Of a DNA stretch of 64,000 nucleotides, positions 1 through 64,000 are shown one piece after another (within the stretch, counting starts at the first letter, position 1; every line of letters starts with the position of its first letter). Origin of the DNA: Tubulanus polymorphus (Eukaryota; Animalia; Nemertea); the NCBI RefSeq assembly GCF_964204645.1, contig NC_134026.1:15906150-15970149 (forward strand), written 5' to 3'. The notes beneath the pieces are model-generated. The model saw only the letters and a program-made list of their open reading frames with translations. It was not told the DNA's origin and did no database searches. The position numbers and the translations under genes are program-made.

Positions 1-540
1 AATGAAATGAACTGTTAGTTACTGCAAACCTATTCCAGTGTTATGTCGATCGTGTTGAATCACTTTGCCTGAGTTGAAAGAATCAGATCTTCTATGGTGC
101 AACATCGGTCGAAGAGAGATATCTTGGTGTTTACTGTCCTTGACCATCTAACTTCATGCGTTTGACATTGGGATCAGCATCATACCCATTTGAACTGCAA
201 AATATTCATACAACATGAAAACCTACAGTACATGTATACAGTAATCAAACTTTCACCGATGTTGGATATTTGAATGAACGTTAGGCTTATTTCAGTATTC
301 TAAAGCAGGAAATCATAAGCCCAATCAATAGGCCCTATTCCTATTGGAACAATTATATAATGCATACAGCTGTACCGTACACTTATCAGTCAAGATTGGA
401 GAAATCGGTTATACCAACGATCAGCAAAATGTACAGGCCTACAATGATTTCTGGTATACAAGCCGTGACCACATGAACGTTTTGGATCTAGGTTTGACTA
501 TTAATGTCAGCAGGTCAGAGAAAGCCTGAGTAAAATTTAA

Positions 541-907
541 CCCTTTAGTGCCTCAGCCCTAAAAATGTATAATATTTCTTATTGACCTATGTTTTCTGCA
601 TCCTCTAATTGCATACAACACAAATTCAGTATCAGTTTCAAAATTCAAAAAATTTGAGAACAAAATTTTCTTCATATTTCAATGAACATATGTGGACATC
701 AGGCTATAGAGCCAGGTTATAAAGTTACAATTTTATGACTACAATACCCTGACGCCGTCTATCGTGTAAGCTTTGTACTAAGTCAACTTCTGTGGACATG
801 CATGTCAGGCTTTCCAGGCAATTATTTTGGATACTTTCATAGCTTGCACAGGCAGCTATGATTGGAAATATGTTTGTCCACGTGCGTAGACCGGAGGCAC
901 TGAAGGG
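541..907. mobile_element. piggyBac-type MITE
   Basis: TIRs CCCTTTAGTGCCTC (541) / GAGGCACTGAAGGG (907), one mismatch. TTAA on the left, imperfect TTTTAA on the right. No coding capacity. Confidence 0.6.
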
Positions 908-911
908 TTTT

Positions 912-1774
912 AATAAACCATTTTACAGTTGCTAGCCGCCATTTTGTTAGGGTACTTTTGTCCCGTATTGTTGGGTCATTTTTTTCTCTTTTTTAGAAAC
1001 TATCCGTGATGTGTATTGTATCATATTTCATCTGTCCATGGATGGATTTTGACAAGAAGTGTGTGGATTGCATTTACAACAAAAGAGTGATATTTTGGGT
1101 TTTCTTGGGTGCATGTACGTAAGCCTCTGCCTGCTGTAAAAGCGACTACCAATACAGCCATTACGAACTAGTGCCGGAGAACGGAATACAGTAGTAATGC
1201 CGTAATATTTAAACCTGATACACGTACCAACAATTAAAACCATTTTCCGTAGAGACAAGTGTAGTGAAAATGAAGAAATAACACCCATATACTGAAATAC
1301 ACGCAAAGAAAACAGCGCCGAATCTCGGAATGACAATACACGCGCTGCAGTTAAAGTGCCATAGGAAAAAAACTAGGCAAGATATCTTAAAATTTCAAAG
1401 TTCACCTAAAAGGGGGCGTTTATGCGCACAGTGCTTGAAATGTTTGGATTTTTTAGAAAATTATTTCTGAAAATAACGAACTTCAAATTCAGTACCCTGG
1501 ATTTCTATGCGCACGGCAAAAACTGACCACCGATTTTTATATCGCTCTCATGTCGCATTGTTGTAAATTTGAGAAATGATTTTAACATAACTGGAAACTA
1601 GAGATTCACGCGGTTTGAATGTTGCTGAAGTTGTCAAAATCCATCCATGGACAGATGAAATATGATACAATACACATCACGGATAGTTTTTAAAAAAGAG
1701 AAAAAAATGACCCAACAATACGGGACAAAAGTACCCTAACAAAATGGCGGCTAGCAACTGTAAAATGGTTTATT
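912..1774. mobile_element. Non-autonomous DNA transposon (MITE) with 144-bp TIRs
   Basis: 912-1055 is a near-perfect reverse complement of 1631-1774 (AATAAACCATTTTACAGTTGCTAGCC...). Superfamily not assigned. Confidence 0.8.
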
Positions 1775-2020
1775 GCATGGCTCAAATCAATTAGCCTTTC
1801 TGCGTGTGAATACTTCACTGTATTGTTTTAAAAATATGCCTATCGTGTGAATTAGTACATAGACTGAATTAGTCTTTAGGCTAGTCCTGACCAAATCCTA
1901 TCCATGTTATAATAGCACCAGTTATAGTAACATCACTGTAGGGCCGACGAGAGGGAAAAAGTTCTGTTTGTAGTACATAGGCATGGTAGGCTTTTCGTAC
2001 TCACTTAATACTTAAAACGC

Positions 2021-2463
2021 TGTTGTTACCTGTACGTGACTGTACGGTGATTTCTACAGGTTAGCCGTATGTGAGTACGTTGACGCTCAGACTTGCAATA
2101 TTGGGATTCGAAACCAAACGAAAAAAAACCCACTGTGCCACAGAACGTAACTGCAGGGTGAATGAAATTTGATTTACATATAGCCTAGCCTCGTCTAACC
2201 CAAACTCTGTTCTTTCACGCATGCGCGTTTGCAGATTATAGGAACTCACGTTCGGCGTTTTTACGGAATTCACGTACGGTTAACCTGTGGATATCACCGT
2301 ACAGTCACGTACGAGTAACAACTTCGTACTTAAAATGGTATTGGCTACTAGGAACTCACGTACGGCGTTAGTGTAGGGAACTCACGTACGGTTAACCTGT
2401 GGAGATCACCGTACAGTTACGTACGGGTAACAACACACGTACTTAAAATGGTATTGGCTACTA
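2021..2463. repeat. Inverted repeat with a tandemly duplicated right arm (MITE remnant)
   Basis: GTTGTTACCTGTACGTGACTGTACGGTGAT... (~2022-2077) is inverted relative to two ~80-bp direct copies CACGTACGGTTAACCTGTGGA.ATCACCGTACAG...GGTATTGGCTACTA (~2271-2350 and ~2383-2463). Confidence 0.6.
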
Positions 2464-3633
2464 TAAACCTAATAGGCCTATAGACAAATAAATACCGGTA
2501 GGCTTTCTTAGCTTCCACACTTCACAACCGAACCAACTGACCAACCAGTATATTTATTCCCAGTACGCACCAACCGGCACAGGCCTAACACTGTTTGTGT
2601 ACCGTAGCAGGCTATCGATAATCACCTGATACTTTTCTGTCGTTTGTTTGAGCTCAGACCACTATTCCAAAATCTTCTATATCCTATAGTAAAAACAAGA
2701 AATTCGAGAGTTTAGTTCATATATAAGCGCGTAAATTCAGGGGAAATCCTGCTTATGGCTCATAGGCCAGCATCTTAGCTACACATTGAAGTGGTTTTCG
2801 CCCCACATACCCAACCTAACTTTTGAAATAATCAAACCTTTAGAAAGGAGGGGTATCCCAGTACAGGTATGCCAGTACATCCGAGCCCAATATCTAAGGG
2901 AATCCCCCACCGTGTTTGGTACCCTTACTTCAAGCAAAAAAGTCCATAGAATCCCCTATTTCATCATCAATCTGTCCCTCAGGATCAATGGATTTATAGC
3001 AACTTGTTGTTTTGTTTAGAAATGTATTTGTTAGTCGTGTTTGTAAAGTAATTAGTCATATGTTCTTTCTGTCTTTGTTTATGGCATGTTGTTGCTCAAA
3101 TTGTCTACTTACTGTCTGTCACCTTTGTTTTTCATACCTAAGTTTTCGTTACTATGCAGGAATATATATATATAGATATAAGAGTCAGTTGAAACAGAAT
3201 GAGGGACACAACACACACTTTTATTTGGCAGTTTGTACTGAGCAGTTGTTGCGGTCGGTCGGAAGCCGACCAAGCATTTGAATAAAAGATATTTTATCAA
3301 GATGGAATTGATGACTTTGGATTTATTTTGACGAGCTAGTTCCCGAGTGCACTGAAAATTCCAGTTGTTACAATTGGTGGAGAACCCGTGGGCAAGATCT
3401 GACAGGCACTGCAGGTTAACAATCTTGTGCCTAGTTTTGGATAAGTAATGGCTGTACTTTGCGAGAATTGTGGACTCAACTGTTGGGGTTCTTGGAGCCG
3501 GACATGTTGTCACGCACAGGACGCATGCTGCAACCGTTGTTATATCATCGGACAATTTGCCCGATTTTGTTAGAATCCTGAGAAGCGAACCCGTCAAAAG
3601 TCCACGAAGAAAATTCGAGATCTGCCGAGGCTT

Positions 3634-4032
3634 ATGATGTTCAATCAGCGTAAACGAATTGAAAACCTCCGAATTATCAGAGAAGGTATATGCATGAATC
3701 TGGGCGAGAATCAGTGCCCAATGATAGTTAGTTCACCAATCGACGTTGGCATCTTAGACTGGGATGATGAGCATTTGTCTGTGGATATTTTACACCCGGA
3801 GCGACTAGACACATCAAAGCTACTTGAATTCGTGAGTTACCCAGTTTTTAGCGCGATTGAGCTGGATCTCAATTTCGAAAAAATCCCTAATCATGTCACT
3901 GATCAGTGCATCTTAGTAGATAATGTGTATTCTGCTGAGGAAACCGCAGCCGATATTTCTATTCTCGATGCGAAAATCCAAAATTTGTGTTCCATTTGCG
4001 ATCGATTAAAAAGACATAACTTTTCGGAATAA
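3634..4032 (+). CDS. 132-aa hypothetical protein inside the LTR element
   Basis: Only sizeable sense ORF between the PBS and the 3' repeat; no recognised domain. Confidence 0.35.
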   Translation: MMFNQRKRIENLRIIREGICMNLGENQCPMIVSSPIDVGILDWDDEHLSVDILHPERLDTSKLLEFVSYPVFSAIELDLNFEKIPNHVTDQCILVDNVYSAEETAADISILDAKIQNLCSICDRLKRHNFSE

Positions 4033-4370
4033 AAGGAATAGTGTCGTGATTGATTTGATGCTTATTAAACTTTTGTATACGCTCGCGACCATCTCTAAAG
4101 TGATATTGAGATGGCAAATGTGCCAGCAGATTAGTCAATATTTCAATGTCAAATGCCTTGTTTCACATGTATTGTGAAATACCACGTACCCCTCCGTCTG
4201 TTTTTTTTCCATATTATATATACCTTAGATCTCTTAAACAATTTGAGCACTTATGTCTAGTATTGTGGTTTTTGTTGATTGTGTAATTGTTTTTTTATGT
4301 TCATTGTGTAATTTGTCATATATTATGTAGTACATGTTTTCTAGATAAGATTAGATTCCGAGTAATTAGG

Positions 4371-4820
4371 TTTTAAATGATTTTGTAACGTTGTTGCGCT
4401 TTGTAGTCAACAAGTATTATTACGTTCGAGATACGTTTTTTAATGATTTTGTAACATTGTTGGGCTTTATAGTCAACAAGTATTGTTACGTTCGAGATAC
4501 GTTTTTTTAATGATTTTGTAACGTTGTTGGGCTTTATAGTCAACAAGTATTGTTACGTTCGAGATACGTTTTTTTTAATGATTTTGTAACGTTGTTGGGC
4601 TTTATAGTCAACAAGTATTGTTACGTTCGAGATACGGTTTTTAATGATTTTGTAACGTTGTTGCGCTTTATAGTCAACAAGTATTGTTACGTTCGAGATA
4701 CGTTTTTTTTAATGATTTTGTAACGTTGTTGCGCTTTATAGTCAACAAGTATTGTTACGTTTGAGATACGTTTTTTTCAATGATTTTGTAACGTTGTTGC
4801 GCTTGGTCAACAAGTATGGT
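4371..4820. repeat. Tandem minisatellite, ~66-bp unit, 6 full copies plus a partial one
   Basis: Unit ATGATTTTGTAACGTTGTTG(C/G)GCTTTATAGTCAACAAGTATTGTTACGTTCGAGATACG(T)nA repeated head to tail with no spacers. Confidence 0.95.
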
Positions 4821-5092
4821 TGGATACTATTGTATTTTTTCCTAGTTTTTTTTTACATGATTTAACCCTGTAGTAGTTTCTCGACTTTAGCGTATATGCA
4901 AAAGTCGCAGAGAAAGTATAGTGGAGTATAGCAACTTGTTGTTTTGTTTAGAAATGTATTTATTAGTCGTGTTTGTAAAGTAATTAGTCATATGTTCTTT
5001 CTGTCTTTGTTTATGGCATGTTGTTGCTCAAATTGTCTACTCACTGTCTGTCACCTTTGTTTTTCATACCTAAGTTTTTGTTACTATGCAGG

Positions 5093-5123
<31 letters not shown>

Positions 5124-5328
5124 ATATAAGAGTCAGTTGAAACAGAATGAGGGACACAACACACACTTTTATTAAGCAGTTTGTACTGAGCAGTTGTTGC
5201 GGTCGGTCGGAAGCCGACCAAGCATTTGAATAAAAGATATTTTATCAAGATGGAATTGATGACTTTGGATATATTTTGACGAGCTAGTTCCCGAGTGCAC
5301 TGAAAATTCTAGTTGTTACAGATTTCAC

Positions 5329-5815
5329 ACAGATCGCGGATCCAGACTATCGCACATGCAGCACGTGCGGTAGTCGCAGTTTTCAAATGCCCTTGAAAAA
5401 TTGTTGTTTCGGGAAATAAGTAAATACAAAGGCACATAATTTGTGCGCCATAAAAAATAATTGCCTTTCTGTACTAGGACTAAAGCATAATGTGAATGAA
5501 AATAAATTGCCCAAAATCAAAAAAGGCAATATAAGGCAATCTAAGGCATTTTCCTTTACTCAAAAGGGCACTATTCTAAAAGAGACATTATTGTTGCTCT
5601 ATAAATCTAATCGAAAAAGGGCAAATTTCGCCAAAAATCTAAAAAAGGCACAAGCAGATTGAATGTGAAGGCAAATTAAGTGGCATGATACCAATAAATG
5701 GCACATACCAATAAACTCAACCTCGCTCGCTGGGCATTAATACTGGCCCTTTTCAAAGTTGGTGCCCTTTTTTCACTGTGCTGTAGTCACCGAATGGCCC
5801 TGGATCCGCGCCTGT
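5329..5815. mobile_element. Probable MITE
   Basis: Ends ACAGATCGCGGATCCAG / CTGGATCCGCGCCTGT form an imperfect inverted repeat. Confidence 0.45.
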
Positions 5816-8800
5816 CATACATATAACCGAAATTCGTTACCATTTGCAGAAATTATAGCAACATTTATGGGGGACTATGAAGGCAAAGCTTTTAAATGAT
5901 TACACAGTCGGAGGTGGTTTATCAAATTTTTTGAACTATAGTGCTGCTATTATCCCAATCAAATTGCTAGATTTCGATCGTTTCTCGTCAAGTCAACACG
6001 TGTAATTCAAGTGTGATTCTGATGTGCGTAGAGAAAATTGTGACTAGCGTAATGAATGGCGGCGCCATGTTTAAGCTGCCCGTCAATCGATGAATAGTGG
6101 AATTATAGGGTGGAATTATCTTGATTGTATCCATACGAGGTTTATTAGGGGTTAGCGTCAACAAATGGTCCAATATGATTTATACGGATAGACGCTCTTA
6201 ACCGGGAAAACCGTGGTCTGTTTCGTGTTATCGTTGGCCAACGTGACTGACCTTGCTTGAGCGTTCGATGCCGGTGCACCGCTTCAAAGTATTGAACAAA
6301 GTATTCTGATTGTTAATGACATACAACAAATAAACCTTTCGAGAAGGGTACCTAGTGCCTGGCATTCTACTGAAAAATTCTGGATTGATTCACCGCATAG
6401 TTTTTTCGTTCATAGTGAGCATTTTAGTATATGAATCAATGATTGACAGTGACGCGGGTGCGGTTGTATCAGCTGTTGAAGACGTTCGATGTAAACAACA
6501 ATATAAACCACGTGCGCCATGAAAATTGGGACATCGAACTAAGAAGCACTGAATTTTTGAATAACATGTGATTTGAAAAGGCATCTGTGCTGGTTTTTTG
6601 GTTTACCTATGTTATGGCTGTTGGTTGGCAGTCTGCCAAGAGTATGTTAAATCGCGGCACAAAATTTAGTGGTTATACTTACGGCGTAGTCTTTTATGGT
6701 GAAGCAAGTAGAATTGATACGCGGAGGTCAGGCCGGTAAGCTTCGAACGGCTGATGCAATATTTTTCGAGAAAAACGCGATAAACATCGAAAATTCTTCG
6801 CTTTCTATAAGTTACTTGTGTTGACCTATATTTGTGTTTCCGACGTGAATACGGAAATTCTCGGAATTTCCGGGAATTTCGGCACCTCTGACGTAATTTT
6901 GGGAGTCACAAAATGGTGAGCAATTCATTTGACATTCGTGCCGTGCTTAGTTCGCCTAGAGTTTGTTCGTTTGTGAGGATTATAATGGAGTCGGCTATCT
7001 AATTTAGCGTCTCAAATTTAGTAAGTGTGGCAATTTCTATAGTCCTAGCTTGGCTTTGACTACAAAATACATTCCTTCTTTGAAAAAGTAATAGACGATG
7101 GCGCCAGCCCGAGCCGGCGGTGATAACAACGTTTTTGGAGGGAGGCCAGTCGACAAATGTTTGGCATCGTTGTGTTGAAATGAGAGTTAATAGGTGCATA
7201 CAGTTGTGTGCGCTTTTTCATTTGCTATTGCCATATGCTAATTAGTGTGTTTGACGATGTTTTTGCGGTATAATGGCATTCTTCGCGTAACAGCGCATAC
7301 ACGTTAAAATCCGCGCACTACGTAAATCAGCTGATCCATACATCTAACATACGTTCATACAAAGTGTATGTACGCTCTGTATTCACGTGTATACACTCGC
7401 GCTGCACTACGTCGATCTCCTAGCGCGTATTATAAATACTGTCATACGCTTTCTGTTCCTAAGAAAGAAAGTGTGCTCCTCTTTTAATTTCGTTAGATAC
7501 TTCGTCGATGGATACTTATCTTATTATATATCTTAGTCTGGTAAAATCGCTGTTTATCGACGTGAAACCATAAAAATAATATATATTTATGCACTATACG
7601 TTACAGTATCTGGGTAAGCAATGGAGTGGAAGGTGTCCACTAAGTTCCATAAACTCAAAAGGTCTTTAGATCTTCTAGAGTGGGAAATTTACCGTTTCAA
7701 AAAAACGGTTAGTTGCCAATTAAGTTTTGATATTTTCTGTTTTTTTACCTGCATTTTAATCTATTTTCAGGAACATTCAGGAATGTTCAGAATGTTTGAG
7801 CTTGAGATTTTTCAGAGACCTCAAGATTGTAGGGGACTCCCGCATGATAAAATATTCAACGTTTATTTGTTCTAAAAATATATTAAATAGCAATTTCAAA
7901 AAGTCTAAAAATTATGGTGTGTCACTTTCTGATGAGTATTTGTGCTGCCTCATCATCTATTTCTATCTGCATTCAAGATGCTGTTTGAAACTGCTGGAAT
8001 GATTGGATAGAACATTGAACAAAATCTAAACCTAAAGGAAAATATTGCCACATTCATCAGGAATAAAATGAGCTGTCAAGCTTAAGATGAGAATTTTGGA
8101 GCTGTTTAATTGGCTTCCTGGATTTTTATGCTAAATACAAAGAATTGCTACACACAGCCAATATCAAATTTTGTGTCATGCTTCCTAGAGCCCTTATGGT
8201 TTTCTGGACATATTTAAACCAAAACTAACAGCCACGCAAGTGAAAATCAAAATGAATACATGTATAATTGTACGTTCTTCTAGATAGTAGAAAGGTAAAC
8301 CACTTTGCCTCTGGCAAATTATCGAATCTTTGTTGACTCCTCCTATTGCATGGGTCTAAGCCAGGCCCTCTGGAATTGAATTGTAATAAACAGTAATTCG
8401 CCTGTAATGTGATCGGGCCTGGCGGAATGTCCATCCCTATTGTAAAAAATGCCGTTGGTGATCCAATATGGCTGCCATTGGGGTGGCCATCTTGAATTTC
8501 TTGTTTGTACGATACAGCCCGCAATTCTTGTGGATTTCTGCAAAATCTGGTATGAGGATCAGGGTAGGTTAGCTGTCCATACCTATTGTATATGGAGGTC
8601 ATCGGCTTTCACATATGGCTTCCAGGTTAGCCATCTTGAATTTCTAGCACGAAACGACCTGCAATTATTGACGCATTTTCATGATACTAGGTGTAAGAAT
8701 TTAATTTTGGTAGCTGAAATGTATACCCCTTATTGAAAATTGAGTTCAAAAGTATGACCGCCAAGGTTGCCATCCATCTTGGATTTCTTTTCAGCATGAT

Positions 8801-9329
8801 ACCTAAACCAATTCTTAATGCATTTTTTCATGTTGTGTGATCTTTGGGGCAGCTAAAATGGGCTTGTCTTTTCATGTAAGGATACATTTACAGAAAGTGA
8901 ACATTATCGCCACATAGCCTATACCATCTTAACTATTTTGAAACTTGTTACATCGTTACAATGTAAATCTTTCTGTAAAACTTTGAATACTGGATCATTC
9001 TAAGGTACTACATTGATAAGGTACTACATCAGCGATTACTTTAAAAGCTGTTAGGAAATGGTATCAATGATCATGGGTCGCTTAAATGGCTCAGCATTTT
9101 TCTACGAAAGAAAAAGGTGAACAGAACTGTGTCATCTTGGTATAAGATCTAACCAGTGGAGTAACGTAAGGTAGTATCCTAGGTCGCCTACTCTTCACTA
9201 TCGAATGATATTCAGAATAACCCAAAATATACAGGAGCAATGAATTTCCAAAACGACCTAATTGGGCTTGTTCCGTAAATGGTCAGAAACAAGGCACAAT
9301 ATGGATATAAGAAGAAAACCCAGGTTCAG

Positions 9330-9715
9330 ATTATTTTACGTTCGAGTGAAAAAGATTATTTCGAATGAAGATTACTCCTTGCTACAAAAAGACTATAACT
9401 AGTTCCACGAAAATTTTTTTTCTTTGGAATAAACACTTCGATCGAGCAATATACTTGTTCGAACAAAAATCTTATATTCGGAAAAGAAAATTTTGTTCGA
9501 ATGAAAACAATTCTGTTTGATCGAGCAATATATTTTTTGTACACAAGAAAAACTTTTTTTCTGCCACTAAAAATTTTTGGAGCGAAAACAAAAAAAAATT
9601 TGTTTGAACGAAATCAATTTTGTTTGATCGGACACAATATTTTTGGTTTGAACGAAAAACATTTTGATCTGACAAAAACATTTGTTCGAACGAAAAGATG
9701 TTCAAACGAAGCAAG
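9330..9715. repeat. Degenerate short-period repeat (TTCGAACGAAAA-like motifs)
   Basis: Recurrent TTCGA/TTGATCG/TTGAACGAAA motifs separated by A/T runs; explains the overlapping low-complexity ORFs here. Confidence 0.5.
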
Positions 9716-10416
9716 GATCTTTTTCATCTTGAGCTCCGCAGAAACTAAAGTAATCAGGAATTGACAAAATACCAGTTTCATTAATGATGAAAAACTCAAA
9801 TGACAACTCTGGTTTATAAAGCTGCCTGCTCAGACGAATGCCAACAGAGCTTAAAAAACAAAATTTTCATATGTAGGCCTACGTATGCGCTTAGGCCCGA
9901 AAGAAGGCGCTTAGGTCAATTGCTATTCAACCCTCCTATTCCTACACCTTATTTAACAGGGGTATCTGGTGTATTCGATTCGTAAAATCAATTTCATTTT
10001 AAGGATTATGAAGAAACAAATCTTTCGTTGCCGGATTTTTTATTGCAAATTCTGTTTGAAGTTCCATCCATGAGTCCGTAGATAATCACAGCTTTTTTGA
10101 AAACAGTTAGACACAGTAGGCCTAAAGGTCGCGTACAACTCAATAAACACTTTAATCGGCCTAGAAACGATCTCCGATCATCCACGGCATCGAAAACACT
10201 TACTCCGAATATCAAGCGTGAGCCCAGCTTACGGGTAAGAATGTGTTATATAGAGGTATTTTGTCAATATCCTGTGCATTTGGTAGAGATCGGTATGTAC
10301 TGTTGGCAAAGTAGAATATTGATAAATGGTTGAAGCCCGCGGCCGAATCAATGGTAGTAATAAATTCATTTATTTTGATACCTCCTCACTGCAACAGCAT
10401 TTTCCACCCACATTAA

Positions 10417-11295
10417 CCCTTTAAGGCTTTGATACATATTTATATGTATCATATTCAAATTGCGTTAAAACTTGACCCTACATTCTTCGACTCAGACACT
10501 AGTAATTTAGACAGTGATAGTGATGGTATTATGCATTTTATTGATGGAAATAGCTGTCTAGTAGTCAACATAAGCATTCTACAGCTTTTCTTAGTACAAA
10601 TTTTCTAATGATAATGTCCTGACCCAGGTTTTGCTCGCTTCCCATACATGCCCAATTTTGCTTTCAATTACCCTAAAAAACAAAGGGCACCCCCTGCTAG
10701 GAAAAAATAAACAGAAATAAAGTAGATCTATATATTACATCTATTTGCAGATATCCTATAATTTATAGAACTTTATTCATAACAGGTGTTTTAGAGCTTT
10801 GTTTGGACTTGTTCCGTGGAAAATATCTAAAAATGTCCATAATTTGCCATTTTATGAAAAAAAATCAAAATTATATATTTGTTTGGTCAACCATTCGAGA
10901 TGATAACATTGACCTATTGTGTTATAGTTTTTTGTTATAGTTACCTCAGACATTATGGGCAGACAAAACTGAGATTTATGCACTGCAATGAATGATATAT
11001 TACTGAAAATTTTGAAAATTGAAATAGTTTATGCTTTTTTTCCAAATTTTCTTGAAAAACGGTCCATTTCCATGGCAACAGCATCCTTGCTAGAATGCAT
11101 TATAGAAGACAGATAGTGGTTAATTTTGTTAGCCTATGATGTAAACTGATAGAAAAAGTTAATTTCATAAGCCTAAGCCTAGTGGTTTGATTTTTCTGAG
11201 CCTTTTATTGGGAAAGAGAAGGTCGTAAAATTTTGGGACAAAAAATCCAAAGTAGAGGGGAGATTTTTCAATGAAAAGATAAAAGTATTAAACGG
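10417..11295. mobile_element. Probable piggyBac-type non-autonomous element
   Basis: TTAA at 10413-10416 and 11296-11299 flanking imperfect TIRs CCCTTTAAGGCTTT / AAAGTATTAAACGG. Confidence 0.45.
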
Positions 11296-11414
11296 TTAAA
11301 CTAGCTGTTTGATGCCCGCGGCAAAATCACTGGGAGTAAAAAATATTTTTTGTACTTGATTTGATTCTAATGGTAAGGAGAAACTCGCAGCGGTTCCGCG
11401 GAACGACGATGTTG

Positions 11415-12193
11415 AGGCTGGCTTATGTCGACAAGCGACGCGACGCCTACCGACTACTACCGGCGCAACTGACAGCGACCGCGATCGCAGCCCAGCTTAT
11501 GTGGACTGCGCTCCGATTCCCAGCAACTGAGGACGACTAGCGAGATACGAGTTCCGCCCAGTTGCTTCCCTGCTTATGTCGGTACGATTACTGGCAAATG
11601 AGCCGACCACCGATGATCACGTGATAAGCATTTTGACAATAGATTTAAATTATTTTTAATTATTGGGAAATTTAATTCCAGTAGATAAGCTGTTTTTTCA
11701 GATCTTATTCTTTCTGATTCTCTTTTGAATACATCGTATAAAGATGGCCGCTTACACCATAGTTCTACCAATTTCGTTTCTAGATCTTCAGTCCAATCAT
11801 CTGCCGCGCTGAAGGTTTGGTTTACGTACGGAATTGCTTGAATTTTGAAAGTTATTGACTAATTACTAATGACGCTAACTAGCGGTCATAACTTGTACTA
11901 TGTATATGCTGTCTCTCATTGGCTGGAATTGCTGCGCTTAGTTCCGTCGCGTCACAGATGAGCTTATGTCGGTTGTGATCGAAAGCAACTGTCCGCCTAC
12001 CGTAGGCCGGAGTAGAACATGAGCAACTAGCCGGATACGGCTTGCGACGAATCGGTAGGCGTCGGGTTGCCGTTGCAACCCGGCTTATGTCGAACCGATA
12101 GAGCAACAACTGGTGCTATAGGCCGCCAGTTGCCACTAATCGGCGATAAGCCCAGTTGCGTCGGTAGGCGTCGCTGTCGACATTAGCCAGCCT
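11415..12193. mobile_element. PIF/Harbinger-like non-autonomous element carrying a MADF fragment
   Basis: TIRs AGGCTGGCTTATGTCGAC / GTCGACATTAGCCAGCCT, subterminal GACGCCTACCGAC / GTCGGTAGGCGTC, internal GCTTATGTCG repeats. Confidence 0.7.
11640..11805 (-). pseudogene. MADF/Myb-SANT-like DNA-binding domain fragment
   Basis: Minus strand reads DDWTEDLETKLVELWCKRPSLYDV, the W...L+EL+...P.L+D pattern of MADF domains found in Harbinger accessory proteins. Confidence 0.55.
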
Positions 12194-12762
12194 TTAAGAC
12201 ACACGTCGATTCGTCGATCTTACAGCTCGACAGTGCTTTTAATAGTTAGAGTAGTTAATATCCAGTGGACCGATAAAGTGTACTGATGATGAAAATGGGT
12301 AATTGTTAAAATTACAGTTTGAAGACCGCGGCTGAATGTGAAGTCTTATACTTGAATTGATAATTGTGACGAGCAGCCTCCGGTGGATTTCGGGATGACG
12401 ACTCAGAAAAACATGTCGCCTCATTGAATGGGGCCCAATTTTCGATGTTTACGGCCAGACAGTGCTTTTATAGTAACGTCGATTCATCAAAATACCGACG
12501 GAGGATTTGTAGATCGAAGTGAGCTAAATGATATTATACGGATTGTATCGGAAACAGCGATAAGGTAAAAAAGCCTATGTACTTTCGACGTAAATAGTGT
12601 GGAAAGGGAAAAAAGAAATAAAATACGCAATAGGGTTTTCAGTGGAGAATAAAGAAACTTTATCAATAAATTTCATTCAATATGTAACAATTAATATCTT
12701 ATTATATTAATATTTTATTGTACTATTGTACTATTTTCAATATTATGAAAATTATAAAATAT

Positions 12763-18205
<5,443 letters not shown>

Positions 18206-18419
18206 ATATGATACTTGTATAAAATACACCCCCTTTGTCTTTATCCCCCTTAGTCGTCTTAGTCGTTTTAGTCGTTTAGTAGTATAAGGAATATAAAAGT
18301 AGTTTTGGAAAATATTGAATAATTTTATATTCATTACTATTTCAATATTATAAAATTATGTTATTATTTTTCAATAATTAATTTGTCCATATTTTCTAAT
18401 TTAACAAAAATTTAATTTT

Positions 18420-19297
18420 TTTCATTTCATAAATTCATATTCATATGGTAATTATAATCTCATTGATAATTTTGAACCATTTTATTTTTAAATTTTTCCA
18501 CATATTCATCATGTAAATCATGTGAAATTATCATTTTCCTCTAAAGCTTGTTTCATTGAAATTTTATATTTGTTTTAGAATAATTCTAAAAATCTCATAT
18601 TTTCTCTAAAATATTTTACAATTGAATTATATTTTTGATTTAAAACCCATGTAATCCCAAAATGTCTACCAGAAAAAGCTAAATAACATAATTTCTCTAA
18701 TTTTTGATTCATGTTAAGTTGCACAATCATCAATAATAAATAATGTATTCGTTGTTTTATAAATATCAATTGCTATTTCAATACAATCATTTAAGTTTTC
18801 TTTCACTATTTTAGGATCTCATAAAATAAATTTATTATTTATTATTTATTATTTATTATAACGTGCCACATTACTTTATCTGCAATTGTCTATGTATATT
18901 ATGTATATTTGGTTTGTTTGGTAAACTAGGAATGAATGTGAATTGGTGTATATGTCTGTGTGTATGTGAGAGTGTATGGACGAGGGATTAGGACTAGATT
19001 AAGCCAACTTTGGCTTCTCCTAATTCCTCGCATAATTTATTGGTACATTGTTTTCCATATATTGTGTATTCATTTGTAAACTCTGTAACAATCTTTTATG
19101 CAAATAAATCATATCATCATATCATGTTTAAAAACTGTATTTCTATTTTATGTTTTATTTCACTCGTATGTTGGACAAAATAATATTATATTATCGAAAT
19201 GATTTATACAAATATTTTCTGATAAATCTAATAGAAAATATGTTTTACCAGAAATTAACATATTATGTGGTTCAAAAATGGATAAATCTTTATTCAT
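18420..19297 (-). pseudogene. Packaging ATPase pseudogene (copy B), interrupted by an insertion
   Basis: MNKDLSIFEPHN... start and LCYLAFSGRHFGITWVLNQKYNSIVKYFRENMRFL match 41566-42177. Confidence 0.85.
18859..19126 (+). mobile_element. 3' end of a non-LTR retrotransposon (LINE/SINE tail) inserted into the ATPase relic
   Basis: Interrupts ATPase homology; contains a stem-loop (ATTAGGA...TCCTAAT) and ends in GCAAATAAA followed by an (ATCAT)-type short-repeat tail. Confidence 0.5.
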
Positions 19298-19309
19298 TTA
19301 TAATTTATT

Positions 19310-20010
19310 AATTTTACTTGATAACTCCATTAAATTAATCATCGTATCCTTTAAATTTTACTTAAGAATACTTTTTTCCTTTAACAGTTTTTGTCTATAA
19401 TACTTTTTAAATTTCATATTCTATTTCATCTGGATTTCGTACAAATGATAATTCTTGTTCATAATCTTGTTCATAGTCCTCTTATTCATAAACAAATGGT
19501 TTAGTAAATATGATTTTTTTGATTTTAAATATTTCTTCTGTAAATTTAGGAGTATAACCACAAATTCTAACATGTTGCCCTTTTCAAAATTTAGGTTCTC
19601 CAAAATCATGTGTTACAAATGCACCATATAAATTATTCCAAACTATTTCTGAATTTTCTATTTTTCTAGCATTTATTGGTTTCATATTTGTAGAACTACG
19701 TGTAGAATTATTATGACCTTTTACTAAATCATCTAATATATCAATATATTTATATGTTTCATTTGCTGTAAAATATTTCCACATTCTGGATTATAATGTT
19801 TTATTAAATCTTTCTATAACGGATGATTTTTTTATTTGAATGTGTATAACATTCTTTACCTTCATCAAATTGTATTTTATCTAGAATATTTTTTTTAAAC
19901 GCATTTGTCACTTCTAAACCAATTTTATTCTTAATTTCAATTGACCATGCATATCTACTAAAAATATATATAACATTTAATATCCAGAAATAATCTGTTT
20001 TATACCTTTC
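19310..20010 (-). pseudogene. Integrase pseudogene (copy B)
   Basis: MWKYFTANETYKYIDILDDLVKG...WNNLYGAFVTHDFGEPKF is nearly identical to the 40458 integrase; many frameshifts. Confidence 0.9.
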
Positions 20011-20044
20011 ATCTTGATAATTATTATTATACGCCTAAATATGC

Positions 20045-20390
20045 TCTCTATTATTTTCTCGCCATTGTTTATTCATTTTTTTTACATTTTTCCAGATTAT
20101 CCGTCGATATTGTATATTCATTTATTTATATATCTGTATATTTTTACATTTATTTATTATTTTCACGATATTGTTTAATATTATCTTTACATTATCTGGA
20201 TTATCTCTATAATATTGTTTACTATTTTGATTTTGACAGCTTTTGCAATTATTTCGTAAAAGATTTTAGCTAATCTTACGTTTATGAAATTCTGCTAATG
20301 GTCATTATATTTTCAACATGTCTTATGATTTATATTAACAACACCAGTATTATTTGTAATAGTTATAGTTTGTGGTTCTTCTGTCTCCAT
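20045..20390 (-). pseudogene. Zn-finger protein pseudogene (homologue of the 37048 ORF)
   Basis: METEEPQTITITNNTGV... versus MESEQPQTINITNNTGV; FHKRKIS and CKSC motifs retained. Confidence 0.75.
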
Positions 20391-20446
20391 TTATTACACA
20401 CAATTTTTATAATAATTATTGACATGATAAATTTCTATTCATAATG

Positions 20447-21115
20447 TTATTTTCTTTACCTTCCTCCTTTTTAAATTTCAAATATCCGTCTAAATTACAA
20501 CCATATGCGACTGTGTGAATTCCGTTGTTTAAGATTTATCTTTTATCATCGATAGGATTTAAACTCATTTTTTCTATTTCTTCAATAAACATTTCTTGAT
20601 CTTCTGATCTCAGACATTTGATTTTGTTTTTTGCTAACTTCTTCATTAAAAATACAATTTTTATATTCTTTAAAATGAATATTTTTTTCAACAACATGCT
20701 TTGTTATTCCTTTTAATTTTTTTGATCCATGAGTTTTAGTTTTATATGGACACATTTTTGATCTAATTCTTATCATTTCTTTCAAAATCATGTACTAAAT
20801 TATTTGTTTTTATTTTCAAAATATAATAATCAAAGCGTCAAAATGAAGTATTTCTATATTTTTTTCTCCAAAATGTGGTCGTAAAACATAATAATAAAAT
20901 TCATACATTAATAATTTTGATATTTATAAAACTGAAGCTCCACCATGAATTGGTTTATTAAAATTTCATCGATGTTCTTTTCATTTTTACTGCTGCTAAA
21001 TTTTCATCAAATTCATCCTAAAAATATTGGATACGTTTGTGAATGTCTAATTCTTTTTCCATTAGTAACTAATTCAATACCATTTCCATTTCTAATATTT
21101 TCAAATTCACATACA
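20447..21115 (-). pseudogene. pPolB C-terminal fragment (copy B)
   Basis: ENIRNGNGIELVTNGKRIRHSQTYP and IRSKM...KKLKGITKHVVEKNIHFKEYKNCIFNEEV match the C-terminus of 50182-52443. Confidence 0.9.
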
Positions 21116-21809
21116 TTTATTTTCATATTATCCAAATGTACTTTAGATAATTTATGTTTTGAAAAATTACTACGACTTGTATATTTATCACAGACTTCAC
21201 AATATTTATCATTATCATTATCTTTTTCATTAATATCATCATTGATATTATCCAACTTATTGATATCTTCATTATGCTTAGATGAATTGATATAAGTTGC
21301 CCAATTCTTTTACTTTAATATTCTTTACATACGTCACAATATTTTTCATTTGTTTGAATATCAGTTTCAATTTTTGAATTAGATTTTTGAATTAGAAGGT
21401 TTAATATCTATATTTTCATTATAATTAGATGTAGATTCAATATTGTTATCTTCTATTTTACTTATTCTATATTTGAATTGATTATAAAATTCTCCAAAAT
21501 ACTTACTATATTTATAAGGTATTATATAATATATATCCGATATGGTTTCTATTTTATATGTTCCTCTCTACATTTATTATACAATTTTTTCATTAAAAAT
21601 GATTTTATCAATACATAACAATATATATTGTCAATCGCTGTATTTACGAATGTATATACAGTGATTGACAATATATATTGTTATGTATATAGCGTGTATA
21701 TGTATGTACTAATTCTACTAAAACGACTTAAGACACTTAAGACACTAAGACATAGGGGATACGTATTAAATCCATATAAAGATTATTATATTGTTTTAAT
21801 AAATAATAC

Positions 21810-22549
21810 TGTGTAACTGAGAATAAGTTATATTTAATTGAGCATCAGAAATAATATATGCATGCATTTTATAATTATCAATTCCTATTTTTCTTTTTCA
21901 TAAACAATTGTATTCCATCTTTTGTATTTTCTAATCTTTTACCAGAACCATGTCATGAATCATTTTCAGCTGTTCTAAAAGGAATATATTCTATTTCAGG
22001 ATTATAATAACTATAAAAATTTATCGCACCATTCGAATATATTTTAGTAAAAAATATCAATATTACTTTAATTGATCTTCTAGGAAAGTTAATATTTTCA
22101 TTAATTATTTCATCACTTGCACCAATAGTTACAGTTTTAAATTTATCTATATAATCATATAATAATGAAAATCCTTGATTATATTGAGTTTTAATTGTGT
22201 AAGCAATATTTTAATTAGTTACTGTATCATATTCTAAACATATATTTGATGATTTTTAACCCACGTCTCTAATTGCACTCCATAATACTATTTCATTTAC
22301 AGGCGCAAATGTTATTTCAAATATTAAATCTCCTTGAATTGCATATTCATATGATGGAGAATTATTATTAATTAATTCAAAATCTAATGGAATTTTATGT
22401 TTACTACCATAATGTTTTTATTAAATTATCTGCAGCATTATTTACTATTGGATTATTTGCTTTTGATCTAAATTTATCTTAATTTTCTTTTTGAATTCCT
22501 TGAAATATCATATTTTTCCTATTCTCTTTTGTTTACCATAAATATTTGT

Positions 22550-22550
<1 letters not shown>
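21810..22550 (-). pseudogene. Major capsid protein fragments (copy B)
   Basis: Collinear with 43478-44400 (IPLDFELINNNSP, ICLEYDTVT, NINFPRRSIK, ISDAQLNI) with internal deletions. Confidence 0.85.
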
Positions 22551-25790
<3,240 letters not shown>

Positions 25791-28700
25791 AAACCTCTTT
25801 ACGGTATAGGCTTATCCTTCACATGATGACTTAAGCGTCTGTTTGGCGGGGATGCCCGCCCATACTCAGGTATCTCAAGATCGGTGCAAGTTGCTCGTTC
25901 TACATTCAATTATCAAATTGTCAAATCTACGAATTTGTCGCCTTTGATTGCCTGCAGTTCGTGGTTAATAGTAGCAAAATTTTAGCACGTGCGGCAGTTG
26001 TGCTCTTCCCGTTCTCATCTTTCATATGTACACAAAGATGATGGTGTATTTCCAGAAGTGTATTGATGAGGTTTTCGGACAGAATTTCGGGGTACAATTT
26101 AACATCATCCGACCAGGTGACACTTTTTATAATATTTGTCGTCTCGTCCATGTTTATTTTCTGCCTTAAACGCTGATTCATACATAAAATGATTCAATTT
26201 TTCAGTTTTATTTTAAGTTAAATATAACTTCATCAATTTTTGGGAAGTTTTCGATACGCTGTCGTGTACGGTCTTCGTAATTGGTTATGTATGTCTAATT
26301 TATGATTATTGCAAAGGTGTGCGAGGGCTTTATTTCATTTTTGTTGTAGGTGATTATGAGGGCTGAGATTAGGCAAGATGTTGGCATAGCTGAGTCGAAT
26401 GAAAAGATTCTCAGCTATCCACTGTGTTGCCGAATTTGAGTTTTCAATGAAATCAATGTATAAGATTTTGAAACTACGATCGCGGAAATCCAAATTGCTA
26501 ATGTAAGCAAATCAACAAGGACAATACGTATATCATGACGCCGCTGTTTTACACTCATTCATGATTCTCAATCTGATAAACCGGAAACTATACCTAGCAA
26601 ACCCAAGACAATTGCTTGCAATAACAGTTTCTTTATCACGGGTATCAAATACTTACGAAAAACCGTGCTAGATCTCTCGTAATGCACGCGTGGAGTGCGT
26701 TCACACTAGAAGTATAGGAAGTATAACTTAGTATAGGATTCTTACTTGGGCTATGATCGCCAAGTTATTGTCATTGTATGCATTTTATTACCTCTTCAGC
26801 ATCTCCAATAAATTATACCAACATCTCAAAACAGATATACAGCGATTGCTAACCATTTTACCTAACTCTCAACAAGAGGGCCGTGGTGGTATAATATAAT
26901 TACCAGTATTCAAAGATTTTCATCGTAACAATGTGGCAAGTTTTAACATACTAACGATGGCTGTATGCGATGAGGCGATTATGTTCATTTCTTGTTCATA
27001 TATCCTCGCATGAAAACACAAGGAAGCCAACTGAGTTGGGATTATCTGATATATGTTACTTCAAGCGGCATCTGCCCTTAATAAGAACGCGATACATGTC
27101 ACCCGCAGTCCGATATACTTCGAAGTAGTGCGTTATGCGTTAAGTCAATTGAGCTGCTTATCTGGAATTTGGGTCGGCAGGTAGACACTACACATATGTC
27201 GCGAATTGTCGATCTGTAAATTCCTTTCCTTTCACAGTGCACTATGTTTTATAATAATATGTTCGTTTATCAAACTCCGTATCATAAATAGTTTTTTTTG
27301 TATGGGATTCGAATGGTGCAATCCGTTTCTAAATACGATATATAAGAACAAATTACGTTATATCTTATTATTCTACATTTCTAAATCGTTTTCTTATTAG
27401 GTCAACCATTCATTTTGCTTGCGTTAAAAATTCGACGATCGGATTTTCATTTAGATCAGTTCAGATTATTCTACTGGTGTCTTTTTGTTGCCAGCCACTA
27501 ATACGTGTAGGTTTTTCTAACGTTTTTCATGATGACATTGCACACGTCGTGACAAGTTAAAATAACTTTAAATTGTTAGTCCAGATCTTAAAGTGCATCC
27601 AGGGCATTGCTCCTGCATATTTACAGCACTTTATCTGCATTCAGACATTACGTTAGTTACAGCGCTACACGACTGTTAATTCTAATACGGCTATAGTACC
27701 TGGAAGGCGCACTATATATTTTGTAATCGTGACTTTAAATCTTACGAACCTCGTTTACGGAACCCTTAAGAAAATATAACATGTTTTCTAGACAAAATAA
27801 ATATGTTTTTGTAAACATGTTTCCCCTCAGTAAAATGTGTTTTCAAAACACATTTTTGAATAAGAAAATGTGTTTTTCAAAATATGTTTCTCCCTAGAAA
27901 AATGTCTTTCAAAACATATTTTTGCAAGAAATTATGTTTTTGTAAATATACCTTTACCTTAGAAAAATGTATTTTGGATTACATTTTGAATTAAAACAAT
28001 TAGTTTCTCCTCAAATGACCTCTCTTGTTTCCTCTCTTGTTCATAAATCCTAGCCTCAGCGATATACTGCAGTGATGCTACCAATACAGAAACCCATTTT
28101 CTTTCAAAATTGACAAAAATTGAGACCTACTTATCTTCTAAAATAATTTATTTAGTCAGTCATCATTTTTACAACCAGATTCTCTCTCACGGCATCTATT
28201 TATTTTCGATCGCAATGAGCTTCGGATTTGGCTCCGAGAAGTCCCAGGAAACTGTTCACGAACGTGGTCTGAAAAACATACAAAAATATTAACAATTTAA
28301 AATTTTACATGACAGATCAATCTTACTTAAGACACATGTTTCATGTGGATGGACAAGGTAACCATCTGTATGTCATCTAAAGTTGATTGTCTAACTCTGA
28401 TCTATTTGGACCATTATTTTTTAGCGAGTTAATCAAATACTTCATCTAACATTAAATTTTATTACAATTTACAGGTTTATTATAGGCATTATCTATTAAT
28501 ACATGTTAAGTTATCATCAAATAAATCATCATTTTCATATATGATTTTATTATTTAATTTTAGTTTATCGAAATCAATTTCTAATGCATTGCATACTTCT
28601 TTTAATATAATTGCTATTTTATGAATAGCTAAGGAAATATAATTTTGTAAATCATTAATTTTTTAATTTAAATTATCAACATTTGAATGATTTTTCAAGG

Positions 28701-29039
28701 AATATCTATTACAAGAGTTTTTATTGTATATATCACATGTAAAACCTTTATGTTGAGTAGTTGAGTATGTTGCCTTGATTCTAATAAGAATTGATGAAAA
28801 TGATCATCTTAATTTATTTATCAAATATTTATCGAGCAATTTATTTAAGAAGTATATATATTTTTATTTGATTCTATCAAAATTGTTATAAGCCTAGTTT
28901 GTATTGTAACAATATAACAATACAAATTTTAATAGAATCAAATAGTAATTAAACTCAAATAGCTATTCAAAGTTACTATATTTTTATTTGTTTCTATTCA
29001 ATTAATGACTAACTCGCACAGGGCAAGGGACCTGCATAA

Positions 29040-31045
29040 AGTACGTACACTTGACTGCCAGGTATTTTAACCGCCATTGTACGCTCTCTGTACAATTTTT
29101 TATAACCCCCTTGCGTACTTACTTTAATGAATAACCCCCCTCCCTGTATTAGTGTAAGAGCTTTTCAGAATCCATGGTTTAAAAAAGGCAAACAGCCTTG
29201 ACTAACAGCCATCATCAGGTGGAATCAGAGCTTTTAGTAAATTAGTAGTAAATTTTTAGTAGGGGGTCATTCCACCTGATGATGGCTGTTAGTCAACAGC
29301 CAAAACGTTGTGGTTTCGTTTTAATAAACTATATCATATAAAATTCCTTACCTTCAATGGCCTGCACTGCCTGCGCTGATCAAGGATAGGGCGATCATTA
29401 TTCTTATGACCCTTTAATGTGTGGGTTGCAAGAACCTTGGTCCCAAATACTGCCGTCAAGAGGTCGGAGGCGAACACAGCAAACGATTTTGAATTCAGAC
29501 GGCCCTCCATTTGTTCCGATATATATTTGAAGATCTGAAACAAACACGAGTAACAAACAGATATTAAATGAATATGTCGGAATGAATGTAGATTAAGAAA
29601 GATTGTTAAGATTGTTTCTGCATTTTACTTACCAGTCCACTTTTTGTTTTTGGTGTCGATGATAAAGGAGATACCCCTGTAATACAAACAAATCAATGAC
29701 TCGAGTTAGTTTTGAAGCCATATAATAATTAAAAAAACCAAATTTACTCGTCAAACGAGTTTTATGCTATAACATACCTGCTATCGTCGATGTATTTTCC
29801 TTTTTTTCTCCAAATATTGGTTAAGCTTGAGGTGATTTTATTTCCTTATCTTAAATGAAATGTTAAAATCCTGTAATATTGAATATAATTTTCATCATTG
29901 CTTATTCATTAGGCCTATAACTAGGCAAACTAACCGACTAAATCAATTGCACTGGAACAATGAGGGAGTGATTCTTGAGGTCTTGGCTTCTCTTTTGTCG
30001 TCAAAACATCCACAAGCAATTGAGCCTTCATGAGACAATTGTACGTTTCTGTAAAAATAAGGAGTTGTATATTTGTATGGGGTTATTTTGTGTCTGCACT
30101 AGACTCCTTACTCTGTACCACTCAAATCCATAAAACTGCTCAAGTTTTCACTAAAATTCATTTCGTTAAACTTTCAAATTTTTTCAAGGCAAAGTCTACT
30201 GTAACTTGATTGACAAAATGTAATTTTTCAACAACTAAAAACATACGTTTGTACTCAGCAAGCTCGATTTCAGCTCCTATCCGCCGTTCCTGCTCTTCTT
30301 TCAGTTGTAATTCAAGACGCGTGACCTCATCATTATCTGAACTCTCATCAATTGGCGTCTCTTTTATATCCGTTAGGATATTTCTAAAATGAAGCTTTGC
30401 CGAATTGACTGAATTTGACTGATTTTCTTCTGCACAAAAACAAAAATAATCGTTAAATACATGTATCAAAAGAAATGCAAGAAACACTTAAGCGCTTAAC
30501 ATTAAGGGTGGTTCGTCTTAGCTGAAAACTGGATCTTTTTAACTTGTGATAGGCCTATGTGGACAACGAATATATTAATATCCTTATCATCATAACACAA
30601 TTCTAGGCGGTGGAACATTGCAATCTGCTTTGGGTTTCAACAAATTCATGAGAACTCAGTACGATCACCAAACATCTTACGATTTCTAGCAAATTTTCTA
30701 TGTTAAATCAGCAAGCAAATCATCAGACGTGTTGTCGGATTTAAGTGTCTTGATGAAATCGTGCAACAAATAAAAATTACATCAAATAAAATCTATCATA
30801 TCACGGGCGCCCTATAATTTCCATGCCTAAAGCTTTCTTCCTCCGTCGGTTTTCCTTCTCCATATCGTCGGTAGCTGATTCCTCCGAATCAGTGTCAATT
30901 TTCCTTTGTTGCTTGGGCCGTTTGCCCTTTTCAAGTTGATTTAGAGTTGGAGTTCCATTGTTTAGGAGTGGTAATTCGTCTACATTTATTGCTTTTACCT
31001 CCAATCTCGATGATATTCTCCGCAACTCACTCTGATCATCTGAAA
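29040..31045 (-). CDS. Fragmentary multi-exon gene or pseudogene with coiled coil and C-terminal BEN-like domain
   Basis: Exon-like segments with AG/GT borders at ~30801-31040, 30158-30430 (LELQLKEEQERRIGAEIELAEYKR), 29935-30048 and 29351-29535. FAVFASDLLTAVFGTKVLATHTLKGHKNNDRPILD resembles the BEN domain core. Full structure unresolved. Confidence 0.45.
29272..29313 (+). ncRNA. Mutated minimal hammerhead ribozyme (Penelope pLTR remnant)
   Basis: CCAC-CTGATGA-T-GGCTGTT/AACAGCC-AAAAC-GTT-GTGG, with core GAAA changed to AAAA. An inverted partial copy lies at 29198-29225. Confidence 0.65.
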
Positions 31046-32159
31046 TTCGAATGCGAGTTACATGAATTTCGATTTGATCTTATGACATATTTCCAGTTCA
31101 CTCGTTCTCCAGTAACCTAATTGACAGGCGATGATAGGTTGTGAAAATAAATCTTTTCAAAAATTAACTTTAGAATGTCAACTTTTGTCCGATAATTTGC
31201 TGGCCTTTCCACTCGTCTCAACACTATCACGTATCGAGAGTTTTTTCCCTAAAATATTCCATAAATCTATGTTGTACCAAACTCAATAACAAACGTATTA
31301 TCGTATTTTCTTCTAGCCTCGAGTGAAGCGAATTATGGGCGAAAATTAGCACTGGTTAAGCAATAGCAGGATTTGCGTCGTCATCGTAACCCGAGAAAAA
31401 GGCGAATTAAATATAATGAAAAAATATCGCTGTATCTATGACAACAAAGAGCGACAATGCAGGGCTGAGTGATATCGTTGAAAGATCGTCGATGTACAAC
31501 TAACCGAAAATTTTGAGAAAAGGTAACTGAGTAATATTTAAGTATTATTTTCACAAAAAGTAAATCGCCAAATTTTTGATAGTAAGTAATAAGTAATTAT
31601 TATCGGACTTGTTCTACCAAGAAACGACTTTTTAAAATCTAATAACCATAGCGGTTGAATCGAATCGCTTCGTCGGTGCGACCGCAAATCTTTCGCAGTA
31701 GTCGTTTCCTGTACATGTTTCATTATAAGGATGGAAGAAAAAGCAATGACAGTGAGTAGAAAATAACGCTAACTTTCTCTTTTCATTTCAGCGTGCAAAT
31801 TGCGAAGACCAGAACCTGCTATTTTTGTGTAAATCAGTCGATATGAATGAAATATAGTTGTTATAATCGTAACATTGACATTCATGATTTAGTCTATACA
31901 TCGACCCGTGTCATTTTCCGAAACATCGACAGTAATCCTCACCCGACAGGCGCCGATCCAGGGGGGGGGGGGTGCTTTGGGTGCTGCAGCACCCCCCCCC
32001 CCCCCCTTAAAGCCAAACGCACACGTTTGCCGTACGCCGATACGATGGTCATAAAGGTGTGCCCCAGCTTTAAGTCATCATTACTTTTCCTATGCCGACA
32101 TTTTTCCTGCATCTAAAGCCATCCGTACGTCTTTGCGATTCATCGTAAAGTATGACTAG

Positions 32160-32428
32160 AGTAATAGGCCTACCCGTGGAAACGGGTGTTTTCCTTTGGC
32201 CCAGAACTTCAGACTGTTCAATTCATTCGCAACGGAATTAAGTGGGGCCATTTAAAATCTATGTGTCCATGCCCGTGGAGACCCTATGAGCTTTGAGGAC
32301 CTGTACCCGTGGAGACCGGGAACTATCGGAGGTAAACAAAATATGTACGGTGTTGGGTGGGACTCGGACTCCTGACCCAGGTGGCAGTCTTGTACTCTAC
32401 TAAATGTGCCATTGAAACAGCATAGCGA
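32160..32428 (-). mobile_element. Possible tRNA-derived SINE
   Basis: Minus strand shows an A-box-like TGGCACATTTAGTAG and a B-box-like GAGTCCGAGTCCC at tRNA-like spacing, followed by a GC-richer body. Confidence 0.35.
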
Positions 32429-32542
32429 TACAGTACTGTAGAATTGTTTTGGTACAGTCTGCCTCCGTTTGACCCCCTATCGATATTTTCACATCTGTTT
32501 ATACCCGTTGCATTAGTTTATTGCAAAATTTCAAGGCCCAAT

Positions 32543-32622
32543 TGTATATATGTATGTACGTATGTATGTATATATGTATGTATGTATATATGTATGTATG
32601 TATATATATATATATGTGTGTG

Positions 32623-32677
<55 letters not shown>

Positions 32678-32695
32678 ATGCATGTATGTATGTAT
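32543..32695. repeat. Compound (GTAT)/(AT)/(GCGT)n microsatellite
   Basis: Seen directly in the sequence. Confidence 0.97.
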
Positions 32696-32728
32696 CAAAC
32701 CTTTGATCCTAATCGCAGTTTTGAAAAA

Positions 32729-34300
32729 CTAAACTATATCCATAACCCAGATGTTACTACCCAATATGCCATCAAACTCTACTTTCAGTTCATTATACGT
32801 CTCATACGAATCGGATAGCTCCAGCGTTTTCGTACACGTTCTGCCAAATGGAGCCCTTGTAAGGCCATTTGGCATCTGATTGAATAAAATCTTTATAACA
32901 GGTGTATTGCAGAGGTCGGAGCCAGTACAAAATCGCAAAAATCTCTGCTGCTCTTTCGTGTCAAAAGAGCGGATATAACGTTTTAGATACGTAGCAACGG
33001 AAGACTCCAATGGCGTCATATTTTCTGGGAACGAAAAAGAATTTACAATTTTTTGCTTTCGGTTTTAATTCTTCGTACATTTTAGCGAATTGGTCGCGCG
33101 TTATCCTGAGATTGCCTCGGACTACGACCTTCATACTGTCAACAATAAACATAGTTTGTGGCTGATATCACTGATCAAGGTGTGAAAATTTTCCTTGTTG
33201 GGAATTTTCCTACAATCGTATCCCCCGAGAATTTCTATGACTTCATCGCAATCGTTGTTATCGTCATCGAAATTATCCAAAGCCCTTTTAATAACAACTG
33301 ATTCTGAGGCGGACACATAATTCAGAAATGATTCAATCAACTCAAAAGGGTTTGACACATAATCAAAAAGTATCAATTCAATAAATGGTTTTGCTAAGAA
33401 AATAGGGAAATAGCCATGACATTGCTTATAACCCGCAACAAGTATTCTAGCCACTGATTGCCATTTATCTGAGCCATAATCATGGCGAAGCAAGGGCACC
33501 ATTTCATCATTACCACTCATATTCTTTTTTAACTCCTCCCAGAAATCAGTGAGTGCGTCGGCAAAAACGCCACAACCTTCACCAGCTTCCAAATCCCCAT
33601 TTGGTTACCATACGTACACTTATCATTTTGTTCAATATAGTTTCATCTGTAAATGCGAGTATCATATCATTAATGATATTTGATAACATCTTAACATTTC
33701 AAATCTCAAGACAATTGTTCAAGGTGCTCTCAGAATTTCCTTTTGAAATTTTTTTTTTAAGTGCCGATTCACAGAACAATGGCCACCGATCGGCCATAAA
33801 TATTTTGATTGGCCCAAGTTTCAGCTAGCAGAGAGTTCAAATATAAAAGCATGTTGAAAAATAATTCCACATTTAATTATTCAATAGGGCTATAAAATAA
33901 GTATTTCTCTTACCTCTGTATGCAGATATATTCTGGGCACTTGAGTCACGGTGAGCTGCTCAGATATGTATCCATTAATCGTAAATGCATTTCCTGACGA
34001 CAGATTATCTGTAATCTCTGAACCAGTGAAGGTGGCAACAAAATAATCTAAGTGAAACAGAGATAACCTATGAGCAGCTGAGGTACCGCCAGGAAAAAAC
34101 ACGTCACAGCAAATCCTTATTAGGTCTGCTTTGGAGCATTCTTTATCAACATTCACTGGGTGTGTCCCACCACCTTTGGCTGGCTGAACTTGTTCAAATA
34201 GTTTATTCGAATCATTGTAATGTTTCCACCCTATTTTAAGACGACGAGTTTTCTCAAATGCATTTTTATTATCAGTGCGTACTGATAATTGGGTTGTCAA
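32729..34300 (-). pseudogene. G2E3-like HECT E3-ligase-domain gene, frameshifted
   Basis: EAGEGCGVFADALTDFWEEL...YFPIFLAKPF (33131-33592) and FLRFCTGSD...RAPFGRTCTKTLELSDSYETYNELKVEFDGIL (32729-33019; HECT C-lobe with catalytic Cys). Upstream exon RRLKIGWKH...GGGT...FFPGG (33914-34280). Confidence 0.75.
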
Positions 34301-34789
34301 GATCAAGATTTGTATTTGAATTATGCCTAGATGATTCAAAAAGGAAAAAGAGATATTTTTCGTATAACTAGTTTTAAAGCCAATATTCTTCCTAAAAACT
34401 TATCCTTACGAACTATATCTAGTCTACATAATACAAAGTGAATTAACTCTGGAGAAAATCAGACATGAAAAATACCACACACGTTTGAGTTTTGCATTTG
34501 AAATATGTTATTTGGATATTGCATGGAATATGAGAAGCTTTTTACCACTTAGGGCTTACTGGCATCTGTGTTTTAGTCGTGAACGCTCGCCAATCGTTGT
34601 AACGCCTAGGCCAGTAAAATCACAATCTGACAATGAATTTATGTCCTTTATATGTACCTAAGGAGAGAATATATCAATGGATTAAAAGGGCTCCAGGGGG
34701 TCACTTTACATTAAGTTATATATCGGGACTCTAACCCGATTGCATTTGAAAGTTTCCTAGTGGCAGTAAACATCTACCAGGTGGTGCTC

Positions 34790-35520
34790 CGGTAGAGCTG
34801 GAGTCGTGTTTCCAAATCCAAGAAAGTGATCGCGGAACCACTTTTTCGGCATAACACTCCTGAAGGAACTTGACTTTACTTTTGGCAGTCCTGGATTTGA
34901 TATAGCATTTCTCATAATTTCGGAAGCTAGCGACGAGGTACGGGAACGTGAAGAAGAAGAATTTTAATACGATACTTCGATCCGTGGGTAGCATGATCAC
35001 GATTGATAGAACACTATATCCGTGTTGACGCGATGTAGAGAGAATCCCACAATTGTAACGAAAAAGTCCGAAAATGAAACTTCGAGATAGTAGTTTATTT
35101 CAACGTTTCGACTATATCCTAATAGTTATCTTCAGGAATAAAGAGATACTACGAAAATTATGAGATATATATACAATCCAGAGACAAAGAGACTAATTCA
35201 AGTAATCAGAGATGATACAAACTGAAGGAAAATTTACGTAGAAACAGTTACACGCTAAAATAGATCAAAGGGAAGCAAACTAAGGGGTAATTATAAACTT
35301 CAATAGTGAGTATAAATATAAATTAGAACTTGAAATCAGTAGTAAAACGACAAACTAGTGGGCACTTAAATTAAAACAATGGTGAATACAAGTTGAGAGA
35401 CTAAAATAGATGAGAGAACAAATAACAAATAATCAGGTATTTCTATCAGATTGTAATCAGGCACTTCTCGATAAACATGTAGAGTGGAAATCGTAATTAA
35501 AAAACGTGCATAACATAGAT
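34790..35520 (-). mobile_element. Penelope-like element fragment (pLTR plus ORF start)
   Basis: Hammerhead at 35099-35138, then TTGTGGGATT and ACACGGATAT motifs shared with the Penelope at 55032-56105, then an ORF start with KVKFLQECYAEKVVPRSL. Confidence 0.65.
35099..35138 (-). ncRNA. Minimal hammerhead ribozyme
   Basis: Minus strand TTC-CTGAAGA-T-AACTAT...ATAGTC-GAAAC-GTT-GAA: intact CUGANGA and GAAA cores, stems I and II. Confidence 0.75.
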
Positions 35521-36029
35521 TGAAAATAAGTTTTGATTATACAGGGAACTGCTTACAAATTTTCACAAGACAGCTGCGATGAATTTAAATAGCTTAATAC
35601 GGCACGAGTTTAGCTAATATACGGGTTTAAAGGTTCATTTTCAGAGTCAATGGACGTAATTTCATAAATGCATTCTTTAAATGGAAATTCTATAGTAATC
35701 GATACAAATCATTTATATTAAGTGTTTTGTGTTAATTAAGAAACGTCATTCAAGGATTAAAGATCGTTATGAAGCTGATACATTTCATTCGTGTGGATTC
35801 TTCTCTCATTACCAGCGTTAATAGGAGATTCGCGTGTCACGCATGATAAAAATAAAGATATTCGAGTCGTATTTCTTTCATTTAAGGTCGCAAATTAGCC
35901 ATTGTCCTAGTCATTATTCTCATTTATACGTAATAGTGTATTCGGTATGAGGGTTTGTTTCTTTCTTCACTCCTTTATCGTCATGACGTGAAAACAAACC
36001 CTCTTGGTGGTTCGAAGAAACGTTGTCCA

Positions 36030-36320
36030 TAAGTCGGTCAACACCAGTTGTTTCTTGACGAAAGGGGTAAAATTCTCTGTAAAAGGCGCATTCAGAATTG
36101 TTCTTTACCACCTGATATGAAATATCCTATTCTCATTGCAAAACATTCTCGCTTAGCTGATTTGATAGCACATGATGCCCATTTGAGAGTGTTCCACCTC
36201 GGTGTTCCTGCAACGGTCACTAAGATTAGCGAAAGGTATTGGATAATTCAAATTCATCAGTTCATCAAGTCTCATGTGCGACGTTGCGTGACGTGCCGAA
36301 GGTTACAATCTTTACCGTAA
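36030..36320 (+). pseudogene. BEL/Pao LTR retrotransposon pol fragment (integrase HHCC zinc-binding domain)
   Basis: RIQNCSL...KYPILI...HDAHLRVFHLGV...YWI...VRRCVTCRR. Confidence 0.85.
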
Positions 36321-36437
36321 CTCAAAATTAATCAATAATTTTCTAACAATTGACATGAGAGACGATTTTGTAATTGTATGTTTGATCATGTATATATAAT
36401 ACTCCTTTGTTTATCTATTTCTAGAATCGTAGACCTC

Positions 36438-37025
36438 AGTAATAGGGGTAATGGGCTTTCAGGCCAAAGGTCGAAGGGTCGAGCTCATTAAAAAACAAAA
36501 CATTAAAAGTAATTTAAAACTATAATATATTTTCATAACCGTGTGTATTTTATATTATAACTAAATATTTATTATAAGATATCAATAATTTAAAAAGCAT
36601 ATTGTATTAAATCAATTGGTCGCTCCACTTCGCTACCGCTCCGCTCCGCGACCAATTGATTTATTTACAATACACAAATTCATATAATCAAATATATTTT
36701 AATAATAATAATTATTCTATTATTCAACTGAAATACACACGGTTATGAAAATATATTATAGTTTGAAATTACTTTTAATATTTGTTTTTAATGAACTCGA
36801 CCATTCAACCTTTAACCTGAAAGCCCATTACCCCTAATACTCTTAAAATAATCATATACATGAATAACATTTAAATTGACAGATTATTCAATATAAAAGT
36901 ATATATTTACAACATTATTTCAATATTCATATTTGTGTGAGTTAGATTTTTAAACATTAAAAGTGTTAGTAAAGTGTGATTGAAATAATGCATGATATAA
37001 ATCATTGAACTTCTAAAATCAATTT
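36438..37025 (+). repeat. Left TIR (588 bp; outer 404 bp self-complementary)
   Basis: Reverse complement of 54191-54778 with about a dozen substitutions by manual comparison. Confidence 0.97.
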
Positions 37026-37047
37026 CGTAAAAAAATATGTATAATAA

Positions 37048-37718
37048 ATGGAATCAGAACAACCACAAACTATAAATATTACAAATAACACTGGCGTCAA
37101 AAATATATACTACAAGATGTGTTCTAAATGTGAATTAGATAAATTAGCTATAACAGAATTCAATAAGCGTAAGATTAGCAAAGTTGGCTTTCAATATTGC
37201 TGTAAAACTTGCGCTAAACTATATACCAAACAATATCGAGAAGATAATATAGAACATTATAATTATTATATGGCAGAATATATATGAGAGAAAGATATAA
37301 AACAGATCTTAATTTTAGATTGAAACAATGTTTAAGATCTAGATTAACACAATTATTCAAGAAAGAAACGCATTCAGAAACACTATCTAATTTATTGGGT
37401 TGTTCAGATGAATTCTTAAAATCATGGATTATATTTCAATTCGATGATAAAATGAATATAGATAATTATGGTGAATACTTTCATATTGATCACGTGTTGC
37501 CGATTTCTAAATTTGACATGAGTGATGATTATAATAAGAAGCTAATATGGAATTGGAAGAATCTAAGACCTTTAGAAAGGAAGGAAAACATAATTAAATC
37601 CAATAAACTAGATTTACAGTTATATTTAGATCAACTGGATAAAGCAAAGACATTTGTTGAATTATGGAATAGTATTCCACAGAATCAACCGCATTCTGAG
37701 GTTTTGATCAGTGGTTAG
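37048..37718 (+). pseudogene. Zn-finger plus HNH-type endonuclease, split by a 2-bp slippage
   Basis: CSKC...CKTC in 37048-37287; HIDHVLPIS...NWKNLRPL...ENIIKSNK in 37284-37718. Removing one AT from GAATATATATGAGA fuses the two frames. Confidence 0.8.
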
Positions 37719-38064
37719 AAAGCTGGCAATTCTATTTGAGCTTTGTATGTATATAATACATAGCTTTTGCTTACTACTAAAACATATGTTGCCAAATATA
37801 TCTTGTTTTCAATTCTAAAGAATTAATTAACTTCATCATAAAGAACATCTGTGCAGAAGTAATTAGTTTGGTCGAACGTGTGCCACGTCGGCAGTAAGAA
37901 ATCAACATTCACATATACAGAACGCATAGGATATTCTCTCTCGTAACACAGTTTACAGTTCTAAATCTAAATGTAAGTACCGTTTTTTGTAGTTATTATG
38001 AAGTAGGGAAACCTTTAAACATATTTAAGTACAGTAATTCATTTTCACGACATCTTTTAGATTA

Positions 38065-38792
38065 AAATGGAATACAGAGACAACCAGAAATTCCAAGCCA
38101 ACCAACGGATGAGGAACGATTGCTGCTGGATAGTGAAACACAGGAATCAATAGAAATTGAGGATAAAACTCTCGTAATTGACGAACAAACTTCACAAAAA
38201 TTACAAGAACATTTGGACTATCATCAAGAAATGGTGAAAATTCTGAGGGATGTAATACATAATAAACAATTACCGCGCGAACTACAATTACCAAAATTAC
38301 CAGCAACGCGACTTAAATTGCTGTTGGGACTCAAAGAATCGAAACTAAGAAAATGAGTGGAGAAGAGTTGAACGAGTTTTTAAAATCTAAATTAATCATT
38401 GACACAGATCATTTAAACTTTCCGGAAATACAAAGTGTAGAAGTTATTTCATTTGCTGAAATTACTGATGTCTTAAAAAAAGTTATAAAACCATATTAAA
38501 TAGAAAAGCAAATCACCTATGGGACCACATCATTTTCGGGGGTTATCTAAATATAGGGTTTTCAATGTTTGATAAAGAAACTGAGGGGATTTCTTGGGGG
38601 CTGTGGGTTAAAAAGAACATAGATATCAGTGCCGGTTTTGAAAGAAAACTGAGAAGAGTAGGTAGATTAATAAAATATGAAAAATTCAAAATATTAGGAT
38701 TAGCATTTAGTGAAGTTGTAAGATATTTACCCGAAATTGAAGAAATGATTGGAAACAATCCAGTAATTAAAGAATTCTGGACAAAATTATAA
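38065..38792 (+). pseudogene. Two degraded hypothetical Polinton ORFs
   Basis: Open segments 38120-38356 and 38565-38792 with stops in between; no recognisable motif. Confidence 0.4.
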
Positions 38793-38866
38793 ATTATAAC
38801 ACTGATTGTAATATAGATATCAAAAAAAGTTGTATATATCTGTTTTAATATTGTATTGTTTACTGT

Positions 38867-39090
38867 TAACTGTGTATTGCGCAATAACCGGTCCGATTGG
38901 ACCGCATCTATTGTTCTCCATTGTTCTATTATTGATCGTTGTTGACTGAAACAGCTGCTCAATATTGATTGGTTACAGTTCTATGTTTGAATGTTGTAGT
39001 TTACAGAATAAAAATATAACTGTGTATTGCGCAATAACCGGTCCGATTGGACCGCATTTCTATTGTTCTCCATTGTTCTATTATCGATCG
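38867..39090. repeat. Two ~72-bp direct repeats containing palindromes
   Basis: 38867-38938 and 39017-39090: TAACTGTGTATTGCGCAATAACCGGTCCGATTGGACCGCAT...GATCG. Confidence 0.92.
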
Positions 39091-39498
39091 CTAAAATTTG
39101 TATAATAAATATATGTGTTTATGAAATAGTAATTCCACCAGTCGTTTCTTTGAATTTATTTTCAGTTTGAGGATTTATTATCGAGGATCCGAAATGACTC
39201 ATCTGGACAGTTATAGTTACTGCTCCTATAGATAAACAATAGTAGTGAGATATTAAATCCTAATTTAAATAAAATATAATAAAAAAACAATAACTTCAAC
39301 TAGCTAGTGAATTCTATTATATTTTTAATATTTTCTTTTTAAAAAGAGAATACTTTATATTTTGAATAGATTCAAATAGAAATTCTTTAAATTCAAATAG
39401 CTAGTATCAGCAGTCAATACTAGAATTCTTTAGCTTTAACAAGCTAGTATCATTTGAAGAATACTTATAATATTTTTTGCTTTTTTTCTCTAATATAA

Positions 39499-40099
39499 AT
39501 GTCAAAGAAATCTAATAAGAATAGTATTAATATTGAAAAAACATTAGATGATTTGGGTATAAGTGATAATAAAGATACAGTTGTAACTAATTGTGCTCAA
39601 GTTAATTGTAATATAGATTATGAATACTATTTATATTGTAAGCATCATCTTGAATTATTAATTGCTGGCGGGAAATCCAAGGATTTCTTGGGAAAAATAA
39701 TTACTTTTCAAGAATTAGACTATGAAACCAGATAAAGTAATAAAATATTTTAAGATTTATGAAGAAGCAAGATTAGCCCGAATAAATGATTCTATTTCAG
39801 ATGGTATTGTCAAATGTTATTCTAAGTTATGTAACCAGTTAATACCAATTGATGATGAAAATAAATTATATAGTGATTTGAAAAATGACTATTTAGTTAT
39901 GACTGAATTACAAAAATGGGTTGGTTATGCTTCATTTCAATTAGGATCGGTTATGACATTAATTTCTACTGGTGTCATAACATTTTCGAACATCAAGCCT
40001 ATGGAATATAAATCAGGTAAGAACGAAACATATGTACTACAACCAAACGTCGAAACAGAAAATGAATCAGAACAAAAATTAACTAAAATAAATGAGTGA
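39499..40099 (+). pseudogene. Hypothetical Polinton protein, frameshifted
   Basis: Overlapping ORFs 39499-39735 and 39722-40099, consistent with one gene broken by a frameshift; TAAATG start. Confidence 0.65.
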
Positions 40100-40451
40100 T
40101 AGCGTTAAGAAGAAGCCTAGATCCGAGAAACAAATTATATGGGCAAGAGAATTAGGTAAAAGATCTTCAGAATTAAAAAAAGCTAAGAAAAAGAAATTAA
40201 CTGATATAAATGAATCACCTGATATTGATTCAAATAATAATCCATCTAATTCTTCTAATGCTGGAAGTAATTATAAATTATATATTACAATTGGGTTAAT
40301 CACAATTATTATATTATCCGGTGTAATATATAAATCAAAATTCAAATCTGATGATAAAGATGATTCCAATGATAATAAACCTATCATACCAGAAAATAAG
40401 TCAAATCATAAAGTCATTGAAACTAAATCTAAATTATTATTAATGGATTAA
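40092..40451 (+). CDS. Small basic membrane protein (119 aa)
   Basis: Lys-rich N-terminus, one hydrophobic segment LYITIGLITIIILSGVIY; TAAATG start; abuts the integrase. Confidence 0.75.
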   Translation: MSDSVKKKPRSEKQIIWARELGKRSSELKKAKKKKLTDINESPDIDSNNNPSNSSNAGSNYKLYITIGLITIIILSGVIYKSKFKSDDKDDSNDNKPIIPENKSNHKVIETKSKLLLMD

Positions 40452-40457
40452 AATAAG

Positions 40458-41570
40458 ATGAAAAAAGAACAATATTTAAGAGATTTATATGAAAACCCAG
40501 AAAGTGAAGTATCATATTCTAACGTTTCAGAATTATGGAATAAAATTAAATCTGATAATGAAAATGGCGCCGTACGGCACCCACATGGTGATATAAAATA
40601 TAGTGAATTAAAATCATGGTTACAAAATCAACCAACATATCAAATCCACAAGAAAATGGATAAAACTTATTTAACAAGAAAAGTTATGGTTTCATATATC
40701 GATCAACAATGGCAAGCAGATTTAATTGACATGAAGAACTTAGAAGAATACAACAAAGGATATTTCTGGATACTGAATGTTATAGACATATTCAGTAGAT
40801 ACGCATGGTCAATTCCAATCAAAAATAAAACTGGAATAGAAGTAACAAATGCTTTTAAATCTATATTTAAAGAAGCTATTCCAGATAAGATACAATTTGA
40901 TGAAGGTAAGGAATTCTATAACAAACATTTCAAAAAACTATTATCTGATAACGATGTAGATTATTTTTCAACACATTCAGATAAAAAAGCATCTATTATA
41001 GAAAGATTTAATAAAACATTGCAAACTAGAATGTGGAAATATTTTACTGCTAATGAAACATATAAATATATCGATGTGTTAGATGATTTAGTGAAAGGTT
41101 ATAATAATTCTAAACATAGTTCTATAAATATGAAACCTATACAAGCTAGACAAGAAGATAATTCAGAAATAGTTTGGAATAATTTATATGGAGCGTTTGT
41201 TACACATGATTTCGGTGAACCTAGATTCAAAATTGGACAACACGTAAGAATATCTAAATATAGAAAAACATTTTATAAAGGTTATACCCCAAATTTTACT
41301 GAAGAAATATTCAAGATTAAAAAGATAATATTAACTAAACCTTTTGTTTATGAAATTAGAAGATCTAAAAGATGAAGAAATATTAGGTTATTTCTAGGAA
41401 GAAGAATTATCACTTGTACCAAATCCAGATGAAATAGAATACAAAAAATAGAAAAAGTATTGAAAACAAAAACTCTTAAAGGAAAAAAGTATTCTTTGGT
41501 GAAATATAAAGGTTATGATAATAAATTTAATGAATAGATTTTATCTAGTAAAATTAAAAGAATAAATGAA
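40458..41570 (+). pseudogene. Retroviral-type (rve) DDE integrase with C-terminal chromodomain-like tail broken by frameshifts and stops
   Basis: WQADLIDM, IQFDEGKEF, IIERFNKTL in ORF 40458-41375. Downstream frames read LEDLKDEEILGYF*EEEL...IEKVLKTKTLKGKKYSLVKYKGYDNKFNE*I. Confidence 0.95.
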
Positions 41571-42177
41571 TAAAGATTCATTTATATTTGAACCGCATAA
41601 TATGTTAGTTACTGGTGTAACCAATTGTGGTAAAACACATTTCATATTAGATTTGTTAGAAACTATTTATAAGAATCATTTTGATAATATAATATTATTT
41701 TGTCCTACTTATGAAATGAATAAAACATATAATAGAGATATAGTTAAGATAAAAAAGTTTATTATATTAAATCCTAAAACAGTAAAAGAAAATTTAGATA
41801 ATTGTATAAAAATAGCAATTGATACTTATAAAGGATCAAATACATTATTCATTATAGATGATTGCGCAAATTTACACCATTCAAAAGTTAGAGAAAGTGA
41901 GTTATGTTATTTAGCTTTTTCTGGTAGACATTTTGGGATAACAACGTGGGTTTTAATTCAAAAATATAATTCAATTGTTAAAGATTTTAGAGAAAACATT
42001 TGATTTTTAGTATTATTCTACAATAAAGATAGGAAATCAATGCATCAATCATTGGAAGAAAATCAAATTATACCTACTGAATTACATGATGAATATATGA
42101 ATAAATTAAAGAATAATAAAGGTTCAAAATTATTACTGAGACTTCAATTTCCCTATGAATATAAATTTATAAAATAA
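41566..42177 (+). pseudogene. A32/FtsK-HerA-type DNA packaging ATPase with one in-frame stop
   Basis: Walker A GVTNCGKT, Walker B FIIDD, SGRH. The TGA at 42001 is Arg in copy B and the frame continues to TAA at 42177. Confidence 0.93.
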
Positions 42178-42194
42178 CTATTTATATATCTATC

Positions 42195-42535
42195 TATCTA
42201 ATACGTATTTAATGCGTATTAAATACGTATTAAATACATTAATACTTAAAACCCCCCTTTTTTAAAATAAATATTATTCATACAATTTTCAACCAATTTA
42301 TTTTTATTTTTTTCAACTAATATATGAATAAGTTTGAAAATAATAAAGCTTATTTATTATTACTGGGGTTTCAATATAAATTTTAAAAAGAAATATAATT
42401 TAAGGTATTTTCAAATAATATGTATTAGATACGTATTAGATATGTATTAGATACGTATTAGATACGTATTAGATACGTATTAGATATGTGTTAGATACCT
42501 TAATACTTAAAACCCCCTTTTTTATTTACTATTAT
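42195..42535. repeat. Repeat-rich spacer between the convergent gene blocks
   Basis: (AATACGTATT)-like and (GATACGTATTA)n tandem repeats, each followed by TAATACTTAAAACCCCCCTTTTTT. Confidence 0.8.
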
Positions 42536-42557
42536 TTTATACAATTTTCAACCTTTA

Positions 42558-43445
42558 TTACTTTTTGAGTGTTAGATAATTACTTTCTGAATCACTTTCA
42601 TCATCACTCTCAAATTCATCATCATACCCCATCAATTTATTCAAATGCTCTACCGTATCTTCATAAATAATTGGTTTATTGATATACTTATTAGTCATCT
42701 CATTTATATCTTTATTTTCTGATTTAGGTTTCATAGAATCTTTATTATCAATGCGCTTTCCTGTAACTATATCACCATGTGGGTGCCGTATGGCACCATT
42801 TTCATTATCATCTTTCTTAGTGTTAGACCTTACTATTGTATTTACAATGCTTGATTGTAGTATTTTTTTAGCAGCAGATAAATCTAATTCATCATTACTA
42901 GGTTCCTTAGATAAAAATTCACCTAATAAATCTTTATATAAATCTTTACCATCTACTTTTTTATTTGAAACAAACTTTGTAACATAATTAAATGGGTGTT
43001 CTATAAATTCTTTTTAATCAACACGTTCTATAACATTAATAATATGTGAATTTGTATTCATATGATTATTCCAATTTGATGGAGCGTTTGAAAATTCACC
43101 TTTACAATAATCACAATAATTTCTATTTTCACTAACATTTAATATTATTGCATTATTATATGTAGAAGGTATTACATTATTAGATGTAGTAGGTATTACG
43201 TTATTAGATGAAGTAGGTATTACATTATTAGATGTAGTAGGTATTACATTATTATCAATTACATTACTTAAATTATCAACAACACCACTTTTATTATTAT
43301 TGATTTCTATTAGTTTAGTTTTATAAATTTTGAAAATAGGATCAAATATCAAAGCTATATTACAAGGTATTACATAATTTAAACCATCATTATTTTCATG
43401 TGTATCGATGTATGGAATATGTTTATATACTTTACCTCCTTCCAT
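42558..43445 (-). pseudogene. Hypothetical protein with C2H2-like finger and NNVIPTTS repeats; one in-frame stop
   Basis: ORF 43014-43445 (CDYC...HMNTNSH) continues in frame past the TAA to 42558 with an acidic C-terminus. Confidence 0.75.
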
Positions 43446-43477
43446 TTATTATATATATTTTTATTAAAGTTAAAATT

Positions 43478-44712
43478 TTAATACATAACACTATCTAATG
43501 GTGAATTTACAATATTTAATTGCGCGTCAGATATAATATAAATGTGCATTTTGAAATTTTTGATTCCTTTATTCTTTGTCATGAATAATTGTATTCCATC
43601 TTTAGTGTTTTGTAATTTTTTTCCAGAACCATGTAATGAATTATCCTCTGTTGTTCTAAAATCTAACCATAATGCATATTTATTACCAGTATAATAATCA
43701 ATTTGATTAATATTACAATTTTCAGATGATTTTACTTTTTCATTCATAAAATGTTTTCTAATTTCTGACCATTGATCAATCATTCTCATTTTATTTGCTA
43801 TAGTTATTCGATAGTTATTTCTACTTTTGTTATTTCAGGATTATAATACTTATCAACCTGTATTGCACCATTAGAATATGTTGCAATGGTAAAAAATATT
43901 AATATACCTTTAATAGATCTTCTTGGGAAGTTAATATTCTCATTAATAATTTCATCATTTGCATTAATAGTTATAGTTTTAAATTTATCAATATAATCAT
44001 ATAATAATGAAAATCCTTGATTGTGTTGAGTTTGAATTATACTTGAAATATTTTCATCAGTTACTGTATCATATTCTAAACATATATTCGATAATTTATA
44101 ACTCATATCTATAACAACGCTGGATAATACAATTTCATTTACAGGAGCAAATGTTATTTCGAATATAACGTCTTCTTGAATTGCATATTTATATAAAGGT
44201 GCATTATTATTTATCAATTCAAAGTCTAATGGAATTTTATATTTGCTTCCATAAATCTTTTTTATCAAATTATCTACAGCATTAGTTACTACTGCATTAT
44301 TGGCTTCAGATCTTAATTTATTTTGGTTTTCTGATTGGATTCCTTGAAATATCATATTATTTCTATTTTCTTTAGTTAACCATAAATCTTTATAATGCAT
44401 AAATAAATTATAATCATCTAATGAGAAAACTGTTTCTGGACCAATCTTTATTGTTAACTTTTTAATCAAATATCTTCCAACATTATCAACAACATAATTA
44501 TTATTATTACCTATTACTTTTATATCGGCAGATAAATAAATACTATTTGGAACATAAAAAGTATTTTGTGTTAATCTAGGAATTCTAACATATAAAGTTT
44601 CATCGGGATTAATATTAGAAGGGTTATGAGTAATTATATGATGTGATCTTTCTACTTTAATAGCATTAGATATTCTAGAAATCTTAGAAGGACTTATATA
44701 ACTCCCACTCAT
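43478..44712 (-). pseudogene. Major capsid protein (putative double jelly-roll), broken near 43800
   Basis: ITHNPSNI...LYVRIPRL...NVGRYLIKK...YKDLW...IPLDF...ICLEYDTV...PRRSIKGIL, then KYALWLDFRTTEDNSLHGSG...DAQLNI. Size ~410 aa and position fit a Polinton MCP. Confidence 0.8.
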
Positions 44713-44732
44713 TTATTTAACAAAAAAATTAA

Positions 44733-46163
44733 TTATTTATTTTTGATCATGTTTACTAAACCAAAAATAATAGCACTTACAACTGTAATTGAAAATAAAA
44801 TAATATGTTCAGCAGCAAAGTTAATAATGTTTCCTGCAGATTTCAATATAAAACCAACAATTGATGCAATAATTCCTGGCAATGCTGCAGCAGATTTTTT
44901 AGATAGTTCCCATAAATATTTTGCTAATTTCTTTAAACCATCTTTAACTTTATCTTGTATAGAATTATTATCTGGAGGTTTATCCGGTTTATTGGGAGTA
45001 GGAGTAGGAGTAGATTTCAAAGCATTTGATATTGCTAAACCAATTGTTGTAAATACCATAGTTACAGCTGTTAGAATTGAAAGAATTGTTATTCCTTCAA
45101 ACTTAAATAATAATTTTATTCTATCTTTTAGTGATATGTCAGAATTTGGTTTTAGTATTAACTCTTTAACAACAACTTTTAATCTATTAATATTATAATC
45201 ATATGATTTTAACAATAATTTAATTTCTTCTTTCTGTACTTCTAAATTATCATTTAAATTATTAATTTCTTTTTCTAATCGTAATTCTTTTTGCCTATAT
45301 TCTATTTTATCAATTGCTTGATGGCCTAAATCAGACATTAATTTTTCTATTTCTTTATTTTTATCAGTTAATTCTTTTTCTAAATTGTTAATTTTAATAT
45401 CTCTTATACTTTTATCATGTGCAATTTTATCAGTTTCATTTCTTATACTAATAATTTCTCTAATTGCTTTATCAGAAAATATATTTAAATCTTCTAATTG
45501 TTGATCTGTTGCATCAAGTAATCCCTTAGGTAAAAGTTTTTCAGTTTGAACACTTCTTGATTTAGGTTTACTAGTTTTGGAATTAATAACTTCTTTAGTA
45601 ATTGTTTCTGGTTCTAAATTGTCATAAATTATCTTCAAAAAATAATCATTTCTTTGTTTAAATACTCTTCTATTATCAATTATCTCTTTTTCTGTAACAT
45701 CAGTTATAACATCATTAATGATTTTCTTAATTGTATCTGGTTTTAATAAATTAAAAGTTGATTGTGCTATTATTTTATCGTTACATTTAAGATTTGAAAT
45801 CTTAAAATAATAGTCATCTTTCAAATTCCAATAATAATCACCATTTGAATATTTTAAATCTTCTACTAAATAATCCATACCTTTATTTGTTATATTGAAA
45901 CCAGATCTTTTTAATATTGGTATAAAATTACTCGTGATTTTATCATATTTAAATTCTTTTTCTGTTAATTCTGGTACTTCATTTTCAATACTTATCTTTG
46001 AACGTGTTTTATCAATAAATTCAGGTGTAGTTAAATTAGTATAATATGCCGTTTTATTATCATTACTGAAACTTGTTTCATCAAAATTAGGTGGTTGTTC
46101 ATCACTTATACCGGGAGCGTCACCAAAAGTATCAATTCCAATATCTTCTCCGCCTTCTGCCAT
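44733..46163 (-). CDS. 476-aa coiled-coil protein with C-terminal hydrophobic/amphipathic helices
   Basis: Intact ORF; long heptad region followed by GITILSILTAVTMVFTTIGLAI, ALPGIIASIVGFIL and IILFSITVVSAIIFGLV. Confidence 0.9.
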   Translation of the reverse strand: MAEGGEDIGIDTFGDAPGISDEQPPNFDETSFSNDNKTAYYTNLTTPEFIDKTRSKISIENEVPELTEKEFKYDKITSNFIPILKRSGFNITNKGMDYLVEDLKYSNGDYYWNLKDDYYFKISNLKCNDKIIAQSTFNLLKPDTIKKIINDVITDVTEKEIIDNRRVFKQRNDYFLKIIYDNLEPETITKEVINSKTSKPKSRSVQTEKLLPKGLLDATDQQLEDLNIFSDKAIREIISIRNETDKIAHDKSIRDIKINNLEKELTDKNKEIEKLMSDLGHQAIDKIEYRQKELRLEKEINNLNDNLEVQKEEIKLLLKSYDYNINRLKVVVKELILKPNSDISLKDRIKLLFKFEGITILSILTAVTMVFTTIGLAISNALKSTPTPTPNKPDKPPDNNSIQDKVKDGLKKLAKYLWELSKKSAAALPGIIASIVGFILKSAGNIINFAAEHIILFSITVVSAIIFGLVNMIKNK

Positions 46164-46179
46164 TTACATAATAAAAAAA

Positions 46180-47505
46180 TTAAAATTTGAAATATAATAT
46201 TCCTCCGATTACAATTCCTATACAAGTTAAAGCTAATTTAGCATTTTCATGGGATTTATTATCATCATTAGTTTTAATTATATCATGTTGAATATTATCG
46301 GTTCTAATATTTTCTGATGTATTGTAATCTTTTATTTTAGAATCATTATTTAATTTAATATTATTAGTTTTAGTTTCAGTTGATTGAATGTGTTTTTTAT
46401 TTTTTTCACCTTCCATTAATTTTGGAGCAGTGATAATCTTTTTATTTATATCATTCAATCCAAATGAATTATTTATTGTTGCAGTTTTAATTAGATTATT
46501 GTAACCAATTATGTTTCCCATCTTTAATACTAAATCATTAGAAATAATAAATAGATTAGGGCCTATACAATAATTTAATCTAATATGTGATTTATCTAAA
46601 TAATTTTGATATCTTACAATGTTTTCCGGAATCGATCTATTTTTATCATTATGAATTGAATCTTCAAATAATACTTTGAATTGTTTCTGCGCATCGAATG
46701 AAGTGTTATCATTTCCAATTATTGGGGATCTTGTTTCAACTTGCGCTCCTAAAATACATATTAAATAAGTTCTAATAGATTGATTTATTCTTTGTATTCC
46801 AGCTTTAGTAAAACCTTCACTATTTTCTAAAATGAAATTAACCCAACCATTATTGTTTTGTTGTTGTATATTATTATAATATTTTGGTAATTCATTCCAA
46901 TTTAGTGTTCTAATATCTGAATTTGTCATTATTTTTCCAAATTCTTTAGTATATAATATTCCTAATCCACCCATTGTTCCAATTTTTGCTCTAAAATCTT
47001 TATTTGAATTAATATTAAATTCATTACATATTTTATAAAACTTAGAAAAATTAATATTATTATTCAATTCTTTAAAATATTTTGAACCTGGTAAAGGACA
47101 TTCTAATTCATCTAATATTAATTTTATTTGAAAATAAGTATGAAATCTAAAAAGTGATAACATCAATGGTAAACTTGGTTTGTTTAAATGATCATTCCAA
47201 CTAATTCCACATCCTGTTGTTGCGCAATAAACAGCAAAATTTAATTGGTTCTGCCAATACTTCATATTAGATTTTAATAACCATTGTTTTGCCTCATTTA
47301 AATTTTTGAAATTAATTGTATACACATGAAATATATTTTCCATCTTTACATGAAAATTATTACTTTCAGTAACATAAATATATAAATCAATTAATGAATT
47401 TAAAACTTCATTTCTATATGTAATATCTTTATTAAAATCTATTGCTGGAATATTATATTTAATTGATTTATTATATTGGAAAGCTTTTGGAAAACTATCT
47501 GCCAT
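46180..47505 (-). CDS. 441-aa conserved Polinton protein with C-terminal TM anchor
   Basis: Intact ORF; WQNQLNFAVYCATTGCGIS; homologue in copy B; ends ALTCIGIVIGGILYFKF. Confidence 0.9.
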   Translation of the reverse strand: MADSFPKAFQYNKSIKYNIPAIDFNKDITYRNEVLNSLIDLYIYVTESNNFHVKMENIFHVYTINFKNLNEAKQWLLKSNMKYWQNQLNFAVYCATTGCGISWNDHLNKPSLPLMLSLFRFHTYFQIKLILDELECPLPGSKYFKELNNNINFSKFYKICNEFNINSNKDFRAKIGTMGGLGILYTKEFGKIMTNSDIRTLNWNELPKYYNNIQQQNNNGWVNFILENSEGFTKAGIQRINQSIRTYLICILGAQVETRSPIIGNDNTSFDAQKQFKVLFEDSIHNDKNRSIPENIVRYQNYLDKSHIRLNYCIGPNLFIISNDLVLKMGNIIGYNNLIKTATINNSFGLNDINKKIITAPKLMEGEKNKKHIQSTETKTNNIKLNNDSKIKDYNTSENIRTDNIQHDIIKTNDDNKSHENAKLALTCIGIVIGGILYFKF

Positions 47506-47521
47506 TTATATAATTAAAAAA

Positions 47522-47956
47522 TTAATAATTTATTAATTCTTTTAACAATTTATCTTGTTCTTCAACTGTTATATGACCATTTAAACTTATTATATAATCT
47601 AGTGTATTCTTTAATTTATTAATTTCTTTGATATTAGTTTTAATTCTTTCTTTATTACTTTTTATATTTAATTTTGAACTTATACCAGTTAAAACACTTG
47701 AACCTAATCCTAATACACCAATTGATATAGCTAAAGGTGTTAATGGACTGAATATTGCTAGAAATGTTATTACAGAACTAATTGTAACCGAACCACTGAT
47801 AATAAGATAATATATAATTTTACTTTTTAAATATTTTTTCTTTTTTATCTTTAAGTCACTTTCAAATTCTAATATTTGTTTTTCTAAATATGTTTTTAAT
47901 TTAGTTTTATTTATATCATGAGGAATAATATCAATATTATCAACTTTATCATCCAT
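47522..47956 (-). CDS. 144-aa two-TM membrane protein
   Basis: Hydrophobic hairpin flanked by Lys-rich helices; homologue at ~23880-24170. Confidence 0.85.
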   Translation of the reverse strand: MDDKVDNIDIIPHDINKTKLKTYLEKQILEFESDLKIKKKKYLKSKIIYYLIISGSVTISSVITFLAIFSPLTPLAISIGVLGLGSSVLTGISSKLNIKSNKERIKTNIKEINKLKNTLDYIISLNGHITVEEQDKLLKELINY

Positions 47957-47976
47957 TTATTAAGCAAAAAAAATTA

Positions 47977-48396
47977 CTAATTAGTAAACTTATACGCTAC
48001 AAATATAACAATAACTGTTCCACCTAAAATCCAAATTATTTCATATTTCAGTTGTTCATTACTTGGGGTATAATAATCTGATAATTTAGGTTTGTATAGA
48101 TGTAATTTTTCTTTGGTTACTGCGTTATATAAACTCATTGCATCATCAACTGATTGAAAATCTCTATGTGAAATCTTCTGATCATATAATTCCATGTTAA
48201 TATAATCCATATAGTTTTGCCTCTTTTCTCTATATTCTTCTGCTGCTTAATAGTATTTCTCTAATGCTAAGTTATGTCTTTTTTGTTCTGTTAATGATCC
48301 ATTTGTATCAATATGTTTAAATAAATAACCACCACCAGTAAATGCTAAAGCGTTAACAATTGCCGATCCTATAATAGTTATAACTGCAGAAGCCAT
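47977..48396 (-). pseudogene. ~139-aa protein with N- and C-terminal hydrophobic segments; one in-frame stop
   Basis: MASAVITIIGSAIVNALAFTGGGYLF...EQKRHNLALEKYY*AAEEY joins in frame to ORF 47977-48210. Confidence 0.8.
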
Positions 48397-48420
48397 TTAT
48401 TTAGTAAGATAATTATGTAT

Positions 48421-48642
48421 TTATATGGGAGGAATATATTTTTGCTTTTCTAAATAATCAATAGTTAAATTAGATAAAGTAACTGCTAATGTTAATTTTA
48501 AAATATCATTTATATCAAATCTATCAACATTAACACTTCCCATTTTGAATACTTTTTTTAATACCATTGAATAACCAACGGTTCCAACTGATAGTAATGC
48601 TCCATTATATAATCCAGTTATTATCCACTTATTATCACTCAT
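48421..48642 (-). CDS. 73-aa small hydrophobic protein
   Basis: Intact; homologue at 23392-23600; TAAATG start. Confidence 0.8.
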   Translation of the reverse strand: MSDNKWIITGLYNGALLSVGTVGYSMVLKKVFKMGSVNVDRFDINDILKLTLAVTLSNLTIDYLEKQKYIPPI

Positions 48643-48985
48643 TTATTTATCAAAAAAATTACTATCATCAAAATATTTAGTTATCTTATTTATGATTAAT
48701 TCAACATTTATTTCATTACTACTTTTATGATTATCATATATTTTGGTTAATATGTTTTTAATATCATCAATAATTCCATCTTCATTTAATTCATAATATT
48801 CTAAATGGTGATTTAATTAAATCAATTACTTTTTCTATATTATAATTTTCTTTATTAATCATTGATGCATTGCTAAATGATTTACTTTTTATATCAGTAA
48901 TTACATCATTTAGTTTAATTCTCATTTCTTTACCATGTTTAAAATCAAACCCAAAACATATACTCGGTCCAACAGTTATATTCAT
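48639..48985 (-). pseudogene. ~115-aa hypothetical protein, frameshifted
   Basis: MNITVGPSICFGFDFK; the copy B homologue 23053-23391 is still open full length. Confidence 0.75.
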
Positions 48986-49761
48986 TTATATAGTGAAAAA
49001 AACTCTCTACATCTTATAACTAATTCATAAATTACAGGGAAATTATTTAAATCAATTAAGTATCCATTGTGATTTCTAATTTCTAATCTAAAATTATAAA
49101 AACGAGGAATGCATGGTTTGAAATCGCATTCTGTTAAATTATGATTTATTTGCGTTCCAAATTCTTTAACATTCTTCAATGGTAAAATGTTTAGTAAACC
49201 AGAATTACAAGTTATATCTTTAGTTGCTTCGAATGTTTTTGTAGGATCGATTAAATTGCAATAAATATAGAAATGTGTGTAAGGTATTAAGTTTGGTGTA
49301 GTAGCGTCAATATTTGTAAAAGATCTATCTGGAAGAATTCCTAACAGTTTAGCTATAGGTTTTTTTACCATAAATTTATGTTTTTCACTATTAGACAACC
49401 TTATCTTTATTCTATCAGAACTCTCACTTTTTAAAAATCTAATAGTAAACCCAGAACTACTACCTAATTTGTGCCAGGCTTTTCTATTAATTTCTTGTGC
49501 TAATGTATCTAAATTATATAACCCCGGTTTAAAAAAAATAGAGGACCATTCATTTTTACCTTTATCAAAAATTAAAAAGGCTCTATGTTCAATAGTTTTA
49601 TTCGTTATATTATAAAAAGAATTACATAAACTTATATTAACTAATTTTAAATCTACATAATTCTTGAATTCTCTATCTAATTGTACTAGTAAATTATGTG
49701 ATTTATAATCTGTAAGCCTTCTAGAATCAACAAATATTCTGTATTCTTTTAATTCCACCAT
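48982..49761 (-). CDS. Putative minor capsid (penton) protein
   Basis: PGLYNLDTL, FYIYCNLID, LLNILPL and C-terminal LEIRNHNGYLIDLNNFPVIYELVIR are typical of Polinton minor capsid proteins. Confidence 0.75.
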   Translation of the reverse strand: MVELKEYRIFVDSRRLTDYKSHNLLVQLDREFKNYVDLKLVNISLCNSFYNITNKTIEHRAFLIFDKGKNEWSSIFFKPGLYNLDTLAQEINRKAWHKLGSSSGFTIRFLKSESSDRIKIRLSNSEKHKFMVKKPIAKLLGILPDRSFTNIDATTPNLIPYTHFYIYCNLIDPTKTFEATKDITCNSGLLNILPLKNVKEFGTQINHNLTECDFKPCIPRFYNFRLEIRNHNGYLIDLNNFPVIYELVIRCREFFSLYK

Positions 49762-49778
49762 TTATTTTACATATTTTC

Positions 49779-50132
49779 TTATTCGAAATCTATTTCATGG
49801 TGCCCTTTTTCATTCTTACCTTTGTATACGAAATAGAAATCTCCAGAACATAATTCTTCTAAATCTTCACTTGATAATCTATGAAATCTATCTGGTAAAT
49901 ATGTTCTGAATTTATGTGTATTTCCTTTTAATCCTTCATATTCTTAGTGTATAACTTATTTATCTCCATAGTTATTAGTAACTGTATCAATATTTGTAAT
50001 TAGATATTTCTTATGGATTGTTAATTCGGTTAACTTTTTGAATTTATAATCTACAGATTTTACATTTGTGATATCTTTTATTTTATCTAGAAATAATTTG
50101 TTGTTCTCACTGTGTGTTTGTTCACTCTCCAT
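49779..50132 (-). pseudogene. ~117-aa hypothetical protein with two in-frame stops
   Basis: MESEQTHSENN...FKKLTEL...KYLITNI...YGDK*VIH*...FRTYLPDRF...FYFVYKG; not in the ORF track because of the stops. Confidence 0.65.
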
Positions 50133-50181
50133 TTTAATAACATATTTTTATCAAAATTTGATTAACAAGTTAGAATTCTTT

Positions 50182-53100
50182 TCATTCTCTCGTTCTCTTT
50201 TGTTCTTCTCTTTTGAATTTTAAGTATTCATCTAAATTGCAACCATAAGCAACTGTATGAATTCCATCATCTAAAATAAATCTTTTATCATCAAATGGGT
50301 TTAGACTTATCTTTTCAATTTCTTCAATAAACATTTCATGATCTTCAGATCTTAAACATCTCATCTTATGTTTTCTAACTTCTTCATTGAATATACAATT
50401 GATGTAATCTTTGAAATGAATATTCTTTTCTACTACACTTTTGGTTATTCCTTTTAACTTTTTAGCTTCATGTTCTATAGTTTTATATGAATACATTTTA
50501 GATCTAATACCAATGAATTCAATCATTTCTTCACCGCCTAATTCATCTTTGAATTTACCGGGAACTTTTTTATTATCATTGCTAAACAATTCATGATCTT
50601 TAGGATAGTTACTAAAATCAAAATGATGTTTTAATGTTTTTAAATCATCAGTTATGTTATCAGTTTTTATCTTTAATATGTAACTGTCGGTATGTTTTTC
50701 TCCAAAAACTGGTTGTAATACATTATAATAGAATTCATACATTAGTAATTTTGATAATTCTAAAACTGAAGCGCCAACATAGATTGGTTTATTAAATTTC
50801 ATTGATGTTCTTCTCATTTTAACTGCAGCTAAATTTTCATCAAATATTCTGTTACCAATGAACTTAGGATATGTTTGTAAATGTCTAATTTTTTTACCAT
50901 TACTAACTAACTCAATATCATTTCTATTTCTAATATTTTCACAAGTCTTACCATAGAATGCATTATTCATTAACTTGAAGAAATCTTTCTCGAAATCAGT
51001 TTTAGCTTCAGTTCTCTGTTTGGTGTTAAAATCTATATATTTTTCTAACCACTTAGATTGACTGAATGAAATATATCTGTGTACTTTTTTTAGAACCATT
51101 CCTTGTTTTAGATAAAACTTTAACATTCTATAATGTACTACATAATTATATTTATCTTCTTGAGTTACCATTAACTTTTCTGTATGAATATGATTTTCAG
51201 GTTTAATTCTTTTTTGGCAATTTGATAATTCTTCATGAGTTACGGTTTTATGTTCGGGGCAGTATGCTAGATTTCTAGATTTGAATTTAATATGTTCAGG
51301 ATATTCTAAATCTACAACAAAGAAGTAACCAGTATTTGAATCATCTGCAATATCTAGGATTCTTTTCTTCCAATCAAATTTATCATTATTTTCATTCTGT
51401 AAAACTTCAGTTAATTCAAATACTCCATAAGGTTGTGGTTCCATCATTGCCCAACCATATAAATTATTTGCATCTATATATAATAACTTATATCCAGCGT
51501 TATCATTTACATTGAAATATCTATCCCCTAATACACCTGAAACTCCTCCTCTTATAGATTTTTCAAATAATAATAATTGATCTATATTTGTTAACAAATC
51601 CATTTTTATATCTGTAAATTTTAATCCACAATCCCATGTTAAACCTGGACTAGAATAACAATGACATGGATCAATATTAAAATATTTTAGGTTTACATCT
51701 CTAAATCTTTCGAATATATCGGTTAATGATAATACATCTGATTTTAAATATACATCTACTAATTGCCCATGATTTTTCATTCTAAAATGATTCCAAATAT
51801 TCAATGTTCTATTATAGACTTCATCTTTAACATATTCATTTTTTAATTCATCATAGAATTGTTCTTTCAACAATTCAGATATATTATTATGTGATTTATA
51901 AAATGAATATGGAATTGCGCCTTTATATCTCATTAATTGAAAATCATCATTATTTGGGTAATGTTGCTTTAATGTTTTTAATTCTTCATCAACTAATGAT
52001 TTTGATAAGTTATCTAATGAACTATTTAAGAATCTATATGAATCTATAAATCTTAGGCAACCAAATTGGAATGATATATAATTCTCAGATGTTTTAGCTA
52101 ACATTCTAAATTTATAAGTTGGTATTTTATCTTTTGATCTATTTGAATTTAATATTTCTATTTCATTATTGATTTCTTCTATTTTATGGCATAACTGTTT
52201 GATGAATAAATGTGCATCATATCCTGATAGATTATGAAATATAACTGGTACAAAGTTAATTTTCTTAGCTTGTAAGTTACAATTCTCATGTGCAGCGCCT
52301 CTAAACTTTCCATTCAAATGATCATGGTCTCTTACTTTTTTATCTTTAAAATTAAATATCTTTTCACAATAATAACATTTATCTGAAAACACAAATTCTT
52401 CTTTATCTTCTTCTGTCATAATTATTTCTTTATTTGTATTCAATAATTTACTAAATCTTATTTCATATCCAATTAATAAGTCTCAAAAATGATTGATAAC
52501 ATTTTCATTTCTATTATGATAATATTCACTTTTAATTAGTTCTGGATAATCAGATTTAATATATAACCAGAAAGCTGCAGCTGATTGATGAATCTTTTTA
52601 ATAGTATTTGTTTTTGGTGGTTCATCTGAAAAATCATTTTCATTAGAATTTAATTTCTTTCTTTTATAATATATTTCTTTTCTATCTTGATCAGTTAATT
52701 CTTTATTTAATGATTCAAAATCTCCATATATTACAAATGGTACTTTATTTTTGTAGTCATATTTTTTGAATTCTAATATCTTATCTTTTTCATTTGGTAA
52801 AACTAATTTACAATAATCATGATTTTCACATAATTGTTTATGATTTAATAATATACTTTCATTAGTGAATCTATGTAAACATTTTCTACAAAATATATTT
52901 TATGGTGATCACTTTCTGATTTAAAAAATAAATCGATTTGTTTAATCCACATATAATGATTCTCATAATATAGTATATCTATAACATCATTTGAATCATA
53001 ATCTTTTGATAGGTATAAAGGTTCTAATGTATAATGTTTTATGTTGTTACCTTTAGTATTTGGTAATTTGATTGAATCAATTTATCTTTATAGTATTATC

Positions 53101-54168
53101 TCTTTCTATTTTTGGGATGTTTTTAATTATAACAGGATACTTATCTATCTTATAATTATTTTCAAATTGTTTATAATTTGTTAATCTATAAGTATGTTTA
53201 TTATAATCTTCAACTGGGTGTAAACAACTTATTATAGCCCATAGAAAACATTTATCATCTTCATTTTCTACATTTATAACAGCATTAGTTTTAAATGGTA
53301 GTTTAATATAACTCGATGCTTCAATATCTGGTTCTTTATAATATGATACATTATTTTCATCAATTGGTTTTGATTTAGTTAACTTATTATATTTTGTGTT
53401 ATAAACATGTAAAGTCATAAATATTATTTCATCAAATATTAAACCAGATCCTTCAAAATATTTCTCTTCTATTTTAGTTTTTACTTCATTATAACATTTA
53501 TCTAATTTATCATCTATATGTTGCTTAGTTATAATATGTTGTGAATGAGAATTTATATTATATATTGGTTTATCTTCAGATTTTATAAACTTTACTTTAG
53601 AAGATATACTAATTTTAGGATATTCAACATCAGTTATTATTCTTATTATTTCTTTCATATTTTCTAAATGTTTTTTATTTTCTTCTAATGTTTTTCCTTT
53701 ATAAAATTTAAACTCGATAGCTGCTGGGCCAATATCACTTTTAAATGCTTCGGTTATCTCTATATCTTTTTTATTATCCAATAAATTAATATATTTTCTT
53801 ACATCTTCCATGTATGGTCTTTTATTGTTTAATTTATTTTTTATGCTTTTAATTGTCTTCTGTTTCTTATCATTATCTTTATCAAAATAATCTTCACCTA
53901 AAATATCATTATTCTTATTTCTAATATGACTTTTAGATTTTAAATGTTCTTTATAATATCTTATATCACTGAATGATTGATTACATGTATCACATTTGTA
54001 TGTTTCTTTTTCATTCTTTAATTCATCTAATTTAGTTTCTAATATATCATCTTCATATTCTAATTTCAATTTATTCTCTAAATGTGTTTTAGTTTTATTG
54101 TGTCTTGCTTTTTGGGATTTATCTATATTGATATTACATGTTTGACAGTCGTACTTATTTGCTTCCAT
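50182..54168 (-). pseudogene. Protein-primed family B DNA polymerase with N-terminal C2H2 fingers and an endonuclease VII-like insert; several lesions
   Basis: CQTC...HNKTKTH and CDTC...HLKSKSH; DDKCFLWAI; VRDHDHLNGKFRGAAHENCNL; FHNLSGYDAH; YIDANNLYGWAM; KLMNNAFYGKT; damaged motif C (HTDS). Breaks lie between 52443 and 53077. Confidence 0.97.
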
Positions 54169-54190
54169 TTTAATACTAAATTTTTTATAA

Positions 54191-54778
54191 AAATTGATTT
54201 TAGAAGTTCAATGATTTATATCATGCATTATTTCAATCACACTTTACTAACACTTTTAATGTTTAAAAATCTAACTCACACAAATATGAATATTGAAATA
54301 ATGTTGTAAATATATACTTTTATATTGAATAATCTGTCAATTTAAATGTTATTCATTTACATGAATATTTTAAGAGTAATAGGGGTAATGGGCTTTCAGG
54401 TTAAAGGTTGAATGGTCGAGTTCATTCAAAACAAATATTAAAAGTAATTTAAAACTATAATATATTTTCATAACCGTGCGTATTTCAGTTGAATAATAGA
54501 ATAATTATTATTATTTGAATATATTTGATTATATGAATTTGTGTATTGTAAATAAATCAATTGGTCGCGGAGCGGAGCGGTAGCGAAGTGGAGCGACCAA
54601 TTTATTTAATACAATATGCTTTCTAAATTATTGATATCTTAGAATAAATATTTAGTTATGATATAAAATACACACGGTTATGAAAATATATTATAGTTTT
54701 AAATTACTTTTAATGTTTTGTTTTTTAATGAGCTCGACCCTTCGACCTTTGGCCTGAAAGCCCATTACCCCTATTACT
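54191..54778 (-). repeat. Right TIR (588 bp; 54375-54778 self-complementary)
   Basis: Reverse complement of the left TIR. Confidence 0.97.
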
Positions 54779-55132
54779 GACCTCCATAAACTAGCTAAAA
54801 TAGAAACAGTGATACAACGTTTCAAACTACTGACAATAAACTACCTAAACTCAAATCGAAATAACCCGATATTAAGGAACATCTTTTACGATATTTCGAG
54901 TCCGTGGCCGTCTTCTGATATCGTAGAGGCGTATAAGAACATTCTATAGCGCAAACACTACTACCGACTTTTACCCACGCAGTCGGAGAATCGAATGAAC
55001 GATTCCTTTGTTGCGCGTACACACTACCCATGAGACGAGAAGATACACAATATCCGTGTAAGAAGATAACAAGAGAAATCCCACAATAAGTTCAGCCAAA
55101 ACGAGAAACTTGAATAGAAGAGTTATATATAT

Positions 55133-55873
55133 AGTCCCATTCTAGCAAATCTTTTCCTGGAACACGTTGAAACCGAATTACTACCTCTTTACACAGATAC
55201 TCTCCCTAAACTTTGGTTACGATACGTTGATGATATTCTTGCCCTTATACCTTTTGACTTTGATATTGATCAATTTCTCACATTTATTAACTCTTTTTAT
55301 CCCTCCTTGAACTTCACATTTGAATTGGAAGTTGATGGGAAAATCCCCTTCCTTGATGTTTGTATACACAATTGTTTGTCTCGTCTAAAATTCTCGGTTT
55401 ATAGGAAACCTACCCACTCTGGAACATACCTACATTATTTCTCCTTCACCGCTCATAACATTAAACTTAGTGTTGCCCAAAGCTTATTCCTTCGCGCATT
55501 AAGGATTTGTGACCCCCTTTTCTTGGATGATGAACTAACCCAGATCAAGACCTCTCTTAATAAATTAGCTTACCCCGACGACATTTTGAATAAAGCTCTC
55601 TTGAGAGCCCGTCGTTCACATTTCAGTCACTCTCAAGGGACCCGCGCGCGTAAACAGCCTATTATTGTACCTTTTGTTCCTTTTCTGGAAAAATCTAAAA
55701 CTCCCCTCCATCTCTTAAACAAACAACTCATTTTTACTTATAACAACAAACTTAGTCGTAATCTTACTCATAACTCCCCCAAAATTGAACCCCTGAACAT
55801 TGGTGTATATAAAATTCCCTGTAAAGTTTGTAACAAAATATATATTGCCCCTAGTTTGCCTTGCTTACTTTAG
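55133..55873 (+). pseudogene. Penelope reverse transcriptase fragment plus start of the GIY-YIG endonuclease
   Basis: SPILANLFLE...WLRYVDDI...FTFELE...IPFLDV...VYRKPTH...GVYKIPCKVCNKIYI, then truncated. Confidence 0.93.
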
Positions 55874-55999
55874 CATTGTTTTCTAGTTGTTATGTCATTA
55901 CTTTAATCTATTCCCCTTTCAATATTTTAATCACTCACTCTGCTTCTATTGTTTTGGTCTTGTATAAATATCTTGTAATATTCGATCCTGTACTCAGTA

Positions 56000-56039
56000 C
56001 GCCTGATGATGGCTAATAGTCTTTAGCCGAAACGTTGCG
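56000..56039 (+). ncRNA. Minimal hammerhead ribozyme in the Penelope pLTR
   Basis: CGC-CTGATGA-T-GGCTA/TAGCC-GAAAC-GTT-GCG: intact core with stems I and II. Confidence 0.85.
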
Positions 56040-57910
56040 CAAATATATATAACTCTTCTATTCAAGTTTCTCGTTTTGGCTGAACTTATTGTGGGATTTC
56101 TCTTGACACACTACCCATATCTAGGTCGCTATCAATTAGTCTATACATCACGTGAACCGAACGTGTGTTGAGCGAAGAAACGCTGCGTACTTGACATTGA
56201 AGAGTATGCAGTAATACTATTTACTCCCTTTAAATACATGTCTAAATAGATGTATTGTAATTCAATATAACGGAAGAAAATTATTATTTCTTACGCTTAA
56301 GACCACTCTATAGCACAAATCTAGTACATATTGTACTACAGCATCTATATTTACAAGTAATTAACTACTAAGTACTCGTACTTTCTGTGTAAATGTGTGT
56401 AATTTGTTTTTTGTGGAAAATAATTAGTATATAAATAAAAATAATTAAAACAAAAAAAAGAAAACTATAATAATCATTAAACCGTATGATATGTATAACT
56501 AACTACTAACAACGTGCTCCTGATAGGGACCGAGCAAAACAAAATCCTTAAACAGTAATAACTCCTTCCGTAGACCTTTGCTTGAATCTTACTATATACA
56601 CTATATACATTATATCACATCACATCACCCACGCCCCCCCTTAGGCCTATCTCATATTAGTTCAATAAATATCCCTACCACAAAATTAGGCAAAAACATG
56701 CACCTACGCGCTAGAATGTAGGAGAGTGGACACCACTCTCGAACATTAAAACGCGCTCCGCGCGTTTGTCTCTTTTCATCATCGCATCATCGCATCTATT
56801 TCTAGATTTCTTCGCTGGCGGATCGGAGTGTCGTGACTCGCACGATAGTGTAAGTCGTAGCCGGATATGCCGGCAGCAGATAAAAATACCCTACGATATT
56901 GTCTGTGTAAGTGTTTAGACAATTACATGTAACTTTCTTGTGACGTTCTCTGCGTGATGCACGTGGCAGCTTTAATTGCTTGATTGAGGGTAGATTTCAG
57001 AGATATATGATCTGCACTGACAGCTGGGGATACGACCGGGAACATGACGAACCATGCTGGAATCTGAGCGTCATATATATCGTATTTTCGCGGGTTATTC
57101 GCGGAATTCGTACAAAACCTCGATTTATAGATAACTCGTTAAAATACGACTTACACGTAACTCGTACATCACGTAAGTCGTAGAAAAATCGTCGGTCCCG
57201 AGGGCTACGACTTATGCGGGGTTGATTGTAAAATGATTTCTTGTCTAGTTCGTTTATCAATACCAGGCCCCACTTGGTTGAAATGCTAAAACTACAGCGG
57301 AAAGGAAACGTTATTTTAGCAAAAATTACAGAATTAGAAAGATTTTAGTGTAACGGAATAAAAAGATGGAATAAATTCATAGCTTGATTCGAATATGTCA
57401 AGATAATGCTTATACTTTGGAGTGGATAAGTTTCCTTGCCTATCCCATAATGCATATCAAACAAAATCATTGGCATGTAGACATTATATATTTCCAAACA
57501 ACGTTTAACATTCCTTGACGCAGGTGGCTCTTTGTGTCCAAGCAAAATTATGCATATGTCTGGGATGCCGGACACCTGGATAATAAATTGTACGTTACAA
57601 TAGATAACATAATTATCTATGAACGTTATAAACTTTCTGTCGTTACACTGGTCATTGTGTAAAAATTCAACGGCTTTCAATCGTTCTTTAATAACGGCAT
57701 CGATTACAGTGCGTTGAACTTGTCGGCTCGATCGGAGTCTACAAAATTCAAATTTTAGGTGGTGAGTCCGAAACCTTAGTTTGTAGTTTGTTTTTTTTTC
57801 GAGAATTGTATTAGCAAATAATGAATTATTGCAGTCTACGAATTCAAGCTTGATTTGACGTGTTATTTCTCTCACTTTTTAACATTTCAGGAAAAATCGT
57901 TACGGTCAAG

Positions 57911-60900
57911 ATGATGGTCCTCTATCAGCTTGTGGGAGTAGTAACGATCCTAGCTTATCCCACCATGTCATTAAAGAATGGTTAGTACGATGGTTAATCG
58001 AATAGAAAGTGTACGTACTTGCGTGGTGCATTCAAACTACGCAATGATTATATATTTTAGATCCAAATATAGCTATCGACGTGGCTATTGTAATTGATAC
58101 TTCCAAGACCGTGTACAGTAATGAGTTCATCGCTCTGAAATTATTGGCGGAACATATGGTCTCACAATTCTCCGTTACACAGGCCTTAACCCGTGTCGCA
58201 ACCGTCGAATATTCTTCAACCGTTCGTTTGGGAAACTGGCTCCAAGATGCTACCGATGCAAAAAGTGTTAATACAGCTATAAAGGGATTGGCTTGGGATG
58301 GGTTAGATCCCCATCCTTTTCTTGCAATCGATTTCGCAAGGGAACACTTATTCAAAGAAAAAGGTGCCCGAGGCAACAAAGTACCAAAGGTAATGATCAT
58401 AATCGGCAGTGGAGAGGCGGCCGATGCCCACAAAACACGAGTTGCTCTTCGCGAGGCATACGAGGCAAACATTCGGGTGTATTCAATTGGACATAGATCG
58501 TATAGTAATATCATTGAGTCAGTTCTTCCTCCAGACCACGAGACGATCCTTCCTTACGTGTTGTTGTCTTCTACCAGTGAAAAAGATGTTGCACCGACAC
58601 TTGTTGATAAAATCCTCGGAGGTAAGTAAAATCATGTTTTTGGTCGCATACTATTTAGAAGTTATTTAACCAGGACGGCATTCCAGGCTAGAAATCTATA
58701 TGTATCATTTTCAACTTTCAGATGCTACATGCGATTTTGGAAAATACTTAAAGAAAGGAACTTGCACTGGTAAGAATCACATAATAGAATACGATTGATT
58801 GTTAGGACATAATGATACCTTGTTTCTCAGAATTGTCAAATCCCGACCACGTTGGAAAATCAACCTGCAAGATAGCTATAGAAATAGAATGCGCCCTACC
58901 GCCAAAAAGCCCTATAATATGCGCCACTTTATCAAAATCGAATGCGCCCACCCGTAGTTAATTCATGATTTTTGTTTCGGCTACCATGTTGTTATATACA
59001 ACATTGAAAAACGTTCAATCGAGTGACTGATATTAATCCAATGAAAACAGTTAACCTATTTTTAGCCACAACATTCGGGCATGAATCACAGATCTTCAAT
59101 TGCTCATAGGTTACAAAAACAACATTCGTTCGCAAAGAAATCGCTAATTCATTTTTCGGCCGCTAAGGCGCAGCGTTTATCACTAAGCTTCAACAACCGC
59201 GTATGTGCAGTGTTACTCTTTCGATTTTCAGTTCTCGAATACATTGTTCTTCTAAATCAGCAGCTGTGTGATGAGAGAAGTTTGTTTTCAAAATAATTAA
59301 TTATTTGACAAAGATCATACTTGTACAGGGCGGCATAACTAGCATCACTGGCGACGCTAGATTCTGAACATTTGATTTAATTTAATTTAATATTGATATA
59401 AAAAATAATATCGAAAAATCAATCGCACATTGAAAAAGTACAAAAGAAATAAACAGTCGTTCAGTTTTGCGGTAGAGTGCAACAATTCAAATCGATGACC
59501 TCAACTGACTATTCCAACAATATGTGACGGGTCGTAAAATAGTGCCTGGACCCTTTAAAGCCGCAGCTTCAATGCCCCTGGGCTTCTATTAATGTTCTTG
59601 TTCTTGGGCTTCAGGGTATCATTTTGTCATTATTAAACTTAAATACGTATACTCTAGCAATAGTGTATCGCTGCAGATATTGACGAATGCGCGGCGGGCA
59701 CAAACCCGTGTGTGAATGGGGGAGTATGTACTAACACGTTTCCAGGATACACGTGTGACTGTCCAACCCCTCTACACCAGGGTACCACTTGCACCGGTAC
59801 GTAAATAAGACGGATGTATTCCTAAATAACTAATCATTTTGATTCACCCGTCTATGGTGTCTGAATCTTAATTACGGTACGTTCATAATTAGGCATTTTG
59901 GTTCTGTAATAGGAAATTAGCACTCGATCATTCTTTTAATTTTTACGCTGTATTTTATCCATTCAAGACAAGTAATAGAAGATTGATGTATCATTTATCC
60001 TAAATTCTTCCGATAGTTACCTCTTGACGAAATTAGAAAATTGTAACATTTATAAAAGTTACGGTATACAAATTCGAAAAAAATGTCTTCCAAAATGTAA
60101 CTGGCACTCTTTGATAACGTTTCATTAAATTTACACAACGTAAATATTTTCTTACAGCGATGGCCCCATTAGATCTAACAATGGTACTTGATGTTTCGAG
60201 TGCAGTTTATAAAGCAGAATGGCCTAAACTCTTTGATCTGTATAAATCGATTATTAGACATTTCTACGTCCACCCGGATCACGTGCAAATAGCCATGTTC
60301 ACAGCCGCAGCTACAATTACCAACGGTGCCCTTCTAAATACGTGTCATAGTCAGTTTTGCCTGTTGAATATAATGAAAACGTGGAAATGGACGGGTGAAG
60401 ATCCACCAGATGAATCGATGGAAAAGACGATTCTTAATACAATTCGAAGCCAGTATGGGTCCAGGAAAAATGTCCCGCATGCAGTTATATATGTAGGGAG
60501 TGGGGTAACTACTCACCACCCTGCAACAACGCGTGCCCTCAATCTGATATGGGGGCATAAAGTCCGTTTCTATGGCGTTTTCTATGCAAATTCATTCAGT
60601 TACCTATCAAAACTTATCCCAAATAGTTTCACGTTTAATTCCGAGACTATCACGAAGTATGACGATATCTTTGAAACAGCCGTTAGTGTCGTAAGAAAAG
60701 TTGCATCCGGTAGGTTGTTACCTCCGTGGAGGATATTTCCGATGGGAAAATTCTAATTTTTCAATTTCCACATACATATATTGTGCATTACTTCATGTCA
60801 GGTCAAACCTCATTTTAGACGTTTCCTGTAAACCTGGATATGAGAAAAAAGTCGGGGCAGTTAGCTGTACAGGTAAAGAAAGTGAACGAAAACCAAAACT

Positions 60901-63900
60901 AATACCCATACGTTATGATGAATTGAAAATATTTCGGCAAAATGAAATTAAATGGCTCTGCTAAAAGCATTGCATGTATGAATTTCAAGATGAACTACTG
61001 AACGATGATCGACGCATTAATTCTGAATTTTCACACACACAACATAATAGTACTTTATGTTATGAATACGTTCGCGATTTTTATTGCATTACATAAACAT
61101 CTCGTATATTTTCTTTCCACAAGATGTAAATGAATGCGAAGCAGGAAAAGTCCCGTGTTTTAACAGCGGTACATGTATAAATACTGTTGGTAGATTTTTG
61201 TGCCAGTGCAGCGCTAAGAATGAGGCTTGCACGGGTAAGAAACTTTTCAATGAAATATTTATTTGAACATCTTTCATCATGAAATGAATATTCTGAATAT
61301 CAATTCGCTATAGCTGTTGGAAAGGCTGATATCGCTATGCTCTTGGACTCGAGTGCTAGTTTTGTTAGTGCAGTTACATGGAACAGATGGCTGACGTTCT
61401 ATATGGAAATGATAAGCAGATTTTATGTTCACCCATCTTTCATCCGTATCGCATCGGCAATATATTCCGACACCCTGAAAGTCGCGACGCGATTCAATGA
61501 TTGCGATGATGCGACCTGTGTTTTATCTGCTATAACAACACAAGCTTGGAAGTATGAAAAAGGTGGTCGCAAATTGGGAGTGGCTCTGGAGGAAATCTTG
61601 AAACGTTTACTCGAAGGTCCTAGTGGCATTCGAAACGCTCCAAAAGTACTGGTATACATTGGCAAGGGCCTTTCCAATGATGATCAGCGAGTTACTCAGA
61701 TATTGGAGAAATACTGGCGAGATGGCATTAAAATATTCATGGTCGGGCCTTCAAATACAATTTTAAGCCGACAGTTGCCGTCGCATGCCATTGTCAATTT
61801 TCCTGCAGCTGCTAATCTGAAGCCCGGTGTTGGTGATGCCACTAAAATGGTTACTGAACGTATGTTGGTTCCAGCTATTATTTAAATTCGAGTGTTCGAT
61901 TGAGTGAACCTGTACCATTCTCATAGAATACTATTATGATGTTGTTTATCAAATTCAGATACAAGATGCCACTATGGATACTATATGACTGCACCAGGGA
62001 AATGCACAGGTTAGTTAAACTATTCCCATTATTTCACATCGGGATGCACTTACCAATAAAAGACATACTACTCCTTTGAATTGATTTTATCTAGATATCG
62101 ACGAATGCAAGGCAATACAAAATCCTTGTCACAATGGGGGAGTCTGTCAAAACACAGATGGCAGTTACTTGTGTCCATGTGCGGTGAATGCTGCTAACTG
62201 TCTCGGTGAGGATAGGCCTATCAAATGTTCTTGATTTCTTAAGTCCGCCTGAAAATTTTATTTTTTTTTTTCAAACTATGGTGCATCTCATACTGACAAA
62301 AAAGAATGTTGGCAAGCAATCTATGTGAGAAATTATATATGGACATGCTCCAGATTTTGTTTATTTTCAGAACGGGTGCAACTCGATGTTGCCGTTTATT
62401 TAGACACTAGTGCTGCATTTACAGCTGCACAATTCACAGCATATAGAACAGTATTCAAGAAAATCATTAAACATTTTGGTGCGCACAGAGACTTCGTGCG
62501 AATATCAGCATCTACTTTTGACTCGAAAGTCACAGCAATCAGTGCATTGGGGGCTTGCAACTCATCCTCTTGCATTTTGGACTTAATAGCAAAATCGCCT
62601 ATAACTCAGAACAAAAACATCGCCAAAGTCGACGGCGAAGTTGTTTTTGCTAACATTCGCGAGGTATTAGATGATCGCAATACAAGGCCTGGCGTTACGA
62701 GAGCAGCTATATTAGTCTGGTCTGGTCAGTCAAATAATGTCCTATTGACAAAACATGCTATGCACAATACGAAGTTGGAGGAAATACGGCTGTATGATGT
62801 TACCGTTAAAAACACTAATGTTCTGACGAATACGTTTAGCCTGAACCTTGCCCTAACCGTGTCGGCTTCTTATATCGATAACATAGCATATAACGTGGTT
62901 CAAAAGGCCTCCGCAGGTAACTAAAATTTCAATTATTGTTATATCACCATGGAAATTAAAGTTGAGTTGATGTTTTTAAGGTTTTCTTGTTCCGATGCAG
63001 GTTTGGATTTAGAGGGTGCACAGTGAGCCCGGGGTCTAACATTGAATAACATTATTGCATGTTTCTTCTTCATTATCAACAATCTAGATCATCAGAAATA
63101 GAATTATTTGAAATGTTCTTGAATCCATCCCCTCCCCAACCCCTAATAACATTGGCACCTTGGAGCTCACTCAAAGTGTTCTATTTTGAATATATAGATC
63201 TCAACCCGCGACGGACCCCAACTCAAACCTTATGTGCTAAATTTGAACTGAGTTTTGATGGAGTCATTTCATCTGTTTTACAGATACGGAGTGTAAGTAC
63301 GGGTATCACTTGTCCAAAGGGAAATGCATCGACATTGACGAGTGTTCGGCTTCAGAGACATGTTACAACGACGGAACTTGCATTAACAGAGACGGATCAT
63401 TCGTCTGCCCGTGCCGGAAAACAAAAAACCCCGCTTGTCTTGGTGAGTAGACTTACACTTTTTCTTTGATTAGAATTCAGTGGGAATATTTCATGGAATC
63501 ATGTTCTTGTTAATCGAGTCTCAATATTACCGTGTTATTATTGTTGTCTTTTTTAATAAAGAAATGATGGATATCGATGTTGCTGTTTTACTGGATGTAT
63601 CGAATGCAGTGCACAAAGACCAGTTCCCTCTCCTTTATAAACTTTTTCTCAGAGTGATCAAGAAATTCTACGTCCATCCAGATTTCATTCGCTTGTCGGT
63701 AGCCGCATATAGTGATAATGTTGAAGTTAGCACACAGCTCGACACATGCAAAGACATTACCTGTGTAGTGAAAGCAACAGCTGGTTGGAGTTATAATCCA
63801 CATCCACCCAATACACACACAGCGCTGCAAATAGTGAAATCGAATTTACTAGTGAAAGGAGGTCGTAGAGACGCCTCCAAAGCAGTAATCATTATTGGAA

Positions 63901-64000
63901 GTGGGTCTTCAACTGAGCGCGCCGATGCGATGAAAGCTATTGAAGCTCTATGGGGAATCAATGTCAGAGTGTATGCACTAATTTACGACGTAGAAGATGA
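57911..64000 (+). CDS. Secreted multi-vWA / calcium-binding EGF repeat protein (matrilin-like architecture), 3' end outside the window
   Basis: Exons 57911-57980 (signal peptide), 58061-58621 (vWA1), 58722-58769, 59677-59796 (DIDEC EGF), 60158-60709 (vWA2), 60819-60872, 61124-61234 (EGF), 61314-61859 (vWA3), 61959-62009, 62095-62205 (EGF), 62371-62916 (vWA4), 63284-63442 (linker+EGF), 63562->64000 (vWA5). All introns GT-AG and phase 1, giving one open frame. Confidence 0.93.

Follow-up and report, generated by a model that had tools for sequence, protein, structure and literature searches.

A long imperfect fold-back in the terminal inverted repeats of an animal Polinton with predicted protein-priming domains

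The closest described systems are the Polintons, or Mavericks, whose terminal inverted repeats (TIRs), 6-bp target duplication, rve integrase, packaging ATPase, capsid protein and protein-primed family B polymerase (pPolB) with a PRD1-type terminal protein, vOTU and inserted nuclease domain are all shared by the element reported here, judging from the accessible text of two accounts (10.1101/2024.03.18.585575; 10.1101/2023.08.22.554363). As the accessible text of the former describes it, the terminal protein of Polinton polymerases is of PRD1 type, the loop that leads into its last strand holds the linking Ser or Tyr, its fold is close to the little finger of Y-family polymerases, and a vOTU protease follows; the role of the vOTU-like protease is likewise taken from this source (10.1101/2024.03.18.585575). 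A fold-back inside the TIR is not described in the accessible parts of either account (10.1101/2024.03.18.585575; 10.1101/2023.08.22.554363), and a nematode Polinton paper gave 0 matches for hairpin or palindrom. In our literature search on Polinton end hairpins, the one directly comparable case was a Halocafeteria preprint of July 2026; an earlier remark in subscription papers is possible. According to its accessible text, endogenous virophages and subtype 4 PLVs in Halocafeteria seosinensis carry a palindrome in the TIR that adjoins the target duplication, and a hairpin-priming model is proposed for these elements, which share an rve integrase and a TIR palindrome with ours (10.64898/2026.07.28.741278). 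Their palindromes, however, are 52 nt long (subtype 5), occur preferentially with non-pPolB replication genes and belong to a protist, whereas those described below are 257-404 bp long, imperfect and located on animal-type elements with a pPolB and a terminal protein; neither orientation nor covariation of the palindromes is reported in the accessible text (10.64898/2026.07.28.741278).

Three further systems invite comparison, each drawn here from accessible portions of the sources. Streptomyces telomeres (Tpg/Tap) similarly combine a 5' terminal protein with a 3' strand that folds back, and truncated ends are repaired by extension on the fold-back, but they differ in their internal origin, end patching, several short palindromes and unrelated proteins (PMC5449611; PMC4513846). 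As a working analogy only, they show that a terminal protein and a self-repairing 3' fold-back can work together; no Pfam match to Tpg or Tap was found among the ORF pieces of our locus. Poxvirus and parvovirus ends share an incompletely paired AT-rich terminal hairpin and an encoded resolvase-like nuclease, yet they exist as two isomers (vaccinia ends occur as flip and flop; PMC8956199) and have no polymerase-fused 5' priming protein, whereas here one orientation accounts for at least about 93%. Casposons, too, are self-synthesising pPolB elements, some with internal palindromes in their TIRs, but they are prokaryotic and use a Cas1 integrase, and the accessible text assigns no role to the palindromes (PMC4046053). 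An entomopoxvirus PLV paper mentions hairpins for poxvirus telomeres only.

The window analyzed here, a 64,000-nucleotide stretch of the genome of the nemertean Tubulanus polymorphus, contains at 36438-54778 a Polinton of 18,341 bp in which several genes are broken. Its 588-bp TIRs and 6-bp target duplication fall within the Polinton/Maverick ranges of the nematode Polinton paper (100-1500 bp and 5-8 bp, respectively). The terminal features are as follows.

36432-36437, plus strand: left copy of the target-site duplication GACCTC, 6 bp
54779-54784, plus strand: right copy of the target-site duplication GACCTC, 6 bp
36438-37025, plus strand: left TIR, 588 bp, 13 mismatches to the right TIR, outer end marked by read ends
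54191-54778, minus strand: right TIR
36438-36841, no strand assigned: left fold-back unit, 404 bp, from folding and motif comparison
54375-54778, no strand assigned: right fold-back unit, facing its own terminus in the same way as the left unit
36438-36623, plus strand: outer arm, comprising the AGTAAT end motif, a GC-rich block, an AT-rich stem and the closing stem
36610-36623: closing stem of the outer arm, 14 bp
36624-36647, plus strand: loop, 24 nt, C-rich, containing CCACTTCG
36648-36841, minus strand: inner arm, terminating in an inverted copy of the terminal motif
36842-37025, plus strand: inner, non-palindromic part of the TIR; read depth continues across 36841 (1469 to 1371)

Compared with the Polintons of the two accounts above, this element differs in that 404 of the 588 TIR bases form one hairpin carrying a second, inverted end motif, beyond which the TIR extends for about 184 bp, to 37025. 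A sequence-only reading had described the outer 404 bp of each TIR as an imperfect palindrome, and both its coordinates and its structure proved correct. The terminal motif, said to occur four times, is exact over 26 nt at three places (36438 and 54375 on the plus strand, 54778 on the minus strand), while the copy at 36841 on the minus strand has 1 mismatch. Folding of both strands of 36438-36841 as DNA gave -116.8 kcal/mol for the plus strand and -122.5 kcal/mol for the minus strand (z = -21.1 and -23.6), with 0 of 100 shuffles equally stable. In the predicted structure the 3' end is paired and flush, as in the foldable, imperfect terminal palindromes of rolling-hairpin or poxvirus-type telomeres. 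Pairing is good in two segments only, an outer one of ~112 nt (101 of 114 columns) and the 14 bp that close the loop; the AT-rich ~60 nt separating them pair poorly. The GC-rich block of the outer arm holds a GGTCGA-type repeat at +31 and +39. As had been noted, the left and right units (394 of 404 bases identical) carry the same arm-to-arm differences, and the imperfect hairpin therefore predates this insertion; the two units are also 76% alike as direct repeats. Searches of Rfam returned no family over the 404-bp unit at E up to 1, with one weak match in the flank, and no match in three relatives (L003-L005) considered below.

A decayed second Polinton of a related subfamily, rearranged and 73-85% identical, occupies 18424-25638 and has no TIR match; it is interrupted at 24692-24839 by a 148-bp perfect palindrome, which was set aside as a TA run. 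Elsewhere in the window, 144-bp arms that are 99% complementary and lie 575 bases apart (912-1774) probably mark a small DNA transposon, and the host-side ORFs at 32729-33520 and 58156-61885 we take, by eye, to be a HECT-type ligase fragment and vWA-domain exons.

The gene content of the Polinton is as follows.

37048-37718, plus strand: gene with a Zn-ribbon and an HNH-like part, frameshift near 37280, weak zf-C2H2_3 match
40458-41375, plus strand: retroviral-like integrase (Pfam rve, E=1.5e-9)
41566-42177, plus strand: packaging ATPase (A32-type) with a stop inside (Pfam Pox_A32, E=3.5e-12)
43478-44712, minus strand: probable major capsid protein in two pieces (weak Pfam Capsid_N match, E=0.0055, below cut-off)
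50182-54168, minus strand: pPolB in four ORF pieces, assigned from the ORFs and relatives
52270-52416, minus strand: EndoVII-like (HNH-type) domain within pPolB (Pfam Endonuclease_7, E=4.8e-5, at cut-off)
52956-53250, minus strand: vOTU-like protease with Cys (53248-53250) and, one ORF piece further on, His (52956-52958)
53401-53763, minus strand: predicted PRD1-type terminal-protein domain (model pLDDT 80-95), Ser at 53446-53448

The element thus has the Polinton/Maverick set of an rve integrase, a pPolB with N-terminal terminal-protein and vOTU domains (the gene being broken here), and a packaging ATPase with a capsid protein whose Capsid_N match lies below the cut-off. The HNH part of the 37048-37718 gene has no Pfam match and is presumably an HNH motif, as judged by eye. 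No Pfam match to a Ulp1-like maturation protease was found among 24 ORF pieces, nor to a HUH Rep or RuvC-like protein among the same pieces, in which the EndoVII-like domain is present. Two side observations concern this region: the ATPase gene and the minus-strand gene block converge on a 335-bp AT-rich imperfect palindrome with tandem repeats (42175-42509, z -6.7), and a shared word of ~30 bases, probably a promoter or start motif, precedes several minus-strand genes (46156, 47498, 48636, 44706).

The domains expected for protein priming appear to be retained. Intact pPolB relatives (P0001-P0003) are 64-69% identical to the window over the N-terminal part, and a model of the window's N-terminal ORF, built from a 21-sequence alignment (single-sequence input gave pLDDT 35), adopts a PRD1-type terminal-protein topology with the GSG loop in place; the predicted linking serine (53446-53448) sits in this loop between helix 2 and the last strand. 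Structurally, the model is closest to little-finger domains of Y-family polymerases (Z 8.2-8.6; rmsd 2.7-3.4 across 94-104 residues; Foldseek E 0.004-0.04), and these matches cover residues 8-151 only, with no fold match for the vOTU half. The GSG-loop serine is present in 20 of the 21 aligned sequences. From the 27 loci considered, the alignment left out L008 for an ambiguous base, L018, L021, L024, L031 and L032 as short, and L028 as a near-copy; L033, which is long enough and lacks a GSG-type loop, was left out as well. Both the Cys and the His of the vOTU domain are present in the window and in all three intact relatives, Cys conservation in A2 being circular, as the A2 loci were found with that motif. 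With the terminal-protein domain, its serine and the vOTU residues all kept, protein priming is predicted to be kept too. Because the terminal-protein domain is common to the whole polymerase group, it does not exclude additional self-priming. The EndoVII-like domain had been proposed, beside the HNH domain, as a possible resolver of the hairpin, a role for which it provides no specific evidence because it is a general part of this polymerase group, found also where no end hairpin is seen.

To place the hairpin in the context of the family, we used reads from one raw genomic run (12% of the run) of the same species, produced in a study other than that of the contig runs. Depth was ~2-6 on unique flank versus 1830 on the family-specific outer arm, a ratio that corresponds to ~300-760 family ends per single-copy equivalent, that is, several hundred. 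Across the outer end, depth rises from ~2-4 to ~3000, and 2290 reads at 36436-36438 continue into unrelated DNA (agreement 0.34), which marks this position as the genuine end of an element inserted at many sites. Both arms and the loop are covered at a depth of 1150-1800, and the drop across 36841 amounts to only 98 of 1469 (6.7%); no fewer than 93% of inner arms lead on into the element, and no loose ends at 36841 appear among the 6 best of 165 entries (smallest 294 reads). The hairpin is thus seen throughout the family, at several hundred ends and nearly always in one orientation. An assembly artefact was rejected, as raw reads of the other study span the whole unit without a gap.

The same counts bear on two ideas of the sequence-only reading, flip and flop isomers and a common stand-alone mini-element, neither of which was upheld. 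Both whole-unit flips and stand-alone units place the inner arm beside host DNA, so together they make up at most ~7% of inner arms. Flip and flop are therefore not both common: whole-unit inversion accounts for at most ~7% of inner arms and partial switches for ~3% of the reads able to show such joints, the latter on a rough denominator. These partial switches are opposite-strand joints at mirror positions in three places (30 + 16 + 11 = 57 reads), which may be partial inversions, converted arms of a subfamily or library template switches; the X1-X3 contigs do not contain the first such joint. On the inner arm, none of the letters that the GC-rich block has in the outer arm was seen among the best-supported 40 of 101 variant rows, which come from unphased 150-base reads. 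Likewise, with at most ~7% of inner arms stopping at 36841, the 404-bp unit does not occur as a MITE-like element in many copies with host DNA and a target duplication on both sides, a bound that leaves room for few or shorter units. The loop was lost in 43 reads, through three deletions.

Several side observations emerged from the reads. A TIR variant that is common among them lacks 126 bases of the inner non-palindromic part (36871-36998; 260 reads) and retains the hairpin. Depth is nearly doubled over the first 57 bases (36438-36494), and joints connect this segment with the inner motif over a spacer of 32-34 other letters (10 reads) or a longer one (42 reads); the same end motif is present, with shorter hairpins, in other subfamilies or small units of this host. 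By eye, the short 32-34-letter spacer resembles an AT stem that carries a C-rich loop. The 294 loose ends at 36457 were considered as the inner motif of another subfamily, a reading that was dropped: the agreement would be equal for an outer end whose first 19 bases differ and whose flanks are mixed.

Relatives were sought with the polymerase N-terminus in metagenomes, which returned at least 31 loci, and with the polymerase in viral sequences, which returned 3 more, distant ones; viral scans with the N-terminal alignment and with the integrase found no relative, and the terminal motif had 0 exact matches in viral contigs. Four loci are close relatives (L004-L007, pPolB 67% identical), and a fold-back is present in both of those with enough upstream DNA (L004 and L005). 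In L005 it is a 257-bp unit bounded by AGT and ACT (z -13.7) that follows GC-richer, host-like DNA, the other end of the element lying beyond the contig; the L004 contig starts inside the hairpin, whose inner arm finishes in the inverted motif. Neither fold-back has blastn similarity to the window TIR. All three nevertheless carry a GGTYGA-type repeat at about +31 and +39 and follow a common layout of end motif, tandem GGTYGA-type block, AT stem and GC-rich tip. Stem length differs among families, at 404, 257, about 175 and about 120 bases. The 8-base word CCACTTCG is common to the window loop and the hairpin tip of L005. The fold-back is family-wide, and its layout is conserved in at least three families. 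In the other 30 loci, which are more distant and whose ends were not located, the search found no fold-back bounded by AGT, a result that is uninformative; the palindromes of L012-L014 and L026 were rejected as terminal hairpins (GC-rich or tandem repeats), as were those in L016 (an inverted duplicate of coding DNA) and L025 (without end motif). A small gene at 49956-50147, downstream of pPolB in the window, sits in L004 and L005 on the stretch that separates the hairpin from pPolB; its beginning is similar to that of the window's left terminal ORF. In L003, a 184-bp imperfect palindrome (4657-4840, z -19) lies between the pPolB gene and a Zn-ribbon ORF that resembles the window's left terminal gene; its AGTAGT points away from the loop, and its centre is made of two direct copies of a double mini-hairpin. 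It looks like the end-to-end junction of a circular or concatemeric Polinton.

The two arms of the hairpin change together. At 5 of the 9 variable paired inner-arm sites, the complementary variant was found at the mirror site of the outer arm, in which 8 of 101 paired sites are variable (hypergeometric P=8e-5 for the coincidence, on the best 40 of 101 rows). Allele shares agree at two of these pairs (32/34% and 26/21%) and differ at three (49/21, 34/21 and 57/25%), in part a consequence of the extra depth that other subfamilies contribute over the first 57 bases. This pattern does not separate selection from arm-to-arm copying. The differences between the arms also have a direction: in the GC-rich part, 4 of 5 are C/T, as first reported, and become G-T pairs on the 3'-terminal strand. 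Shared transitions in the outer stem give G-T on that strand in 5 of 5 cases in the window and 3 of 3 in L005 (two-sided P=0.008), as do 16 of 19 transitions over the whole arms (P=0.004), where the alignment is shakier; one private difference of the right unit goes in the opposite direction. Base content does not favour this bias because the outer arms hold more G than C (22 to 14 and 17 to 7). We infer that wobble is tolerated on the folding strand or that this strand is exposed to deamination, and either would point to a 3'-end strand that is single and folded. In folding energy the 3'-end strand gains little over its complement (5.7, 3.1 and 0.1 kcal/mol). The earlier proposal that the 3' end folds back and primes synthesis thus divides in two. 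The 3' end probably does fold back, since the hairpin is family-wide, the arms covary and the G-T bias recurs in a relative of unalike sequence; the rolling-hairpin scheme with flip and flop is not supported.

Taking these observations together, we tentatively favour the explanation that the 404-base fold-back on the 3'-end strand re-forms and repairs the duplex end, while the polymerase still starts from the terminal protein. Once excision or strand displacement had left a strand single, the 404 bases at its 3' end would snap back at once, and in cis this would require no waiting for the other end 17 kb away. The resulting local panhandle, for which the adenovirus panhandle offers a comparison, would display the end motif and the GGTCGA-type repeats as duplex and would conceal the 3' end. 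The fold-back could also serve as the template for extending a shortened end, with the inner arm supplying lost terminal bases. Priming by the terminal protein at the 3' tip would copy outer arm, loop and inner arm in the old order, and hence no flip would arise; occasional arm-to-arm copying would produce mirrored variants and a few arm switches. The poorly paired middle of the stem and the 43 loop-less reads count against this explanation. A need for self-priming to replace protein priming is not supported, as the terminal-protein domain, serine and vOTU residues are kept.

An unlikely alternative is that the structure is a by-product with no needed job: the terminus would have been duplicated by fold-back copying in the past, and copying from arm to arm would hold the two arms similar. 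Copying alone fits the mirrored variants and arm switches, stem length and sequence vary among families, copies without the loop exist, and the accessible text of the Halocafeteria preprint offers accidental annealing as an alternative (10.64898/2026.07.28.741278). It is less easily reconciled with the same layout in three families whose TIRs are otherwise unalike, with a loop word common to two of them, or with a G-T bias on one strand.

We consider it improbable that the folded 3' end primes the first copy of the excised strand, with the terminal protein priming from the open end, and that a cut on only one side of the dimer junction lets a single orientation survive. The left end of minute virus of mice is a precedent for one-sided resolution, although our literature search gave no paper for this parvovirus precedent. 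The flush, paired 3' end left by the fold-back, the G-T bias on the 3'-end strand, the fixed differences between outer and inner arm in the GC-rich block and the nuclease domain inside pPolB would all suit such a scheme. It requires, however, an asymmetric cut and repair of the shorter product, and no joint of inner TIR to outer arm is found among the best 15 of 27 joints (smallest 5 reads), bearing in mind that such reads might align unsplit and that genomic DNA need not hold replicating forms.

More doubtful still is a signal for excision or circularization, whether as a nuclease-cut cruciform or through recombination of the two units into a circle. The similarity of the two units in direct orientation (76%), the loop deletions expected of an unstable palindrome and the junction-like single 184-bp palindrome of L003, located between both kinds of terminal gene, are consistent with it. 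A cruciform nevertheless uses both strands and predicts no G-T bias on one of them, solo units left behind amount to at most ~7%, and L003 is distant (35%) with its motif opposite in direction.

Classical rolling-hairpin or poxvirus-type ends, resolved symmetrically to flip and flop, are very improbable. Parvovirus hairpin ends, which take flip and flop forms, belong to a system with no 5' priming protein fused to the polymerase; here the terminal protein is retained. The imperfect terminal palindrome and the 57 reads that switch arms at mirror positions are what such ends would show, but those reads may be library template switches, and the X1-X3 contigs do not show them. Flips are at most ~7% where flip and flop should both be common, and the inner arm shows no outer-arm GC-block letters in the best 40 of 101 rows. 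Since symmetric hairpin transfer or cruciform resolution gives both isomers, the orientation counts exclude it as the routine path. An equally slim chance attaches to the 404-bp unit being a mini-element of its own, sitting on or giving rise to the Polinton ends: its inverted integrase-type ends, together with the extra depth on the first 57 bases and the short-spacer joints as signs of other units with these ends, speak for it, yet the inner junction has no target duplication, the TIR follows directly on at least 93% of inner arms, and in relatives the corresponding position is taken by unalike units of their own.

Self-priming has already been proposed in print for virophages and PLVs, and its simple form fails here. 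New, as far as searched, are the fixed orientation, the covariation and the strand bias on elements that keep a terminal protein. These observations matter because Polinton chromosome exit and copying rest on a model. The accessible text of the 2026 preprint leaves palindrome priming undecided and ties palindromes mainly to elements without pPolB (10.64898/2026.07.28.741278), whereas the long fold-backs described here occur on elements with the whole protein-priming kit. Counts over several hundred ends rule out hairpin replication in its simplest form, and two or three mechanisms remain. There is a small chance that an animal Polinton clade uses both priming modes, folded 3' end and terminal protein, on a single genome, with the pPolB nuclease or the integrase cutting the junction one-sidedly so that a single orientation is inherited; if this were true, these Polintons would have a replication scheme between those of adenoviruses and parvoviruses.
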